The position numbers and the translations under genes are program-made. This document shows positions 1 to 55,319 of a stretch of DNA of 55,319 bases, piece after piece. Origin of the DNA: an uncultured virus (IMG/VR IMGVR_UViG_3300044956_000873) (taxonomy: Duplodnaviria > Heunggongvirae > Uroviricota > Caudoviricetes); the IMG/VR virus record IMGVR_UViG_3300044956_000873; one strand, given 5' to 3'. The notes beneath the pieces are model-generated. The model worked only from the letters and a program-made list of their open reading frames with translations, did no database searches and was not told where the DNA came from. How positions within the stretch are numbered: position 1 is the first letter of the stretch; each line of letters begins with the position of its first letter.

Positions 1-2
1 CT

Positions 3-539
3 AATTTAGCAACTAAAGCATTTCAAGCAGTTGCAGCTTTAACAGTTGCAGCTTACAAAATAGCTAAAACAGCTTTTAAAGGAATTGCTAATTTTGCAGC
101 AGAATGTATATACGGAGCAGCTAAAGCAGCTAAAATGATAGCAATTAAAATAGGAAACGACATTTCAGATTTTTATAATGCTTCGGTATCTTCATTTAAA
201 AAAAATAAGGATGCTATTGTAAAAACAACAAAAGATGGATTTGACGCAGTAGCAAACACAATTAAAGCTGGAGTTCAAAAAACTGAAAAAGTTGCTAACA
301 AGATAAAAACTGCGGCTGGTAATGCTCTTAAGACAGCTCAGAACAAAATTGTTAACACAGGAAAAGAAATACTTTCAATTGGATCCGCTATATGGGGGGG
401 TATTTGGGATCATGAGATTTACCAAGGAACATCCGAAGATATATTCGAATCGTATATTATTGTTGAGGGACAAAAATATTATGTACCAGTTGAATCATAC
501 GATGATTACGATTTAGAAGTTTTTGGATCGCAATATTAA
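3..539 (+). CDS. hypothetical Ala/Lys-rich protein, 5'-truncated by window
   Basis: Frame is open from base 3 (NLATKAFQAVAA...) through the listed 135..539 ORF; amphipathic low-complexity sequence. Confidence 0.6.
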   Translation, partial: NLATKAFQAVAALTVAAYKIAKTAFKGIANFAAECIYGAAKAAKMIAIKIGNDISDFYNASVSSFKKNKDAIVKTTKDGFDAVANTIKAGVQKTEKVANKIKTAAGNALKTAQNKIVNTGKEILSIGSAIWGGIWDHEIYQGTSEDIFESYIIVEGQKYYVPVESYDDYDLEVFGSQY

Positions 540-1053
540 GATGTCCTAGGGAAAAAATCCCCAAGAATATACCTATTAAATGACCCCAGTGTGATACTCC
601 ATCGGGGTCATTTAGTGTAACAAGCTCTCCTAAACCTATTATAGCTAAAATTGGTATAAATATCTTTCTATAATCTAATAGAAATCTAGTAAGCATAAGA
701 TAAACCAGTCCTGATATACCAATAGATACTGATATTCCTAATGCACACGTAAGTAAAAAAGTAATACACTGGATTATTATAGTTATCAAAACTATTTGTT
801 TTAAATCATATTTATTTCCTTTATATAGAAGAAAAAGAAATATAGCAATAATATTAAAAACAAAATGTAATAGAGATTGGTGTATAAATCCACTAATAAA
901 AGGCATAGATATAGCAAGATCTGCATTTCCTCCTAGGATTAGCATAGTAATTAATCCCACCGGATAAGCGAGTACGCATACGCCTATAATTTTTAATGTC
1001 TCTATCGCGGATCTTCTTAAATTATCTTTCATAATATTTGTTTTGTTATGCAA
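457..1053 (-). CDS. rhomboid-family intramembrane serine protease
   Basis: Multiple TM segments, FIHxxxxHxxFN, catalytic GISG and SHWGHLIG motifs; true start may be the ATG at 1032. Confidence 0.8.
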   Translation of the reverse strand: MHNKTNIMKDNLRRSAIETLKIIGVCVLAYPVGLITMLILGGNADLAISMPFISGFIHQSLLHFVFNIIAIFLFLLYKGNKYDLKQIVLITIIIQCITFLLTCALGISVSIGISGLVYLMLTRFLLDYRKIFIPILAIIGLGELVTLNDPDGVSHWGHLIGIFLGIFSLGHLNIAIQKLLNRNHRMIQLVHNIFVPQQ

Positions 1054-1089
1054 TTATAGAAAAAAGTGAAAAATACAAAAAAAGATTAC

Positions 1090-1127
1090 GAATCATTTTT
1101 TGTATCAATAAAAATAGCCTATATTTG
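1090..1127 (+). promoter_or_regulatory. Bacteroidota-type (early) promoter of tRNA operon 1
   Basis: TATATTTG (TAnnTTTG -7 box) at 1120-1127, GAATCATTTTTT at 1090-1101. Confidence 0.7.
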
Positions 1128-1163
1128 TGAAACAAAACAAAAGGAACAATATATAACACTTAA

Positions 1164-1238
1164 ATAAACAAATTAATTAACATAATACCCTCTATATTAA
1201 GACCGTCGATAAGACGATCCCCAAAGGTCCTATGTTAG
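1164..1238 (+). promoter_or_regulatory. putative attenuator leader ORF 1 (INKLINIIPSILRPSIRRSPKVLC, ATA start)
   Basis: 24-codon frame rich in ATA, TCN and AGA; its 3' end overlaps the antiterminator arm 1223-1241; start is ATA rather than ATG. Confidence 0.5.
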
Positions 1239-1259
1239 TTTTAACTATAACTATAAACT

Positions 1260-1294
1260 AAAAACCGGGGCCTTTAAAAAGTCCCGGTTTTTTT
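1260..1294 (+). terminator. intrinsic terminator (attenuator) upstream of tRNA cluster 1
   Basis: AAAAACCGGGGC...GTCCCGGTTTTTTT hairpin with a 7-T tract. Confidence 0.85.
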
Positions 1295-1295
1295 A

Positions 1296-1307
1296 TGTTC
1301 TTTGAAA
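1296..1307 (+). promoter_or_regulatory. boxA-like antitermination element
   Basis: TGTTCTTTGAAA, resembling rrn boxA; same position as in operon 2. Confidence 0.55.
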
Positions 1308-1329
1308 TATTGGTTAAATAAAATTATAA

Positions 1330-1417
1330 GGAGGATTAAACCATAATTGGTACTGGCGCAGTCTTGAAAACTATTCATCGTGCAAACGATGTGTAGATTC
1401 GAGTCCTACATCCTCCG
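1330..1417 (+). tRNA. tRNA-Ser(UGA), slightly degenerate
   Basis: GGAGGAT/ATCCTCC acceptor, CT-TGA-AA loop, long variable arm, TTCGAGT T-loop; stem mismatches. Confidence 0.8.
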
Positions 1418-1422
1418 CTCAT

Positions 1423-1494
1423 GGGTCCATAGTTAAAGGGATATAACCCTAGCCTTCTAAGCTTGTATTCCTGGTTCGAGTCCAGGTGGACCTA
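1423..1494 (+). tRNA. tRNA-Arg(UCU)
   Basis: GGGTCCA/TGGACCT acceptor, CT-TCT-AA loop, CCTGG-TTCGAGT-CCAGG T arm. Confidence 0.9.
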
Positions 1495-1541
1495 CATACC
1501 GCCCTCTACCTAGCGCTGGGTATGGATCGAAGATAAACCAT

Positions 1542-1769
1542 ATGGATCACGTCCCTAATGGTATGAAGGGTAAAAGACATTCTAAAGAATCTAAAGAAAA
1601 AATGGCTTTAAATAACACTAATAAATTAAGTCATTCTGAAATAATCAATAGGATAAATGATATTAAAAATGAGAATAATAAATGGGGCTATATAATTAGA
1701 CTATCAAAAAAATGCAAGGTCAGTCACACCCAAGTTAAAAGATTCATAAAAAAATATTTAGAGACGTAG
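1542..1769 (+). pseudogene. NUMOD3-containing homing endonuclease remnant
   Basis: GMKGKRHSKESKEKM NUMOD3 motif and C-terminal HTH-like segment, no nuclease domain; sits between tRNAs. Confidence 0.6.
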
Positions 1770-1833
1770 CTCAATTGGTTAGAGCACATGCCTTATACGC
1801 ATGCGGTCATGGGTTCGACTCCCATCGTCTCTA
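1760..1833 (+). tRNA. tRNA-Ile(UAU)
   Basis: Perfect stems AGAGACG/CGTCTCT, GCTC/GAGC, CATGC/GCATG, ATGGG/CCCAT; loop CT-TAT-AC. Confidence 0.92.
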
Positions 1834-1837
1834 CTTA

Positions 1838-1910
1838 GGTCCCTTAGCTTAGTCGGTTAGGACGTTAGGTTTTCATCCTAGAAAGAGGGGTTCGATTCCC
1901 CCAGAGACTA
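1838..1910 (+). tRNA. tRNA-Glu(UUC), degenerate
   Basis: TT-TTC-AT anticodon loop, GGGG-TTCGATT-CCCC T arm; acceptor and D-stem mismatches. Confidence 0.7.
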
Positions 1911-1999
1911 CTACAACTGGTACCCTTGAGAAACTCGTATTTAAAGATAAGCAGTGTGGTATAAAAGATAAAATCATTAATTTTTTGAAATAAGGGAGT

Positions 2000-2037
2000 G
2001 AATCATTTTTTATATTCTTTGGCAATTTCTATCTTTG
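2000..2037 (+). promoter_or_regulatory. early promoter
   Basis: GAATCATTTTTT at 2000 and TATCTTTG at 2030. Confidence 0.65.
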
Positions 2038-2057
2038 TAAAACAAAAATTAATTAAA

Positions 2058-2549
2058 ATGTTAGATAAATCAGAAGATTTTTACGTGTCGCTGTACAACG
2101 AATGTGAGGAAACCTCTATGATGTTTGGTTCAATCCCTGTGTTCTTTACCACTAAAAAATCAAGCATAGTATTTTATTCGTTTCTAATACTTTTTTCTTC
2201 TACATTAGAATACTTCTTGGGAACTTATTTTTTAGCCCCTATTTTTTCATTTATTCTTATTGCCGAACATCGGAGAATAATATTAACTAGGGAAACAGTA
2301 CTAGAAATGTGTATGATAGATGAGATACATTACAATTGGGAGGCTAAAGAAAATTCGGATCTTTTAGATAGGACTGGAATGAACTTTGAATTCTCCGATT
2401 CTGATCGATGTAGATATTTTTATGAGAGAGTAAAATATGTTGATTGTAATAATCCTTTTGTATACTTAAAGCGCCACTATAAATTTTTATTATTCATAGC
2501 AGCGCTCCATGTAATCTTCTATATTGGATTAGTATACTCCGTAGTCTGA
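2058..2549 (+). CDS. hypothetical membrane protein
   Basis: Three hydrophobic segments; start moved to ATG 2058 because the longer ORF overlaps the promoter. Confidence 0.6.
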   Translation: MLDKSEDFYVSLYNECEETSMMFGSIPVFFTTKKSSIVFYSFLILFSSTLEYFLGTYFLAPIFSFILIAEHRRIILTRETVLEMCMIDEIHYNWEAKENSDLLDRTGMNFEFSDSDRCRYFYERVKYVDCNNPFVYLKRHYKFLLFIAALHVIFYIGLVYSVV

Positions 2550-3440
2550 TTTTTTATAAAGATCACACCAGTGAAATTTATTTAGCATTTTTTGATCAAT
2601 CAGATAATTTTTATAGCAGTTAAGTAGTTGATCCGCTGGTAATCTTTTAGTTTCCCCCATTTTTTTTACCACTATATTTTGGATTTTACATACATCCTTC
2701 TTAAAGAAAGGCTCGTTGAAAAAATCTTTAAAAATTGAATACATAGATTTTCCTATTACTAGGGAATCAGCTTTTGAAATACCAGTTTCTTTTAGTCTTG
2801 ATCTTTGCATAGTAAACTCATCAGCATTTTGTATTGCCTCTGCAGCTATATTCTGTACTACCTCTACTGATTGATTGCTTAAATAATTAAAGGCATCTAT
2901 TATTTTTTTATAAACAACTTCATCGTATCTTCCACCGAATTCCCCATCCATTAACAATCTAAATTTGTTAACTGTTCTAGTTGTGGTGCCTAAAGATTCT
3001 AGTCCAATAGCATCAGAAAGAGCGCTAGGTCTTATAAAAAGCCTACCTGTACTGTAGTCTTCACTGCAGAAATTTTCTATTCCTCGTATTCTTGTAACAT
3101 AAACGTCCTCCCTAATCAATTCTTCTCTCCTTCTCCTACCCCTTAATCTCTCGGGATCACCAAATTCGTGTTGTCCTAGTGCTTTTAAATATAAAGCGGC
3201 AAGTTGAGACTTAGATATTACTTGTAGATCTCTTTCTAAAGCGGTCATTTCTCCTGGACTTAATGTCTCATCATCTAGCCAATCTAAGGTTTCTTCCTCC
3301 TCGTTTCCGTACTCATCCGCCTCATTTATAGAGTATAATCTAGAAATAAGAGATTGATTTTTATTACACCAATTCTCGTAAACCTTTTGTATTTCCTGTT
3401 CCTCGGTAGAAAAACTTTCAAATAGCTTAATTCTTTGCAT
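2529..3440 (-). CDS. hypothetical protein, probable head-internal protein
   Basis: N-terminus MQRIKLFESF plus SINE motif; GATATATA late motif 15 nt upstream. Confidence 0.6.
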   Translation of the reverse strand: MQRIKLFESFSTEEQEIQKVYENWCNKNQSLISRLYSINEADEYGNEEEETLDWLDDETLSPGEMTALERDLQVISKSQLAALYLKALGQHEFGDPERLRGRRRREELIREDVYVTRIRGIENFCSEDYSTGRLFIRPSALSDAIGLESLGTTTRTVNKFRLLMDGEFGGRYDEVVYKKIIDAFNYLSNQSVEVVQNIAAEAIQNADEFTMQRSRLKETGISKADSLVIGKSMYSIFKDFFNEPFFKKDVCKIQNIVVKKMGETKRLPADQLLNCYKNYLIDQKMLNKFHWCDLYKKSDYGVY

Positions 3441-3495
3441 TTCTTGTCTTTTATCTATATATCCCAACTAGGATTGTGTTTTTTTAATAAAATAA

Positions 3496-3508
3496 GGGGG
3501 GGGGGGGG
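3496..3508. repeat. G13 homopolymer
   Basis: 13 consecutive G in an AT-rich divergent intergenic region. Confidence 0.9.
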
Positions 3509-3538
3509 AAAATCGTTAATTTTTCAACTAAACCTTAA

Positions 3539-3576
3539 AGATCTTTTTTTAGGGCCGTTATATTTCCCTACTTTTG
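3539..3576 (+). promoter_or_regulatory. early promoter
   Basis: AGATCTTTTTTT at 3539 and TACTTTTG at 3569. Confidence 0.55.
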
Positions 3577-3587
3577 TGATATAGTGT

Positions 3588-4013
3588 ATGTATAAGTTTA
3601 ACATTAAAAATTTTATTATGGGGAAACAAGTTTTAAAAAGATTTACGATGGATGTAGATCACACTAACCCAGATGCTAAGACAATATTTACATCTGTCGG
3701 AACTGGTAAAACAGAAAAAGAAGCAGTAGTTTTTGCTTTATCAATGTTTTATAAAGTTATGGATGGAGATGAAGAGGGAAGTCCGAGTACACAAAATTAT
3801 GAAGATGCTTTGGAGATAGTTAGCGAGAAATTGGAAGAGGAAGGAATTGATGAAATAGTAAGATTATTAAGGGAAGGGAAAATTGAAAAAAATTCCGAAA
3901 TCTTTTATAACTCCTACGAATCAACAAATGTAGATTATAAATTCAGTGAAATATCTGAAGTGTCTGAGTGTGGATATATTGGCAGAATGGAAATAATCGA
4001 GCCAGAATATTAA
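3588..4013 (+). CDS. hypothetical acidic protein
   Basis: 141-aa ORF downstream of an early promoter; alternative start at 3618. Confidence 0.65.
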   Translation: MYKFNIKNFIMGKQVLKRFTMDVDHTNPDAKTIFTSVGTGKTEKEAVVFALSMFYKVMDGDEEGSPSTQNYEDALEIVSEKLEEEGIDEIVRLLREGKIEKNSEIFYNSYESTNVDYKFSEISEVSECGYIGRMEIIEPEY

Positions 4014-4025
4014 TAAAAATATCAA

Positions 4026-4062
4026 GAATCATTTTTTATTCAAAATAATTGTTTTAAATTTG
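4026..4062 (+). promoter_or_regulatory. early promoter of tRNA operon 2
   Basis: GAATCATTTTTT at 4026, TAAATTTG at 4055; followed by TGAAACAA as in operon 1. Confidence 0.7.
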
Positions 4063-4097
4063 TGAAACAATATCAGAATAAAGATATTTAAGAAAGA

Positions 4098-4205
4098 ATG
4101 AAAAACTGTAGTAAACATAACATCACCCGCATGAAAAGTCAGATTAATGGCTGTTATCAAACGGTGGCGTTTTGGGCTAAGGGGAAAAAACCCGATCGAA
4201 GCTAG
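4098..4205 (+). CDS. putative attenuator leader peptide 2 (MKNCSKHNITRMKSQINGCYQTVAFWAKGKKPDRS)
   Basis: ATG-started 35-aa ORF between promoter and terminator; last codons form the antiterminator arm. Confidence 0.65.
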   Translation: MKNCSKHNITRMKSQINGCYQTVAFWAKGKKPDRS

Positions 4206-4234
4206 ATACAGGAGATCATAAATAGATATTTTGG

Positions 4235-4265
4235 AAAAGGCTTCGATTATTTTGAAGCCTTTTTT
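4235..4265 (+). terminator. intrinsic terminator (attenuator) upstream of tRNA cluster 2
   Basis: AAAAGGCTTCG/TGAAGCCTTTT hairpin plus T tract. Confidence 0.85.
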
Positions 4266-4268
4266 ATT

Positions 4269-4280
4269 TGTTCTTTAACA
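4269..4280 (+). promoter_or_regulatory. boxA-like antitermination element
   Basis: TGTTCTTTAACA, one mismatch to E. coli rrn boxA TGCTCTTTAACA. Confidence 0.6.
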
Positions 4281-4288
4281 TACTTGAC

Positions 4289-4425
4289 AAAGGTTGATTG
4301 GGGAAGGATGATTCCAATAGCACGAGAGTGTATATCGGCTGGAATCATCGGAGTTGGAAGATATACACCTAAGTAAAGCCAATCGTAAAAGGGGATGTCC
4401 ACGCAACCATGTTCCTCTTTCCTTT
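4289..4425 (+). ncRNA. unidentified structured RNA with pseudoknot
   Basis: Five helices, including interleaved perfect 10-bp and 9-bp stems; first element after boxA, immediately before tRNA-Trp. Confidence 0.65.
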
Positions 4426-4429
4426 ACAC

Positions 4430-4503
4430 ACATCGGTAGCTTAATTGAATAGAGCACTGGTCTCCAAAACCAGGGGTTGTGGGTTCTAGTCCCACCCTTT
4501 GTG
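4430..4503 (+). tRNA. tRNA-Trp(CCA), degenerate
   Basis: CTGGT-CTCCAAA-ACCAG anticodon arm, GTGGG/CCCAC T stem; two acceptor mismatches, D-loop GG lost. Confidence 0.7.
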
Positions 4504-4508
4504 CAGCT

Positions 4509-4581
4509 GGCCCTGTAGTTCAATGGATTAGAATTGGTGACTACGGATCATCAGATACTCGTTCAAATCGAGTCGCGGCTT
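4509..4581 (+). tRNA. tRNA-Arg(ACG)
   Basis: CT-ACG-GA loop, ACTCG-TTCAAAT-CGAGT T arm; one acceptor mismatch. Confidence 0.75.
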
Positions 4582-4590
4582 CTAAAATAA

Positions 4591-4661
4591 GGTCGCGTGG
4601 CCGAGTGGTTAGGCGGCGGTCTGCAAAACCGATTACACTGGTTCGAATTTAGTCGTGACCC
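4591..4661 (+). tRNA. tRNA-Cys(GCA)
   Basis: GGTCGCG/CGTGACC acceptor, CT-GCA-AA loop, TTCGAAT T-loop. Confidence 0.85.
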
Positions 4662-4807
4662 CAAAAAATTAAAAAATAAAGCCCATTGATAAAAGAGTAA
4701 TAGTAAAAGGAACTTTAGCATCAAGTAAAGAAAATTTTAGAAGAGAGGGGTATAGTTTTACAATTAGTAAAGCAATATTTAAAAAAATTAAAAAAATACT
4801 CAAAAAA

Positions 4808-4893
4808 GGAAAGTAACCCCAGACGGTGACGGGGCTCGCCTGCTAAGCGAATCGTACCTTAATTGGTATCTGGTTCGATCCCAGTTCTTTCCG
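4808..4893 (+). tRNA. tRNA-Ser(GCU)
   Basis: GGAAAG/CTTTCC acceptor, CT-GCT-AA loop, long variable arm, CTGG-TTCGATC-CCAG. Confidence 0.75.
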
Positions 4894-4943
4894 CAACATT
4901 GACATATAGATAAGCATTGATTCGATACGTCGAAGGCTCATAT

Positions 4944-5015
4944 TTTCCACTCATCTAATTGGCAGGACATGTGGTTTTGGTCCACAGAATCGAGGTTCGA
5001 ATCTTTGGGGAAAAA
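4944..5015 (+). tRNA. tRNA-Gln(UUG), degenerate
   Basis: TGTGG-TTTTGGT-CCACA anticodon arm, TTCGAAT T-loop; acceptor mismatches. Confidence 0.7.
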
Positions 5016-5054
5016 CAAAGATAAATAAGAAGACCAGTATGTAAAAATGTAGTT

Positions 5055-5543
5055 ATGAAAGTGCTAGTATTAAATAATGACTTTACGCCAGTAAGCGTTA
5101 CCGACTTTGCTCGGGGATTTAAACTTGTATACAAAGGTAAAGCTGAAATACTAGAGCATGATGAAGAAAATCCTATAGTTACTGACCAAAAAATTTACAA
5201 AAGACCTTCAGTTATAAGGCTTCTACAGTACGTTGTTTTGCCTTTTAAGAAGCTAAAACCCACGAGGGAGAACATATTTAAGAGAGACGAATTAAAGTGC
5301 TTATACTGCGATTCTACGAAGCAACTCACCATAGATCACGTCAGACCTAAATCTAGAGGAGGTATAAACACTTGGGAAAATCTTGCTACTTGTTGTTCAA
5401 AATGCAACAGTAAAAAGGGAGACAGAACCCCAGAGGAAGCTGGAATGAAAATGAGACACAAACCATTTAAGCCGGGATATGGGTATTTTATCAAGAATTT
5501 TTCAAAGGGGATAGATGTCTGGACAGCATATTTACCAGAATAG
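5055..5543 (+). CDS. HNH endonuclease (McrA-like)
   Basis: VLVLN N-terminus, RENIFKRD, CxxC, TIDHVRPKSRGG, WENLATCCSKCNSKKG. Confidence 0.9.
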   Translation: MKVLVLNNDFTPVSVTDFARGFKLVYKGKAEILEHDEENPIVTDQKIYKRPSVIRLLQYVVLPFKKLKPTRENIFKRDELKCLYCDSTKQLTIDHVRPKSRGGINTWENLATCCSKCNSKKGDRTPEEAGMKMRHKPFKPGYGYFIKNFSKGIDVWTAYLPE

Positions 5544-5613
5544 TTAAAAAATCCTAGAATTTATTGGATTTTTTATGTGTGATCCCTCTATAATGTAAGT
5601 AAAAAATAAAATT

Positions 5614-6678
5614 ATGTTATTTGATTTTGACGATATACTCATAGAACCAGAAATGCACACAGGAATACTATCCAGAAAAAAAGTGGATGTTTTTGACGAA
5701 AAGCAAATGCTTCCCCTTTTTACTGCTCCGATGGACACTGTTATTAGCATGGAAAACTATTTAGTTTTTAATTCCAACAAAATTTATAGTATTATACCAA
5801 GAAAAACTGAATACACTCTCATAGACGTTTCAATAGATCCAAAAGTTTGGTTTTCTTATGGATTGGACGACTTTAAAAAAATATTCATAAACAACAGAGC
5901 TAATATAGGATTAGGTGAAAAAGCTTATGCCCTAATTGATATAGCTAACGGTCACATGAATATAGTAAAAGAATTGTTAGAACAGTCTAAAGGGATTTAT
6001 GGGAGAAGCCTAGTTATAATGGTAGGTAATTGTGCAAATCCTTATACGTTTTTATCATTAGCTAATGCTGGAGCTGATTATGTTAGAATGGGGATTGGTA
6101 ACGGAGCTGGGTGTTTAACGACAGTACAGACTGGGGTAGGATATCCAATGGCATCACTTATCCATGAAACTGCTAAGATACAACAAGAAAGAAACCTTTC
6201 AACTAAAATAGTAGCAGACGGAGGATTCAAGAAATATGCTGATGTTATAAAAGCTTTAGCGCTAGGAGCTGACTATGTAATGCTTGGAAGTATATTTAAT
6301 AAGGCTTTAGAAAGCTGTGGAGAAACATACGAGGAGAATAAGGATCATGGATCTTGGAAAGAACCGGGGGATAAGGTAGATCAATATTCAATCTATGTTC
6401 TTTTACAGTTCGAAGCGGGAAAGAAATTTTTTAAAAAGTTTAGAGGAATGTCAACTAAGGATGTGCAAAAAAGTCTAGGTAAAACCGAATTAAAAACATC
6501 TGAAGGGATTTATAAAATGCAGCAAGTTGAATACACATTGAGTAGTTGGTGTGAAAATTTTCAAGATTATCTAAAATCTGCAATGAGTTATACGGATTGT
6601 CTTACTATAGGAGAATTTATTGGCAAAGTGCGGTTCAATAAAATATCAAAAAATTCGTTTGATAGATTTCATAAATAG
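5614..6678 (+). CDS. guaC: GMP reductase / IMP dehydrogenase family protein
   Basis: FDDILIEP, TAPMDTV, IDIANGH, GIGNGAGCLT, ADGG, VMLGS, FRGMST, TSEG; no CBS domains. Confidence 0.8.
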   Translation: MLFDFDDILIEPEMHTGILSRKKVDVFDEKQMLPLFTAPMDTVISMENYLVFNSNKIYSIIPRKTEYTLIDVSIDPKVWFSYGLDDFKKIFINNRANIGLGEKAYALIDIANGHMNIVKELLEQSKGIYGRSLVIMVGNCANPYTFLSLANAGADYVRMGIGNGAGCLTTVQTGVGYPMASLIHETAKIQQERNLSTKIVADGGFKKYADVIKALALGADYVMLGSIFNKALESCGETYEENKDHGSWKEPGDKVDQYSIYVLLQFEAGKKFFKKFRGMSTKDVQKSLGKTELKTSEGIYKMQQVEYTLSSWCENFQDYLKSAMSYTDCLTIGEFIGKVRFNKISKNSFDRFHK

Positions 6679-6705
6679 GAAACCTTTAAAAAAGCACCAT
6701 ATAAT
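6679..6705 (+). promoter_or_regulatory. putative middle promoter GAAACYTT...TATAAT
   Basis: Motif recurs at 8643, 10472, 11174, 33670, 34906 and 45837 with 21-23 nt spacing. Confidence 0.55.
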
Positions 6706-6721
6706 AAATAAAATAGCATAA

Positions 6722-7525
6722 ATGAAAAAATTTGGGAGATTCAATGATGTCATTAGATGGACCGCTGAACAAATGTATGATTATTCTTATACTGTCCATA
6801 CTGAAAAATGGCAAGGAAAAGAGATTAAACACGATCCTAAATATGCTATGATCGAGACGTTGAACTTATCCTTTTCGTGTCAGATGTCTCCAGATATCAA
6901 AGTTATTGGAGAGCAGATAAAACCAAATTTTGCTTGGGCAGATGAACATTTCGAGGAAAGAGTTAGTAGATCCCCTCTTAATCCTCCGCCCTCACACGTT
7001 CGCTGGCCTTATGCACAGAAAAATAATACTGAATTCGGGGGGTATGAAAAATTCTCACATACATATCCAGAAAGAATATGGGGAAAATATGGTGAAGAGG
7101 ATTCACCAACTAGAAAATCTGGGGTAACATTAAAAGGAATAAGATACCATTATGGGGATTTTGCAGATGTTATTAATCTTATGGTTAGAGAACCTTTTAC
7201 TAGGCAAGCATTTCTTCCGATATGGTATCCGGAAGACACAGGCTCCGTCCACGGAGAAAGAGTTCCTTGTACAATAGGGTATCACTTTATAAGAAGAGAT
7301 GATTGGGTTCATGTAGTTTATTATATTAGATCCTGTGATTTCTTTAGACACTTTAGAGATGATATCTATTTATGTGCTAAGAAGGTGTTTTGGCTTATTG
7401 AGGAGTGTAAGAAAAAAGATCAAGAAAACTGGAAAGATGTTAAACCAGGAATGTTAACAATGCACATAACATCTTTACACGCATGGGCTTCAGAAAAACC
7501 TATGCTTAAGAATTTGATTCGATGA
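6722..7525 (+). CDS. thymidylate synthase-family enzyme, probable dCMP hydroxymethylase/methylase type
   Basis: TRQA, VPCT catalytic Cys, RSCDFFRHFRDD, HITSLH. Confidence 0.75.
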   Translation: MKKFGRFNDVIRWTAEQMYDYSYTVHTEKWQGKEIKHDPKYAMIETLNLSFSCQMSPDIKVIGEQIKPNFAWADEHFEERVSRSPLNPPPSHVRWPYAQKNNTEFGGYEKFSHTYPERIWGKYGEEDSPTRKSGVTLKGIRYHYGDFADVINLMVREPFTRQAFLPIWYPEDTGSVHGERVPCTIGYHFIRRDDWVHVVYYIRSCDFFRHFRDDIYLCAKKVFWLIEECKKKDQENWKDVKPGMLTMHITSLHAWASEKPMLKNLIR

Positions 7526-7535
7526 TATATAATGG

Positions 7536-8384
7536 ATGTTGAGACATCTAAAAGACTTTAAAAACTTTTCTTTATTTGAAAATGTAAAGGTGGAAAAAAT
7601 AGACCCCGCCTCGTATAAAATGGAAACTGTTACTGAGCTTCCCTATATGAGTTACATCAAAGAAAATCGTAATAAGTTTTTAAAGAAATTAATAAAGATA
7701 TCAGAGGAGCTTGGTGTAAAGCCCCAATGGATTTTACACACTATATTTCACGAGAGCAGATTCGATTCTAAATATAAAGATGAGATGTCAGGCCAAGTCG
7801 GCCTTCTATCTTTTATTCCCTCTGTGCTAAAGAATTTTATTAATCCAGATACAGGAAAAAATTATTCACCAAACGACGTTTTAGAAATGAGCAACGTTGA
7901 TCAATTAGATTTAATTAGAGCTTTTTATAAAACATGGATAAATGAAATGAATCTTAAAGGAGAGTTATCAGCGGGCGATTTTGCATCTATAACTTTTTAT
8001 CCCGAAACAATTAGGAAAGATTGGAAATGGGAATTCCCTTCCTATGTAATTGGCAAGAACGTAGAAACTTTTAAAAGCTTTCCTTCCGATGGAGGTAAAT
8101 CTAAAAAAGATTACTACGAGTATATAGATCAGATTTTTAATAGCGAGGAGGAACAGGATGATAATAATAATTACATTCTTGGTAATTTCTCTGGAGCTTT
8201 CGCCGACACGCAATCGTATAGATCTAAAAAACCTTTAGAATATTATAGAGGCTTGTTAGATTCAATAGAAGATCCATATCTAAATCAAGATATACAACAA
8301 CAGGATTTAGAAAACACCGAAAAAAATAAACAGTCTAACGTTAACACCGTTCCGCTGGGAATAAATGCTGTAAAATGGAAATAA
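7536..8384 (+). CDS. lysozyme-like (SLT) domain virion protein
   Basis: LGVKPQWILHTIFHESRF, GLLSFIPS, MSNVDQLD pattern; late motif upstream. Confidence 0.65.
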   Translation: MLRHLKDFKNFSLFENVKVEKIDPASYKMETVTELPYMSYIKENRNKFLKKLIKISEELGVKPQWILHTIFHESRFDSKYKDEMSGQVGLLSFIPSVLKNFINPDTGKNYSPNDVLEMSNVDQLDLIRAFYKTWINEMNLKGELSAGDFASITFYPETIRKDWKWEFPSYVIGKNVETFKSFPSDGGKSKKDYYEYIDQIFNSEEEQDDNNNYILGNFSGAFADTQSYRSKKPLEYYRGLLDSIEDPYLNQDIQQQDLENTEKNKQSNVNTVPLGINAVKWK

Positions 8385-8656
8385 AAAAACTAAAAGATTT
8401 CGCTATAAAAGAAAATTTAGAATATAGTGGAGATGACGTAACAAGAATGCCAGTAATAGGTAAAGTTATTACTAAAGCTATAGGTCCTTTTGAAGAAGCG
8501 GAGTATGATGTGGTCGAAATAATAGACGATCCAAATGGTAAGGAAATCTATGTATGTAACAAATGGTACAAAGAATACAAAAGAATTCCACAGCTAATAC
8601 ACTCGGATCTTGTTAAAGAGTATATTCCAGTAGCCAAATTCGGAAACTTTTATTAA
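8375..8656 (+). CDS. hypothetical protein
   Basis: 93-aa ORF overlapping the previous stop; N-terminus IKKLKDFAIKE. Confidence 0.65.
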   Translation: MEIKKLKDFAIKENLEYSGDDVTRMPVIGKVITKAIGPFEEAEYDVVEIIDDPNGKEIYVCNKWYKEYKRIPQLIHSDLVKEYIPVAKFGNFY

Positions 8657-8764
8657 CGTGGTTATATAATAATAGGACTAGAGGTTTCTAGTCACTTCCC
8701 GGTCAACAAACCGTAGAGCTTTCAGAAATGGACGCGAAGGAAGGGGCCAAATAAAATAATCTTT

Positions 8765-9583
8765 ATGTATTATTCAACGCCAAGCGTGAATGTGGGGTGT
8801 TGTACCGCACACATCACAAGAAACAGAAATAGATCTAAGATCTACGGAGATTCCATCTATCTTAAAGACGGGGAAAATTTCGAGATTGAATTATTCAATC
8901 CCACAACAGCAAGGGTCCTTGCGAAGATCAATCTAAACGGTAAGAGTATTTCCGAATCTGGTATTATATTAAGGCCAGGAGAAAGAGTTTATCTAGAAAG
9001 ATTTATAGACACAAATAATAAGTTTCTTTTCGAAACTTATGAAGTCGATAAATCCAACGAGGCTCTTAACGCTATAATTGATAATGGTATGTTAGAGGTT
9101 TCTTTTTATAAAGAATCTAATTATATCAATCCTCGTGTAAATTATGGAGATTACTTTAAAGGAGTACCCCCTTATAATCCTTCTATTACTATTGGCACTA
9201 ACATCGGGGGATCTACTGGAATTTATTATAGCTCCGATGTCTTTGGATCTTACTGTTCAGATTCAAACTTCTCTTTAGGTGGATCCACCATAAACAATTT
9301 ATTTACTACTACAAGTATGACAAATGATTCTGTAAAAGGGTGTAATGCTAGTAATAGTTTGGAAACTGGGAGAGTTGAAATGGGTGAATTTAGTAATCAA
9401 GAATTTAGAAGTGTTTCTGCAAATTTTATGGATATAGCAGAAACAACTATTAAATATAGAATATTACCGGAATCGCAAAAACCATTAGAGTCTTCTTCAA
9501 TTAGAAACTACTGCACGGATTGTGGAACTAGAATGAAAAAGCAAACTTGGAAATTCTGTCCTAATTGCGGATCTAAGATCTAA
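8765..9583 (+). CDS. hypothetical protein with C-terminal zinc ribbon
   Basis: YCTDCG...KFCPNCG; N-terminal beta-rich domain. Confidence 0.75.
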   Translation: MYYSTPSVNVGCCTAHITRNRNRSKIYGDSIYLKDGENFEIELFNPTTARVLAKINLNGKSISESGIILRPGERVYLERFIDTNNKFLFETYEVDKSNEALNAIIDNGMLEVSFYKESNYINPRVNYGDYFKGVPPYNPSITIGTNIGGSTGIYYSSDVFGSYCSDSNFSLGGSTINNLFTTTSMTNDSVKGCNASNSLETGRVEMGEFSNQEFRSVSANFMDIAETTIKYRILPESQKPLESSSIRNYCTDCGTRMKKQTWKFCPNCGSKI

Positions 9584-9595
9584 ACCTTACTACAC

Positions 9596-9630
9596 AAAAA
9601 ACCCAGGAGAGATCCTGGGTTTGTAGTTTT
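9596..9630. terminator. bidirectional intrinsic terminator
   Basis: AAACCCAGGA-GAGA-TCCTGGGTTT between convergent genes. Confidence 0.85.
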
Positions 9631-10443
9631 CTATAAATATCTTTCCCAATCCTGAGCCATCTCTGCTTGAGATATTTCTGAATCTGTATAAGGTCGTATG
9701 TTTCTAAGAGGAGTTCCTCGATAAGCCATATAAGCATCTTTAGGAACTGGTATTTGATATTCTGGAGAGATGTTAATATTTCCTCCATATCCTGCAGTTG
9801 TAGGAGTGGTTGATATTTTAGGCTGATCCTTTGGACCGAACATCCAGTCATAAGTTTTTTTTACAAATTTAGACTCCCGTGTAATATCTCTTACTGATTT
9901 AGTTAGTTCTTTAACTCTAGCGGGATTAGATGCAAGGGTAGTTAATTTTGATCCTCCCCTCATTACAAAGTTCTTAAGGGAGCCTATCATTTTTCCTATA
10001 AATGGACCTATTCCAGTAAATTTAGTCATAAACTTAACGCTTTTTAAGAAAGCCACTATTTTAGGGAAGAATTTGGCAACCAAATTTATAAGGGGCTTTA
10101 ATATAGAAGCTCCTATCGCTTTACCTTTTCCTAAAGCTTTAACTAAAAGAGTCCCACCAGCTCCAATATATTGACCAAAAAGTGGAATAAGACCTATTGC
10201 ACATAGTCCAGCTAATAGATATTCTCCTTGTTTAGCATAAGAAACTAAATTTATCCCTTCTGCTATTGATCCTACTCCAGGAATAAGCGCTGCAAAATCT
10301 AGAACGGTATTATACCAAGCCTCCATTAATGCTGGATCATCAGAATTAAGACATTCTAGAGATTCATTAATTTGCTCATTAGTAAAAAATACAGGGGATT
10401 CATTTTCGAATAAATAGTCCTCTAAGGAAAGAATGTTATTCAT
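9631..10443 (-). CDS. probable virion protein with pre-toxin (PT-TG-like) helical hairpin
   Basis: LDFAALIPGVGSIAEGINLVSYAKQGEYLLAGLCAIGLIPLFG; late motif upstream. Confidence 0.6.
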   Translation of the reverse strand: MNNILSLEDYLFENESPVFFTNEQINESLECLNSDDPALMEAWYNTVLDFAALIPGVGSIAEGINLVSYAKQGEYLLAGLCAIGLIPLFGQYIGAGGTLLVKALGKGKAIGASILKPLINLVAKFFPKIVAFLKSVKFMTKFTGIGPFIGKMIGSLKNFVMRGGSKLTTLASNPARVKELTKSVRDITRESKFVKKTYDWMFGPKDQPKISTTPTTAGYGGNINISPEYQIPVPKDAYMAYRGTPLRNIRPYTDSEISQAEMAQDWERYL

Positions 10444-10503
10444 ACTTTTTTATTGTATATATCCCTTCTATGAAATTTTTAATTCCTGAATAGTATAAGT
10501 GAT

Positions 10504-10851
10504 ATGCTTTATAGATCTAATAAAATATATGTAGACGATTCCCCTGTTCACGGAAGGGGGGTTTTTGCAGCAGAAAAAATAAAGGCAGGAGAAATCCTGG
10601 AGGAGTGTTACTATATAAAAGTTCCGGAGGATTTATCATATCCACAAATATTAAGGGATCATTTTTTTAGTTGGCCTAAAGGAGAAAGTGGATTAGTCAT
10701 ATGTTTAGGATTCGGTAGTATTTTTAATCATTCTGACAATTCATATAGCGCAGATTGGGAAACTGATACAAAAAAAAATAAAATAATATTTTTTGCAACT
10801 AGAAATATAGAAATGGGTGAGGAGATATTTACAAACTACCAAAAATATTAG
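10504..10851 (+). CDS. SET-domain protein-lysine methyltransferase
   Basis: SPVHGRGVFA, IFNHS, RNIEMGEEIFTNY. Confidence 0.9.
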   Translation: MLYRSNKIYVDDSPVHGRGVFAAEKIKAGEILEECYYIKVPEDLSYPQILRDHFFSWPKGESGLVICLGFGSIFNHSDNSYSADWETDTKKNKIIFFATRNIEMGEEIFTNYQKY

Positions 10852-10912
10852 CGGAATCGTTTTTTTAAAAGGACCTTATACTCTACGTTTGGTATATAAA
10901 ATAAAAAACAAA

Positions 10913-11170
10913 ATGGAACCAGAAGAAATTAAAAAACATATGAATTTTGAAGAAGAGATTGATAAAATGTATGACGAACAGTCACGAAAACTTTATTCGT
11001 ATATAGAAGTCGAAGGAGAAAAAGCCTTTCAAAAAGAAGGTCCTTTGTATAAATTCTTAAAAACAGACCTTTTTGAAAGATTGATTTCTCACTTTGAGTC
11101 TACTGAAGAATATGAAAAGTGTGCTTACATTTTAAAAGTATCTCAGATAGTAAAAGAAAAAATCTTCTAG
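10913..11170 (+). CDS. hypothetical protein (UVR-like C-terminal helices)
   Basis: HFESTEEYEKCAYI; ATG 10913 follows an A-rich leader. Confidence 0.6.
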   Translation: MEPEEIKKHMNFEEEIDKMYDEQSRKLYSYIEVEGEKAFQKEGPLYKFLKTDLFERLISHFESTEEYEKCAYILKVSQIVKEKIF

Positions 11171-11206
11171 GAAGAAACTTTATTTAAATTTCCCGTATAA
11201 TATAAT

Positions 11207-11464
11207 ATGGGAAAGGTTAAAAGATATATTAAAAAATCTGCCGATGGTAGATTTTTTTTACATATAGATGAACCTGAGTACTCTATAGATCCTGATAAAA
11301 AAAGCAAATTGTGGCTTTCCTCGCCATATCTCTTAGAGGAATCTCTAAAACAAGATCTAGGTGTCACTACCAAATTATTAGATTATCTAATAAAATGGAA
11401 CGAAATAAACCAAAATTTCGAAACGTGCTCAAGACTACTTGTATTAAAAAATGCTATAAAATAA
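11207..11464 (+). CDS. hypothetical protein
   Basis: 85-aa ORF after a middle promoter motif. Confidence 0.6.
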   Translation: MGKVKRYIKKSADGRFFLHIDEPEYSIDPDKKSKLWLSSPYLLEESLKQDLGVTTKLLDYLIKWNEINQNFETCSRLLVLKNAIK

Positions 11465-11539
11465 TCAATTTTTAAAAGATTCTAGGACCAAAATAAAAAA
11501 TCCGTGTATAATAAATGTATGTAATTAAAAATTGATGAT

Positions 11540-11827
11540 ATGAGTGATTTCTTTATTAAAGAGGGATTTAATTTAGGTAGGATGGTTTCTTTTTCTAAAT
11601 CTAGTTATAGAGAAAAATATCCGGATAATGATGCGTACTTTAATGCTAATATTTTTGTTTTAGGTGAGGGAAAAGTTTGGTGTGGAGATGTCGATGTAAT
11701 GAAAGATATGGCATCCCTTCAAAATATTGCTAGAGAAACGCGAAAAGATTTGTATGTCCTTAGTGAAATAGACGGGAGATTCGGAAATGAAAATTTAGAG
11801 GATCCCGAAATCATTAGGAGATCCTAG
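11540..11827 (+). CDS. hypothetical protein
   Basis: 95-aa ORF. Confidence 0.6.
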   Translation: MSDFFIKEGFNLGRMVSFSKSSYREKYPDNDAYFNANIFVLGEGKVWCGDVDVMKDMASLQNIARETRKDLYVLSEIDGRFGNENLEDPEIIRRS

Positions 11828-11856
11828 ATGTAAAATAAATAAATAATTTAATTAAT

Positions 11857-13035
11857 ATGGCTAAGAAGGAATTTTCATTTGCAGAACTTGATAAACAACT
11901 GTCTAAAATCGACGGATTTGAAATGGGATCTATATTAGAGAATAATAAATTCTCTGAGATTACCGATTGGATACCAACTGGAAATTATTTACTAAATGCC
12001 CAACTATCAGGAACACTGTTTGGCGGCATAGCAAATAATAGATCAATGGGTATTGCAGGAGATCCACAAACAGGTAAATCTTTCCTATGTATGAACATCG
12101 TGAGAGAGGCACAGAGAAAAGATTATAACGTAATTTACTGCGATACTGAAGGAGCAATTGATAAATCGGGTGCTAAAAAATTCGGTATAGACACAACAAA
12201 AGTTAGATACCAACCGATTAAGACTATCTCTGACTTTAAAGTTTTTGTTGCTAATCTAGTTGACAAGGTTAAAGCATACAGAAAAGATGGTGCAGATCCT
12301 AAGATTGCCCTAGTTTTAGATTCATTGGGTATGTTATCAACGGATAAGGAAACAGGAGACGCACTAAAGGGTAGGAGTGCAATGGACATGGGTGTTAGAT
12401 CTAAAGAATTAAGATCTCTATTCCGAGTTATTACCTTAGATCTTACTGCAGTTAAAATCCCTCTCATATGTACAAATCACACAACCACAGGTAACATCGG
12501 AGGATTTATGCCAACAAAAGAAGCTTCTGGTGGCGATGGACCTATCTTTTCTATGAGCAACGTGATTATGCTATCTAAAGCTCAGCTTAAAGAAGGAGAT
12601 ACTAAAACTGGTATTGTTGTTACGTCGACACCTAAAAAAGCTAGATTCACTAGACCTTATGCTGTTAAGTTTCATATTTCATTCATAAATGGTATGAATC
12701 CGTATGTTGGATTACAAGATTTTGTTTCCTGGGAAAATTGCGGAATACAGAAAGGAAAATTAGAGGTTGATAAAAAGACTGGCGAAATGGAATTTATTCC
12801 TAATGAATCATCCCCAAGATGGGCAGTTAGACACTTAGGAAAAACCGTTACGTCAACGCAAATATTTACTTCTGAGGTGTTTACTGAAGACGTACTTAGG
12901 CAATTAGACAAGAATGTTATACAACCTTACTTTAAATTACCAGATCTTTTTGACGATTCAGAACTAGAAGATTTAGTAAATAGTAGTTCAGAGGAGCAAG
13001 AAGCAACTGAGTCTAATGGAGAAGAGAAAGCTTAA
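11857..13035 (+). CDS. uvsX: RecA-like recombinase UvsX
   Basis: IPTGNYLLNAQLSG, AGDPQTGKS, YCDTEGA, VLDSLGML, TNHT, SGGDG. Confidence 0.92.
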   Translation: MAKKEFSFAELDKQLSKIDGFEMGSILENNKFSEITDWIPTGNYLLNAQLSGTLFGGIANNRSMGIAGDPQTGKSFLCMNIVREAQRKDYNVIYCDTEGAIDKSGAKKFGIDTTKVRYQPIKTISDFKVFVANLVDKVKAYRKDGADPKIALVLDSLGMLSTDKETGDALKGRSAMDMGVRSKELRSLFRVITLDLTAVKIPLICTNHTTTGNIGGFMPTKEASGGDGPIFSMSNVIMLSKAQLKEGDTKTGIVVTSTPKKARFTRPYAVKFHISFINGMNPYVGLQDFVSWENCGIQKGKLEVDKKTGEMEFIPNESSPRWAVRHLGKTVTSTQIFTSEVFTEDVLRQLDKNVIQPYFKLPDLFDDSELEDLVNSSSEEQEATESNGEEKA

Positions 13036-13309
13036 ATTAAAATATCTTCTCGGGGTATGGAAGGATCTGCCTGAATATCCAACTAAGGAGGACATAATTT
13101 ACGAATTGAATCTTTATTTAGTTAAGGACGGGAGACCCGACGGGGAATTTTCATATCAGACATTTAATTCATTCTTAGAGCCAGACTGGAAGAAAACTAA
13201 TCATGGCAAATTGGTAAAAGAATTAATAGAGACTGGAATATTTGAAAAAACTGAAAAAAGTATAGGAAATAAAAATTGGTATAAAATAAAGGACAATCCG
13301 CACTATTAA
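13016..13309 (+). CDS. hypothetical protein
   Basis: Coupled ORF between uvsX and the helicase. Confidence 0.7.
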   Translation: MEKRKLKLKYLLGVWKDLPEYPTKEDIIYELNLYLVKDGRPDGEFSYQTFNSFLEPDWKKTNHGKLVKELIETGIFEKTEKSIGNKNWYKIKDNPHY

Positions 13310-13312
13310 AAA

Positions 13313-14614
13313 ATGCAAAATCAACACTTAGAAAATATTTGGTTTAGATCGGTTATAGATAATCCGGCTTATATAGATGCTACTGACGTTAGCTTTTTTA
13401 AGAATTCGGACTATCAAGAAGCTTTTAAAGTTATAAAATCATTCTGGAAAAAATACCAGCAGATACCAAGTAAAATTCAGGTAAGGGAATCTGCAAAGCT
13501 TTTAAAAATAGATGATAGGTTGACTGATTCTTTATTGGACTCAATGTGGATGATAAATTTGGAGGATTACGATGTTGAGTGGCTCCAACAAAATGTAGAG
13601 TCTTGGATCGAATGGAAAACTCTCGAGAAGAGTGCGGTAGATTCGATAAACTACATAAGGAGCACGGACGTAACTCCCGATAATATCAAAGATGTAATAA
13701 ACACGTATAAATCTATTGTGGTCGACAGAAATAAAGTCGACTTTTCTTTTGATATAGGTTTGAACTTTAGAGATCCGGATTCCCACAAACAACCTAGCAA
13801 TTTGACATTTTCAAGCGGGTATGATTATATTGATTTCTGTTTAGGCGGCGGATTTTCAGCAAAGGGATTGTATGTTTTCTTGGGACAGCCTAAAGTAGGC
13901 AAAACATTATGGCTAGGTAATATAGCAACACAGGCGATTAGAGCTTCTAATAATGTTGCCATTATAACTTTGGAGCTTAATGATAGAAAATATATTAAAA
14001 GATTAGGATCTAATCTCTTAGGAATAAGAATGTTTGAATATAAAGAAAGTGCAGAGAATGATGCTTTGATTAAAAAGAAAATTACAAATCTTGCTTTCGA
14101 AAATTTGAGAACCCCTGGAGAATTAGTGGTTAAGGAGTTTCCAACTTCACAAGCATCTGCAATAGATGTAGAAAATTGGCTAACTAAAGTGGAGCAGATA
14201 ATGGGGATGAAGTTTAAGATTGTTATTATTGACTATATTAATATTATGAAGAACTGGAGAAATCCAAATTCGGAAAATACATATATGAAGATTAAACAAA
14301 TAGCTGAGGATTTGAGAGCAGCTGCTCAAAGAAACCAATGGGCTATTGTTACTGCAACACAAACAAAACAAAGCGAATTTGACGCTACGGATTTAAGTAT
14401 GAACTCTGCATCGGAATCTTCAGGACTGGTTGCTACTGTAGATGGTATGTTTGGTATTATTCAGGATCCGATAATGTATACGAAAAACGAATATAAGCTA
14501 AAGTTATTAGCAAATAGGGATGAGGGATATAAAAATTCCTATAAGAAATTTTTAGTTGATTATAATTTTATGAGAATTTCTGAAGATCCCAATTCCCAAA
14601 TAATGAATGATTAA
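13313..14614 (+). CDS. replicative DnaB-like helicase (T4 gp41-like)
   Basis: GQPKVGKT, ITLEL, VKEFPT, IIDYINIM, TATQT, SESSGL. Confidence 0.9.
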   Translation: MQNQHLENIWFRSVIDNPAYIDATDVSFFKNSDYQEAFKVIKSFWKKYQQIPSKIQVRESAKLLKIDDRLTDSLLDSMWMINLEDYDVEWLQQNVESWIEWKTLEKSAVDSINYIRSTDVTPDNIKDVINTYKSIVVDRNKVDFSFDIGLNFRDPDSHKQPSNLTFSSGYDYIDFCLGGGFSAKGLYVFLGQPKVGKTLWLGNIATQAIRASNNVAIITLELNDRKYIKRLGSNLLGIRMFEYKESAENDALIKKKITNLAFENLRTPGELVVKEFPTSQASAIDVENWLTKVEQIMGMKFKIVIIDYINIMKNWRNPNSENTYMKIKQIAEDLRAAAQRNQWAIVTATQTKQSEFDATDLSMNSASESSGLVATVDGMFGIIQDPIMYTKNEYKLKLLANRDEGYKNSYKKFLVDYNFMRISEDPNSQIMND

Positions 14615-15090
14615 TGAAAAGGAAAATAAAACTAATAGAAGATGAAAAGGATGATCTTAATATAGACGGCGAATTGGAGGAGGCTGGTCAAAAAGAGGAG
14701 CCTGGAGATGAGGTGTTTGAAGTAAATCCTGCTTTAGATTATAGAAGTTTACATTCCGTAGTTACTTATGAGGACGAGGATTACATATATTCTTGTAATT
14801 TAAATAACAAAATAGATGAGATCTTTCAGGCTTCTAGATGGACAGTAATAAACCCAAGCAAAAAAATTCCCAAGGATCTAATTCCTCTAATTTTCCAAGA
14901 TATTCTAAAAGAGATGGAGGATACTGAATTCAGTATAGTTGAAAAATTTGTTGCTATTTGTGACTACACTGCAATAAATTATCGAAAGGCTTATGAATCT
15001 ATTCATATGAAATATAAAGAGCTTATAGTTCAAGAAATGGATCAAAAATACGGTATTTTAGGTAAAAAGGGAATTAAAAAAATATTCTAA
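14614..15090 (+). CDS. hypothetical protein, possibly gp33-like late transcription coactivator
   Basis: C-terminus SIVEKFVAICDY...KYKELIVQEM...KKIF loosely resembles the gp33 family. Confidence 0.4.
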   Translation: MKRKIKLIEDEKDDLNIDGELEEAGQKEEPGDEVFEVNPALDYRSLHSVVTYEDEDYIYSCNLNNKIDEIFQASRWTVINPSKKIPKDLIPLIFQDILKEMEDTEFSIVEKFVAICDYTAINYRKAYESIHMKYKELIVQEMDQKYGILGKKGIKKIF

Positions 15091-16202
15091 TGGAGAAATT
15101 CTCGGGAATTAAAAGAATAATATTTATTACTGATACACACTTAGGAGTTAGAAACAACTCTAATGATTGGATCGAGATACACGAGAACTATTTTAAAAAT
15201 TGGTTTATTCCTTTATGTAAAAAAATATACAAACCAGGGGATTGCCTCGTACACCTGGGTGACGTGTACGACAGTAGACAATCTCTAAATCTTAGGGTTC
15301 TTAATCTAGGTATAGAAATATTTGAAGAACTTTCTAATATTTTCAAGGATGGAATTTTTATTATATGTGGTAATCATGACATATATGGAAAAAATACCAA
15401 TGAGGTTAATTCTCTAAAATCTTTAAAATGGATTCCTAGAATAAAAATATACGAAGAGCCAGAATCTATAATAATGGGAGGACGCAAGGTTTTTCTTATG
15501 CCATGGAGAAAGGATCATGACACAGAAAGAGAAACATTAAGATCGGTAAAAGAGACTCATGACTATATGTTTTGTCATACAGACTTAAAGGGATTAATGT
15601 TCAATAAATTTGTTAGAATAGATGAAGGATTAGAATACACAGAGATAGACAAATTTGATAGGGTTTATTCTGGACATATTCACTACTCACAAACCTTCGG
15701 TAAAATGAGAATGTTGGGATCCCCTTATCAACTCACAAGATCCGATACGGATAATCATAAGGGCATAACCGTTCTTGACTTGGAAACAGGATTTGAGGAT
15801 TACTACGATAATGACTACTCACCAAAGTTTATAAGGGTGACTTTTGAGAAAGTAATAAATTCTAATCCATCTGAGCTAAATCCTATATTCAAGAATAATT
15901 TTATAGATATATTAGTTGATCCAGAACTAGCAGTTAAAGCACCCTTGGGTCTATTAACCGAATATGTCAATCCTCCTTTGAAGATCTCATTTACTCCCAT
16001 AACAAATCCTGACCATGAGGTAGTAGATGAAGGATTTCATGATCTAGAGGGTAAAAATTTCTCCATTCTAGATCTCACTAAATTATATCTTGAAAAATGT
16101 AATTACGAGGATCATAAAAAAACAAAAATATACAGCGCTATAGAAAAACTGCTACATAAAATATCTGTACAAGTTAAGGAAGATGAAAATCAAGAAGATT
16201 GA
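15090..16202 (+). CDS. Mre11/SbcD-like nuclease (gp47)
   Basis: TDTHLG, HLGDVYD, GNHD, SGHIH metallophosphoesterase motifs. Confidence 0.92.
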   Translation: MEKFSGIKRIIFITDTHLGVRNNSNDWIEIHENYFKNWFIPLCKKIYKPGDCLVHLGDVYDSRQSLNLRVLNLGIEIFEELSNIFKDGIFIICGNHDIYGKNTNEVNSLKSLKWIPRIKIYEEPESIIMGGRKVFLMPWRKDHDTERETLRSVKETHDYMFCHTDLKGLMFNKFVRIDEGLEYTEIDKFDRVYSGHIHYSQTFGKMRMLGSPYQLTRSDTDNHKGITVLDLETGFEDYYDNDYSPKFIRVTFEKVINSNPSELNPIFKNNFIDILVDPELAVKAPLGLLTEYVNPPLKISFTPITNPDHEVVDEGFHDLEGKNFSILDLTKLYLEKCNYEDHKKTKIYSAIEKLLHKISVQVKEDENQED

Positions 16203-17850
16203 ATGGAAGAATGTTGCCTCATATGGTAATAAAATCCAAAAATTAGAATTGGCAGAAAGTGCTGGGCTAATACAAGTTGTTGGGGAAAACGGAGTGGGTA
16301 AATCTACTATATCCGACGTAATAACGTTTGGGTTATATGGAAAACTAGAGGGTAAAAAGCTAAAGGACATACCAAACAGATCCAATAAGAATGCTTGGAT
16401 GAAAATATCTTTTGAACAAGATGGCAAAAATTACGAGGTTGAGAGAGGATTAGATCCGCCACTTTTCCAACTATCGATTGATGGTAATATTTATGATCAA
16501 GCAGGAAAAAACAACGTACAAGATCACCTTAGTAATGACATACTAAAAATCCCTTATTATGTTTTTAATAATACTATCTCTCTATCAATAAATGACTTTA
16601 AAAGCTTCTTAAAAATGAGCACAGTGGATAAGAAGCTTATAATAGATAAAATATTCGGGTTTTACATTTTGAATGAAATGCGGGATATTTTAAAAGAGGA
16701 AAGTAAGAGTATAAAATCTCATATAGACCAATTAACTGGAGAGATCTTCGCAACTGGTAGATCTATATCATCATCGCAGAAAGAACTGGAAGAATTACAA
16801 CAAAAAATAATTGAGAACTCTGGGACGGAGATAGAGAAAACGCAAGAGCAGTTAGAAAACTATAAATCTCTATTAGAGTTACACACCGATAAAATAAAAT
16901 CATTTAGGACTAAAGAAAATCATGTAAATAAAGCAGTAACAGATTCATACGAAAAGTATAGTGATTTAGGTGCAAAAATAAAACAGCTAGACACCAAAAT
17001 AAATCTATACAACAAGGATAAGTGTCCCACATGTTCCTCCAATTTATCAACAGATTTCCATAAGTCTATATTTAATGATCTTTGTAAACTGAAGGAAAAA
17101 TATCAGGAGGATCTTAAGAAGCTAAAGTCTAATTACGAGGACGCTAAAAAATCACAGAATAAAATAGTAGAAACCAAAAACGATCTTTTCTCTAAGGGAA
17201 GTAAAATAGAAACTGGTATAAAAACTCTACAAAGTAAAATAAAAGATCTTAAAACTGCTAAAAACAATGATGAGGCTAATTCCATAAGAAAGCTTCTATC
17301 ACAAGCAAACGAAGATCTTACAGCATTTAACCAAGAGAAAGCTTTATTTGAGGAAAAACAAGGTTGGATAAAAACTTTAGATGAAGTACTCAGCGAGAAA
17401 GGCGTAAAACAACTAGCAATAAAATCGATACTTCCTTCCCTAAATAATGAGATATTGAATACGCTTCTTTCTTTGCACCTACCATATAAGGTTGTTTTTA
17501 ATGAAGAATTCAATGCTCAAATTTTCCATTTAGGTGAAGAAATATCTCCTCAAACACTTTCCACTGGAGAAATGAAAAAAGTTGATTTTGCGGTACTTAT
17601 AGCAGTAATAAAGCTAATGAAAATAAGGTTCTCATCGGTAAATATTCTTTTCTTGGATGAGATTTTTAGTTCTGTAGATCCTGACGGGGTTCATAGTATT
17701 CTTAGCACTTTAAGGAAACTCTCCGACGATCTTTGTATGAATATATTTGTGATAAACCACGCTCCAATGCCTACCGAGATATTTGATTATAAAATAGAGA
17801 TATCTAAAAAAAATAGTTTCTCTGATATTTCTTTTGATAAATTGTCATAG
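16183..17850 (+). CDS. Rad50/SbcC-like ATPase (gp46)
   Basis: GENGVGKS, CPTC zinc hook, LSTGE, FLDEIF. Confidence 0.93.
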   Translation: MKIKKIEWKNVASYGNKIQKLELAESAGLIQVVGENGVGKSTISDVITFGLYGKLEGKKLKDIPNRSNKNAWMKISFEQDGKNYEVERGLDPPLFQLSIDGNIYDQAGKNNVQDHLSNDILKIPYYVFNNTISLSINDFKSFLKMSTVDKKLIIDKIFGFYILNEMRDILKEESKSIKSHIDQLTGEIFATGRSISSSQKELEELQQKIIENSGTEIEKTQEQLENYKSLLELHTDKIKSFRTKENHVNKAVTDSYEKYSDLGAKIKQLDTKINLYNKDKCPTCSSNLSTDFHKSIFNDLCKLKEKYQEDLKKLKSNYEDAKKSQNKIVETKNDLFSKGSKIETGIKTLQSKIKDLKTAKNNDEANSIRKLLSQANEDLTAFNQEKALFEEKQGWIKTLDEVLSEKGVKQLAIKSILPSLNNEILNTLLSLHLPYKVVFNEEFNAQIFHLGEEISPQTLSTGEMKKVDFAVLIAVIKLMKIRFSSVNILFLDEIFSSVDPDGVHSILSTLRKLSDDLCMNIFVINHAPMPTEIFDYKIEISKKNSFSDISFDKLS

Positions 17851-17862
17851 GATATATAAAAC

Positions 17863-18291
17863 ATGACAGAAATATATCCAGCAGGAACAGAATCTATAAG
17901 AAACCTTACTCCTACTTTTAATTACTTTTTAGTTGTTAAAGGTGATTCTTTAGTAGATGACATCCCGCAAAAAGAATATTTCGTTTATAGATTTAAAGTA
18001 CCCGTTAATAAGAAAGACGGGATCTCCCAGTTGAGAAATTATTTTAAGTCTATTGACCTTTCTATAGTTTACGAGTGTAGAGAAATTCCTGACATTGAAT
18101 ACGCAACTGGAAATTTTTTTCATCCAGACTACACGAATTCAACAAAACAGCAGTTAAGATTTAAAATGAGAGAGATTCCTATTTATTTACAATCCCAAAT
18201 AAGGGTTATAGATCTAGAAAAGGATCCTTATCAATACGGGAGTAAACATATAATTATGGACAAAACATCAGTAATTCTAGACAATAACTAA
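17863..18291 (+). CDS. hypothetical late protein
   Basis: GATATATA at 17851. Confidence 0.65.
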   Translation: MTEIYPAGTESIRNLTPTFNYFLVVKGDSLVDDIPQKEYFVYRFKVPVNKKDGISQLRNYFKSIDLSIVYECREIPDIEYATGNFFHPDYTNSTKQQLRFKMREIPIYLQSQIRVIDLEKDPYQYGSKHIIMDKTSVILDNN

Positions 18292-18295
18292 AAGA

Positions 18296-19132
18296 ATGAA
18301 TTTTTTAGAAAAATATAATACAGACAACGTATTTTTTAGGGGCGTAATAATAGGTCTTTTAAGTAAACTCAATGAGGTTATAACTTACGAACAGGTAGGC
18401 AGTAACCAAGAGATTACTAAAATCTATATTCCTTTTTTCTATTCTACGGTTGGCGACGAGCCATTCCTCCAAGATTTCTATCTCTCCTATGAGGACTGTG
18501 ACGGTAAACCAGCTTTTGCAGAGGGAAATTACGATGTGATACCTAGAGGTATAATAGAAATAGGAACATCTAGAATAGACACGGGATCTGCTACTACTAA
18601 ATTTGTAAGGGGCTCTTATGCTAAAGAAATAGAAAAAGAGACGGGCAGCGAGATGGTTACCTTTTCATCATATTTATATCCAATTCCTTTAGGAATATCT
18701 ATCACTGCAAAGATAAAAGCTGACACAACTTTAGACGCTTTTAAAATCCAACAGAGCGTACTCGAAATATTATATAAAAGATTTGTTTATTATTTTGATT
18801 ATAAAGGATTTAAAATACCGGTACAGGTGAGTTTAGGTGATTCACCCCCAGATAAACAACCTAATAATTTTCAGATATCGTATGGATCACAAAGAGGAGA
18901 AGCCATAACATTAAGTTTTTCTATGGAACTTGAAACCTATTTACCTAATATAGATCGAACAACAGAAAGATTTAGAGGTAATCTAATGCAAGGAGGTATA
19001 AAACTTAGTGTCGAATTAGGAACAGCTCCTCCAGACAACAGCACAATAATATCAGGATTAGAAATATATGATATAAGAAAAGATATTACTGGCGTAACTG
19101 GTGCAACTGGAGAAGCACCGTCAAATCCTTAA
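18296..19132 (+). CDS. tail terminator / sheath stabilizer (gp15-like)
   Basis: IYIPFFY, IPRG, YPIP...KIQQSVLE pattern; position in the neck cluster. Confidence 0.6.
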   Translation: MNFLEKYNTDNVFFRGVIIGLLSKLNEVITYEQVGSNQEITKIYIPFFYSTVGDEPFLQDFYLSYEDCDGKPAFAEGNYDVIPRGIIEIGTSRIDTGSATTKFVRGSYAKEIEKETGSEMVTFSSYLYPIPLGISITAKIKADTTLDAFKIQQSVLEILYKRFVYYFDYKGFKIPVQVSLGDSPPDKQPNNFQISYGSQRGEAITLSFSMELETYLPNIDRTTERFRGNLMQGGIKLSVELGTAPPDNSTIISGLEIYDIRKDITGVTGATGEAPSNP

Positions 19133-19428
19133 GAATTTAAAGACTGATCCTCTTTTGTTTCTTCAACTTCTATTTCGCTAACACCAGAATCTTTAGATTT
19201 TCTGTAACCTAATAGCGTAGCACCAATAGATACGAAAATTATAGTTTGTGCGAGGATATCTACACTTTTATCTAAGAACATTTTATCTATACATCCCAAT
19301 AAAAAGCATATCCCCCCTATAAAAACGATGTATAGTCCTGCAGTTCCACTTGCTGACGTTTTCCCGTCTGAATTAGAAGTAAGCTGTGCAAAACTAAACT
19401 TCTCCATAGTAGCTCTAAATTTTTTCAT
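19129..19428 (-). CDS. small two-TM membrane protein (holin-like)
   Basis: SNSDGKTS followed by two hydrophobic helices and a charged tail. Confidence 0.5.
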   Translation of the reverse strand: MKKFRATMEKFSFAQLTSNSDGKTSASGTAGLYIVFIGGICFLLGCIDKMFLDKSVDILAQTIIFVSIGATLLGYRKSKDSGVSEIEVEETKEDQSLNS

Positions 19429-19467
19429 ATACTTTTTTCTGATATATATTAAAAACATTTCTCTAAA

Positions 19468-21657
19468 ATGGCAGACAGCCCAATAGAATTTTCTGCAATA
19501 GGTAATTATAGAATCATATCCTGGACAGAACCATTTAAAAATGTAGAAGCTTTTAATGGATGGGTAATAGATACAAGTGGAGAAAATCCTCCCTACGTAT
19601 ATCTGTATTTAGAGTACAGATGGAGTATAAATGGTTCAAATTGGTCTTTATGGGCTCCTTTAACACAGCAATCTATTGGAGATATTTCTATATCGCCAGA
19701 TAACCCATTCTGGGTTGAAGTAAGGTTGACTGCTTCCTCTGATGAGGATTCAAGTCCATATTATCCCCCAGGAACAACATTAAGTCCACCAATAGTTTTA
19801 TTGGACTTTGAACTAGATCTGCAGTATAAGAATGTTGATCCACGAGATCTAATGACCAATCCACCTGCTCCTTTGTGTAGCAAAGAGCTAACTAACTACC
19901 CAATAGTTTTTTCTGACTGTGATTTCACTTTTAGGCCATATGATATTAATAGATCCATAAATATGTACCAGGATCTAAGTAAGATCGTAAACAATGTATT
20001 TGGACACGAAGTTGTTTATTATTCAGTACAGCCACAAGGAAAGGGAAGAGACGTTGTTCTTAAAGAATACAACCTATTTAATGTTGTTGAGGAAAAATGT
20101 GTTAAGGTAATGGTTCTAAATAACCAATTTCCCGATGCAGCTCTTACTTTTGATTCCTGGGGATTAAACTTTAATCAGCCATTCGAAATTCACATAGACA
20201 GAAAATATTTTGAAGGTATATTTGGTAAAGGATCACAACCAAGAAAAAGAGATATTATTTATTTTCCTATAACAAACAGAATTTACCAAATAGATTCAAT
20301 GTATGTTTTCAGAGACATAAACAATTATCCAGTTTATTTTAAAATTCAGCTTACTAAGTACGAGGTTAAAAAGAACACTACATTTATCGATCCACAAGCA
20401 GAATCTGCTTTATTAGATTATACTGTTAATACTAAGGATCTATTTGGAGAAGAAGTTAAGAACGAAGAAATAGAACTGACAAAACCCCAGCAGTACGCCA
20501 TAACATCCCAGAGAAGATTAGAGGATCCTATAAGATCCTATATAAGCAAGGATCTTCCTATAATAGAATATGATCTTAATAATAACTGGACTATAGTATT
20601 TAACAATTATTATGATTTAGATAGAATATTTGTTGATGCTCAGGCTCAGGTTGATCCAGCATCTCCCTCCCTATTAGTTATTGAAAGAGATGCAGTACGA
20701 TGGAAGGCTGATCTTATTTTAACAGAAAACGAGGAAAGAGCATTTCTTTGCTGGTTCAGGATAAGAAATTATTTAGATCGTAGCAAATTAGTCCCTAAGC
20801 CTGCACCTAAAGTTCCAATTACTATTGATAACATAGGGACTGGGCAAATAACATACAGTACCTATCCTATACCACACAAACTAAGCATGGGGGAAAACCC
20901 CAATGGATTTGTATCCATTCTAGCCGATGTGGTCAGATCTGGAGGATTTGAATTATTGTCAGTAGATGATCAGTTTAGATTTACTATCAAGGATGAAGGA
21001 GCAGCAGCTCCAGTAACAACTGCTAGTTGGAAAGTACAAAAAGCACAGGCTAGAACTCTTTTCGATGGTTATTATAATGGACAGGGAATGCTTATAGATC
21101 TTATATGGAGCGGATCTAATCCAGTTACAAGTCCAACTGAAAATAATTATTTGCAGACCGGTAGTTTTAGATTCAGGATAAATAATCTAGAAGTTTCGTC
21201 ACCTTTTGGAGCTGGCATATCCAGTACAATAGGAGAATTTATTCCGACGACAGATGATTGGTATGGTTTTGTTTTTAATTTCTCAAATATATTCAGACAA
21301 TATTCTATGAAAGTTTGGAGACTTACATATAATCCAGACAATCCCGCGACACAAACTTCCGACCTAAGTCTAGTTCATTCATTAGATGGTGTTACTACAC
21401 AGGCTTATACCTTTAATATACCTCCAGTAATAGAGGAAGACTACGACAGTCCTTTTTATGGAACAAATAACTATGCTTATAAAACAAGATCATGTCCTTT
21501 ATGGGCAACCAATTATAGATTTTTTAAACAAATGGTAGAAGAGGAAAAACAGTCCACTATGTTAAATCAAAATATAGTAGGAGACGCACAGCTTGGTATT
21601 ATAATAGATAATGCTAAACCTATACTGAAACTTCCTAAAGTTGCCAAAAACAAATAA
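19468..21657 (+). CDS. neck protein (gp14-like) with extra beta domains
   Basis: VFGHEVVYY...FEIHIDRKYF...PRKRDIIYFPITNRIYQI core. Confidence 0.6.
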   Translation: MADSPIEFSAIGNYRIISWTEPFKNVEAFNGWVIDTSGENPPYVYLYLEYRWSINGSNWSLWAPLTQQSIGDISISPDNPFWVEVRLTASSDEDSSPYYPPGTTLSPPIVLLDFELDLQYKNVDPRDLMTNPPAPLCSKELTNYPIVFSDCDFTFRPYDINRSINMYQDLSKIVNNVFGHEVVYYSVQPQGKGRDVVLKEYNLFNVVEEKCVKVMVLNNQFPDAALTFDSWGLNFNQPFEIHIDRKYFEGIFGKGSQPRKRDIIYFPITNRIYQIDSMYVFRDINNYPVYFKIQLTKYEVKKNTTFIDPQAESALLDYTVNTKDLFGEEVKNEEIELTKPQQYAITSQRRLEDPIRSYISKDLPIIEYDLNNNWTIVFNNYYDLDRIFVDAQAQVDPASPSLLVIERDAVRWKADLILTENEERAFLCWFRIRNYLDRSKLVPKPAPKVPITIDNIGTGQITYSTYPIPHKLSMGENPNGFVSILADVVRSGGFELLSVDDQFRFTIKDEGAAAPVTTASWKVQKAQARTLFDGYYNGQGMLIDLIWSGSNPVTSPTENNYLQTGSFRFRINNLEVSSPFGAGISSTIGEFIPTTDDWYGFVFNFSNIFRQYSMKVWRLTYNPDNPATQTSDLSLVHSLDGVTTQAYTFNIPPVIEEDYDSPFYGTNNYAYKTRSCPLWATNYRFFKQMVEEEKQSTMLNQNIVGDAQLGIIIDNAKPILKLPKVAKNK

Positions 21658-21660
21658 TTT

Positions 21661-22431
21661 ATGCCAAGAAGAAAACCAAAAACACCAAATTTATCTAAAG
21701 AACAAGAACTTAATCTTAAAGATAAATTGGATAGTATTATACTAGCAGACGAGATGCTTTCTGGTCTAAGCACTCCAGATATACCACCAATAAAAGCTCA
21801 TAGAGAACTGAAAATAGACACAGTTAAAAGCGAGGTTGAGATGGAGGCAAGAGCAATATTGGAATCTCTTTCTAAATTCTATAATGACATAGAAAACATT
21901 TCGGAAGATTCTTATATTAAACATAAGCAGAAGATAGATGCCATGAGCATTTCAACAATGGCTTTTCAGATAAGAACTGCGCAGCACGCAATAGCTAAGA
22001 TTATAGAGGAGATAGATTCAGGTAGAGTGGAGCCAAGACTTTTTGAGGTTTTAGCTCAACTTCAGAATCAGATAATGCAAATGCCTAAGAATTTTTCTTC
22101 TTATATGACACAAATGGAGAAAAATTATAAGCAATTAAAAGCTGAAGGTGAAGAGATCAAAAGAGGAGGATGGGACATACAGTTTGACGAAAACGGAAAC
22201 ATAATACAATCCAAAGAAAACGAGGATCTTTTAAAAGCAAGAGGAACCAGAAGTCTTATGGAGAACCTTCGGAATGTTATGAAAAATGGTAACATAGTAA
22301 AAGATGCTGAGATAGTTACACCAGATGACAGTTTAATAAACCCAAGAACAAAATTTGGAGGCACCTCAGACTTACTGGGAGGAGGTGAAGATGATGTAGA
22401 TTTTGAGCTCGATGACGATATATTCGATTAA
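21661..22431 (+). CDS. terS: terminase small subunit (gp16-like)
   Basis: PRLFEVLAQL motif; directly upstream of TerL. Confidence 0.6.
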   Translation: MPRRKPKTPNLSKEQELNLKDKLDSIILADEMLSGLSTPDIPPIKAHRELKIDTVKSEVEMEARAILESLSKFYNDIENISEDSYIKHKQKIDAMSISTMAFQIRTAQHAIAKIIEEIDSGRVEPRLFEVLAQLQNQIMQMPKNFSSYMTQMEKNYKQLKAEGEEIKRGGWDIQFDENGNIIQSKENEDLLKARGTRSLMENLRNVMKNGNIVKDAEIVTPDDSLINPRTKFGGTSDLLGGGEDDVDFELDDDIFD

Positions 22432-22433
22432 TT

Positions 22434-24239
22434 ATGAGTCTTAAGGAAGAAAAATCTAGTAATTTCTGGTCCAACGCCAAAGTAGAAAAATTAGTATACG
22501 ACGCTGAGGAAAACGGAATAGACTACAAAGACGTAGATAATCCATTTCATGAGAATGATCCGGAACTAAGAAAAGGTAATATTCTTTTTGAATACACCGA
22601 ATGGGAATTAGAAGAGATAAAAAAGTGTGCAGAGGATGTTGTTTATTTCGCTGACAATTATTGTCACGTTATGACCGATGAGGGTATTAGACAGATATCT
22701 CTTAGAGATTATCAAATTCAGATACTAAACCAATATCAACACCACAGAAAAAACGTTTTCGTTTCCCCCCGACAATCTGGTAAAACTATTACGTCTTCTA
22801 TATTTCTCTTGTGGTATCTACTATTTAACTTTGAAAAAAATGCCATGATTATGGCTAACATTGGTGATACTGCAGCTGAATTAATGGATAAGATCAAAGT
22901 TATTATGAGGGGCTTACCTTTCTTTTTAAAGCCAGGTCTAGTCGTTTATAACGTAATGACGATGAAGTTTGATAACGGGTGCCGTATAATGGCTAAAACG
23001 ACAACTAAAACATCCTCGATCGGTTACACGATTCATATGTTATACATGGATGAGTTTGCGCATATTAACCCCAACTTTATAAATCAGTTCTTTAAATCTG
23101 TTTATCCTACCATATCATCATCACAAATTGCGAGGGTTATTATAACATCCACACCCAATGGCATGAATAAGTTTTGGGAGATATACAAAGGAGCAGTCGA
23201 AGGAGAGAACGAATTTAATCCGATAAGAGTTGAATGGTGGCAGGTTCCTGGAAGGGACGAAGAATGGAAAAGAAAAGAAATTGCAGCACTTGGGTCAGAG
23301 GAAGACTTTAACCAGGAGTATGGGTGTCAATTTTTATCTTCTTCCAGATTGTTGTTGGATTCCAACACATTAAAGAGATTAAAGGGATCCGAAGAGCAAT
23401 TTATATTTTATGAATTATCTCCCTTCGAAAAAAGCCCAATAGATTATTCTAATCTTTTGTGGCATCCTAAATTTGATCCTGCTTCTATATTTGAAAAGGG
23501 GGGACAAAAATTTTATATTTCTATAGACACAGCTAGCGGAGGAGGAGGTGACTATTCGGTCGCTAATATTTTTAAAGTTGCTCCTATGCCTAGCAGCGTA
23601 ATAAAGAATAAAAGATTTTTTGAAGACGAGAGTGACTTTTTCTGTCTCCTTCAAGTTGGTATATTTAGGTCCAATATTATTGAAATAGACGAATTTAAAG
23701 CATTTTTAGAGATTCTTATAGTTGATGTATTAGGAGCAGATAATACAAGGATCGTACTGGAATTGGACCACAAAGGAGAAATGCTTATGGACAAGTTACT
23801 AGATTCTGAAGAATTCTTTGACGAGATGTTTGTTTATACTAAACACTCGGAAGCAAGCACTAAATTAAAGCCGGGTGTTAAATTAACAGTAAAAAATAAA
23901 GAAAAATTCTGTTACGATTTAAAAATAAATACCAGATCATATAAAATAATCCCCTCCAACAAGAATGGAATACACGAATTAGCAAATTTTGGAATAAATC
24001 CAAACGGAAGTTTCTCTAGTCAAATAGGAAAAGACGATGAAGCCATGACTCTAGTTAATTTAAATTGTGTTTTTGATGTTGGTGATTTTCAAGAAACTGT
24101 GATGGATCTTTATGATATTATTCCAGAAAAGTTTAGAAAACTAATAGAAGAGAGGCTTTTAGAAAACTCACAAGCTGCTCAAAATAAAACTAGCGATCTA
24201 TCAAATTATACTTTCTTAAACGGACTCCTCGATTCTTAG
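22434..24239 (+). CDS. terL: terminase large subunit (gp17-like)
   Basis: LRDYQ, PRQSGKT, YMDEFAH, ITSTPNG, FNQEYGCQF, SIDTASGGGGDYS. Confidence 0.95.
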   Translation: MSLKEEKSSNFWSNAKVEKLVYDAEENGIDYKDVDNPFHENDPELRKGNILFEYTEWELEEIKKCAEDVVYFADNYCHVMTDEGIRQISLRDYQIQILNQYQHHRKNVFVSPRQSGKTITSSIFLLWYLLFNFEKNAMIMANIGDTAAELMDKIKVIMRGLPFFLKPGLVVYNVMTMKFDNGCRIMAKTTTKTSSIGYTIHMLYMDEFAHINPNFINQFFKSVYPTISSSQIARVIITSTPNGMNKFWEIYKGAVEGENEFNPIRVEWWQVPGRDEEWKRKEIAALGSEEDFNQEYGCQFLSSSRLLLDSNTLKRLKGSEEQFIFYELSPFEKSPIDYSNLLWHPKFDPASIFEKGGQKFYISIDTASGGGGDYSVANIFKVAPMPSSVIKNKRFFEDESDFFCLLQVGIFRSNIIEIDEFKAFLEILIVDVLGADNTRIVLELDHKGEMLMDKLLDSEEFFDEMFVYTKHSEASTKLKPGVKLTVKNKEKFCYDLKINTRSYKIIPSNKNGIHELANFGINPNGSFSSQIGKDDEAMTLVNLNCVFDVGDFQETVMDLYDIIPEKFRKLIEERLLENSQAAQNKTSDLSNYTFLNGLLDS

Positions 24240-24309
24240 AAGAAGAATGATATATACATAGAAAAAGAAGTCAAAGAATAACTTCTTAGAATATAAATAA
24301 AAATTAAAA

Positions 24310-27300
24310 ATGGCAAAACAAGTCAAACTTGATTTATCCCAATTTAAAGCATCTGGTGTTTACACTTTAGAATTTGATGCTAGTGAGAACATTATTATTA
24401 ACCCTTCCACAATCAGATTGGTTGTAGGTTATTCTAGCGTTGGACCTTTTAATACACCAGTTTATTGCCCAGATATTACGACTTTCCAATCAATATTTGG
24501 AGGAATAGAAAGAACTATGGAAAAGAAAGGATCTTTCTTTCATAGATCTTGCTTAGTGTGTCTACAAAGTGGACCTATATTTGCTCTCAATCTAAGACTT
24601 TTAAATAATACTGTAGATGAAAATGGAGATCCTGACTATGCTGCAGGTGCTGATGTAGCTAGATATAGAGCTTTCTCTATGGATACAGAGGAACAAAACG
24701 GTGCTAATGCTACTGGAGACTACTCATATCCTTTAACAAAACAGGATAAATTATTATCTTCTTACTATAACAAGGAGAAGTTTTGGTTTCCAGATGCAAC
24801 TTATTTGTTAGCTACAGAGGACACTTCGGGAGCTCAACCAGATTCAAGAAAACTATTTAGCATTGTTAATCTTGGACAAAATCCAGTAAGTATTATAGTA
24901 AGAAAATCATTGGATTCTAAATTTCCTTTAAGAGGATTCGACATTACAGCTAGAGAATATTTTGGACCGGACAGCGTTCCTTCATATATGAATCAATATG
25001 ATTATCTTTCAGATTGGTTTATTGATGTGATTGCAATAAATGGAAATTGGACTGATTATCAAGCTCTTTCTAATGATCCAGTTTATAATGAGTACTTTAC
25101 TTCTAAAGGATTTATAAAATCTAAAATAGAAAATTTCTTAGCTCTTGATGGCGTTAATATTGCATTGACAGTAACTGGTACTATAATCCCTAACTTTACC
25201 GATCAAAACGGTACTTTAAGATACATCCAAACTCTTATTAATAACCAAACACCAACAACAGGTATTTTCTGTGCTGTTAACGAAGAAGCTTTGGATGATC
25301 TAGTCGACAACTCTTCAGTGTTTGACTTGGTTGGTCACCACTTAGTGGATGAAATAGGTCCGGATGCAGACATTACATCAGTACCTAGGAATCTTAATTT
25401 CTTGTCATACAGTCAAAATTTATTCGCGGATTATACATATTTTAAGAATATTGATGGATCTACAGGTGGTACTGAGATTGAGGATGGCATTTCACCTTCT
25501 AATCCAGGAATGGACATATTACCAGAGACTGGAACACTTCTTTTAGATACGTTGTATAATGCAACAGGAGATGCTGGTATACCAACAACTCTTTGGGACA
25601 CTTATAATTCTGCTGCTAGAGACGGGGGAGCTATTTTTATAGATACTTTATTTACATCTCCTACGTTCCATGATGATCAAATAACAACATTGGATGACTT
25701 TGTTTCCGTTTCAAATACAGCTCCTGCAAATAGATGGGTATTAGGTAAAGTAACTTCGAATTTACCAACTCCAGGATATCTCGGATTCTATGAAGGAGAT
25801 TTAGTTAAATTAAGAATAGTAGAGGCAAAAACAATTACTAATTCAACTCTTCCTGTTGGAGTTAGAACTCAGGTAAGATTGAGATTAAAGCATCCTCTAG
25901 TAGGATCTACTGCTTCAACAACTTATGTTGAACCTTATGACATAACAAATAAAAGTACAACTTCTGCTTATCAAATAGGTAATCCTGATTATTTCGATAA
26001 CGACGATGTTTACTTCTCTCCAGACATTCCAGTAGGAACTGATTCATACTTAGCTTATGAAAACTCTGAAATGTACAGAGATTGGGTTAAGGGTAACATT
26101 GGAGACGGGGATGTTGACTGGAAAGACGATACAGGATCTTTACTTCAATATTTAAAATTTGAAGTTAACGTAGATAGGGACGGATACAATATCCTAGTTT
26201 GTAGAGCGTATGCAGATGATACCTTCACAACTCCGGAGGCTGTTTCAACTTGGAACACCACTTACATTAGCTCACTTCCAATTGGAACAAACGAAACCAC
26301 AGGAGAAAGCTTTAACATAGTTTCAACTGCAGGAAACATAAGCGATTATGTTGACATTATTACACAGCTACAACCTAATGTTATTGAATTATCTACTGCT
26401 GTCGCTACTTCTTCCGGTATAAAAGTAGGAAATCTATTAGTATCTACTGACATTCAAATTTATGATAATCCGTTAACCGAAAATCTCCAGTCAAGGCTAA
26501 CAAGAGTTTTAGAAGTTAAAACTGTAGCTTCTGCAACATCTCCTGGCGTTTACACAGTACGGGTTAAGACTGAAAGGCCTATACAACTTTACCCTGGTGT
26601 AACAACAAGAGTTTGGAAATTTAAAAATATTCAAGAGTTTGTTAAAACTTTTAATTTCACTTATCTTCCTGGTGCAGATATCAAAGCAGCTTCTATGCCT
26701 AATGGTACGGACACAAGAATGAACGACATTCTAGATGTTCTTACTAATACTAACCTTGCTAGAACATTAGCAGATACCGATGTAATTACATTCCGATATA
26801 TTGTCGATACATTTGACGGTGGTATACAACCAAACTGTAAATTCCAGCTTGCTAGACTTGCTAAAAACAGACAAAAATGTTTAGCAATTTGTAATCTACC
26901 TTCAATGAAGAAGTTTGCAGATTCTGTAGATCCTAGATTTACTTCTACACCAACTGCAACTGATCCAGCCCCACTTTTACAAGCTAGATTCATCGCAGAT
27001 GGAGGTAACTTAAGTCTTAATCCGTCATTTACTTTCTCTTTACCTGATGAAGATCTAGGAGCTAAATTCTCAGGATTCTTTGCACCATTCTTAACAATCA
27101 GAGAAAATAATAAGAATTTAGATGTTCCACCTTCAGCTTATGTTTCTAACAATTTTATACGTAAGTTTATTACAGGTGAACCTTATTCAATCGTAGCTGG
27201 TCTTAAGAGAGGTATTATCTCTGCTAGTAACTTAGTAGGATTGGAATATGATTTCGACTTACAAGATAGGGAATTCTTAGAGCCATTCGGAGTTAACCCT

Positions 27301-27711
27301 ATTATCCGTAAGAGAGGAGTTGGTATAGTTATCTTCGGTAACCAAACAAGCTACCAAAGAACAAACTCTGCATTCAACAACTTACACGTAAGAGATTTAT
27401 TAATTACTGTAGAGAGTGCAATCGAAGAAATCCTTTCTAACTACGTATTTGATTTCAATGAAGATAATGTTAGGCTTGAAATTAAAACATTAGTAGACAA
27501 CTACTTAACTGGGGTAAGATCTGTTGGAGGTATCTACAACTATTTGACTATCATGGACTCTTCTAATAATACTCCTGCAATAATCGATCAAAACATCGGT
27601 ATTATAGACGTAATAATCGAACCTGCAAGAGGTATTCATAAGTTCATCAATAGAATGACAGTTACTAGAACAGGCGGTATTGCTTCAGGAGGATTCATTC
27701 AATTTAGCTAA
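24310..27711 (+). CDS. contractile tail sheath protein (gp18-like), enlarged
   Basis: SGVYTLEFD, GPFNTP, VPPSAYV, GVNPI, LHVRDLL, FDFN; 1133 aa. Confidence 0.92.
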   Translation: MAKQVKLDLSQFKASGVYTLEFDASENIIINPSTIRLVVGYSSVGPFNTPVYCPDITTFQSIFGGIERTMEKKGSFFHRSCLVCLQSGPIFALNLRLLNNTVDENGDPDYAAGADVARYRAFSMDTEEQNGANATGDYSYPLTKQDKLLSSYYNKEKFWFPDATYLLATEDTSGAQPDSRKLFSIVNLGQNPVSIIVRKSLDSKFPLRGFDITAREYFGPDSVPSYMNQYDYLSDWFIDVIAINGNWTDYQALSNDPVYNEYFTSKGFIKSKIENFLALDGVNIALTVTGTIIPNFTDQNGTLRYIQTLINNQTPTTGIFCAVNEEALDDLVDNSSVFDLVGHHLVDEIGPDADITSVPRNLNFLSYSQNLFADYTYFKNIDGSTGGTEIEDGISPSNPGMDILPETGTLLLDTLYNATGDAGIPTTLWDTYNSAARDGGAIFIDTLFTSPTFHDDQITTLDDFVSVSNTAPANRWVLGKVTSNLPTPGYLGFYEGDLVKLRIVEAKTITNSTLPVGVRTQVRLRLKHPLVGSTASTTYVEPYDITNKSTTSAYQIGNPDYFDNDDVYFSPDIPVGTDSYLAYENSEMYRDWVKGNIGDGDVDWKDDTGSLLQYLKFEVNVDRDGYNILVCRAYADDTFTTPEAVSTWNTTYISSLPIGTNETTGESFNIVSTAGNISDYVDIITQLQPNVIELSTAVATSSGIKVGNLLVSTDIQIYDNPLTENLQSRLTRVLEVKTVASATSPGVYTVRVKTERPIQLYPGVTTRVWKFKNIQEFVKTFNFTYLPGADIKAASMPNGTDTRMNDILDVLTNTNLARTLADTDVITFRYIVDTFDGGIQPNCKFQLARLAKNRQKCLAICNLPSMKKFADSVDPRFTSTPTATDPAPLLQARFIADGGNLSLNPSFTFSLPDEDLGAKFSGFFAPFLTIRENNKNLDVPPSAYVSNNFIRKFITGEPYSIVAGLKRGIISASNLVGLEYDFDLQDREFLEPFGVNPIIRKRGVGIVIFGNQTSYQRTNSAFNNLHVRDLLITVESAIEEILSNYVFDFNEDNVRLEIKTLVDNYLTGVRSVGGIYNYLTIMDSSNNTPAIIDQNIGIIDVIIEPARGIHKFINRMTVTRTGGIASGGFIQFS

Positions 27712-27755
27712 TAAATTGTAGAGAATTCTTGAATGTAAATATATAAAATAAAAAC

Positions 27756-28328
27756 ATGGCAGGATTACCACATTATACAAGTTCTAAAGCTTCGGTTAAC
27801 AAGTTCGAACCCGTTTTCCTCAACCAGTTCGAAGTTATTATTACACCTCCGTCTGCTATTCCAGTTCAGGCTGGAAATCCAGGAAGTTCTAATATATTAT
27901 TAGAGCAGGTAACAAACGTTACAGGATTACAGGTAGACCAGAACCCCACTGAGGTTACTCAACAGTATAAATTTGCTAAAAGGTATTATTCTGGCGCAGC
28001 TCCGCAAAGAACTGGGTTAGACGTTGGTATGGGATTTGAAATCAACCTTAACGAGAATAACTCTATGTATGTTTTTAAAACACTTCGTCAGTGGTCAGAT
28101 TTAATCTACAATCCATTAACAGGAGCTATGGGACTTAAAAAAGATTACACTGGAAATATATTAATCAATGTTTTCAACAAGCAAGGAGATATTTTCAGAA
28201 AAATAAATCTTAGAGATTGCTTTCCGATGTCAGCTATACCAGAAATGGCGCTTAACTACACCCAAACATCTATTTATAAAATAGATATTACTTGGGCGGT
28301 TGATTATTTCGATGACGTGTTTATATAA
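27756..28328 (+). CDS. tail tube protein 1 (gp19-like)
   Basis: Follows the sheath; NQFEV, LRQWSDLIYNPLTG, CFP, WAVDYF. Confidence 0.8.
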   Translation: MAGLPHYTSSKASVNKFEPVFLNQFEVIITPPSAIPVQAGNPGSSNILLEQVTNVTGLQVDQNPTEVTQQYKFAKRYYSGAAPQRTGLDVGMGFEINLNENNSMYVFKTLRQWSDLIYNPLTGAMGLKKDYTGNILINVFNKQGDIFRKINLRDCFPMSAIPEMALNYTQTSIYKIDITWAVDYFDDVFI

Positions 28329-28339
28329 AAATTAAAAAA

Positions 28340-28918
28340 ATGGCAGGATTACCACATTTTACATCAGCAAAAGCGGCAGTACAATTGTACGAACCTGTAT
28401 ATCTTAACCAATTTGAGGTTATTATACAGCCTCCTGCTGGGGTCGTAAACGAGCAAGGAAACGGAGGTAGAACTCTTTTAGTAGAAAATGTTTTATCGGT
28501 TACTGGTTTAAGTGTTGATAAAAACCCACAACCTGCAGAACAGAGATATAAATTTACCAAAAGAAGATACGCTGGAGGTATGGTAGATGATACAGGTGTT
28601 AAGGTGAGAATCGAATTTGAAACAAATCTTAGCGATAATAACAGCAACTATGTTTTTAAAACATTGCGTCAGTGGTCAGATTTAGTTTATAATCCTCTAA
28701 CTGGTGCTATGGGAATAAAATCTACATATGCTGGAGGAACTTATATTCTTATCTCAATATTTAACAAACAAGGAGACGTATTTAGGAGAATTAAATTGCT
28801 AAATTGCTTCCCTGTTGATCAGATTAAATCTTTAGATCTCGATTACAGCAACGGTACAACCCCTTATAAAATAGCTTTATCATTTAGAGCTGATTATTTC
28901 GAAGATGTTTTTAACTAA
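28340..28918 (+). CDS. tail tube protein 2 (paralog)
   Basis: Clear paralog of tube 1 (MAGLPH, LRQWSDLVYNPLTGAMG, FNKQGD). Confidence 0.8.
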   Translation: MAGLPHFTSAKAAVQLYEPVYLNQFEVIIQPPAGVVNEQGNGGRTLLVENVLSVTGLSVDKNPQPAEQRYKFTKRRYAGGMVDDTGVKVRIEFETNLSDNNSNYVFKTLRQWSDLVYNPLTGAMGIKSTYAGGTYILISIFNKQGDVFRRIKLLNCFPVDQIKSLDLDYSNGTTPYKIALSFRADYFEDVFN

Positions 28919-28938
28919 TTTTATTTAATTTAATATAT

Positions 28939-28969
28939 AAATGGAGACTCAACAAAGTCTCCATTTTTT
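28939..28969 (+). terminator. intrinsic terminator
   Basis: AAATGGAGACT/AGTCTCCATTT plus T tract. Confidence 0.85.
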
Positions 28970-29019
28970 GTTTTTGTTAAAACTTAGAATGTTAAATTAA
29001 AATAATATGGACGACGATT

Positions 29020-29247
29020 GTGAATCAAAAAAGAAGAACAAGAACGGCTTCAGTTTGCTTAGTTTTAGCAACTTTCTTCAATCCCTTCGGATTCGACATC
29101 CTTTTTGCAGCGATAATGGGATGGACAAATTCCTACTGGCATACAGTAGCAATTTTCTACTTCCTTTCGGGACTTTTCTTTGGGCTTTATTTCTTTTTAT
29201 CTTCAAATAAGAAACTAAACAGCAAAGAAAAGGTAAAAGAGATATAA
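29020..29247 (+). CDS. small membrane protein
   Basis: GTG start, two hydrophobic segments (FFNPFGFD...YW...FYF). Confidence 0.55.
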   Translation: MNQKRRTRTASVCLVLATFFNPFGFDILFAAIMGWTNSYWHTVAIFYFLSGLFFGLYFFLSSNKKLNSKEKVKEI

Positions 29248-29258
29248 GAAGAAATAGT

Positions 29259-30296
29259 ATGGAACATAATATGGACGACGAATTGCTTAATCAGCTGGGC
29301 AGAAAAGAAGCGGAATCTAAATTCGAATATGATCAGGATCCAGACGTTGGATCATACACTATACCTGATTGGATAAACAATGAAGCTAATCCCGCTCAAA
29401 ATAAACAATCAGTCCAAAATCAAACAAACAACTTAGGTAAAGTAAACGTTACCAGAACCCCTATGGGTCTAGAGAATGACTGGAAAAATATACCGGTTAC
29501 TAATCTACCCTCGAAGGGATTTGGTTACCCTGAGGGGTTTGAGATTGCAATAAAAGCAGCAGGGGTTAAGGAGATAAGACAATTTTCTACCGTTGACGAG
29601 GATGATAGGATAGATTTAGATGATAAATTGAATGCTATTCTTTCTAAGTGTATGAAAATAAGATGGAACGGGGGCTTTTTAGAATCATATGATCTTTGGT
29701 ACGAGGATAGATTTTATATTATAATGTCTATTAGAGATATTACTTTTATAAGAGGAGAAAATAAAATACTACTCCCTGTAACTAAAAATTGTACAAAACC
29801 CGACTGCAATGTTCCAGATATGTTAGAATTAAGATCTAACCTATTAGATAGCTTTGTAGTTGATTCTAAGATTCTTAAAAGATACAGCAGAGAAAGCTAT
29901 TCGTTTAAATTTGTACCTAAGGATGGAAGCCAAGAAATGGATCTTTATATTCCTACAGTCGGTGTTACTACTATATGTAGAAAAATACTAGCAGACAAAA
30001 GGAGAAAGGGAAAAAATTTTGATGAGAGCTTTGCTAAAGTGGCTTCTTTCATAATACCAGATTGGAGAGGATTAGATGAATCTGTATATGATCAATACGA
30101 AAGGGCATCTACAGAATGGACACCACTTCAGTTCTCTATAGCTGATCAGATAACGGAGAAGATTAATTTCGCTACCAAATCAAGAATTTATAGTAAATGT
30201 GAAAGCTGTGAGGGGGAGGTCACAGCAGATATATCATTTCCCGGAGGGTACAGATCTCTTTTCGTTATTTCAGATATCTTTAGCCAACTACTTTGA
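29259..30296 (+). CDS. baseplate hub / tail assembly chaperone (T4 gp26-like)
   Basis: LPSKG, DRFYIIMSIRDIT, two Cys pairs, position after the tubes. Confidence 0.65.
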   Translation: MEHNMDDELLNQLGRKEAESKFEYDQDPDVGSYTIPDWINNEANPAQNKQSVQNQTNNLGKVNVTRTPMGLENDWKNIPVTNLPSKGFGYPEGFEIAIKAAGVKEIRQFSTVDEDDRIDLDDKLNAILSKCMKIRWNGGFLESYDLWYEDRFYIIMSIRDITFIRGENKILLPVTKNCTKPDCNVPDMLELRSNLLDSFVVDSKILKRYSRESYSFKFVPKDGSQEMDLYIPTVGVTTICRKILADKRRKGKNFDESFAKVASFIIPDWRGLDESVYDQYERASTEWTPLQFSIADQITEKINFATKSRIYSKCESCEGEVTADISFPGGYRSLFVISDIFSQLL

Positions 30297-30474
30297 TATT
30301 AAGTTTAGGCTGTGGGAAGAATTTAAACTATCCATAGACACTTTAGAATCTCTTCCTTTCTATGAATATCAATTGTTTATAGATAAGTTAAACGAAAAAA
30401 TAGAGAGGGAAAATAAAAAAGTAGAACAAGGCGATCTAGTAGAGGCCTTTACATTTTCGAAGCCAAAAAGATAA
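30199..30474 (+). CDS. gp51-like assembly catalyst, possibly a +1 frameshift extension of the gp26-like gene
   Basis: SLANYF..KFRL..E..LSIDTLESLPFYE pattern; no ATG in frame. Confidence 0.55.
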   Translation: MKAVRGRSQQIYHFPEGTDLFSLFQISLANYFDIKFRLWEEFKLSIDTLESLPFYEYQLFIDKLNEKIERENKKVEQGDLVEAFTFSKPKR

Positions 30475-30488
30475 CTTTTTGGCTTTTT
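30460..30488 (+). terminator. intrinsic terminator
   Basis: AAGCCAAAAAG-ATAA-CTTTTTGGCTT plus T tract. Confidence 0.7.
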
Positions 30489-30512
30489 AGGTATATAAAA
30501 TAAAAATAAATT

Positions 30513-32294
30513 TTGGCAGGAGAAACGGGAGCAACTGGAACAGCAGGAGCAACAGGATCGGAATTTCCGGTTTTTAAATCATCAGTAGGTGCTTTTGATA
30601 GAGCAAAGTATGAAGAACAGGATAAAGCAAGAGTAATATCAGACGGAGTAAATGTACGTACAACGGGGAAAGAAATAGACGAGGACTTAGTAGAAAAGAA
30701 AAAAGCTGTAGACAAAGTAACGGGAGAAGCTATTAAGTTCTATAATGATTCATATAGTAAGAATATTAAAGAGCTAGATCCTGCAATAGATACCAATGCT
30801 ATATATTACAGAGAAGCTTATTCCGGGGCTGAAGCAGATAAACGATCTATAAAAAGAAAATTAGATAAGGGAGAAACAATAGACGGAAAAGAGATTTTCG
30901 AAATGTCTAAGCAATCTGCAGAGAAAAAGATTAGAAATGCACTAGTACTTAAAGAGGGTAAGGTTACTGAAATAATAGATAATCTAGGCCTTGGTGATGT
31001 AGAGAAGTTTGACTCATTCGAAGAGGTTAAGGACGATTTCAATAGTAAAATAAAGGATGAAAAAATTAAATTCGATCCTCTTTTAGATAAATTCCAAAAT
31101 TTACTGGATTATTTTAATGTTAAAGAATCAGTTATTGCTAGTCAATATGCTCCTATTTTATATACGCCAGAAAATATGGCTATAATTTCTGCTTTAGCTA
31201 AAGTTCTAGAAGCGGAAGGTTTTACTAGCGAGAGCGTTATAAACATGTCCGAAAAATATGACGATAATTTAAAAAAATTAATAGAAAAATCTAAAGGAGG
31301 AACTGTTGAGGATATAAGAACACTACTACCTGGTGCCACTGGAGCTACTGGTGCTACCGGAGCTACTACAGAACAAAAGCTAGAGGAAAAGAAATCTGCA
31401 TCTGCCACAGGCGCAACAGGCCCAGCTACTGCAGAAACCCCTCCCAGTGCAACTGGTGCAACTGGTGCTGTGTCATCAGTAGAAGGAGTTTCCACCACGA
31501 CACCAAAACAAGAAGTATCTGGTACTGGACCTACTGCTACTACAAGTACTGAGAATTTAACAGAGAAGGGATCCACTGGAACTACCGGAACAACGGGAGC
31601 AGGAAGCACAGGAAAGATAGAAGAAGCTAAAACTAATACTGGAGAAAATAAAGGGACAACAGCAGGTGGAGGACTACCAGAACTTAGTCAATCGGCTAAA
31701 GGAATACTAGAAATGCTAGGGATAAAAGCACCCGTGTCTAAGGAGGGAGGAGAAGAAGGAAAAGATAAAGGAGCAAAAGGGGAAGCTTCTGGTAGCCCAA
31801 AGGCAGATAAAATTCTAAGTGAATTAGGAATTACTAAGCCTAAAGGAGTAGAAGGGGGAGGAAAAAATGATAATAAACCTAAAGCGGAAAATAAAGAAAC
31901 TAAGTTAGAGGAAAAAATTTCAGGAAATATGGACAAAAAACCTGAAACTTCTGTGGTTAATACGCCTATAAAAGAAATAGTAACACAAAATCTATCTAGT
32001 GTAGCTACACCAGGTACAGAATCAAAAAACGAAAAGAAAGAAGAAGTAAAAACTGAGATAGCAGCAAGTACTGAAAATAAAACAGAGGATAAAAAACAAG
32101 AGACAACGAACGAAATAAAAACCGAAGAAACCCAACAAAAAGAATCTGAAGATAAAACAAAAAAAGAGGATCAAGATAAAATAAATAAAGAACTTGGAGA
32201 CATCATGAAATCTATGGTATCATTACTAACTCAGCTTAATAATACTTTAAAAAATCCTCTAATAGTTATATCTAACGATAAAAAATTCCATTAG
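30513..32294 (+). CDS. low-complexity tail protein (tape-measure/hub-like position)
   Basis: TTG start, GAT triplets, K/E/T-rich; follows the chaperone pair. Confidence 0.45.
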   Translation: MAGETGATGTAGATGSEFPVFKSSVGAFDRAKYEEQDKARVISDGVNVRTTGKEIDEDLVEKKKAVDKVTGEAIKFYNDSYSKNIKELDPAIDTNAIYYREAYSGAEADKRSIKRKLDKGETIDGKEIFEMSKQSAEKKIRNALVLKEGKVTEIIDNLGLGDVEKFDSFEEVKDDFNSKIKDEKIKFDPLLDKFQNLLDYFNVKESVIASQYAPILYTPENMAIISALAKVLEAEGFTSESVINMSEKYDDNLKKLIEKSKGGTVEDIRTLLPGATGATGATGATTEQKLEEKKSASATGATGPATAETPPSATGATGAVSSVEGVSTTTPKQEVSGTGPTATTSTENLTEKGSTGTTGTTGAGSTGKIEEAKTNTGENKGTTAGGGLPELSQSAKGILEMLGIKAPVSKEGGEEGKDKGAKGEASGSPKADKILSELGITKPKGVEGGGKNDNKPKAENKETKLEEKISGNMDKKPETSVVNTPIKEIVTQNLSSVATPGTESKNEKKEEVKTEIAASTENKTEDKKQETTNEIKTEETQQKESEDKTKKEDQDKINKELGDIMKSMVSLLTQLNNTLKNPLIVISNDKKFH

Positions 32295-32354
32295 GTCATT
32301 TACTTTTAATGTGGACTTAATATATTTATGTAAAATAAACCTAAATAATAAATT

Positions 32355-32630
32355 ATGAGTAAAAACTATGAAGTTACAAAGGAGCTCAGATCAACACTGG
32401 TTGAGTTCCTGAATGCCTACGGAGGCTACAAAGAATGTTTGGAAATTTTGGAAAATGAGGAAAAAACAAATTTTACCGAAGACGAAGTAAATCAAGTACT
32501 TAATCTTCTTGGGGTATTTAGACTTATGGAAACTTTCCATATTGTAGAGAGATTTAAAATAGAAGTTACACCTCTTAAATTCCAAGAATCTGATGATCAA
32601 TCAGAGCCTACAGAAGCACAAGCAGAATAA
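32355..32630 (+). CDS. hypothetical protein
   Basis: 91-aa ORF. Confidence 0.65.
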   Translation: MSKNYEVTKELRSTLVEFLNAYGGYKECLEILENEEKTNFTEDEVNQVLNLLGVFRLMETFHIVERFKIEVTPLKFQESDDQSEPTEAQAE

Positions 32631-33030
32631 AATTGACTCTCTCTATTTAAGAATGGCCGATGTTTGGTCGGAAAATTCTCATTGTAAAAGGAACAAAGTA
32701 GGATGCTTAATTGTAAAGGATAGGCAAATAATATCTGACGGATACAACGGAACACCCTCTGGATTTTCTAATAAATGCGAAGACTGCAATAACAACACGC
32801 TTCCTACTGTGTTACACGCAGAAGCCAATGCCATAACTAAAATAGCTAAGAGCACTAACAGTGCGGAGGGAGCTACTCTCTACGTGACTTTGTCTCCTTG
32901 TTTTGATTGCGCTAAGTTAATCATACAAGCGGGAATAAAAAGAATTGTTTATTCTGAAACATACAGAAATACAGATTCTTTTAAACTTTTTGAGGAAGCG
33001 GGTATAGAAATAAAGAAAATAAGCATTTAA
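32593..33030 (+). CDS. dCMP deaminase
   Basis: KVGC, GYNGTP, HAEANAI, SPCFDCAK. Confidence 0.93.
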   Translation: MINQSLQKHKQNKIDSLYLRMADVWSENSHCKRNKVGCLIVKDRQIISDGYNGTPSGFSNKCEDCNNNTLPTVLHAEANAITKIAKSTNSAEGATLYVTLSPCFDCAKLIIQAGIKRIVYSETYRNTDSFKLFEEAGIEIKKISI

Positions 33031-33043
33031 AAAATAACGTAAT

Positions 33044-33667
33044 ATGGCAGTAAAGAACATTCAAGAATTGGCAGAAATTTTTATGAGAACGTATTCGGAG
33101 AAAGATTTTGTTGAATTATATAAAAGAATTAAACCGGGACTACTAAATCATTGTAAATCTATATTAATAGAACAAGAAGCTGCAGAGGATGCACTTTCTA
33201 ACACCATGGCTAAAATATGGACTAAAATATCTCAGTACGATCCATCGAGAGGAAATTTTTCTACGTGGATATATAACATTGCAAGAAATGAATCTCTAGG
33301 GATTAAAAAGAATGAGGACAGATATTTACCAATGACACACGAAGTGGTACGAAGTAATGAGGAATCCGAGGACTCTTCGTATCCAACAATAAGTTCATCT
33401 CCAGTAACACTAGAAGCAGAATTTGATTACATCAGCACGGAAAATGACGAGATGGAAAATTTATATGATAACGTCATAGAGAAAATGAAAGATCTACCGG
33501 AAATCTACAAAGATATTCTTTTTGATCGTGAAATACTAAGAATGAAATATAAAGAGATTGCAGACAAGTATGGTATGAAGAAAAGAGCTATTGCAACCAG
33601 AATTAGAAGAGCAAGATTAAAAGTTAGAGAGATGTTTCCTGGTGTTAATTTAACTTTTAATAATTGA
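33044..33667 (+). CDS. ECF-type sigma-70 family RNA polymerase sigma factor
   Basis: AEDAL, YDPSRGNFSTWIYNIARN, LPEIYK, YKEIA, TRIRRAR. Confidence 0.88.
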   Translation: MAVKNIQELAEIFMRTYSEKDFVELYKRIKPGLLNHCKSILIEQEAAEDALSNTMAKIWTKISQYDPSRGNFSTWIYNIARNESLGIKKNEDRYLPMTHEVVRSNEESEDSSYPTISSSPVTLEAEFDYISTENDEMENLYDNVIEKMKDLPEIYKDILFDREILRMKYKEIADKYGMKKRAIATRIRRARLKVREMFPGVNLTFNN

Positions 33668-33701
33668 TCGTAACTTTTCCTTATAGATAGATATAATTGA
33701 T

Positions 33702-34163
33702 ATGAGATATCCTTTTAAAAGAGTTATAACAGACATTAAGAACTATTTATTTATAAGAAGAACAATAAAGAAAAATGAGAAATCTATAGAGTGGGAAAGA
33801 TTCAAACTAAGAGTAGATTGGATAGGAAGAATATACACCGTAGTTAATCTCCCCCCAGAAGTTATTTATTCACCTGATCCCCCCGAAGAGATTAGAGCCG
33901 CATACATTTTAGAGGAGTCTAGACCTCTTAACAAGTATCTCACTTCACTGAATCTACAGGAAATAATAATGCCTGCTATATCTCCGATACCAAACTCTTT
34001 TTCTTATCTGATAGTTTATAGTCCATACTTCCAAAGACTTTCAATTAGATGGGTAATTTATAGGACAATATTAATCCTTATTCTAATCTGGCTACAATAT
34101 AAATTTGGATTTATAAGTTGGCTCTGGGGAGGAATTAAATATTTATGGAATGTTATCTTCTGA
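33702..34163 (+). CDS. hypothetical protein with C-terminal TM
   Basis: LRVDWIGRIYTVVNLP; hydrophobic C-terminus. Confidence 0.7.
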   Translation: MRYPFKRVITDIKNYLFIRRTIKKNEKSIEWERFKLRVDWIGRIYTVVNLPPEVIYSPDPPEEIRAAYILEESRPLNKYLTSLNLQEIIMPAISPIPNSFSYLIVYSPYFQRLSIRWVIYRTILILILIWLQYKFGFISWLWGGIKYLWNVIF

Positions 34164-34905
34164 TATACAAATAAACCGTCAAGCATTTCCTTGGGGAAGA
34201 GCTTATGTAGTAGAAGGAGCTGGTGAAGCTCCTTTAATTTTGCCTTCCGTTACTACGATCCTAAAATTAGTAAAGAACGAAAAGTATGAAAAATTAAAAG
34301 AGCATTTTGGTGAGGATAGATGGAACAAAATACTATATGATGCAGCTGAGAGGGGAACTGTTATGCACAGAATGCTTGAACTTTTTCTGCTCGAGTGGAC
34401 AAAAGAAAAAGATGTTGATAGATCCCTAAAGAAAGCACAGATATTTGCTATCGAAGAATCTAAGAGAGACGAGGGGAAATATTCTAAATATGTAAAAAAA
34501 GGGAGAGATCTTTTCTGGAACTTCCATCACACAAATTTTTGGGAGGATATAGAAGAGGTGGTTGATAATGAAGCTTTCTTGTATACAACTTTTAAGGGAG
34601 GATGGGCAGGAGCTTGTGATTTCGTTTATAGGGACAAAGAATATAATCTAATCGTAGATGACTTTAAATCTTCTACTTCTTTAAAAGACGGGGATGATAT
34701 TTTAAGTTATAAGCTACAGATATCTGCATACATGTTTATGTGTGCAGAAAAATATAACGAAGTTCCTAAACAAGGAAGGATAAGAATAGCAAACGAGCAA
34801 ACTTCAGATATACAAACTTTTGTCGTACATGACTATGAAATGAAAGACTATCTTGGGCAGTTTATAGAATTAGCTCAAAAATTTAGAGAAATGCACGGTA
34901 TATAA
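34150..34905 (+). CDS. PD-(D/E)XK exonuclease
   Basis: LPSVTTIL, RGTVMH, GACD, DFKSS, QISAY. Confidence 0.85.
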   Translation: MLSSDIQINRQAFPWGRAYVVEGAGEAPLILPSVTTILKLVKNEKYEKLKEHFGEDRWNKILYDAAERGTVMHRMLELFLLEWTKEKDVDRSLKKAQIFAIEESKRDEGKYSKYVKKGRDLFWNFHHTNFWEDIEEVVDNEAFLYTTFKGGWAGACDFVYRDKEYNLIVDDFKSSTSLKDGDDILSYKLQISAYMFMCAEKYNEVPKQGRIRIANEQTSDIQTFVVHDYEMKDYLGQFIELAQKFREMHGI

Positions 34906-34949
34906 GAAACTTATTAATCATTAATCACTATAAAAATAAAAAAAATCAA

Positions 34950-35447
34950 ATGGTAAAAAAACAATCAGCAGAAGTGATGGAAGCTACAAATGAAGCAGCA
35001 CTTGAGAAGTTTATCAGTAAAGTTGATACTGAAAAAGTGAAATCCATTAAAGAAGATCTTGAAAATTACAAAGCAAGTCTTAAAAATAAGGAGTATGCGG
35101 TATCAATGAATGACTCGCTTTTACATAGATTTGAAACCTATATGAGAGAGGAAGTTCAGTGGAGATCTAAAGAATCTCTTGGGGTTAAAGAAATTTTAAA
35201 AAGAATTGATGAGGTAAAATCTGAAGGTATTAAGAATGGTGTTATTTATTTCACTAACTTAGAGGTTGAGGCTTCACATTACTTTATCTTAAAAATGGAA
35301 GGAAAGGGAGAAAAAGAAATCGAACACTTTGTTTCTCTTTGGAAAACTTTTGAAGAAACTTTAGCTCTGATCCAGCAAGATAATTTAGTAGTCAAAGATC
35401 TCGAAAAACAACTTGCAGCTGCTGAGCAAGGAATAGAATTAGAATAA
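34950..35447 (+). CDS. hypothetical protein
   Basis: 165-aa helical ORF with a middle promoter motif. Confidence 0.7.
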   Translation: MVKKQSAEVMEATNEAALEKFISKVDTEKVKSIKEDLENYKASLKNKEYAVSMNDSLLHRFETYMREEVQWRSKESLGVKEILKRIDEVKSEGIKNGVIYFTNLEVEASHYFILKMEGKGEKEIEHFVSLWKTFEETLALIQQDNLVVKDLEKQLAAAEQGIELE

Positions 35448-35468
35448 TTGTTCCCGTAACCATAAAAG

Positions 35469-35498
35469 AAAAGGCTGGTATTAAGACCAGTCTTTTTT
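35469..35498 (+). terminator. intrinsic terminator
   Basis: AAAAGGCTGGT/ACCAGTCTTTT. Confidence 0.8.
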
Positions 35499-35516
35499 GT
35501 GGATATATACTTAAGT

Positions 35517-36740
35517 ATGAAAAATAAATTATTACCTTGGATAATATCTCTATCCGCTTTATTAGTTTCCGGATCTGCTGCTTTCTATTCAGTATCGGGA
35601 TTAGGTAAAATGTTTGCTGGGGCATCGTTACAAGTTATGGTTTTAGGGGGAAGTTTAGAATTTGCAAAACTAGTTACAGCATCCTTACTATACCAATACT
35701 GGAGAAAACTTAATTTAGGTTTAAAGGTTTATCTTTCCTTGGCAACTGTTATATTAATAATTATAACTTCTGCAGGTATTTATGGATTTTTATCTTCTGC
35801 TTACCAAGAGACATCTTTTAAAGTTCAAAACCAGGATAAAAATATAGAGATATTAGATAAAAATATTTCTATAATACAGACGGAAATAAAAAACTTTGAA
35901 TCTCAAATAAAACAAAAAGGCGGCAGATTGGGTCAGTTGACAACAATAAGAACTAATCTTCAGTCAACTCAAGATGTCCTTATCGAGAAGTCTAAATCTA
36001 CCAATTCTGTTAGACAACAAATAAAGGAGGTTGATTCGGAGATAAAAAGAATGGATTTGGAGATATCTGTATTAAATGATTCAATATCATCTAAAAATAC
36101 AAGAGTAGCATCTATAGAAAAGCAAAAGTTAGGTGTGTCCTTTAATGCAGATCTTGCCAAAGAGGTTGGTCCTTTAAAGTTCATTGCAAAATTAACAGGC
36201 AGTGATATGGATAGCGTAGTTAACTGGTATATAATTGTTTTAATGCTAGTTTTCGATCCTTTAGCTATAGCTTTAGTTGTTGCTGCAAACTTTGCATTTA
36301 AAATGACACAAAATGAAAATAAAAAGGAAAAAGAAATAAAAAAAAAAATCAAAAAAGATGGAATAGTAAAAAAATTATGGTCTAGCATAGTTAATAAAAT
36401 AAAAAATACTAGATCCGATTTAGAACAGAGCGCTGCGGTTCAACCAGATAATAAGATACAAGAAGACTCGTCAAAAGAAATAACTAAATCTGTGCCTGAC
36501 GAAGCCATAGATCTATTTAGCAGTCTAAAAGAAATAGAGGAAGAAACAAAAAAAGAAGTAGTAGAAGAAGCTAAAAACGAGGAGAATAAAATAGAAGAAC
36601 AGGATAAATATAATACTGGACACACTAACAGCGGGATAAAAAGTAGCAGGGAAAGATTTAGAGGTAATCCTGATGTTAAAAGCTCTAGAGAAGGAATTAG
36701 AAATAATAAGGTGGACACAAATCCACTTAATTTAAGATGA
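35517..36740 (+). CDS. membrane-anchored coiled-coil protein
   Basis: Three N-terminal TMs (SAAFYSVSGL, LEFAKLV, GIYGFLS), coiled coil, EVGPL, VFDPLA. Confidence 0.75.
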   Translation: MKNKLLPWIISLSALLVSGSAAFYSVSGLGKMFAGASLQVMVLGGSLEFAKLVTASLLYQYWRKLNLGLKVYLSLATVILIIITSAGIYGFLSSAYQETSFKVQNQDKNIEILDKNISIIQTEIKNFESQIKQKGGRLGQLTTIRTNLQSTQDVLIEKSKSTNSVRQQIKEVDSEIKRMDLEISVLNDSISSKNTRVASIEKQKLGVSFNADLAKEVGPLKFIAKLTGSDMDSVVNWYIIVLMLVFDPLAIALVVAANFAFKMTQNENKKEKEIKKKIKKDGIVKKLWSSIVNKIKNTRSDLEQSAAVQPDNKIQEDSSKEITKSVPDEAIDLFSSLKEIEEETKKEVVEEAKNEENKIEEQDKYNTGHTNSGIKSSRERFRGNPDVKSSREGIRNNKVDTNPLNLR

Positions 36741-37321
36741 TTAAACAAGTTTACACTACAGATCAAAAATACGTAAAGTATTTAGATTGCAATCCTGAAG
36801 TTTATAGAAGGGTTTATTTTCAGAGCTGTAATCTTGATATAAAAGAGGGTGCTAATATTCTATCTAGTATTTCCTTGTGTGATTTTAAACTAGAGTCACT
36901 TGGAAGCTACGAACTAGGAGGATGTGGGGGATCTCTCAAAAGAAGTGCTACTTTATATTCTCTTGGCACGTATACACTTACTGCTCCAGAGGTTGGGCAG
37001 GCACAAGGAGAAGTGCAAATGATAGTAGTTAAGGTTAAATACCAGAACAATCACCCAGAGGAAGAAAGATATCTTAATTGGGAATACAGAGGAAATGTTT
37101 ACCCACTCCATACACTAATGATATTAACTGGTAGAACTGAACCTGAAATACCTTGGCAAGGATGGGACTTAAGCTATTATTCGAATAACCCACCTAGCCC
37201 CGATTTCAGTCCACAACCTTATCCAATGATTGCATCACCAAACCTTTCCTTTGGTGGTATACTATTTAGTAATCCTAGTGATACATATAGTGCTGAATTA
37301 GAAATATTTGTTTTTAACTAA
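36737..37321 (+). CDS. hypothetical protein (paralog A)
   Basis: Shares FQxCNL, ISLCD, ILTG, GWDL and GG..NP with the next ORF. Confidence 0.7.
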   Translation: MIKQVYTTDQKYVKYLDCNPEVYRRVYFQSCNLDIKEGANILSSISLCDFKLESLGSYELGGCGGSLKRSATLYSLGTYTLTAPEVGQAQGEVQMIVVKVKYQNNHPEEERYLNWEYRGNVYPLHTLMILTGRTEPEIPWQGWDLSYYSNNPPSPDFSPQPYPMIASPNLSFGGILFSNPSDTYSAELEIFVFN

Positions 37322-37809
37322 TGGCTACACCACCAACAGTATGTGATACTATACAATTTGAAGGAGCAATTTTTCAAAGGTGTAATCTACAAGTGGTCAG
37401 AGGAACTACACTACTGCGAGAAATAAGTCTATGTGATACAAACATAATACTAAACAATTATTCAAGTTTTAGCGGCTGTGTCTATGGAAATTCTAGTCTT
37501 ATATTAAATGCTGAAGGATTAGAAGAGCTTTGCTTTATTATGATTAAAGCAACTTATCCGTCGGTACTTCCGGTTGCCAGCAGATTTATAAACATAATAT
37601 ATAATGGGTCTTATATGCCAATGTCTAATCTTACTATTCTCACAGGTAATCCATCGTACATATCTCCATATTTTAATAATAGAGGTTGGGACTTAGACCC
37701 AAATGGAAGCGATATAGAATCTCCCTTTTTTAGTGAAGGCGGAATGCTTCTTTACAATCCGCACTCAGTTAGAGTAAACATTGAAGTCATTTTGGGTAGT
37801 AATGTTTAA
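37321..37809 (+). CDS. hypothetical protein (paralog B)
   Basis: Paralog of the previous ORF; TAATG coupling. Confidence 0.7.
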   Translation: MATPPTVCDTIQFEGAIFQRCNLQVVRGTTLLREISLCDTNIILNNYSSFSGCVYGNSSLILNAEGLEELCFIMIKATYPSVLPVASRFINIIYNGSYMPMSNLTILTGNPSYISPYFNNRGWDLDPNGSDIESPFFSEGGMLLYNPHSVRVNIEVILGSNV

Positions 37810-37873
37810 TCAAGTTTAGAAAGATATAAAAACTTTAATAGAGTAAGATATATACTAAAAAAGCGAATAACAA

Positions 37874-40192
37874 ATGGAAAAAAATATTAATCTGGGGATC
37901 AATAGATTAAATATGGAAACTTCTAGAAATGCCGCAGATTCTCTTAGAGATTGGGCTGGACTAGGATCAGAAAAAAAACCTGTTGCATCTACTTTCCTTG
38001 GGGGCTCAACAGCTCAAATGCTTAAAGAATCGCAAAACTTTGATATTTCAGGACAACCTAAAAATAACGTTGTTTTTAGTTTTGGTCTAGTTAATACGGT
38101 TTCTGCTTTAAAAAATTCTTCTCTAGGTGATCTTCCTGCAGGAAAAATACTTTTAGAAAAATATGAGCACTTATTATTAGGAAAAGGAATTTCTGAAGCT
38201 TTCGTATTAGAAGGACTTTTAAACGACCTTAAATCATTTTCTTGGGAAAATTCAGTAGTTCCAGTTTTAGAAAATTTAGAAAGAATTTTTGAAAACAGAA
38301 GAAGAGAAATAGAGGTTATTAAAACATATGAATCTATTAAAAATGCACCAGGAAGGGAACTTTTTTCTGATGCTACTAAACAAATGAAATCGTGGTTGCT
38401 TGCAGAAAATAAATCAAGCGATACCTTAATCCATTGTCTTAAAAGCTTTGGATTTAATAGAATGGTTAGAAACTTGGTTAGCTTTCTGTCTCTTTATGAA
38501 AATGAAAGCAGTGGCAAATTCCATGTAGGTTTTGATAACAGCGTTTGTAAGATAGATAATTTATATTCACCTATATCAGTTAATGAAAATAAGACATTGT
38601 TTTACTCCTCTGATAAATTTTTAAAGATAGATCACGAATCAGGAATTATTCAAGAATGTAACATGGATGAGATACCTGCTGAACTTGCAAATAAGGCTCA
38701 AATAGTTAGCGATAGAGACGTAAAAATCGATAATAATAAGATTTTATTAAATATTGGAAACAATAAGGTAGAGATAGTTTTTACGAACGAATCTAAAGAG
38801 GTTTACTTCGATGGTAAAAGAATAAACGAAGAAGATCTTCCTGTTGCAGTTAGTGTTAACACTAATAATCTTTTAGAAAGCGCTAACCATAAAATCAATA
38901 AGGCAGTTTTCGTAGCTAGATCTGCTGAAGACATCGTTGATATCGATTTTGGTAAAAAGATAAAATCTAAAGTATACGAGAACGTAGAAGTTAATCTATT
39001 TAAAACTGAAGCTGGTATTTATGTTCAAACAGTTAATCCAGCAATGAGATTAAATAAGATCTACGAAGCAAATGCAACTCAAGCAATTAAAATTGTTAAA
39101 GACTTTATCAAATACGATATCTCTGAATCACTAACAGAATTCTTAGAAGGAGAAGAGGCTTTCTTAAGTGTAATGAAAAATGACAAAAATGAGATAGTTA
39201 AAAACGTAGAGATCTTAGAAAATCAGCTTAGAAAATTAGATTTAGCCAAGAGAGAAAATCCTTTGCTTGCTAGCTCTGAAGAACTTATCACATTAGAGGA
39301 AGGAATTTACAATGAAATTTCATCGCTACAAGATAGATGGAACCAAATCAATCTTGAAATTTCTAGATTCGAAAACAGAGCAAAAGAGGTTCCTTCAGTT
39401 AACGAGGATCTTGGATATCCAATCGATACTGAGGTTAGAATAAAAAGAAACGGAAATAAAGGCAGAGTGATAGGAGTAGACGGAAGCTCTAAAACTTATA
39501 CTATTCTTTTTAAGGAAGGTAAAACTGGAGAATATTTCTTTTCGGATGTCGAAGATCTAGAAGACGAAATTGACAGATATGATATTAAAGCACCGGATCT
39601 TGATTTAGAATACACTAATGAATCTAACCAGAACTTTGCAAATGCCCCAGGTAATAGAGGAGGATCTCACAAAGATTCTAGAATAGAAGCTCTTTCTAAA
39701 AAACACTTGGCACATGCGCCAGATAAAAAAACAGGTTCTTCCGCTAAGTTTATAAACAATGAGAAAGGTACAATGGCAGGTTTACCTAAGAGTGGTAAAT
39801 CAGCACCTTTTACGGGAAGAGGTGTTAAATCTAAATCTGCTAACATGGCTAATCTTCCTAGCAAACGAGAAGGGAGAAGCGGTAAAAAGTTCTTAGATAA
39901 TTTAGAAAATTTAGACCTTGCTAAAGCACCTAGTGCTTCCCTAAAAGGATCTGCTAAATTTATTCAAGACCTTAAGAATATGAATTTAGCTACCCTTAAA
40001 GAGAGTCAAAAAAATTCACACATCGAAAAGGCACCTAAAGGTAAATCAGAAAAGTCTAAGAAATTTATCGAGGATGAGGATGATTTTAACTTTGCAGATG
40101 CTCACGGAAACAGTAAAAAGAACGGAAAAAGATTTGCAGAAAAAGATAAAGTAGCAAACCTTTCCTCCGCACCGAATACAAAAAAAAAGTAA
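37874..40192 (+). CDS. prohead core/scaffold-like protein with SH3-like domain and C-terminal repeats
   Basis: Many (L/I/V)-x-E sites, coiled coil, ~21-aa KF..NLAxAP repeats; late motif upstream. Confidence 0.55.
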   Translation: MEKNINLGINRLNMETSRNAADSLRDWAGLGSEKKPVASTFLGGSTAQMLKESQNFDISGQPKNNVVFSFGLVNTVSALKNSSLGDLPAGKILLEKYEHLLLGKGISEAFVLEGLLNDLKSFSWENSVVPVLENLERIFENRRREIEVIKTYESIKNAPGRELFSDATKQMKSWLLAENKSSDTLIHCLKSFGFNRMVRNLVSFLSLYENESSGKFHVGFDNSVCKIDNLYSPISVNENKTLFYSSDKFLKIDHESGIIQECNMDEIPAELANKAQIVSDRDVKIDNNKILLNIGNNKVEIVFTNESKEVYFDGKRINEEDLPVAVSVNTNNLLESANHKINKAVFVARSAEDIVDIDFGKKIKSKVYENVEVNLFKTEAGIYVQTVNPAMRLNKIYEANATQAIKIVKDFIKYDISESLTEFLEGEEAFLSVMKNDKNEIVKNVEILENQLRKLDLAKRENPLLASSEELITLEEGIYNEISSLQDRWNQINLEISRFENRAKEVPSVNEDLGYPIDTEVRIKRNGNKGRVIGVDGSSKTYTILFKEGKTGEYFFSDVEDLEDEIDRYDIKAPDLDLEYTNESNQNFANAPGNRGGSHKDSRIEALSKKHLAHAPDKKTGSSAKFINNEKGTMAGLPKSGKSAPFTGRGVKSKSANMANLPSKREGRSGKKFLDNLENLDLAKAPSASLKGSAKFIQDLKNMNLATLKESQKNSHIEKAPKGKSEKSKKFIEDEDDFNFADAHGNSKKNGKRFAEKDKVANLSSAPNTKKK

Positions 40193-40440
40193 ATAGACAA
40201 TCAATAAGTGAGTCTATTGCCAAAGACCCAGACGAGGGAATTGGTAATAGACTCAATTTTGTTTTAGACGATTTGAAAAATTGTTTAGAAAAAATAAAAG
40301 GATTAGAAACTTCTAGTGAAGAAAACGGTAAGATAGGTATAGACACAATTAGAAATTCTAGGAAAAATTTGGAAGAATTAAGGGTTAATTTAGAACAACA
40401 GATAGAGAAGCTCCAAAATAATATTCCACAACAAGAATGA
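40189..40440 (+). CDS. -1 frameshift extension (83 aa) of the preceding gene
   Basis: Open -1 frame without ATG after A AAA AAG; its stop overlaps the next ATG (ATGA). Confidence 0.65.
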   Translation, partial: VNRQSISESIAKDPDEGIGNRLNFVLDDLKNCLEKIKGLETSSEENGKIGIDTIRNSRKNLEELRVNLEQQIEKLQNNIPQQE

Positions 40441-40793
40441 TATACATAAAAAACAAAGAGTTAAAAAGAGCTCTCCTAGAAAGCAAAGAAAAAGGTCGTC
40501 TAACAGATGAGACTGTTAAAATGTTTACTCTTATAGTAAAAGGGATATCCAAAACCCATTCTTATAGAGATAATGAAGACAGAGAAGATTGTATATCCTC
40601 TGGTTTAGAAGATCTTCTTAAGTATTGGAACAGATACGACCCAGAAAAATCTGACAATCCTTTCGCCTTTATGTCTCAAATAGCACATAACGGAATGAAG
40701 AAAGGTTGGAAGAAAATACATCCGCCTAAATCTCCTAAGACCATTCCTTTCTCCAAAATAGTAAGAGAAGAGAATTCCAATTATAATGTGTGA
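40437..40793 (+). CDS. late-transcription sigma factor (T4 gp55-like)
   Basis: YIKNKEL, REDCIS, YDPEKSDNPFAFMSQIAHN. Confidence 0.8.
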   Translation: MIYIKNKELKRALLESKEKGRLTDETVKMFTLIVKGISKTHSYRDNEDREDCISSGLEDLLKYWNRYDPEKSDNPFAFMSQIAHNGMKKGWKKIHPPKSPKTIPFSKIVREENSNYNV

Positions 40794-40839
40794 TTGGAAT
40801 TTCGAGCCAATTGGAGATATATAAATTAAAAATTTTTAA

Positions 40840-41499
40840 ATGGGTAAGAAACTTGTGTTAACAGAATTAGAAATAAAAAATATAATAAATCTTTATACCG
40901 TTGAAAGAGATAACATAAAAAATATATCAGTAAAAATGGGAATTGGTCCTAAAATAATAAGAAGAGTATTAACTGAAAATAATATCAAGCTCGATGGGAT
41001 CGAAAATAGATTTTATAGGATACTAACTAGAGAACATAAACAAAAAATATCTAAATCTCTAATAGGAAAAACTTCTCCCATGAAAGGTAAAAAAATGAAT
41101 TCTGAAAAAAGGATTAAAAATTATGAGATACAATTAGGAATTAAAAATTTTTCTCTGTCAGAATTTACAAACTATGGAAAGTTCAGATTTATTATGAGAT
41201 GGGTATCAAGATATAAGATCTCAACCAAAGGAGAGGAATATGTATATTCTTTTATTAAAAAAATATACAATGATCAAAAATTTAATTAAATATATGATTT
41301 ATGAATAAAAAATAAAAATAAATGGAGTATACCAACAATAAATCATATTATTCCTGTAAGTAGAGGAGGAGATAAATTCGATATTAATAATATTCAAATA
41401 TTAACATGGTTTGAAAATAGAGCTAAAGCAGAAATGACTCAAAAAGAATGGGACGAATTTAAAATACAAACAAATACAAAATCTAGCCTATTCGTATGA
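40840..41499 (+). pseudogene. HNH homing endonuclease pseudogene
   Basis: NUMOD3-like segment; frame continues past TAA 41287 and TGA 41302 into NHIIPVSRGG...NIQILTWFENRAK; ends in an ATGA overlap. Confidence 0.8.
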
Positions 41500-41993
41500 A
41501 AAATATTAAGAATCTTAAACCTAATAAGAATATCAAATATGATCAGGGATTTTACATTCCAAATAATCCTAAAAAATATATAGGGGATATTCACAATATT
41601 ATTTATAGAAGTTCATGGGAGAGAAAATTCTGTCAGTATTGCGATATTAATCCAAATATATTAAAATGGAGCTCAGAATCCCTATGTGTAGATTATTGGA
41701 ATCCAGTTGATAAAAAAGAGCATAAATATTATATAGATTACTATATACAGGTAAAAAAATTAGACGATCAAATTGAAAACTGGTTAATTGAAATAAAACC
41801 AGAGGATCAATATGCACTTCATAAAAGGCCCAAAGAACCTGTTGGAAATCTAACAGAAAAAAAAGTAAGGTCTTACAACGAAAAACTCAAAACGTGGATA
41901 ACAAATAGAGCTAAGTTTGAAGCAGCAACTAGATTTGCTGAATCTAGAGGATACAAATTCGGTGCTATCAACGAAAGCTTTATAATAAGATGA
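41496..41993 (+). CDS. head completion nuclease (T4 gp4 / TnsA-like)
   Basis: NPKKYIGD, YRSSWERKFC, WSSE, LIEIKP. Confidence 0.88.
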   Translation: MKNIKNLKPNKNIKYDQGFYIPNNPKKYIGDIHNIIYRSSWERKFCQYCDINPNILKWSSESLCVDYWNPVDKKEHKYYIDYYIQVKKLDDQIENWLIEIKPEDQYALHKRPKEPVGNLTEKKVRSYNEKLKTWITNRAKFEAATRFAESRGYKFGAINESFIIR

Positions 41994-42586
41994 TCCAACC
42001 TTTTAGACAAAAATTTAATGATTATAAACTTTCAGTGTCGGGATTATCTTCCCTTCCCGAAGAATCTTTTATGCACTGGGTAAAAAATTATATCAATAAG
42101 GATTCCCAGTTTAATCCTTTAAATTTTTTGCAAGGGAAAGTTTACTCCTTTGCTTATAACGATAAGCTAGAACCTGGTAAAAAATTCATAAATAAAAGAC
42201 CAGTGATATTTTTTACTGGATATGATAACTACGAAAAGAAAAATCTATTTAACGGATTAGATCTAGTTTTAATATCTCCTATTTTTAGATTAGCATTTTT
42301 CGAAAGAGTACAAAGTGTATTCCAGGATCAGATAGAAAGAAACTTAAAAAAAGAAGAAACGGGAGAGGATAGAGATCAAGCTCCCCTTAGAACTGAATAT
42401 CAAATAATGGAAACAATTCTTAAAGGAATCCCCTATAAACATGCGTATAGATCATGGGATTTGAAAAAAGTTAAGGATGTTATGGAAATTCCTTTTGAAG
42501 ATTGGGCTAGAATAGTATATCTGGATACTCGATCAATTGAAGGGACCCAGTTAAATGAAATATATAATAAAAATTCACAAGTCTAA
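41990..42586 (+). CDS. DNA end protector (gp2-like)
   Basis: GKVYSFAY, RPVIF, GLDL, EIPFEDW; adjacent to gp4. Confidence 0.55.
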   Translation: MIQPFRQKFNDYKLSVSGLSSLPEESFMHWVKNYINKDSQFNPLNFLQGKVYSFAYNDKLEPGKKFINKRPVIFFTGYDNYEKKNLFNGLDLVLISPIFRLAFFERVQSVFQDQIERNLKKEETGEDRDQAPLRTEYQIMETILKGIPYKHAYRSWDLKKVKDVMEIPFEDWARIVYLDTRSIEGTQLNEIYNKNSQV

Positions 42587-44196
42587 TGGCTGGATTTACC
42601 GACGATAAAAAATCATTCTTTAGCTCTATTATAGATAGTATAAAGAAAGTAGGTAGTTTTGGAATGGCCTATGAAGATCTTGTTGTAAAGAATTCACAAG
42701 CAGTAGGTATAACTGAAGCTCAGTTTCTACAAAAGGGGGGAATTAAAGATGAATCATTCCTATTTGGTTTAAGAAGAGCAGATACTACAACTAAGCAGTA
42801 CATAGCTTATTTTGATAAGGACTATAAAAATAAAAGACACTATCTACAGGGATTTGCTCAGAATCCAGAAATTGAATTTATATTAGATACAATATGTGAC
42901 GAGTCCATAGTTTATGATGAGAAAAACTTTTGGGCTTACTTCACATTTATGCAACATGATGACGTTGATGAGGAAACATACGACAAAGTTCAAAAAAGAT
43001 ACAAAGAGATTTATAACCTATTTGGATTCAATCAGGATATTTCCGCATGGCATTTATTTAGAAAATTTTTAGTAGATGGTATAATAGCATTCGAAATAGT
43101 TTTTGATAAGAAGGGAAAAAATATAGTTGGGTTTAAAGAATTAGATCCCTGGTCTTTAATACCAACAGTAGAAGCACAGCCAGATGGTTCTTTTATCGAT
43201 ATATGGATACAGTATCCTGACAATCCATCACTGACAAGAAAACTTTATGATTCTCAGATAATTTATATAAGTTACGCTAAAGGTGGAGGGACATCCTCTA
43301 GGGTTAGTTACTGTGAAAGAATGATACGCTCTTTTAATCTTCTAAGAATAATGGAGCACACAAGAATTATTTGGAACGTGATGAACTCGTCATACAGAAT
43401 GGCGATGACAGTTCCCATTGGTACTAGATCTCCACAAAAAGCAAAGCAAACGCTAGGAGAGTTAATGTCTATATACAAAGAAGATATAAGACTTAACACC
43501 GACAGTGGAGAATTAAGCATAGATGGTAGACCAAAGATTCAATTCTTTAAGAATTATTTAATGCCTTCCTCCCCTAACGGTACTTCTGATATACAGCCAC
43601 TTCCCGGCGGGGGTGATACCACAGCATTCTCTGACACTACGGTTCTTAAATACTTTGCTAATAAATTAAGGATGGATTCTAAAATTCCAGCTACTAGATT
43701 CGGTAGGGAAGAATCAGGATCAGAAGGAACTATAACTTTTACTGCAGAGGGACTAGATCAAGAAGAAGTAAGATTTGGTAAATTTATAAACAGGTTAAGA
43801 TCGATCTACCAGGAGATATTAATGAAGCCACTTTGGGTTCAATTCTGTTTAGATTTTCCGCACCTGAAAAAAGACTATATAATAAAATCCGAATTCGGTC
43901 TAGACTATGTAAAGGAAAACATGTTTAGAGAAGCCAAAGAAATGGAGGTTTTAACAGCAAGAAAAGACCAGGTGATTAAAATATCTGCTCTTATGAATTC
44001 TGCGGGGAAAAAATACTTCAGCATGGATTTCTTAGTCGATCGATGGCTAGGGGTAAGAGGACAAGATTTAATTGGTAATAAAAAAGCTAAAGAGAAAGCT
44101 GCAGAAGCTAAAAAGAAAGCTGCAGAAGCTGAAGGAGGTGCTACTGGAGCAGAGGGTGCTACTGGAGAAGAAGGCGGAGGCGAATTTACACTATAA
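42586..44196 (+). CDS. portal protein 1 (gp20-like)
   Basis: PEIEFILDTICDE, FRKFLVDG, RSFNLLRIMEHTRIIW, EEVRFGKFINRLR. Confidence 0.9.
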   Translation: MAGFTDDKKSFFSSIIDSIKKVGSFGMAYEDLVVKNSQAVGITEAQFLQKGGIKDESFLFGLRRADTTTKQYIAYFDKDYKNKRHYLQGFAQNPEIEFILDTICDESIVYDEKNFWAYFTFMQHDDVDEETYDKVQKRYKEIYNLFGFNQDISAWHLFRKFLVDGIIAFEIVFDKKGKNIVGFKELDPWSLIPTVEAQPDGSFIDIWIQYPDNPSLTRKLYDSQIIYISYAKGGGTSSRVSYCERMIRSFNLLRIMEHTRIIWNVMNSSYRMAMTVPIGTRSPQKAKQTLGELMSIYKEDIRLNTDSGELSIDGRPKIQFFKNYLMPSSPNGTSDIQPLPGGGDTTAFSDTTVLKYFANKLRMDSKIPATRFGREESGSEGTITFTAEGLDQEEVRFGKFINRLRSIYQEILMKPLWVQFCLDFPHLKKDYIIKSEFGLDYVKENMFREAKEMEVLTARKDQVIKISALMNSAGKKYFSMDFLVDRWLGVRGQDLIGNKKAKEKAAEAKKKAAEAEGGATGAEGATGEEGGGEFTL

Positions 44197-44202
44197 AATA
44201 AT

Positions 44203-45834
44203 ATGGCTGGATTTTTAGATAATTTAGGAAAAATAAACCCCAATATCTCTAGGATATTAAAAACTATTAGTGGACTAGGGTCTTTTGGAATGGAATATAA
44301 AGACATGGTTATCCAAGACTCTATAGCAATCGGTGTATCCGAAGCCAATATGAGGGAAAGATTTGGATTTACTGATTCCGACGAAGATTTTATCTATAGC
44401 ATAGCAGCTCAGGACACATCGAATAGAAAATACATAGCATACTTTGACAAAGATTATCCATTCAAAAGAGATTTTCTTAGAACATTCGCTCTAAATGCAG
44501 AAATAGAATATATCTTAGACACTATCTGTGACGAAGCAATAGTCTATGACGAAAAGAACTTTTTCTGCCATCCAGCTTTAATGAATATGGATCTTAAGGA
44601 GAATGTAATAAAATCTTTAAGAAATAATTTTAGAAAACTGTATGTATTGCACAATTTTGTAAATGGACTTACAGGATGGCAATATTTTAGACAATTAATA
44701 GTGGAAGGATTTCTTGCATTTGAAATTATATACTCCAATGATGGTAAAGAAATAGTAGGATTTAAAGAATTAGACGCAGCAAGTTTAACTCCTGCAGTCG
44801 AAAAAAAACCCGACGGTACTAGAGAAACTATATGGTGGCAATATTACGGTGAAACTGTAAGACAAAGAAAACTTCTTGATGCACAGGTCATTTATATATC
44901 TTATGCTAAAGCAAATGTAGTTTCTAGAGTTTCTTATACTGAAAGACTTATAAGGTCTTACAACTTGCTAAAAATCATGGAGCACTCCAGAATAATATGG
45001 AATGTGATGAATGCCCAGTATAGAATTAAGATGACAGTTCCTATTGGTAGCAAAGCTCCTCAAAAAGCTAAAGAAACATTAGGTGAGCTTATGTCCGTCT
45101 ATAAAGAAGATATTAAGCTTGATACAACATCAGGTGAACTCTCAATAAATGGTAGGCCGGATATACAGTTTTATAAAAACTATCTATTTCCACAACAAGG
45201 AGGCGAATCTGTTAGAATAGAGACACTAAATGCACAGGGACCAAACTTAAATATTATGGACTCGGTGGTTTATTTCTATAATAAATTAAGACAGGACTCT
45301 AAGATTCCTTACAACAGATTCTCTTCCCGATTTGGAGTTGGGTCTAATAATGTATTTAAAACTGCTGCAGATGGAGCGGAAAGGGATGAAGTTAGATTTG
45401 CTAAATTTATAACACGTCTTAGATCTATATTTCAGGAGATCATTGTTAAGCCCTTATGGATCCAAATGTGTTTAGATTTCCCAGATCTTAAGAATGATTC
45501 CGAATTTAGAAGTCAGATAGGAGTTAAGTTTGAAAGTGATAATGTATTTGGAGAATCTAGAGAGATAGAACAGCTAATAAAGAAAATAGATTTTATAACA
45601 TCTATGGGAGAAATTAAGGAAACTGTAAACGAAGAAGAGGTACAGTTTTTTGATCAGGATTTTATGATAGAAAGATGGTTAGACCTCTCTTATGATGATA
45701 TACAGTTAAATAAATCCTATGTAAAAAAATCCGAGGAAGCTGGAAAATCTGCGGCAACTGGAGCAACAGGAGGGGCAGAAGCAGGGGGAGCAGAAGCTGC
45801 AACAGGAGGAGCAGAAGCTGCAACAGGAGCTTAA
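44203..45834 (+). CDS. portal protein 2 (gp20-like paralog)
   Basis: Same motifs: EIEYILDTICDE, RSYNLLKIMEHSRIIW, RDEVRFAKFITRLR. Confidence 0.9.
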   Translation: MAGFLDNLGKINPNISRILKTISGLGSFGMEYKDMVIQDSIAIGVSEANMRERFGFTDSDEDFIYSIAAQDTSNRKYIAYFDKDYPFKRDFLRTFALNAEIEYILDTICDEAIVYDEKNFFCHPALMNMDLKENVIKSLRNNFRKLYVLHNFVNGLTGWQYFRQLIVEGFLAFEIIYSNDGKEIVGFKELDAASLTPAVEKKPDGTRETIWWQYYGETVRQRKLLDAQVIYISYAKANVVSRVSYTERLIRSYNLLKIMEHSRIIWNVMNAQYRIKMTVPIGSKAPQKAKETLGELMSVYKEDIKLDTTSGELSINGRPDIQFYKNYLFPQQGGESVRIETLNAQGPNLNIMDSVVYFYNKLRQDSKIPYNRFSSRFGVGSNNVFKTAADGAERDEVRFAKFITRLRSIFQEIIVKPLWIQMCLDFPDLKNDSEFRSQIGVKFESDNVFGESREIEQLIKKIDFITSMGEIKETVNEEEVQFFDQDFMIERWLDLSYDDIQLNKSYVKKSEEAGKSAATGATGGAEAGGAEAATGGAEAATGA

Positions 45835-45920
45835 CCGAAAACTTATCTAGTTTTTTAGTATAATATTTAAATCCTTTTTATTATTAAAATAGATTTTCTA
45901 TATTAGCTAAAAACAGATAA

Positions 45921-47246
45921 ATGCAGAAAGAACTTAGAATCCTGTTAGAGATAGAGAGCGCAACAGGAAACGGATCACAAAAAGTCAAACAAGATCTTAT
46001 AAAAAAAAATTACTCTAAGGAAATAGAATATCTCCTTAAGGTTTCCCTTGATCCATTCCTTACTACAAAATTACACAAGCTTCCTGTTTTACTTAACTCG
46101 CCTTACATCGTAGAGTGTGGTGATATTTTTGATCGCTTTAAAGATCTCACTAAAAAACTTTTTGAAGCACCCGCAGCCAACGACAATCTAAGAGAGGAAG
46201 CATTTGAACTAGTTAATTGCTTTCCATTATCGTTAGAAGAAAGAAAGATTTTGGCTAAAGTTTTAACAAAAAGATTAAACATAGGAATCGGAGCTAAGTT
46301 AATAAACAAAGCTTTTAATAAAGAAGTTATACCAGATCCTAGTCTAATGCTTGCGCAAGATGATGAAGATGAAATAAAAAAATGGGATTCTATAGTCTGT
46401 GAAGAGAAATATGATGGGGTAAGGGTAATTGCTTTTGTTTCTGGAGAGGAAGTAAAATTTTATACCAGAGCATTTAATGAAATACCCAATCAATACTTAA
46501 AAAAGATTGCGGACGAATGTTTGATATTAATTAAAAACTCAGGGCTACAGGGAGAATGGTTTTTTGACGGGGAACTTACCGACTCCAATAGAAAAAGCGT
46601 TTCTGGTAAAGTCACCCAAATGTTAAAGGGTAAACCAGTAGAATCTATAGGAGATGATCTATTTTATAATGTTTTTGATCTTGAAGATGCAGAAACGCTT
46701 AAAAGAGGTAAAGGCATTATTCCTTTCGACGTAAGGAGAGGCACATTAGAGGGTGTTTTTGTAACGTATAAGACGAATTCGCTTACTCTAGCAGATTCTT
46801 TCTTAACTACCGAAAAAGAAGAAATATACGCTTACTATAAGAAAATTGTAGATCAGGGAGGGGAGGGTGTTATCCTTAAAAATCCTGAGCACGTATACGA
46901 ATGCAAAAGATCTAAAAATTGGATCAAGTTAAAAGAGGTTAACGATTGTGATTTAATTATTACTGGCTGGTACCCAGGAGAAGGTAAAAGAGAAGGATTC
47001 ATAGGAGGATTCTACTGCGAGGATTCTTCTGGTACTGTTAAGGTTAAAATTGGTGCTGGTTTTACCGACCAAGATCTTAAAGATCTTAGCGAGAATCCAG
47101 ATTCTCAAATAGGTAAGGTTTGTGCTATACAATACAATGTTATAATAAATGATAAGAACGATAATTGGTCTTTATTCTTACCAAGATTTATAGAAATAAG
47201 AAACGATAAAGATTTGTGTGACGATATGAAGAATTTATGTAAATGA
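45921..47246 (+). CDS. ATP-dependent DNA ligase
   Basis: EEKYDGVR, FDGEL, EGVILK, WIKLK, LFLPRF. Confidence 0.93.
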   Translation: MQKELRILLEIESATGNGSQKVKQDLIKKNYSKEIEYLLKVSLDPFLTTKLHKLPVLLNSPYIVECGDIFDRFKDLTKKLFEAPAANDNLREEAFELVNCFPLSLEERKILAKVLTKRLNIGIGAKLINKAFNKEVIPDPSLMLAQDDEDEIKKWDSIVCEEKYDGVRVIAFVSGEEVKFYTRAFNEIPNQYLKKIADECLILIKNSGLQGEWFFDGELTDSNRKSVSGKVTQMLKGKPVESIGDDLFYNVFDLEDAETLKRGKGIIPFDVRRGTLEGVFVTYKTNSLTLADSFLTTEKEEIYAYYKKIVDQGGEGVILKNPEHVYECKRSKNWIKLKEVNDCDLIITGWYPGEGKREGFIGGFYCEDSSGTVKVKIGAGFTDQDLKDLSENPDSQIGKVCAIQYNVIINDKNDNWSLFLPRFIEIRNDKDLCDDMKNLCK

Positions 47247-47267
47247 TTTAAAATTTGTAAAAAATAG

Positions 47268-48215
47268 ATGATACAAGAATTACTAACAGAGAAATTAAGA
47301 CCGAAGGAGCTAAAACATATGATCTTACCACAAAGGATTAAGAGTTCTTTTGAAAATGGATTACAACAAAATGTTTTATTAGCAGGATCTCCTGGATCTG
47401 GTAAAACCAGTATGGCTAAGATTCTAATAAAAAATCACGCATACATTTTCATAAATGTTTCTGATGAAAGTTCTGTTGAAACAATTAGAACTAAGGTCCA
47501 TGATTTTTGTTCAACTGTTTCTATCCTGGATGGGAAGAAACAAACTAAGATCGTAGTACTAGATGAGTTTGACGGTGCATCTGATCAGTTCTACAAAGCT
47601 TTAAGAGGAACAATAGAGAAATATGCTAAAACCACAAGATTTGTTGCTACGTGCAACTATTTAAGCAAAATACCAGATGCTATTAGATCGAGATTTGAGG
47701 TTTACGATTTTGATCCTATGAGCAAGGAAGAGGAGCACGAAATAAAATCTCAATGGCAGGAGAGGGTATCTAAAATACTTAATTTAATGTCAATAGATCA
47801 CGACGACAGAAGTCTTGATTTGTTTACCAAAAAGTATTTTCCTGATATGAGGTCTGCTTTAAACACTATACAAAGGTGGGAGATAGACGGAGTAACAGAT
47901 TTAACAGAGAGTAAAATAAACGAAATAACCTTTGACCACGAGGAGATTTTTAATATGGTGGTTAGCAAACCAGATCCAATTAGAAATTATCAATACGTAG
48001 TTGGACAATATTCAGGAAGGGTCGACGAGGTTATGGCATCTTTAAGTTCAGACTTTATTAAATGGCTCGAAGAAAAGAATCCACAGAAATTAAACTTAAT
48101 CCCTTCTATAATTATTACTGTGGCAAGATATCAATCTCAAAGAAGTCAAGTAATAGATCCTATAGTTAGTCTATTAGCTTTAATATTTGAACTACAGCAG
48201 ATGCTTAATAAATAA
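47268..48215 (+). CDS. sliding clamp loader large subunit (gp44-like)
   Basis: EKLRP, GSPGSGKTS, LDEFD, TCNY, IRSRF, FPDMR. Confidence 0.92.
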   Translation: MIQELLTEKLRPKELKHMILPQRIKSSFENGLQQNVLLAGSPGSGKTSMAKILIKNHAYIFINVSDESSVETIRTKVHDFCSTVSILDGKKQTKIVVLDEFDGASDQFYKALRGTIEKYAKTTRFVATCNYLSKIPDAIRSRFEVYDFDPMSKEEEHEIKSQWQERVSKILNLMSIDHDDRSLDLFTKKYFPDMRSALNTIQRWEIDGVTDLTESKINEITFDHEEIFNMVVSKPDPIRNYQYVVGQYSGRVDEVMASLSSDFIKWLEEKNPQKLNLIPSIIITVARYQSQRSQVIDPIVSLLALIFELQQMLNK

Positions 48216-48252
48216 CAATTATACTAATCATTAAACAATAAAACCTTTAATA

Positions 48253-48525
48253 ATGCCTAGTATACCACGCAAAAATATTATGAAAAAAATAATTATTAGC
48301 AAAAGGAATTTAGATTGCGTTAGGAAACAACGAGAGAATATACAATTAGACTACTGTTTCCCAGATGATTTAGACAGTAGGTTAAAGAGAGCTATTGATT
48401 TAAGAGAGGAGTTTTTAGACATCATACCTTTCAGTGCGCACGCAAAAAAAAATTGTGAGAACTATTTAGATGCTCTAGAAGCGGAGGACTATAAGACGTG
48501 TAATAGATTTTTTATAGAGGATTAA
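48253..48525 (+). CDS. hypothetical protein
   Basis: 90-aa ORF; alternative start at 48280. Confidence 0.55.
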   Translation: MPSIPRKNIMKKIIISKRNLDCVRKQRENIQLDYCFPDDLDSRLKRAIDLREEFLDIIPFSAHAKKNCENYLDALEAEDYKTCNRFFIED

Positions 48526-48548
48526 ATAAACATACAATAATAAATAAA

Positions 48549-48995
48549 ATGAAGGGCAAAATAATTATAGTTCGACCTGGAGGATCTGGAAAAGATTTTT
48601 TAAGAAAGAAATTGGTAGATAAAGGATTCTCCTATGGAGTTTCGTTTACAAGTAGACCTCCAAGAACGGCGGAAGTTAAAGGATCCGACTATTATTTTAG
48701 ATCTATTGATTTTTTTGAAGCTAATTCTGATTTGTTCCTGGAGCTTCAAGAATTTAATGGATGGAAATATGGAATATCTAAAGAAGAGTTCAATGAAAAA
48801 GATCTTTTTATTTTAAGTCCAGCAGGTCTAAGAAGTTTGCCTACAGAGCTTAGACAAATATCATTTGTTATTTATTTAAATCCGTCAGAAGAAACAAGAA
48901 TAGAAAGATTAAAGGGTAGGAATTACGCTGATAGTGTCGAAAGAAGATTAATTGCTGATAGAAAGGATTTTTTAAATTTTTGGACTATGATATAA
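48549..48995 (+). CDS. guanylate kinase-like protein, possibly damaged
   Basis: xPGGSGKD, SFTSRPPR, DYYF, FNGWKYG; apparent 1-nt deletion near the C-terminus. Confidence 0.75.
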   Translation: MKGKIIIVRPGGSGKDFLRKKLVDKGFSYGVSFTSRPPRTAEVKGSDYYFRSIDFFEANSDLFLELQEFNGWKYGISKEEFNEKDLFILSPAGLRSLPTELRQISFVIYLNPSEETRIERLKGRNYADSVERRLIADRKDFLNFWTMI

Positions 48996-49017
48996 TGATA
49001 ACAAATGAAGATTTTTA

Positions 49018-50154
49018 ATGACAACAGTAGTAGTAGACGGAAACTATATTTTCCATAAAACCTTTGGTATATTTTCGAGATTTGGCTCAAAAAATCCGGG
49101 AGATGTACTTTCTTCGGAAGCTGAAAGAAATATGTTTATAAGAAAGGTGATAACAGATTTATGTTATGCGCTAAAACAAATACCTGATATAAAACAGGTG
49201 ATATTTTGTAAAGATTCTAAATCTTGGAGAAAAGATTATAAAATTACAAGAAGCGTATATAAAGAAAGTAGAATAAAAGGGGAAGGTGTAGACTGGGGTT
49301 TATTCTTTAAAATCATGGATGAATTTTCAGAATATCTAGAACAGAATGGATTTATTTATAGTTCATATCAAGGAGCAGAAGGCGACGATTTAATATGGGC
49401 TTGGTGCGATCATCTTTCAAATAATGGTGAATCTGTTATAGTAATAAGTGGAGACAAAGACATGCACCAACTTGTTAAATATGATGATAGATCTTGGGTT
49501 GGAATATGGAATAGCAACTCAAAGAATAACAAATTAATAGTTTCTGAAAATTGGAAAACAGAATCAGAAGAAGAAACCACAATATTTGATGTTAACCCAA
49601 CTTCAGGATCAAACACTTCCAAAATGGAAAAACTACTTTCCTCTTGCACATTGGAAAGAATCGATACAAAGGAATACATTTTTAAAAAAATCCTAATGGG
49701 GGATAAAAAGGATGATGTGCCCGGCGTTTTTCCACACCAAACCAAAAACGGAAAAAATTCAAATATAGCAGAAGGGAAGGCTAATAAAATATGGGAGCTT
49801 TATAAAGAATCTGAATGGGTATCTTTTGATATGGAGGACCTATGGGACAATGACGACTTTCTTGGGTGGATATCGGGATTATCTCTTAGATTAATATCAC
49901 AGACTGACAATAGCGAGAACAGAAAGAAATTCAAAAATTTCTATGAAGAGAATGCTAGATTAGTTTGGATGAATTCTAGAACTTTACCAAGAAATATAGT
50001 AGAAGGATTAAAGAATCATATAAGTGAACTAGAATCTAAAGAAAAATTACCACTTATAATGGATAAAAAAGAAATGATAGAAAAATCACCTTGGGCTAAG
50101 GAATCAACTCCACCTAAGGGATTTGATCCTTTTTATTATTTAATTAATGAATAA
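49018..50154 (+). CDS. RNase H / 5'-3' exonuclease (T4 rnh-like)
   Basis: VVDGN, SWRK, YKESR, EGDDLI, SGDKDMHQL, GDKKDDVP. Confidence 0.88.
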   Translation: MTTVVVDGNYIFHKTFGIFSRFGSKNPGDVLSSEAERNMFIRKVITDLCYALKQIPDIKQVIFCKDSKSWRKDYKITRSVYKESRIKGEGVDWGLFFKIMDEFSEYLEQNGFIYSSYQGAEGDDLIWAWCDHLSNNGESVIVISGDKDMHQLVKYDDRSWVGIWNSNSKNNKLIVSENWKTESEEETTIFDVNPTSGSNTSKMEKLLSSCTLERIDTKEYIFKKILMGDKKDDVPGVFPHQTKNGKNSNIAEGKANKIWELYKESEWVSFDMEDLWDNDDFLGWISGLSLRLISQTDNSENRKKFKNFYEENARLVWMNSRTLPRNIVEGLKNHISELESKEKLPLIMDKKEMIEKSPWAKESTPPKGFDPFYYLINE

Positions 50155-50548
50155 TCCTTTCGACATAATAAAATCTTTTTATTCCAAATCCTGGGATAAA
50201 ATAAATGACAGAGATAAAGCTAGAAATTTATTTATGGTAAATAGGATATGTTCTATTGCTTATCCCTTACAGGCAAACTCCTTTAATAATATAAAAATAC
50301 AGGGAGAAAAAGTTATAGATTTCTGGAAGATATTTGTAAGACATCATAATAAAAGTGCTCCTTCCTGGATATGGACAAAAACAGTAAAGAAGGGAAAAGA
50401 GAAAGAGAAAAAAGAGTATAGAGAAGATGTTATAAACTTCATCAAAGAAAAATACGATCTATCAAATAGAGAAATAGAAGAACTGAAGAATTTTTTCCCT
50501 ACTAAATTTAATACTTTTTACAAGGAGATTGAAACGCTGATAAGTTAG
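50147..50548 (+). CDS. clamp loader small subunit (gp62-like)
   Basis: PFDII, FMVNRICS, ANSFN, IKEKYDLSNRE. Confidence 0.5.
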   Translation: MNNPFDIIKSFYSKSWDKINDRDKARNLFMVNRICSIAYPLQANSFNNIKIQGEKVIDFWKIFVRHHNKSAPSWIWTKTVKKGKEKEKKEYREDVINFIKEKYDLSNREIEELKNFFPTKFNTFYKEIETLIS

Positions 50549-50595
50549 ATTGATATTTAAATTCCGGATATATATTCTAAACATAATATTCTGGG

Positions 50596-53562
<2,967 letters not shown>

Positions 53563-53620
53563 CCTAGGAGGGGAAATATTTAAGGTATAAATACTAAGGA
53601 AAAAAAAGAATATAAATTAG

Positions 53621-55319
53621 ATGGCTCAAATATCAGGATTACCAGTAACAATGATAGCTAGTGTTGAACCTGGCTCTGTTAAGGTTGACAGTTACTATAA
53701 CAATCCATCTAGCGTTTGGAATGGGTTTCCCTCTAGCTTCAGTTGTGTATTAAATTTAATAGCTACCCCAACTTCACAGGAGCCTAATTTTACATTTAAC
53801 GCTCACGATCTTGTAAATGGTATGTGGCTTCTACAGCCGAATGGTAATGCTTTTTTAATTACATATGTTAATGTTATTAACAATCTAGAAGTAGATGTAG
53901 TTTTAAAAGACATAGATCTTTACAATTTAATAAGTGACTACACCGTATCTGGTAACAACTATCCAACTGAAGGAATTAATGGAATAACATTTGAAGTTTC
54001 AGAAGACGGAGCTCCTGTAACTGCTTTAATAGCAACTGCACTAGCACCAAACTTGGATGAAAATGGATATTGGATAGATGATGCTTTAGCTAGATTTCAA
54101 TTTAGAAACTTTGTTAAAGCTAGCTATAGTAACGTTTATTCTCCTAATCCAGAATATTCTTTATTCAATGTTGGTCAAGTAGTTTATTTAGAAATCTATG
54201 GTGTTTTTGACATAGTAGACACGACATCGATAAGTGAAGTAGAAAAAGCATTTGGTGTTATAACATCTGTAGATGAACCGGAAGCTGGTAATATAAACGT
54301 CCGTCCCTTCGGAAGAATAGTGACTACTACTTTTGCTCTTCCTGGTAGCATTGGTGAGGTGTTATATTTTGATAATACGGCTGCTCCCTCATATGTTACC
54401 AATATTAAACCGTTAGTAAATCCTATTCCTGTCTATATTAAAATTAGTGATTATGTGGGATCATATTTATATCCTGCTCAAGGAAGTGGGACAGGAACAA
54501 GTGGAACTTCTGGATCTTCAGGAACAAGTGGAAGCTCAGGATCTTCAGGAACAAATGGAACTTCTGGATCTTCTGGATCTTCGGGATCTTCAGGAACAGA
54601 TGGAACTAGCGGCACGTCTGCATTCGATGGCAATGACGGATCAAACTCAGGTAGATGGGAATATGATTCAGTCATGGGTGCAATTAACGGAAAATTTAGT
54701 ACTGACTATTCTACAATATCATCTGTCACACAAATCCAAATCAATCAGTTTGACTATAACGGAGTCGATTATAGTGCGTGGTTACAAATCGTTGAATCCC
54801 TAAATTTAAGTGCAAATAATATTTTCATACAAATTACTGAAGTTGGTAGTAATAATATAATAGGTATATGGGCAATCGTTTCGGCGTTCTATCAAGTAGG
54901 AGCTAACAATAAATTATTATTGACGGTTTTTTTTATTAGTGGTAGTGGAACACTAACACCATCAACTAATTATACGATAACTTACGTTTATAATGGATCT
55001 AATGGCAGTGACGGAACTTCTGGATCTTCGGGATCTTCAGGAACAGATGGAACTAGTGGAACTTCTGGATCTTCAGGAACAGATGGAACTAGTGGAACTT
55101 CTGGATCTTCGGGATCTTCAGGAACAGATGGAACTAGTGGAACATCTGGATCTTCAGGAACAAGTGGAAGCTCAGGATCTTCAGGAACAGATGGAACTAG
55201 TGGAACTTCTGGATCTTCAGGAACAGATGGAACTAGTGGAACATCTGGATCTTCGGGATCTTCAGGAACAGATGGAACTAGTGGAACTTCTGGATCTTCG
55301 GGAACAAGTGGAAGCTCAG
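53621..55319 (+). CDS. fibre protein with GTSGSS repeats, 3'-truncated by window
   Basis: ATG 53621 (MAQISGLPVT...) open to the window end; TATAAATA at 53586; absent from the ORF track because it has no stop. Confidence 0.8.
   Translation, partial: MAQISGLPVTMIASVEPGSVKVDSYYNNPSSVWNGFPSSFSCVLNLIATPTSQEPNFTFNAHDLVNGMWLLQPNGNAFLITYVNVINNLEVDVVLKDIDLYNLISDYTVSGNNYPTEGINGITFEVSEDGAPVTALIATALAPNLDENGYWIDDALARFQFRNFVKASYSNVYSPNPEYSLFNVGQVVYLEIYGVFDIVDTTSISEVEKAFGVITSVDEPEAGNINVRPFGRIVTTTFALPGSIGEVLYFDNTAAPSYVTNIKPLVNPIPVYIKISDYVGSYLYPAQGSGTGTSGTSGSSGTSGSSGSSGTNGTSGSSGSSGSSGTDGTSGTSAFDGNDGSNSGRWEYDSVMGAINGKFSTDYSTISSVTQIQINQFDYNGVDYSAWLQIVESLNLSANNIFIQITEVGSNNIIGIWAIVSAFYQVGANNKLLLTVFFISGSGTLTPSTNYTITYVYNGSNGSDGTSGSSGSSGTDGTSGTSGSSGTDGTSGTSGSSGSSGTDGTSGTSGSSGTSGSSGSSGTDGTSGTSGSSGTDGTSGTSGSSGSSGTDGTSGTSGSSGTSGSS
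55012..55319 (+). repeat. tandem 9-nt-unit repeats (GGAACTTCT, GGATCTTCR, GGAACAGAT, GGAACTAGT)
   Basis: Encodes G-T/S-S/D triplets; near-identical block at 54494-54610. Confidence 0.9.

Follow-up and report, generated by a model that had tools for sequence, protein, structure and literature searches.

How a phage controls the tRNA genes that it carries is, to our knowledge, largely unknown, and such genes are usually regarded as constitutive supplements to codon usage. The locus described here raises the question of whether they can instead be placed under the control of the very codons that their products read. In the 55,319-nt stretch of phage DNA that was analysed (the window), a small tRNA operon is preceded by a promoter, a short frame and an intrinsic terminator, an arrangement which the initial annotation took for an attenuator. 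The features that it listed for 1090..1910 all exist, each at the position given for it (Table 1). From the sequence and the modelled folds, we consider it highly probable that the leader 1 region is a ribosome-mediated transcription attenuator of a phage tRNA operon, with regulatory codons that are those of the downstream tRNAs.

Table 1. Positions, in the window, of the elements of leader 1, tRNA operon 1 and leader 2
Feature	Position	Strand	Remarks
Promoter, leader 1	1090..1133	+	Upstream element, TTTG, -7 box and extended motif to 1133
Leader 1 frame	1164..1238	+	24 sense codons and TAG; first codon ATA (ATG in all relatives)
Region 1	1177..1191	+	Predicted partner of region 2 without a ribosome (RNAalifold, RNAfold)
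Regulatory run, codons 7-17	1182..1214	+	ATA ATA CCC TCT ATA TTA AGA CCG TCG ATA AGA
Small hairpin (GA-CGUC / GACG-UC)	1201..1219	+	Inside the frame; 6 pairs, 100% paired, invariant
Region 2, antiterminator 5' strand	1222..1238	+	Spans the last frame codons and the stop codon
Intrinsic terminator	1262..1294	+	Stem 1262-1271/1281-1290, loop 1272-1280, T run 1288-1294; -14.5 kcal/mol
Region 3, antiterminator 3' strand	1263..1277	+	Overlaps the terminator 5' arm
Conserved motif TGTTCTTTGAAAT	1296..1308	+	Between terminator and first tRNA; called 'boxA-like'
tRNA-Ser(UGA)-like	1330..1416	+	Class II; differs from the tRNA-Ser of relatives
tRNA-Arg(UCU)	1423..1495	+	ARAGORN, Rfam
75-aa ORF, homing endonuclease C-terminal remnant	1542..1769	+	In the position of the relatives' tRNA-Pro(UGG)
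tRNA-Ile(UAU)	1760..1834	+	ARAGORN, Rfam
tRNA-Glu(UUC)	1838..1911	+	ARAGORN; 3 nt behind tRNA-Ile
Leader 2, proposed sister attenuator	4026..4282	+	Built like leader 1; ATG frame 4098-4205, terminator 4232-4266, motif TGTTCTTTAACAT

Promoter, frame and operon

The upstream element of the promoter, GAATCATTTTTT (1090-1101), recurs without change at 2000 and 4026, making three copies in the window. It overlaps a two-box match, TTTG-N17-TATATTTG (1099-1127), in which TTTG lies at 1099-1102 and the -7 box TATATTTG at 1120-1127; the box consensus and its location at -12 to -5 were adopted from PMC9723704. The extended motif TAnnTTTGnnAAAC has exactly three mismatch-free copies in the window (1120, 2030 and 4055) and is invariant among relatives, and the transcript is predicted to start near 1132. 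The two-box pattern as such is not enriched in the window (2 found, 2.3 expected) and thereby does not indicate the host. Nor does the thymidylate-synthase-like protein lead to a host call, because its matches are phages of many hosts at ~40% identity or less. According to the same paper, the Flavobacterium transcriptome has TAnnTTTG as its -7 box, does not use Shine-Dalgarno sequences and holds clues for leader-peptide attenuation at amino-acid operons, which would make this host group capable of leader-peptide attenuation (PMC9723704).

The frame opens with ATA directly behind a TAA at 1161-1163 and holds no in-frame ATG, GTG or TTG. The codon content that had been read from the sequence at the outset, namely 24 codons with four internal ATA, two AGA and three Ser codons that are all TCN, was confirmed. 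Codons 7-17 form 11 consecutive codons from the set TCN/AGR/CCN/ATA/TTR, which is the longest such run in the six frames of the window. With the codon usage of the phage, in which the set accounts for 0.213 of all codons, the chance of such a run is ~5e-7 per 24-codon stretch. When 1164-1238 was resampled 100,000 times from a first-order Markov model, only two resamples attained a run of 11. The codon that follows the run, CGA at codon 18, is invariant in leader 1 and is read by no tRNA of operon 1.

The composition of operon 1 is best understood from its relatives, in which the order is Ser(UGA)-Arg(UCU)-Pro(UGG)-Ile(UAU)-Met(CAT)-Leu(UAA) and fits the codon run. The window lacks tRNA-Pro(UGG), tRNA-Met and tRNA-Leu(UAA); the Pro and Leu codons, which the initial annotation had noted as being without a tRNA here, thus have their tRNA-Pro(UGG) and tRNA-Leu(UAA) in the operons of the relatives. 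The ORF in the place of tRNA-Pro matches phrog_16521 (E 3.2e-14, profile positions 101-166 of 178) and phrog_314 'homing endonuclease' (E 6e-4), has no Pfam match, and its region has just 35 nt in common with the spacer of the relatives. The first gene of the operon (1330-1416) was not called by ARAGORN, and its Rfam tRNA-Sec match of 32.2 bits is under the 47-bit cut-off of that family; it is ~82% identical to unannotated stretches in Vibrio phages. A second caveat, the absence of any Glu codon from the frame, is explained by the relatives' tRNA-Glu, which opens another operon under an unrelated leader of its own (leader 3). Positions 1906-1973 of the window match the spacer behind tRNA-Glu in one relative (L010), and tRNA-Glu appears to have stood ancestrally behind leader 3, with leader 3 lost in the window. 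In all, ARAGORN calls seven tRNAs in the window, to which two Ser-like genes are added, vs 24-27 in the fullest relatives.

Homologous leaders

The nearest record (G001) does not differ from the window in this region, which makes the comparison uninformative. A blastn search of 1040-5040 against 50,697 phage records gave tRNA-sized matches only and no relative, and a search for related loci with the ORF at 2529-3467 did not find one either. Homologues were found with a 21-nt core pattern of 19 specified bases. Such a pattern also meets chance matches: 67 of the 80 metagenome loci fetched were of this kind (mean GC 0.62 vs 0.28 in the 13 genuine loci), as was L023 on a contig of 63% GC. These were left out of every count, and second copies of counted contigs (L021, L024, L026 and L027) were not counted again.

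An ATG stands in place of the window's ATA at 1164 in 9 of 9 viral homologue instances and in all 13 genuine metagenomic ones, two sets which overlap in origin and whose counts are not independent. The ATG that the initial annotation had proposed to look for in orthologous leaders is therefore present. The orthologous frames have 19 or 24 codons, a 1-nt indel shifting the stop codon, and in either length form the stop falls inside or at the start of region 2. Among eight distinct leader 1 frames, codons 7-17 are always within the set. Where codons vary among the homologues (codons 7-17 plus 19), 11 of 11 variants stay within it, and seven of these are exchanges among Ile, Leu and Ser; by a crude estimate, such within-set turnover has a chance of 3e-5. 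Leader 1 is conserved as a frame, and it is the identity of its codons rather than the sequence of its peptide that is kept.

Alternative helices

When the full leader is folded, 1177-1191 pairs with 1224-1238 and the terminator forms (1262-1271/1281-1290). When the 3' arm of the terminator is withheld, 1222-1236 pairs with 1263-1277. The helices 1:2, 2:3 and 3:4 are mutually exclusive in single-sequence and consensus folds, and they are conserved. Over nine sequences, pairing is kept at 94.0% for 1:2 and 95.2% for 2:3 (the antiterminator). Taken as whole structures, 1:2 plus terminator reaches 95.8% and the antiterminator 96.7%, as opposed to 24-56% for slid controls, a support that is partly circular in that the structure was derived from the same nine sequences. 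The energies are similar, at -10.9 to -16.0 kcal/mol for the terminator, -13.3 to -18.9 for the antiterminator and -14.3 to -19.3 for 1:2. Neither alternative structure has a pair with compensatory double changes (0 pairs), and the pairs are thus conserved and not covarying. The rivalry of antiterminator and terminator that had been read from the sequence is supported by an antiterminator that forms in truncated folds and is conserved.

The terminator lies 36 nt ahead of the first tRNA-like gene. Region 2 contains the TAG stop (1236-1238), and in the 19-codon homologues a TAA overlaps the start of that region. The small hairpin inside the frame is possibly an RNA polymerase pause hairpin. By eye, the upper antiterminator helix differs between two subfamilies, in a gapped part of the alignment that was left out of the count.

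Of the 15 leader families, 12 have a truncated fold in which upstream sequence pairs with the 5' arm of the terminator, and in seven of these 12 the upstream sequence falls within the final 10 nt of the frame; in the other three families, the truncated minimum-energy fold has no antiterminator. Shuffled controls often did as well in several other families (8-9 of 30 shuffles). When the stall codons were masked over the length of a ribosome, equilibrium folding still gave the terminator as the minimum-energy fold, and no switch to the antiterminator was seen. The model set out below therefore depends on co-transcriptional kinetics.

Proposed mechanism

Translation of the frame, stalling, the coupling of transcription to translation and the direction of regulation are what we infer from these features. 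A Bacteroidota-type promoter would give an RNA of ~160 nt with a frame of 19 or 24 codons, of which codons 7-17 (ATA, TTA, TCN, CCN and AGA) would be decoded by tRNA-Ile(UAU), Leu(UAA), Ser(UGA), Pro(UGG) and Arg(UCU). When decoding is slow, the ribosome would stall on region 1, regions 2 and 3 would pair, no terminator would form and the tRNA genes would be transcribed. If decoding is fast, the ribosome would arrive at the stop codon and cover region 2, the 3:4 terminator would form and transcription would end at 1288-1294. With no ribosome, 1:2 and 3:4 would both form, again leading to termination. The outcome would be a negative feedback that holds the supply of these tRNAs at the need of translation, and the clade would have three such sensors with non-overlapping codon sets, one per tRNA operon.

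Where does this leave the copy in the window? It appears, from comparison with its orthologues, to be a start-codon mutant of a leader-peptide attenuator, with the ATG of the orthologues replaced by ATA. It is probably start-defective with its helices intact, and would be poorly translated and mostly terminating, which agrees with the loss of most tRNA genes from this phage. It could still be active, either because AUA or another non-canonical start suffices in the SD-less translation of the host, or because the change retunes the sensor. The window retains an intact regulatory run, three intact helices and three cognate tRNA genes (Ser-like, Arg and Ile), and the leader, ATA start included, is identical in contigs of four lake-water runs; ATA being the sole allele seen there, it is not rapidly purged. 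We nevertheless regard an active copy as possible but doubtful. ATG is kept in all 22 homologue instances of the two overlapping sets, the ribosome-free fold predicts 1:2 plus terminator, and the phage has lost tRNA-Pro, Met, Leu(UAA) and most others, which fits relaxed selection.

Sister leaders and codon specificity

Two other leaders of the clade serve as independent replicates. In leader 2, codons 2-30 all fall (29 of 29) in the boxes of its 16 tRNAs, counting a Ser(GCU)-like gene at 4807-4893, and just 23 of 300,000 random peptides covered all 15 of its non-Met tRNA species. Differences among leader 2 homologues number 1, 3 and 9 at codon positions 1, 2 and 3, respectively. As a side observation, it was the AGY codons of leader 2 that pointed to the Ser(GCU)-like gene, which had gone uncalled. 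Leader 3 is rich in Glu, Asp and Leu(CTN) codons, e.g., MKHFLNIAIDFQLHKEDDLLEDTIKCQRK, and precedes Glu-Asp-Met-Leu(tag). The three leaders of the clade thus have almost non-overlapping codon sets that track the operon boundaries.

The layout is not confined to this clade. Among 80 fetched viral loci with T run and motif, a tRNA on the same strand lies no more than 400 nt away in 24, and all 24 have an ATG frame of 23-45 codons upstream; the combination of T run and motif, tRNA and ATG frame was found in 0 of 80 cellular loci. In one viral example, a frame with 10 Leu codons lies ahead of four tRNA-Leu genes. A permutation test over 15 leader-cluster pairs, in which the pooled codon usage of the leaders served as background, gave a summed Z of 25.6-34.8 that none of 200,000 permutations reached in any of four settings; some of these pairs are related by descent, and a gap rule (600 or 1000 nt) decided where an operon ended. 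Nine of the 15 leaders ranked their own cluster first, three placed it only 6th or 7th of 15, and the match is weak for large clusters. The proposal that the codon split between leaders mirrors the anticodon split between clusters holds in the three leaders of the clade and in the 15 pairs overall.

The weaker ranks could be read as a sign that the leaders are general sensors of translation speed, reporting overall ribosome speed or charging, with the codon match a by-product of phage codon preferences. Leader 2 does sample nearly every codon family of its 16-tRNA operon, and the leaders of the largest clusters are the weakly specific ones. However, a speed sensor does not account for three leaders in one clade with codon sets divided along operon boundaries, nor for the matching leaders of small clusters (four Leu; Asp/Glu/Leu/Ala; Trp/His/Phe/Ser/Lys), nor for a permutation result that was obtained against the leaders' own pooled codon usage. 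We consider it improbable.

A search of 1-7000 with Rfam cmscan (E up to 10) gave no known cis-regulatory family. Sub-threshold rows for L20_leader (23.9 bits, 1193-1301), Phe_leader (24.2 bits, 4214-4267) and STnc240 are far under the cut-offs and are taken as hairpin-driven chance matches. One further candidate element, at 4287-4429, was rejected with a fold no better than that of its shuffles (z -0.70).

The motif behind the terminator

A conserved motif follows the terminator of leader 1, and motifs of the same type stand behind all three leader types of the clade. The initial annotation called it boxA-like (1296-1307); the motif itself is there, at 1296-1308, and the boxA label is a mere resemblance without support. 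It resembles the boxA consensus of rrn operons in that both are short, conserved and T-rich and stand where an operon of untranslated RNAs begins, but the phage motif sits after, not before, the regulated terminator. None of 16 Bacteroidota loci with the motif has a neighbouring rRNA or tRNA. Upstream of 16S rRNA, no TGTTCTTTGAAAT-type motif was found in 274 nt of a Pedobacter record or 240 nt of a Tamlana record.

The motif raises the thought that antitermination depends on a factor, i.e., a protein or Nus-type complex recruited by TGTTCTTTGAAAT or by the leader RNA in the manner of rRNA operons or lambdoid phages, with the frame incidental. Conservation behind three otherwise unrelated leaders and the boxA resemblance speak for this, and a terminator directly ahead of untranslated genes would suit a timed read-through. 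Yet the motif is downstream of the terminator and would be transcribed only after the read-through decision, it was not found upstream of 16S in the two Bacteroidota records, and a factor leaves unexplained the conserved ATG, the stop in region 2, the within-set turnover and the codon-anticodon match. As a replacement for the attenuator, factor-dependent control is thus slightly less probable still than a speed sensor, although a factor could act in addition to it. Least likely of all, and very improbable in our view, is a separate small transcription unit (a stand-alone small RNA or micro-protein gene, with the tRNAs transcribed from elsewhere and the attenuator likeness coincidental): the leader does have its own promoter and an efficient-looking terminator, and in other bacteria leader RNAs that end at a terminator are able to act in trans, but the T run is just 12-40 nt from the first tRNA with no TAnnTTTG box between them, the codon set is conserved and the peptide sequence is not, and the layout recurs ahead of tRNA clusters in viral but not in cellular loci (24 of 80 vs 0 of 80).

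Relation to known attenuators

The proposed attenuator is closest to the multivalent attenuators of enterobacteria, in which the thr leader senses Thr and Ile and the ilvGMEDA leader senses Ile, Leu and Val. It shares with these a short frame, presumed to be translated, that strings together several kinds of regulatory codon; helices 1:2, 2:3 and 3:4 that exclude one another; an intrinsic terminator just ahead of the genes under control; and a stop codon at which a ribosome that has completed the frame would block the antiterminator. Unlike these, it would regulate tRNA genes rather than biosynthetic enzymes, and its sensing would be at the level of the anticodon (ATA not ATY, AGA not CGN, TCN not AGY, TTA not CTN). 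It also differs in being phage-encoded, with Bacteroidota-type promoters and three sensors in one genome among which the codon sets are partitioned.

Leader-peptide control of genes for the translation apparatus has a precedent in the pheST attenuator of E. coli. In bacilli, a leader of His codons precedes hisS paralogues (PMC2965389). The likeness of the hisS and pheST leaders to the phage element is that the decoding of given codons controls a gene feeding the same decoding step; they control synthetases and respond to a single amino acid, whereas the phage leader would control the tRNA itself, with up to 16 species per leader. A T-box is likewise a leader RNA, one in which the state of a particular tRNA decides between antiterminator and terminator. 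However, it senses by direct binding of the tRNA and controls genes for synthetases, transporters and biosynthesis, whereas the phage leader precedes tRNA genes and would sense through the translating ribosome; the T-box covariance model had no match in the cmscan of 1-7000 (E up to 10). The leader-peptide attenuators that we know to have been described regulate enzymes of amino-acid biosynthesis or synthetases, and no published case of codon-matched leader attenuation for tRNA genes was found in the literature. It is in having tRNA genes as the regulated genes that the element would be a new form of such attenuators.

Implications

A leader written in the codons of its own operon would act as a demand-driven feedback, extending attenuation of the trp, his and thr type from the supply of amino acids to the tRNA pool. 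In practical terms, the codon content of a leader would predict the tRNAs of one transcription unit and help to find odd tRNA genes that gene finders miss, and inspection of a leader would flag decaying systems such as the ATA start mutant of the window. For synthetic biology in Bacteroidota, such leaders might also provide compact sensors of translation that are specific to given codons.

We are inclined to think, with less confidence than we place in the attenuator itself, that large phages whose promoters are of the Bacteroidota type maintain a tRNA homeostat with codon resolution, in which each operon is gated by a leader of its own codons and only the tRNAs in short supply are topped up. 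If so, the homeostat would measure the translation of the infected cell codon family by codon family, and ribosome-mediated attenuation would be a general control of tRNA genes that has not been described in print. Host defences that cleave or deplete tRNAs would then switch the phage tRNAs on, giving the phage a built-in trigger for counter-defence.

The leader-1 frame and its start codon

In the window, the frame of leader 1 opens on ATA, with a TAA immediately before it, and no canonical in-frame start is found within 1164-1238. Codons 1-12 read ATA AAC AAA TTA ATT AAC ATA ATA CCC TCT ATA TTA and codons 13-24 read AGA CCG TCG ATA AGA CGA TCC CCA AAG GTC CTA TGT. Counted in frame, these hold the four internal ATA, two AGA and three TCN codons listed in the initial annotation, and the frame of leader 2, the sister element (4098-4205), has none of the three, as was also claimed there. 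Codons 7-17, the regulatory run, form the longest run of set codons (TCN/AGR/CCN/ATA/TTR) in all six window frames. With the phage's own codon usage as background, the chance of an 11-codon run is approximately 5e-7; a run that long arose in just 2 of 100,000 Markov resamples.

The ATA had been viewed as either a mutated ATG or a non-canonical start. Relatives were found through an IMPDH-like protein 4 kb downstream (16 viral loci, 80-87% identity), and pattern scans added more. Nine viral instances of leader 1 were found, which together with the window copy amount to 8 distinct frames; all nine have ATG at the position of 1164 and the window alone has ATA. The same ATG is present in 13 of 13 genuine metagenome homologues (from 80 fetched loci), a collection overlapping in origin with the viral one. 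The other 67 metagenome loci and one viral locus, L023, were GC-rich chance matches and were dropped from the counts. As the ATA allele is identical in contigs from four runs, it is real.

Across the homologues, 11 of 11 variant codons (codons 7-17 and 19) remain within the set, with a crude chance of 3e-5. Seven of these are Ile/Leu/Ser exchanges, so the conserved property is neither the leader-1 peptide nor its nucleotide sequence. This points to selection on codon identity. The rarest sense codon among those checked in the phage's long ORFs, CGA (0.13%), is nonetheless invariant at codon 18 of leader 1 (within 1212-1217) and codon 34 of leader 2 (4197-4199); in leader 1 it is the single codon breaking the regulatory run and sits in a small invariant hairpin.

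Features of the leaders and their operons (window coordinates unless a locus is named)
Feature	Position	Strand	Remarks
Promoter upstream element GAATCATTTTTT	1090-1101	+	three exact copies in window: 1090, 2000, 4026
Two-box promoter match TTTG-N17-TATATTTG	1099-1127	+	pattern scan
Extended -7 motif TAnnTTTGnnAAAC	1120, 2030, 4055	+	exactly three perfect copies in window
Leader-1 frame	1164-1238	+	24 sense codons and TAG
Ser(UGA)-like gene	1330-1416	+	class-II tRNA-Sec model, 32.2 bits, below cut-off
Homing-endonuclease remnant ORF, 75 aa	1542-1769		occupies the place of relatives' tRNA-Pro(UGG)
Ser(GCU)-like class-II gene	4807-4893		Rfam tRNA-Sec, 33.6 bits; anticodon loop CUGCUAA; uncalled by ARAGORN
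Leader 3 (relatives)	L005:5740-5900		homologues in L008, L010, L013, L014, L016, L018, L029, L037, L039

The tRNAs behind leader 1

Four tRNAs had been assigned to the window operon. Arg(tct), Ile(tat) and Glu(ttc) are called by ARAGORN, and the fourth, Ser(UGA), is a sub-cut-off tRNA-Sec match. In relatives, the operon behind leader 1 reads Ser(tga)-Arg(tct)-Pro(tgg)-Ile(tat)-Met(cat)-Leu(taa). The Pro and Leu tRNAs, suggested earlier as possibly lost, are thus present there, and the ancestral operon 1 included tRNAs for the Pro and Leu codons of leader 1. The 75-aa ORF of the window matches only the C-terminal part of the homing-endonuclease families phrog_16521 and phrog_314, and it extends 10 nt into the start of tRNA-Ile. 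The window tRNA-Glu lies 3 nt behind tRNA-Ile, whereas in relatives it is the first gene of a separate operon, Glu-Asp-Met-Leu(tag). Overall, the window phage has 7 ARAGORN tRNAs and two Ser-like genes versus 24-27 in three operons in the fullest relatives (window 1-5100 compared with loci L005, L006, L008, L014 and L016), and similar erosion is found in L007 and L009.

Leaders 2 and 3 as replicates

The Glu operon of relatives has a leader of its own, leader 3, which is unrelated in sequence to leader 1 and identical in layout: its ATG frame, 24-29 codons long, is preceded by a promoter and followed by a terminator and the motif CGCTCTTTGAAAT, in this form or as a variant. Codons for Glu, Asp and Leu (CTN) abound in this frame, with runs such as GAA GAT GAC CTT CTA GAG GAT. 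The lack of a Glu codon in leader 1, noted at the outset as a caveat, is thereby explained; the window has no leader 3, and its tRNA-Glu has been fused into the position behind tRNA-Ile. Leader 3 constitutes a second independent replicate of the codon-anticodon rule, and leader 2 a third.

In leader 2, the AGT, AGT and AGC codons were apparently orphaned before the Ser(GCU)-like gene was found, which would read all three. This stretch is kept in relatives between tRNA-Cys and tRNA-Ile(gat), and a diverged homologue of operon 2 has a called Ser(gct) in the same place. With this gene counted, 29 of 29 codons (codons 2-30) fall inside the operon's boxes, and only 23 of 300,000 random peptides covered all 15 non-Met tRNA species of the operon. 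Differences between leader-2 homologues number 1, 3 and 9 at codon positions 1, 2 and 3, respectively. Directly behind the leader-2 motif lies a 140-nt element (4287-4429), 87-95% identical to a stretch found between tRNA-Lys and tRNA-Trp in three relatives (L010, L013, L016); its fold is no better than those of shuffles (z -0.70).

The predicted RNA switch

The full leader-1 fold pairs region 1 (1177-1191) with region 2 (1224-1238) and contains the small invariant hairpin (1201-1219) and the terminator. When the terminator 3' arm is removed, 1222-1236 pairs instead with 1263-1277, taking up most of the terminator 5' arm. In the 24-codon form region 2 encloses the stop codon; in the 19-codon form the stop codon coincides with the first bases of that region. 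The three helices are alike in strength across all 9 sequences by energy, and the share of paired cells is 95.8% and 96.7% in the two alternative structures, versus 24-56% in slid controls. No compensatory changes occur among the pairs of either structure, so support for the helices comes from conservation and recurrence, not covariation. In equilibrium folds with the ribosome site masked, the terminator is still preferred over the antiterminator; the model therefore depends on the order of synthesis, as do classical attenuators. The motif after the terminator, termed boxA-like, is conserved. Inspection of the sequence ahead of 16S in two Bacteroidota records did not reveal it.

With its helices intact and an ATA start, the window copy of leader 1 should mostly terminate, and there may be residual initiation at the AUA. 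Combined with the missing Pro, Met and Leu tRNAs and the loss of most others, the ATA start makes the window's tRNA and attenuator system look like one in decay.

Generality across viral tRNA clusters

A viral scan with the T run and motif as bait gave at least 119 loci, and 80 of them were retrieved. Among the matches listed, a tRNA on the same strand lies no more than 400 nt away in 24 of these 80, against 0 of 80 for the same scan of cellular genomes (again among the matches listed). In every one of the 24, an ATG-started frame of 23-45 codons stops 50-80 nt short of the T run. With longer flanks, a frame with 10 Leu codons was found upstream of four tRNA-Leu genes. Other leaders are MKTLLDILNLFAAEHLWADDEKLCTVG upstream of an Asp-Glu-Leu-Leu-Ala-Leu cluster, MIHIYKHSKHSSFSSKWFATIGVLILLCL upstream of Trp-His-Phe-Ser-Ser-Ser-Lys, and MKTIHIILIGGTDRTEATTPMEMV upstream of Glu-Ala-Met-Met-Gly-Asp-Asp-Arg-Thr-Met. 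When 15 leaders were re-paired with 15 clusters against a background of pooled leader codons, none of 200,000 permutations reached the observed codon-anticodon score, whichever gap rule was applied and whether wobble was treated strictly or leniently. The leader's own cluster came first for nine of the 15; three large-cluster leaders placed it only 6th or 7th. The motif, being the bait, is present in these families by construction, and some families are mutually related. In truncated folds, the terminator 5' arm pairs with upstream sequence in 12 of 15 families; in 7 of them this partner falls among the final 10 nt of the frame, and three families have no such pairing.

Otherwise unrelated leader peptides (L040-L119, L279-L289) have a common N-terminal pattern, M-K/R-N/T and then H/N followed by I within the first nine residues (e.g. 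MKNCSKHNI, MKNTNKHMN, MRTTGQHIN, MKNLNIIL), which could reflect common descent, initiation context or region-1 pairing. A Flavobacteriaceae MAG contig (L203:604-1177) carries a full-length tmRNA match (604-979), its 3' end overlapped by a group I intron match (965-1177).

The phage and its promoters

The window is AT-rich (GC ~33%), and positions 1040-5040 are 100% identical to IMG/VR record G001 (49.6 kb, CheckV completeness 18%). The region also lies on contigs from lake-water runs, which reach lengths of up to 186.9 kb. From these matches, the window is a piece of a large uncultured freshwater phage. Among 50,697 phage records no related phage was found, the sole matches being tRNA-sized.

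PMC9723704 gives TAnnTTTG at -12 to -5 as the flavobacterial sigma-A -7 box, which predicts a leader-1 transcript start near 1132. As the window shows no enrichment of the two-box pattern itself, we infer a Bacteroidota host from the three promoter copies only. The third copy (2000-2043; same upstream element and extended -7 motif) precedes not a tRNA leader but a protein ORF (2058-2549) with no protein family match. Divergent from the leader-1 promoter is a gene for a rhomboid-family membrane protein (457-1053, minus strand; Pfam PF01694, E 1.3e-8), and a run of ~13 G lies at about 3494-3510 between divergent ORFs 2529-3467 (minus) and 3588-4013 (plus).

Proposed leader-peptide attenuation of tRNA genes

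In the inferred host group, amino-acid operons show signs of control by leader-peptide attenuation (PMC9723704). For tRNA genes, full-text searches covering open-access papers and bioRxiv turned up no such attenuation; the nearest published case found is the hisS leader peptide of bacilli (PMC2965389). We consider it quite likely that the leader is a ribosome-mediated attenuator, which would sense the decoding of its operon's own codons and thereby feed back on tRNA supply. The machinery is shared with classical attenuators; what would be new is the regulated product, the resolution at the level of the anticodon and the partition into three sensors.

What the first reader, a model, noticed from the sequence alone, without database searches (positions are those of the whole stretch)
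4026..5015. Phage tRNA operon 2 appears to be under ribosome-mediated attenuation by a codon-matched leader peptide
Seen: promoter (4026-4062), then a 35-aa ATG leader (4098-4205), intrinsic terminator (4235-4265), boxA-like TGTTCTTTAACA, a structured RNA, and tRNAs Trp(CCA), Arg(ACG), Cys(GCA), Ser(GCU), Gln(UUG). The last leader codons GATCGAAGCT (4194-4203) pair over 10 bp with the terminator 5' arm GGCTTCGATT (4239-4248), forming a mutually exclusive antiterminator. TTGGG (4172-4176)/CCCGA (4191-4195) could act as the protector. All 3 Ser codons are AGY and both Arg codons are CGN, although this genome favours AGA; TGT x2, TGG, CAA and CAG are also present, so every intact downstream anticodon has a cognate codon. 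Known: this is trp/his attenuator logic. Inference: stalling caused by tRNA depletion or cleavage (for example by host anticodon nucleases) triggers readthrough and supplies replacement tRNAs. I know of no described attenuated phage tRNA operon. Caveat: the leader uses 18 amino acids, so only the synonymous bias is informative.
Basis: partly seen in the sequence, partly recalled or inferred. Interest (0 to 1): 0.93.

Follow-up and report, generated by a model that had tools for sequence, protein, structure and literature searches.

The report
Leader-peptide switch gating phage tRNA genes
A tiny translated reading frame wired to a stop/go RNA hairpin sits in front of this lake phage's tRNA genes and, in relatives that still have the full tRNA set, is spelled with exactly the amino acids those tRNAs carry, so the phage probably makes more tRNA when ribosomes decode slowly.

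Summary
Observation confirmed. Window 4098-4205 is a 35-codon ORF. Its last codons pair with the 5' arm of an intrinsic terminator (4239-4259 plus T-run). A boxA-like motif, a conserved structured RNA and tRNAs Trp, Arg, Cys, Ser(GCU) and Gln follow.

The decisive evidence comes from relatives. In 8 genomes with the undecayed array (15-16 amino acids; first tRNA 29-34 nt after the terminator where measured) the leader holds every array amino acid, and all codons except the last five hold nothing else. Its Ser and Arg codons are the rare boxes that the array's tRNAs read. Of 14 variable ORF columns, 11 are third positions. Unrelated leaders before tRNA blocks of other phages, including cultured Cellulophaga phage phi17:2, mirror their own blocks (10 independent leaders, combined P about 6e-20).

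This window's own array has lost 11 tRNA kinds, so here the match is partial (10 of 34 residues).

I read it as ribosome-mediated attenuation of tRNA genes (confidence 0.7): a known logic with a new target and a pan-codon sensor. There are no expression data, and antiterminator covariation is weak. Five literature searches found no description. This scan noted the same kind on other DNA (76 notes, at least 70 genomes).

The parts
4026..4062 (+). Promoter-like region. The box at 4055-4062 fits the Bacteroidota -7 motif (recalled).
   Evidence: Sequence. Conserved upstream block in 10 relatives. A similar box with the same following bases heads array 1 at 1121-1134. No transcription start data.
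4098..4205 (+). Leader ORF of 35 codons plus TAG (MKNCSKHNITRMKSQINGCYQTVAFWAKGKKPDRS).
   Evidence: Mean pairwise identity is 96% in the ORF against 88% from stop to T-run, and 11 of 14 variable columns are third codon positions, P=7e-4. It holds all array amino acids.
4172..4195 (+). Small hairpin (4172-4176 with 4191-4195). It is the candidate 'protector' and overlaps the antiterminator strand by 2 nt.
   Evidence: 55 of 55 cells paired with one one-sided change. It is weak (5 bp) and an alternative GGG/CCC pairing is predicted by RNAalifold.
4194..4203 (+). Antiterminator 5' strand: the last three sense codons plus the first base of the stop codon.
   Evidence: Duplex with 4239-4248 is -14.3 kcal/mol, reached by 4 of 2000 shuffles. 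97.2% of 109 cells are paired in 11 sequences, with one-sided changes only.
4206..4238 (+). Spacer that folds into the apical hairpin of the antiterminator.
   Evidence: RNAalifold consensus of 11 sequences cut before the terminator 3' arm. Single-sequence folds.
4232..4268 (+). Intrinsic terminator: core stem 4239-4246 with 4252-4259, T-run from 4260.
   Evidence: Scan hit. 88 of 88 cells paired, and one pair switches C-G to U-A in 5 of 11 distinct sequences; 2 of 500 shuffles reach this.
4269..4280 (+). boxA-like 12-mer directly after the terminator.
   Evidence: Conserved with one change in all 12 relatives of alignment A1. Similar motifs follow the array-1 terminators at window 1296-1307 and in L003, L008 and L011. 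The likeness to rRNA-operon boxA is recalled, not tested.
4288..4425 (+). Conserved structured RNA of unknown function. It lies between tRNA-Lys and tRNA-Trp in some relatives.
   Evidence: 7 of 32 predicted pairs have compensatory changes in 4-5 sequences. No Rfam match.
4430..4504 (+). tRNA-Trp (CCA)
4509..4582 (+). tRNA-Arg (ACG)
4591..4662 (+). tRNA-Cys (GCA)
4808..4897 (+). tRNA-Ser (GCU) with a long variable arm, atypical.
   Evidence: Rfam tRNA 29.1 bits against a gathering score of 29. Matches annotated tRNA-Ser of Acinetobacter phages by blastn. Conserved, with paired changes in the T stem. Not called by ARAGORN.
4898..4942 (+). Broken remnant of tRNA-Ile (GAT) at a deletion joint.
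   Evidence: Alignment with intact genes of L003, L006 and L015. Blastn joints.
4943..5016 (+). tRNA-Gln (UUG)

Best explanation
This is a ribosome-mediated transcription attenuator that gates a phage tRNA array.

Proposed mechanism (all steps below are inferred, not shown):
1. Transcription starts near 4065 and RNA polymerase makes the 35-codon leader.
2. If a ribosome runs through the leader quickly and sits at the stop codon (4203-4205), it covers 4194-4203. The terminator hairpin (4239-4259) then forms and transcription ends at the T-run.
3. If the ribosome lags at any earlier codon, 4194-4203 pairs with the terminator's 5' arm (4239-4248). The terminator cannot form and polymerase runs on, past a boxA-like motif, into the tRNA genes.

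In the lineage's intact form the leader holds one or more codons for each of the 16 amino acids whose tRNAs follow, in the codon boxes those tRNAs read. The switch would therefore report the decoding speed of exactly the codons that the array serves. That makes it a negative-feedback homeostat for phage tRNA supply.

Shown: the conserved parts, the complementarity and the leader/array match.
Inferred: translation, coupling to transcription, stalling and readthrough.

In this window the array has since lost 11 tRNA kinds, so the sensor is broader than what it now controls.
For: 1. The ORF is kept as a reading frame. Start and stop are conserved in 13 sequences, and 11 of 14 variable columns are third positions, P=7e-4. 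The three variable residues swap radically (T/I/N, K/N/I, K/E/D), but at codons 10 and 13 they stay within array amino acids.

2. The terminator is conserved, with a compensatory C-G to U-A change.

3. The leader 3' end is complementary to the terminator 5' arm: 4 of 2000 shuffles reach the observed energy. Folds of the transcript cut before the 3' arm show this pairing in L003 and L008, and in the unrelated units L018, L020, phi17:2 A and B; the window's own cut fold and L021 do not show it.

4. In relatives the first tRNA begins 29-34 nt after the terminator.

5. In 8 of 8 genomes with an undecayed array the leader covers 15 of 15 or 16 of 16 array amino acids. All residues except those in the last five codons are array amino acids: 29 of 29, and 26 of 26 in G002. 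Joint iid P is 2e-5 to 1.6e-4. The divergent G002 leader lacks Tyr, and so does its array.

6. At the codon level, 29 of 34 codons are decodable under strict wobble against a background of 0.50, P=2e-5. Ser is AGY three times (background 0.26) and Arg is CGH twice (background 0.07).

7. Independent recurrence:
- The L018 family has a 39-aa leader with 19 amino acids, lacking only Glu, before an array for 19 amino acids lacking only Glu.
- Cellulophaga phage phi17:2 has three units. Leader A uses CGT before tRNA-Arg(ACG). Leader B uses AGA before tRNA-Arg(UCU).
- Metagenome units include a stretch G-C-D-W-Q-Q-E before Gly Trp Cys Gln Glu Asp, and a Leu-rich leader before tRNA-Leu.
- Over 10 independent leaders the excess of own-array residues is +0.225 against +0.006 for other arrays. 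Own array is the best match for 7 of 10. Fisher P is 5.7e-20.

8. In 12 of 19 unit tests the ORF's 3' part is complementary to the terminator 5' arm at P of 0.033 or less.
Against: - There are no expression data.
- The window (10 of 34 residues in set) and L005 (14 of 34) kept the leader unchanged after their arrays shrank. The match is therefore not tracked on short time scales.
- The antiterminator helix shows only one-sided changes within this family, with no compensatory pair, and the shuffle control is uninformative.
- The complementarity test fails in 7 of 19 units: L021, phi17:2 B, M2a-c, M3 and G002.
- An equilibrium model with a masked ribosome footprint behaves like a switch in the window, L003 and L018, and partly in L020. 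It predicts the terminator at every ribosome position in L008, L021 and phi17:2 A and B.
- The protector hairpin is only 5 bp and overlaps the antiterminator strand by 2 nt. Without translation the window is predicted to read through: P(terminator) is 0.05.
Setting 'the last five codons' apart was my post hoc choice.
- The array-1 leader of relatives is not significant on its own (joint P=0.088).
- The host, and whether it couples transcription to translation closely enough, are unknown.
Confidence: 0.7

Rival explanations
1. The ORF is an ordinary small-protein gene with its own terminator. The tRNAs are made by constitutive leaky readthrough. The codon match only reflects codon adaptation of a phage gene to phage tRNAs.
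For: The ORF is conserved with a coding-type substitution pattern. The peptide is 91% identical across 10 loci. Arrays can shrink without any change in the ORF.
Against: Codon adaptation does not explain full coverage of every array amino acid, rare Trp, Cys and His included, in 15 of 15 units. It also does not explain why unrelated peptides in other phages mirror their own sub-arrays, or why the ORF's end pairs with the terminator arm. The variable residues change radically. No PHROG family was sought for the 35-aa peptide itself, and the peptide was too short for the search for related loci.
Confidence: 0.12
2. The switch is real but senses translation in general (ribosome availability, host shut-off, stringent response) rather than the supply of particular tRNAs. 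On this view the near-pangram content has no isoacceptor meaning.
For: The leader of this lineage samples 16-18 amino acids, so almost any slowdown would act. It stayed unchanged when arrays shrank. Readthrough is predicted when no ribosome is present.
Against: Ser and Arg codons sit in rare boxes that match the array's anticodons. Two leaders in one Cellulophaga phage use CGT and AGA in step with their own tRNA-Arg genes. Narrow leaders (Leu only, or six amino acids) exist in other phages.
Confidence: 0.12
3. The hairpin is a processing or stabilising structure, or a constitutive terminator overridden by a boxA-type antitermination complex. The ORF plays no role.
For: A boxA-like motif follows the terminator here and at array 1. 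tRNA precursors need processing.
Against: boxA lies downstream of the terminator, so it cannot load before it. The other phage families lack the motif but keep the ORF and terminator. The period-3 conservation of the ORF and the leader/array match would be left unexplained.
Confidence: 0.06

Closest known systems
Multivalent leader-peptide attenuators of enterobacterial amino-acid operons (thr leader with Thr+Ile codons; ilvGMEDA leader with Ile, Leu and Val codons). Recalled, no call.
   Same: A short leader ORF carries codons for several amino acids. An intrinsic terminator and a mutually exclusive antiterminator follow. The state of the switch depends on where the ribosome sits.
   Different: Those gate biosynthetic enzymes, use runs of 2-3 amino acids and have a strong 1:2 hairpin. 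This one gates tRNA genes and samples 16 amino acids mostly once or twice each. Its protector is only 5 bp, so no translation probably means readthrough.
pheST (phenylalanyl-tRNA synthetase) attenuator of E. coli. Recalled.
   Same: A component of the decoding machinery is controlled by the decoding speed of its own codons.
   Different: It has a single amino acid and a protein product. Here the product is the tRNA itself, which closes the feedback loop one step earlier.
T-box riboswitches
   Same: They sense tRNA status and act through a terminator/antiterminator choice.
   Different: They bind uncharged tRNA directly and need no ORF. No T-box or any other Rfam leader family matched the region.
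boxA-dependent antitermination of rRNA operons. Recalled.
   Same: A boxA-like 12-mer sits at the start of a long untranslated transcript (4269-4280).
   Different: Here it follows a regulated terminator. Binding of NusB/NusE was not tested, and the motif is absent from the other phage families.
Phage tRNA genes as counter-defence against tRNA-cleaving immunity (PMC10264068, PMC11464382, PMC11555353: search listing and abstract starts; term search in PMC10264068)
   Same: These papers give a reason why a phage would need tRNA on demand.
   Different: From what I saw, they deal with what the tRNAs do, not with how their transcription is controlled. The words terminator, attenuat-, leader and promoter do not occur in the main text of PMC10264068.

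Membership tests
Leader-peptide (ribosome-mediated) transcription attenuators | Short ORF in the 5' leader that is kept as a reading frame | tested here: met
   Start and stop are conserved in 13 sequences, and 11 of 14 variable columns are third positions. Translation itself was not observed.
Leader-peptide (ribosome-mediated) transcription attenuators | Regulatory codons cognate to what the operon supplies | tested here: met
   16 of 16 (15 of 15 in G002) array amino acids are present in 8 of 8 undecayed relatives, and the Ser/Arg boxes match the anticodons. In the window itself the match is only 5 of 5 coverage with 10 of 34 residues.
Leader-peptide (ribosome-mediated) transcription attenuators | Intrinsic terminator between the leader and the first regulated gene | tested here: met
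   The first tRNA lies 29-34 nt downstream in relatives.
Leader-peptide (ribosome-mediated) transcription attenuators | Antiterminator mutually exclusive with the terminator and placed under the footprint of a terminating ribosome | tested here: met
   4194-4203 pairs with 4239-4248; 4 of 2000 shuffles reach the energy, and the strand overlaps the stop codon. Covariation support is lacking.
Leader-peptide (ribosome-mediated) transcription attenuators | Upstream 1:2 hairpin that enforces termination without translation, or serves as a pause site | tested here: inconclusive
   A 5-bp helix is compatible in 55 of 55 cells, but it is weak. The window is predicted to read through without a ribosome.
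Leader-peptide (ribosome-mediated) transcription attenuators | Readthrough rises when the cognate charged tRNA is scarce | not testable with these tools
   Needs reporters, Term-seq or coupled in vitro assays. No RNA holder was listed.
Leader-peptide (ribosome-mediated) transcription attenuators | Regulated genes are amino-acid biosynthesis or aminoacyl-tRNA synthetase genes (the classical scope) | tested here: not met
   The regulated genes are tRNA genes. This is the respect in which it is a new variant.
T-box riboswitch | Specifier loop and T-box sequence matched by the Rfam model | tested here: not met
   No match at E up to 1 in 1-9000, or up to 10 in 4270-4945. The second search does not cover the leader itself.
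rRNA-type boxA antitermination site | boxA consensus bound by NusB/NusE downstream of a promoter | not tested
   The motif was seen at 4269-4280 and 1296-1307. The consensus is recalled. I made no statistical test or host comparison, because typed patterns were no longer accepted.

The most novel reading that the evidence does not exclude
Many phages gate their tRNA gene blocks with leader-peptide attenuators whose codon content mirrors the block. These range from a Leu-only leader, through six-amino-acid leaders, to the near-pangram leader of this lineage. Together they form an undescribed regulatory class: a decoding-speed homeostat that makes tRNA on demand. It may double as a sensor of host tRNA-cleaving defences or of host tRNA decay after shut-off.
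Probability: 0.6. Interest if true: 0.92.

Novelty: new variant of a known kind. Interest (0 to 1): 0.85.

Why it matters
Why phages carry tRNA genes has been argued for decades; codon compensation and escape from tRNA-cleaving defences are the two leading ideas. How the genes are controlled has hardly been asked.

A switch that reads decoding speed of precisely the codons the array serves would show that the phage measures tRNA supply in real time. Leader content would then become a readable record of which tRNAs matter to each phage.

The question is directly testable in a cultured system. Cellulophaga baltica phages phi17:2 and phi4:1 (99.1% identical over the stretch compared) carry three such units in phi17:2.

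It would also extend classical attenuation to RNA genes and to a pan-amino-acid sensor, a compact part for synthetic biology.

Tried and rejected
- Own assembly: not held. The nearest record, G001, is essentially identical and adds nothing.
- The search for related loci with the 35-aa peptide: query too short.
- Degenerate leader pattern in viral contigs: 12 stretches, only 2 on new contigs.
- L018-family pattern: only the 4 contigs already known.
- Rfam: no family for the leader or for the 4288-4425 element. T-box rejected on this basis.
- RNA evidence: no RNA holder listed.
- Covariation of the antiterminator and protector within this family: uninformative, because the sequences are too alike.
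- Equilibrium ribosome-masking model: switch-like in some homologues only.
- Sigma-70-like site at 4284-4312: it lies on the deletion joint and is absent from relatives. I rejected it as the array's promoter, but it is not excluded for this phage.
- A promoter inside the spacer 4206-4238: no fitting -33/-7 pair was seen by eye, and a start there would begin inside the terminator.
- Window array-1 head (1121-1307): not homologous to the relatives' array-1 leader ORF. Left open.
- Pipeline hit L003 340-384: judged spurious, an alternative-start ORF inside a structured element.
The test was then done from coordinates.
- A count of the promoter and boxA motifs against shuffles was left out.
- Host assignment from the terminase failed: the best cultured hits are about 32% identical and come from different phyla.
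Full report
**What is in the window.**
- A 141-aa ORF ends at 4013.
- A promoter-like stretch follows. Its box at 4055-4062 fits the Bacteroidota -7 motif (TAnnTTTG; recalled).
- An ATG ORF of 35 codons runs from 4098 to 4205.
- An intrinsic terminator follows: scan hit 4232-4266, core stem 4239-4246 with 4252-4259, T-run from 4260.
- A boxA-like 12-mer lies at 4269-4280.
- Next come about 140 nt of structured RNA, then tRNA-Trp, tRNA-Arg(ACG) and tRNA-Cys.
- An atypical tRNA-Ser(GCU) lies at 4808-4893/4897. Rfam gives 29.1 bits against a gathering score of 29 when a short stretch is searched. ARAGORN misses it.
- A broken tRNA-Ile remnant and tRNA-Gln complete the array. An HNH endonuclease gene follows at 5055-5543.

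The window belongs to a myovirus with sheath, portal, large terminase and UvsX genes. It comes from lake water metagenomes. Its terminase is only about 32% identical to any cultured phage's, so the host is not settled.

**The window's array is a remnant.**
I used the HNH protein to fetch 24 related viral loci. The close relatives carry a much longer array behind the same leader: Phe, Lys, Trp, Arg, Cys, Ser(GCU), Ile, Val, Asn, Tyr, Gly, Ala, Met, His, Thr, Gln. Blastn joints and alignments show that the window has lost two segments:
- Phe and Lys, with the joint right after 4291;
- everything from the middle of tRNA-Ile to the end of tRNA-Thr.

L005 has a similarly shrunken array. A second array (Glu, Asp, Met, Leu) lies further upstream in the relatives.

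**The leader is conserved as a reading frame.**
The leader is found in 10 of the 24 loci and on 2 further contigs.
- Three other loci are cut off upstream of where it would lie.
- One of those three, L017, has it further upstream on its contig (record G002).
- The rest are more distant, and some carry unrelated leaders (see below).

In 13 aligned sequences the ORF is 96% identical on average, against 88% for the stretch from stop to T-run. By blastn the upstream gene is only 70-75% identical. Start and stop are always kept. Of 14 variable ORF columns, 11 are third codon positions (P=7e-4).

The three variable residues change radically: T/I/N, K/N/I and K/E/D. That argues against a peptide selected for its chemistry. 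At codons 10 and 13 every variant is still an amino acid of the array.

**Terminator and alternative pairing.**
- The terminator stem pairs in 88 of 88 cells, and one pair switches C-G to U-A in 5 of 11 distinct sequences.
- The leader's last codons (4194-4203) pair with the terminator's 5' arm (4239-4248) at -14.3 kcal/mol. Only 4 of 2000 dinucleotide shuffles of the leader do as well.
- When the transcript is folded up to the 5' arm, this pairing closes the consensus structure of 11 sequences, with the spacer as an apical hairpin.
- Within the family the helix stays paired in 97.2% of 109 cells, but only through one-sided changes. There is no covariation proof.
It persists in the divergent G002 leader although the loop is 6 nt shorter. 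It is only 5 bp, though.
- In an equilibrium model with a masked ribosome footprint, the window's terminator probability is 0.05 without a ribosome, 0.42 at most with the A site at codons 1-29, and 0.57 at codons 30-36.
- L003 and L018 behave as clearer switches, L020 only partly (low for codons 1-12). L008, L021 and both phi17:2 units tested are predicted to terminate at every ribosome position. The thermodynamic picture is therefore suggestive, not uniform.

**No room for another promoter.**
In relatives the first tRNA starts 29-34 nt after the terminator. In the other families the gap is 7-25 nt, up to 48 nt in two units. The tRNAs therefore have to be made by readthrough.

In the window itself the next tRNA is about 160 nt away. 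A sigma-70-like site at 4284-4312 sits on the deletion joint. It is absent from relatives.

**The leader mirrors the array.**
- In the 7 close relatives with the full array, the leader contains all 16 array amino acids. The 29 residues between Met1 and the last five codons are array amino acids without exception. The only others are Pro, Asp and Glu in the last five codons, which form the RNA pairing region. Joint iid P is 8e-5 to 1.6e-4; the earlier version is.
- Setting the last five codons apart was my choice after seeing the data.
- The leader lacks Leu, and Glu is absent or found only in those last five codons. Both are common in the proteome (8% and 7%) and both are served by the other, upstream array.
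- The divergent G002 leader (32 aa, 76% DNA identity) covers 15 of 15 amino acids. It has lost Tyr, and its array has no tRNA-Tyr.
- At codon level, 29 of 34 codons are readable by the array under strict wobble rules against a background of 0.50 (P=2e-5).
- All three Ser codons are AGY (26% of Ser codons in long ORFs). Both Arg codons are CGC/CGA (7%). These match tRNA-Ser(GCU) and tRNA-Arg(ACG).
- Against the reading: the window (10 of 34 residues in set) and L005 (14 of 34) kept the same leader after losing most tRNAs.

**The same design with unrelated sequences.**
- The L018/L020/L021 group shares an HNH 51-58% identical to the window's. It has an unrelated 39-aa leader and terminator 13-20 nt before its array.
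- In L018 the leader uses 19 amino acids, lacking only Glu. The array serves 19 amino acids, lacking only Glu. Both Ser boxes, both Leu boxes and CGT are used, in step with the anticodons.
- Its antiterminator strand and the terminator arm differ between L018 and L021 by matching G-to-A and C-to-T changes.
- Cellulophaga phage phi17:2 (NC_021798.1) has three units. The first two share one promoter sequence.
- Unit 1 has an 11-residue run, QRLHLQELEQP, before Pro Glu Gln His Leu Leu Arg(ACG). Its Arg codon is CGT, which is 5% of Arg codons in that genome.
- Unit 2 lies before Ala Lys Ile Gly Met Asp Thr Val Arg(UCU) Met. Its Arg codon is AGA.
- Unit 3 is rich in Tyr, Ser, Asn, Trp and Phe, and lies before Tyr Ser Asn Trp Phe.

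**An automatic search for further units.**
An HNH profile fetched 80 metagenome loci, of which 12 held 3 or more tRNAs. An automatic search for 'terminator within 60 nt of a tRNA plus an ORF ending near it' examined 88 gaps on 24 locus-strands. It found 23 such units, 1 terminator without an ORF and 64 gaps with neither. I judge one of the 23 spurious.

The new units include:
- leaders rich in Leu, Thr, Phe, Val and Gln before Gln Phe Thr Val Leu Leu;
- leaders rich in Pro, Asn, Asp, Gly and Thr before Pro Asn Asp Gly Gly Thr;
- a Leu-rich leader before a lone tRNA-Leu;
- a leader with the stretch G-C-D-W-Q-Q-E before Gly Trp Cys Gln Glu Asp.

For the test I kept one representative of each of 10 unrelated leaders. 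I dropped near-duplicates (L003, L006, L011 and L015 for this family; L011 for array 1; L020 and L021; L052) and the spurious hit. L048, L063, L053 and L058 were shown but not counted.
- The excess of own-array residues is +0.225, against +0.006 for the other arrays.
- 7 of 10 leaders match their own array best.
- Fisher's combined P is 5.7e-20 under an iid null.
- The relatives' array-1 leader is weak on its own (joint P=0.088), although it carries the cluster K-E-D-D-L-L-E-D before Glu Asp Met Leu.

Complementarity between the ORF's 3' part and the terminator arm reaches P of 0.033 or less in 12 of 19 unit tests and fails in 7.

**Mechanism I commit to.**
This is ribosome-mediated attenuation. 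A ribosome that finishes the leader in time covers the antiterminator strand at the stop codon, and the terminator forms. A ribosome held up at any earlier codon leaves that strand free to capture the terminator's 5' arm, and polymerase enters the array.

Because the leader samples the array's own codons, newly made phage tRNA speeds the leader's translation and shuts the array off again.

What depletes the tRNAs is not addressed by any of my data. Candidates are codon demand of phage genes, host tRNA decay after shut-off, and tRNA-cleaving defence. The boxA-like motif after the terminator may protect the long untranslated transcript from Rho (recalled biology, untested).

**Comparison and novelty.**
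The logic is that of trp/his-type attenuators. It is closest to the multivalent thr and ilv leaders and to the pheST attenuator (recalled). It differs in three respects:
- what is regulated (tRNA genes);
- the breadth of the sensor (16 amino acids, mostly once or twice each);
- the weak or absent protector.

No Rfam family matches.

Five full-text searches gave no paper describing leader-peptide control of phage or bacterial tRNA genes (listings and abstract starts seen). A term search in PMC10264068 gave nothing either. Subscription journals are not covered.

The scan's own notebook holds 76 notes of this kind in at least 70 other genomes, one on a relative of this window. These are unchecked AI notes and I do not count them as evidence. 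I had reached my reading before consulting them.

**Verdict.**
In this particular phage the array has decayed, so the sensor now outreaches what it controls. Experimental proof is lacking.

Noticed in passing
window 4288-4425: A conserved structured RNA of about 140 nt lies inside the tRNA array, between tRNA-Lys and tRNA-Trp in L003, L004, L015 and G002. 7 of 32 predicted pairs show compensatory changes. The second hairpin has a near-invariant 17-nt loop. There is no Rfam match.
   Followed up: partly
window 1121-1416: The head of the window's first tRNA array has the same layout: a promoter-like box at 1121-1128, a terminator around 1263-1293 and a boxA-like motif at 1296-1307. It lacks the leader ORF that relatives have before their Glu-Asp-Met-Leu array. 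Only a 9-codon ATG ORF (1233-1262) ends at the terminator arm. A Ser(UGA)-like tRNA at 1330-1416 is missed by ARAGORN (Rfam tRNA-Sec model, 32 bits).
   Followed up: partly
L008 564-653; L011 307-396; L003 202-291: Relatives carry a second leader (29 aa, with the cluster K-E-D-D-L-L-E-D), terminator and boxA-like motif before the array Glu Asp Met Leu. Its 3' end copies the terminator's 3' arm.
   Followed up: partly
L039 (Cellulophaga phage phi17:2, NC_021798.1 87295-94382): There are three leader/terminator units. Annotated gp077 is unit B with an over-long TTG start that runs across the promoter. The unit C ORF (L039 2743-2841) and a tRNA-Lys (L039 1484-1556) are not annotated. Annotated gp078 (3089-3190) looks like an ORF laid over a pseudo-tRNA.
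   Followed up: partly
L018 1-251; L021 1-331: tmRNA-like genes lie just upstream of the tRNA arrays of the L018 phage group. Rfam RF00023 gives 38.5 and 43.8 bits against a gathering score of 47, and both are cut at the locus edge.
   Followed up: no
window 4282-4291 and 4898-4942; L005 3248-3330: tRNA arrays of this lineage decay by deletions between tRNA genes. The window lost Phe+Lys and Ile-to-Thr and kept a chimeric Ile remnant. L005 has an 83-nt 'Phe' call and a similarly reduced array.
   Followed up: partly
window 42586-44193 and 44203-45831: Two adjacent ORFs of 536 and 543 aa both match the portal protein family phrog_213 at about 1e-57. This looks like a tandem portal duplication.
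   Followed up: no
window about 3496-3509: A long uninterrupted run of G lies in the intergenic region upstream of the 141-aa ORF that precedes the leader.
   Followed up: no
L006 1888-1972; L015 1544-1623; L018 1534-1600: Weak Y RNA-like (YrlA, RF02553) matches of about 28 bits, far below the gathering score of 69, lie in gaps between tRNA genes of three arrays.
   Followed up: no
L049 3963-4055; L051 1964-2068 (-); L058 9639-9707 (-); L065 5531-5614: Metagenome contigs carry further unrelated leader/terminator units whose peptides mirror the tRNA block behind them. One is a Leu-rich leader before a single tRNA-Leu(UAA).
   Followed up: partly

What the first reader, a model, noticed from the sequence alone, without database searches (positions are those of the whole stretch)
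4289..4425. Unannotated ~137-nt pseudoknotted ncRNA heading tRNA cluster 2
Seen: closing stem AAAGG(4289-93)/CCTTT(4421-25); GATTGG(4296-4301)/CCAATC(4379-84); interleaved perfect helices GATGATTCCA(4307-16)/TGGAATCATC(4340-49) and GTGTATATC(4328-36)/GATATACAC(4360-68), forming an H-type pseudoknot; 3' hairpin AAAGGGGA(4388-95)/TCCTCTTT(4413-20). It is better preserved than the neighbouring tRNAs and would be released by tRNA processing. It does not match tRNA, tmRNA, SRP, 6S or the small ribozymes I can recognise. Inference: a stable RNA co-induced with the tRNAs, perhaps a decoy or translation effector.
Basis: partly seen in the sequence, partly recalled or inferred. Interest (0 to 1): 0.78.

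Follow-up and report, generated by a model that had tools for sequence, protein, structure and literature searches.

The report
New knotted RNA in phage tRNA arrays
The flagged stretch is a real gene for a small, tightly knotted RNA of a family not found in the RNA catalogue searched; more than a hundred uncultured lake-water phages carry it among their tRNA genes, and its job is unknown.

Summary
In this one sequence they are weak evidence: the nested fold scores z = -0.66, and 15 of 100 window shuffles hold an interleaved stem pair.

Relatives settle it. Pattern scans found the element in over 200 viral and metagenome loci. Three alignments keep 93-99% of cells paired, against 36-54% for slid controls. 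Compensatory changes occur in both pseudoknot helices, P2 and the 3' hairpin.

I also found a second pseudoknot. GUUN in the pseudoknot's third loop pairs with NRAC in the 3' hairpin loop (G-C 73, U-G 58, other 6 of 137).

G-U outnumbers A-C 56 to 10, so the + strand is the RNA. No Rfam 15 family matches, nor do the phage T4 small RNAs.

The element lies flush inside same-strand tRNA arrays, most often before tRNA-Tyr. It occurs once per genome and is optional between close relatives.

Expression and function were not tested. This scan has noted other orphan RNAs in phage tRNA arrays, but not this family.

The parts
4289..4425 (+). The whole RNA as flagged. The conserved core runs 4291-4423. 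It belongs to a family with at least 137 distinct sequences.
4291..4293 (+). P1 5' arm (AGG), pairing with 4421-4423. It is invariant, so no covariation is available.
4296..4301 (+). P2 5' arm (GATTGG), pairing with 4379-4384. Four of 6 pairs covary.
4307..4315 (+). Pseudoknot helix A 5' arm, pairing with 4341-4349. All pairs covary. The tenth pair, 4316-4340, is not conserved.
4328..4336 (+). Pseudoknot helix B 5' arm, pairing with 4360-4368. It lies inside the loop of helix A. Six of the 8 pairs counted covary.
4341..4349 (+). Helix A 3' arm.
4350..4356 (+). GGAGUU, invariant, in the third loop of the pseudoknot. GUUG 4353-4356 forms tertiary helix T1 with CAAC 4404-4407.
4360..4368 (+). Helix B 3' arm.
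4379..4384 (+). P2 3' arm (CCAATC).
4388..4395 (+). P3 5' arm, pairing with 4413-4420. Five of 8 pairs covary.
4396..4412 (+). P3 loop of 17 nt, nearly invariant: (A/U)(U/C)GUCCAC-N1N2N3-ACCAUCU. N2N3AC (4404-4407) is the 3' arm of T1. The G at 4411 is C in 136 of the 137 family sequences.
4413..4420 (+). P3 3' arm.
4421..4423 (+). P1 3' arm (CCU).
4430..4504 (+). tRNA-Trp(CCA), starting 4 nt after the flagged stretch. It is the first of the array Trp-Arg-Cys-(Ser)-Gln.
4232..4266 (+). Terminator-like hairpin ending the conserved 275-nt non-coding stretch upstream. It is context only, not part of the RNA.

Best explanation
Window 4289-4425 (+) is an accessory phage gene for a small non-coding RNA of about 135 nt. 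It belongs to a family not found in Rfam 15 or in the papers I could search.

The fold is compact, with two pseudoknots. A short closing stem (P1) stacks on a 3' hairpin (P3). A side branch (P2) carries an H-type pseudoknot (helices A and B). The third loop of that pseudoknot reaches over and pairs with the P3 loop (helix T1).

The RNA is made as part of the polycistronic tRNA precursor. The host's tRNA-processing enzymes most likely cut it out: RNase P at the 5' end of the next tRNA, and the 3'-end maturation of the preceding tRNA where there is one. It would then act in trans as a free, stable RNA. The likely working surface is the block of invariant unpaired nucleotides around the P1-P2-P3 junction and the P3 loop, which would bind a protein, an RNA or a small molecule.

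Shown here: the RNA structure, the coding strand, the family, and the array context.
Inferred: co-transcription, excision, stability and action in trans.
Unknown: the partner and the benefit to the phage.
For: Structure:
- Three alignments keep 92.8-98.8% of cells paired, against 36-54% for slid controls. Changes on both sides occur in 27 of 37, 17 of 34 and 16 of 39 pairs.
- T1 pair: G-C 73, U-G 58, other 6 of 137. Both states occur in 7 of 9 insert-length classes.

Strand: G-U/U-G 56 against A-C/C-A 10.

Not coding and not a tRNA:
- The loop is invariant at every position, including those that would be third codon positions, while the stems covary.
- ARAGORN and the Rfam tRNA model give no call here.

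Context:
- Of 148 non-redundant contexts, 115 of 146 have a same-strand tRNA starting within 10 nt downstream (tRNA-Tyr in 74).
- 84 of 145 have one ending within 10 nt upstream.
- All 663 tRNAs in these loci lie on the element's strand.

Selection:
- The element is 83.9% identical between the window and the copy shared by G005 and G006. Their portal proteins match the window's at only 22% identity over 171 residues.
- It is more conserved than the flanking tRNAs.

Accessory and single-copy:
- It is absent from G003 and G004 (portal 89-97% identical), where tRNA-Lys and tRNA-Trp abut in L008 (G003) and the slot is likewise empty in L005 (G004).
- There is one copy in a 317-kb record rated 100% complete.

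Core: natural variants of 98 nt and 65 nt lack the A/B pseudoknot but keep P1, P2, P3 and the loop.
Against: - There is no expression evidence of any kind. No promoter was identified. The only sigma-70-like match would start transcription inside the element.
- In 61 of 145 contexts, including this window, ARAGORN called no tRNA within 10 nt upstream. The 5' end there cannot come from tRNA 3' maturation. Some of these cases are tRNAs that ARAGORN missed or other RNA modules.
- P1 is only 3 invariant base pairs, so the ends of the mature RNA are not defined.
- The window's own copy has a unique C-to-G change at an otherwise invariant loop position (4411). It also sits in a shrunken, diverged tRNA array, so this particular copy could be decaying.
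- A dense set of invariant unpaired nucleotides in a double pseudoknot is as typical of ribozymes and ligand-binding RNAs as of protein-binding RNAs.
Confidence: 0.6

Rival explanations
1. It is a self-cleaving ribozyme of a new class, or another catalytic RNA. It would cut itself at one of its edges and so help to separate the tRNA precursor or make its own ends.
For: - The fold is a compact double pseudoknot with many invariant unpaired nucleotides: GGUUGA, GGGGAA, GGAGUU, AGUAA, GUAAAA, GUCCAC, ACCAUCUU.
- It sits flush against tRNAs, with gaps of 2-3 nt upstream and 4-7 nt downstream of the core.
- From my own knowledge, not from a call here: the size range fits small ribozymes, and small self-cleaving ribozymes are common in phage-like metagenomic DNA.
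Against: - No match to any ribozyme model of Rfam 15, even at E up to 10.
- Only one junction of an array of up to 16 tRNAs carries it, and close relatives do without it. It is therefore not needed for array processing.
- The 65-nt and 98-nt variants drop the A/B pseudoknot entirely.
Confidence: 0.12
2. It is an anti-defence decoy or sponge. Produced in bulk with the tRNAs, it would trap a host immune protein that targets tRNAs, or soak up an immune signalling molecule.
For: - It travels with phage tRNAs, most often directly before tRNA-Tyr (74 of 146 contexts).
- A host retron system is reported to degrade tRNA-Tyr on infection (PMC12673091, abstract as shown in the listing).
- A phage tRNA is reported to neutralise the PARIS defence system (PMC11464382, title as shown in the same listing).
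- It is an accessory gene, gained and lost between close relatives and shared by unrelated phages. From my own knowledge, counter-defence genes often behave this way.
Against: - It shows no resemblance to a tRNA or an anticodon arm.
- No defence or counter-defence gene was linked to it here.
- The link to tRNA-Tyr may simply be inherited linkage. In this window the neighbour is tRNA-Trp.
Confidence: 0.15
3. It is a cis-acting element of the tRNA transcript. It could be a roadblock against exonucleases, a folding insulator between tRNAs, or a signal that modifies the transcribing polymerase. It would have no function as a free RNA.
For: - It is always on the tRNA strand and inside or at the head of arrays.
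- It heads a sub-cluster, after an ORF or a non-coding stretch, in a substantial minority of contexts, including this window.
Against: - The sequence is conserved far beyond what a roadblock needs. Twelve of the 17 loop positions never vary and two more vary once among 137 distinct sequences.
- Its position within arrays varies: Lys|Trp, Val|Tyr, Asn|Tyr, Trp|Tyr, Trp|Met, Gln|Arg.
- Close relatives with the same tRNAs lack it.
Confidence: 0.08
4. It is not a functional RNA. It would be chance inverted repeats, a decayed pair of tRNA genes, or a DNA-level site such as a recombination or protein-binding site.
For: - The single-sequence statistics are weak.
- 137 nt is about two tRNA lengths.
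Against: - There are compensatory changes in six helices.
- G-U is tolerated and A-C is not (56 against 10). A DNA site or a - strand RNA would not show this.
- There is no tRNA-like score.
Confidence: 0.02

Closest known systems
Phage T4 small stable RNAs: species 1 (rnaC, 139 nt) and species 2 (rnaD, 119 nt)
   Same: - Both are non-tRNA RNAs of about the same size, encoded on the tRNA strand, flush inside a phage tRNA cluster (annotation).
- Their biological roles are still unknown (PMC3014915, passage; PMC9697503, passages, which also report a northern blot assay validating their late expression).
   Different: - There is no sequence or structure homology. The covariance model of this family finds nothing in the T4 tRNA region at E up to 1.
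- T4 rnaC ends in a tRNA-like T arm and rnaD ends in CCA (read). This family has neither.
- No pseudoknot was established here for the T4 RNAs.
GOLLD and ROOL large ornate RNAs (Rfam)
   Same: - Both are orphan, pseudoknot-rich RNAs of phages and prophages, 'often near tRNA islands', with no known function (PMC12286853, passages).
- GOLLD is lake-derived by name, and this family was found in lake-water data.
   Different: - They are 580-800 nt or more and assemble into multimeric cages (PMC12286853). This RNA is 65-140 nt.
- No Rfam match.
- Multimerisation was not tested.
Compact pseudoknotted catalytic or ligand-binding RNAs (small self-cleaving ribozymes, riboswitch aptamers)
   Same: By general analogy from my own knowledge, not a membership claim: a small size, nested and crossing helices, and many invariant unpaired nucleotides clustered at junctions.
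   Different: - No model of any such family matches.
- No downstream ORF or expression platform is present.
- No activity or ligand was tested.
Y RNAs with the Ro60 (TROVE) protein
   Same: - From my own knowledge: bacterial and phage Y RNAs are small structured RNAs, sometimes found near tRNAs.
- The window's phage lineage encodes a protein with a TROVE-domain match (G002, G003, G004).
   Different: - The TROVE gene and the element do not go together. G003 and G004 have TROVE but not the element. G005 and G006 have the element but no TROVE match.
- The only weak YrlA match lies on the tRNAs, not on the element.

Membership tests
Any Rfam 15 family (4227 models) | Covariance-model score at or near the family's gathering threshold | tested here: not met
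   No match overlaps 4289-4425 at gathering thresholds or at E up to 10. None overlaps the element in six members of other subtypes at E up to 0.5.
tRNA / tmRNA | Cloverleaf or tRNA-like domain recognised by ARAGORN or Rfam RF00005 | tested here: not met
   ARAGORN tRNAs in the window and none at the element. The Rfam tRNA model gives no hit there.
H-type pseudoknot (structural class) | Two helices in which the 3' arm of the first lies between the arms of the second, both supported by covariation | tested here: met
   Helix A: 10 of 10 pairs changed on both sides. Helix B: 6 of 8. The same topology holds with different sequences in other subtypes.
Phage T4 rnaC / rnaD | Homology in sequence or structure to the T4 RNAs | tested here: not met
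   cmsearch with model R1 over the T4 tRNA region (L168) gave no match at E up to 1. blastn of the element against 50,697 phage records gave no match at E up to 1.
Phage T4 rnaC / rnaD | Encoded within a phage tRNA cluster on the tRNA strand, about 120-140 nt | tested here: met
Phage T4 rnaC / rnaD | Accumulates as a discrete stable RNA during infection | not testable with these tools
   No RNA run holds the stretch. The contigs laid cannot show RNA ends.
Known self-cleaving ribozyme classes in Rfam (hammerhead, twister, twister-sister, pistol, hatchet, HDV-like, hairpin, glmS) | Match to the class's covariance model | tested here: not met
   No such family appears at the element at E up to 10 or E up to 0.5. 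The list of classes held by Rfam is from my own knowledge.
Known self-cleaving ribozyme classes in Rfam | Site-specific self-cleavage | not testable with these tools
   This needs an in vitro transcript.
GOLLD / ROOL | Match to the Rfam model; length over 500 nt | tested here: not met
   No Rfam match. The element is 137 nt.
Y RNA (Ro60 partner) | Co-occurrence with a TROVE-domain protein | tested here: not met
   Element and TROVE match per record: G002 yes/yes, G003 no/yes, G004 no/yes, G005 yes/no, G006 yes/no. All records except G005 are incomplete.

The most novel reading that the evidence does not exclude
The RNA is a new class of catalytic or ligand-binding RNA that phages make in bulk from their tRNA operons. 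It could be a self-cleaving or otherwise reactive ribozyme. It could also be an RNA 'sponge' that captures a host immune signal or a tRNA-directed defence protein. Its invariant junction and loop nucleotides would form the active or binding pocket.
Probability: 0.2. Interest if true: 0.9.

Novelty: new variant of a known kind. Interest (0 to 1): 0.66.

Why it matters
Phage tRNA clusters have been known for fifty years to hide non-tRNA RNAs whose purpose nobody has worked out (T4 species 1 and 2; later GOLLD and ROOL). This family offers several advantages for study:
- It is small, at 65-140 nt.
- It is very well defined, with six helices of which five are supported by covariation.
- It has natural deletion variants that mark out a minimal core.
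- It is abundant in freshwater phages.
- It is conserved far beyond the phages' own structural proteins, and it is gained and lost between close relatives. That pattern suggests a strongly selected accessory function.

Its size suits in vitro transcription, probing, crystallography or scaffolded cryo-EM, and ligand or protein pull-downs. It could therefore make the old question 'what are the extra RNAs in phage tRNA operons for?' directly testable. It also adds a family that annotation pipelines currently leave blank.

Tried and rejected
**Expression.** No RNA holder was listed for the stretch. Two runs labelled RNA-Seq, marked 'probably DNA', and two DNA runs were laid as contigs. They gave only fragments of relatives and no information on ends.

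**Homologues in named phages.**
- blastn against 50,697 phage records found none.
- Model R1 found none in T4.
- It found none in LR756500, LR756504, LR756501, Lak-B5 or Cellulophaga phage phi17:2. That search had no positive control in the same call.

**Bacterial genomes.** The loop pattern hit 2 contigs of 32.2 million. Both are chance matches without the stems. By my own rough estimate, about 2 chance hits are expected.

**Antisense target.** No site complementary to the loop was found in the window at up to 3 mismatches, apart from the loop itself.

**Small ORF from the loop's AUG.** Rejected. The loop is invariant at every position and the flanking stems covary.

**GGUUG 4292-96 pairing with CAACC in the loop.** I considered this first and dropped it in favour of GUUN of the third pseudoknot loop, which covaries. 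The 65-nt variants lack that loop, so the 5' GGUUG may substitute there. This was not tested.

**Mimic of the sarcin-ricin loop.** Considered because of ACGAGAG and CGGAGU. Rejected because those letters are not kept in the other subtypes. The sarcin-ricin sequence itself was recalled from memory, not fetched.

**Likeness of the loop to a conserved 16S rRNA stretch.** Recalled from memory and not tested. A shared 7-mer is expected by chance.

**Ro60 / Y RNA link.** Rejected on co-occurrence. RtcB is absent from all five records.

**Prior description.**
- A catalogue of 10,006 viral candidate RNAs exists (PMC10690425; I read passages). Six of my contig names were not found in its readable tables. 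Its tRNA-Tyr-overlapping candidate DNAVirus_1423 is a 66-nt soil motif.
- The catalogue's model and alignment archives could not be read, so I cannot exclude that this family is among them.
- A full-text search for six 15-nt motifs of the family found no paper.
- Three keyword searches found no description.

**Promoter.** The only sigma-70-like site (TTGACA 4284-89, GATGAT 4307-12) would start inside the element. In L003 the stretch aligning to window 4270-4290, which includes this TTGACA (18 of 21 letters identical), ends 5 nt before tRNA-Phe. It is therefore unlikely to be the promoter.

**Other Rfam families in 20 related arrays.** 225 matches reached the gathering score. Only the best 150 were shown, and all of those were tRNA. 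The other 75 were not seen.

Full report
**The observation**

- AAAGG 4289-93 / CCTTT 4421-25
- GATTGG 4296-4301 / CCAATC 4379-84
- the perfect 10-bp helix 4307-16 / 4340-49
- the perfect 9-bp helix 4328-36 / 4360-68, whose 5' arm lies in the loop of the 10-bp helix (H-type topology)
- AAAGGGGA 4388-95 / TCCTCTTT 4413-20

On this one sequence the case is weak. A nested fold gives -33.5 kcal/mol with z = -0.66, and z = -1.34 for the reverse strand. This is the only place in the 55-kb window with two interleaved perfect stems of at least 9 bp. However, 15 of 100 dinucleotide-preserving shuffles of the window contain at least one such pair. ARAGORN finds seven tRNAs and nothing here. Rfam 15 gives only tRNAs at gathering scores, and nothing overlaps the element even at E up to 10.

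**The setting**

The window is part of a large tailed phage with about 33% G+C. It encodes a UvsX-like recombinase, a DnaB-like helicase, an SbcC-like nuclease subunit, a tail sheath, two portal-like ORFs and a DNA ligase. The nearest portal proteins among named records belong to huge uncultured phages and to Lak phages of Prevotella, at 33-43% identity. The DNA is held by lake-water metagenome runs.

The element lies 4 nt before tRNA-Trp, at the head of an array Trp-Arg-Cys-(Ser)-Gln. It follows a 275-nt conserved non-coding stretch that ends in a terminator-like hairpin.

**Relatives**

- A virus record, G001, is 100% identical over 951 bases, so it gives no comparative information.
- Twenty-four loci were found through the neighbouring HNH gene. 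Only L003 and L004 hold the element, at 94.9% and 90.0% identity, between tRNA-Lys and tRNA-Trp.
- In L008 and L009 the same two tRNAs abut with 5 nt between them.
- These three sequences alone already showed two compensatory changes in the 3' hairpin and G-U replacements in helix A.

Pattern scans then gave many more:
- 8 and 34 viral loci with two exact motifs
- 97 metagenome stretches with a degenerate pattern on the hairpin loop

nhmmer found 139 hits in the 167 loci then held. Sixty-nine distinct full-length sequences came from these. A regular expression anchored on the conserved blocks later collected 137 distinct sequences from all loci.

**Covariation**

Of the 69 sequences, 45 went into alignment A2. 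These were the subtype with the same insert length as the window, with the window standing in for its identical copy L001, giving 46 rows in all. Twenty-two went into A3 (the other subtypes). One was dropped because it holds an N.

| Alignment | Rows | Cells paired | Slid controls | Pairs changed on both sides |
|---|---|---|---|---|
| A3 (other subtypes) | 22 | 92.8% | 37-54% | 17 of 34 |
| A4 (refined model) | 33 | 98.8% | 36-53% | 16 of 39 |

- On A2, none of 500 shuffles reaches any of the five measures. By helix, pairs with a change on both sides number: P2 4 of 6, helix A 10 of 10, helix B 6 of 8 counted, P3 5 of 8.
- On A2, the two outer pairs of the closing stem are unpaired in 23 and 17 of 46 sequences. 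The last pair of helix A is unpaired in 29 of 46.
- On A3, the pseudoknot helices have different sequences but the same topology. On A3 and A4, 0 of 500 shuffles reach four of the five measures; the count of further pair types is reached by 175 and by 38 of 500.
- A4 holds 33 of the 77 distinct sequences from the loop-independent scan, namely those of the window's subtype.
- Over A2, G-U and U-G cells number 56 against 10 A-C and C-A. The RNA is therefore read from the + strand, the strand of the tRNAs.

**A second pseudoknot**

I ran a mutual-information scan over the 137 sequences. After two of the hairpin's own pairs, its strongest signal links two positions: the nucleotide that follows the invariant GGAGUU in the third loop of the pseudoknot, and the middle nucleotide of three variable positions in the hairpin loop.

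- The table for this pair is G-C 73, U-G 58, and six others (A-C 2, G-G 2, G-A 1, A-G 1). Both pairing states occur in 7 of 9 insert-length classes, so the switch has happened repeatedly.
- The neighbouring U faces A in 121 sequences and G in 16. The next two pairs, U-A and G-C, are invariant.
- This gives a 4-bp helix T1, GUUN with NRAC. In the window it is 4353-56 with 4404-07. It is 99.2% paired on A4.
- The hairpin loop reads (A/U)(U/C)GUCCAC-N1N2N3-ACCAUCU. N1 is free, N2 and N3 are in T1, and the rest is almost invariant.
- The window's G at 4411 is C in 136 of the 137 sequences.

**Variants**

- L150 carries a 98-nt form in which 17 nt replace the 62-nt pseudoknot domain.
- L038, L070, L104 and L107 carry a 65-nt form in which P2 is closed by a triloop.
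- All keep P1, P2, P3 and the loop.
- The A/B pseudoknot is therefore a dispensable elaboration. The junction with the hairpin loop is the conserved core.

**Context**

In 148 non-redundant contexts:
- A same-strand tRNA starts within 10 nt of the core's end in 115 of 146. It is tRNA-Tyr(GUA) in 74, and otherwise Trp, Thr, Val, Met, His and others.
- A same-strand tRNA ends within 10 nt upstream in 84 of 145.
- Both hold in 69 of 143.
- All 663 tRNAs called in these loci are on the element's strand.

ARAGORN misses some tRNAs. Several 'empty' upstream flanks show T-arm-like ends or other conserved modules, and L177 has two copies in tandem.

Model R1 finds one copy each in G002, G005 (317 kb, rated 100% complete) and G006, and none in G003 or G004. 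G003 and G004 have portals 89-97% identical to the window's. G005 and G006 match at only 22% identity over 171 residues, yet their copy of the RNA is 83.9% identical to the window's. The RNA is thus both optional among close relatives and shared by distant phages.

**What it is and how it probably works**

Settled here: it is a real gene for a structured non-coding RNA on the + strand, with a fold of six helices including two pseudoknots, and it belongs to a large family confined so far to uncultured viral and metagenome contigs.

Inferred from position: it is transcribed with the tRNAs and freed by their processing. RNase P at the next tRNA would define its 3' side. Where a tRNA precedes it, that tRNA's 3' maturation would define its 5' side.

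I cannot say what it does. The strong conservation of unpaired nucleotides at the junction and loop argues for a specific partner or chemistry. I give:
- 0.6 to a free, trans-acting stable RNA
- 0.15 to the narrower anti-defence decoy or sponge reading
- 0.12 to a new self-cleaving ribozyme
- 0.08 to a purely cis-acting element of the transcript
- 0.02 to no function

**Comparison with what is known**

The nearest analogues in niche are the T4 RNAs species 1 and 2. They are annotated flush in the T4 tRNA cluster, and their roles are still described as unknown (PMC3014915 and PMC9697503, passages). The model of this family does not match them, and they carry tRNA-like ends that this family lacks.

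GOLLD and ROOL share the phage tRNA-island niche and the lack of a known function (PMC12286853, passages), but they are several times larger and do not match.

A Y RNA role with a Ro60-like protein was tested by co-occurrence and not supported.

**Novelty**

Rfam 15 has no such family. No paper in the library holds its motifs, and three keyword searches found no description.

A catalogue of 10,006 viral candidate RNAs built from the same viral collection (PMC10690425) could include it. Its readable tables did not list six of my contigs, but its model archives could not be opened.

Earlier notes of this scan describe other orphan RNAs in phage tRNA arrays (e1-6036171, e1-5842264, e1-6428595). 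A look-up by sequence found none like this one.

I class it as a new variant of a known kind: a new fold in the known niche of orphan RNAs in phage tRNA clusters.

Noticed in passing
window 4808-4896 (+): This looks like a tRNA-Ser(GCU) with a long variable arm. ARAGORN and the Rfam tRNA model both miss it. It matches annotated tRNA-Ser genes of Acinetobacter phages at 74-76% and is 91-92% identical in L003 and L004.
   Followed up: partly
window 4014-4288 (+): A 275-nt non-coding stretch, 88.5% identical in L003, ends in a 15-pair terminator-like hairpin at 4232-4266. It could be a small RNA with its own terminator, or the leader of the tRNA array.
   Followed up: no
window 42586-44196 and 44203-45834 (+): Two adjacent ORFs both match the portal-protein family phrog_213. 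The same tandem pair, 49-51% identical to each other's counterpart, is kept in G002, G003 and G004.
   Followed up: partly
L108, L114, L196, L224, L232, L287 (about 90 nt upstream of the element); also L174/L204/L227 and L176/L186/L230/L283: At least three other conserved, apparently structured non-tRNA modules sit between a tRNA and this element in related arrays. These arrays hold several kinds of orphan RNA cassette.
   Followed up: no
L177, about 60 nt upstream of the element: The 3' half of a second, diverged copy of the element lies directly upstream, so this contig has two copies in tandem.
   Followed up: no
G002:C1:142842-143075, G003:C1:89232-89471, G004:C1:48493-48780 (outside the window): ORFs of 560-579 aa with a partial TROVE (Ro60-like) match above Pfam's cut-off occur in the window's phage lineage. 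In G002 the ORF lies about 11 kb from the element. A Y-RNA-like partner may exist elsewhere in these phages.
   Followed up: partly
window 4430-5016 compared with L003 1191-2959: The window's array is reduced. ARAGORN tRNAs here against 15 in L003. Its tRNA-Trp, Arg and Cys are only 78-84% identical to the relatives', and the Rfam alignments mark non-standard pairs, among them in the acceptor stems of tRNA-Trp and tRNA-Arg.
   Followed up: partly
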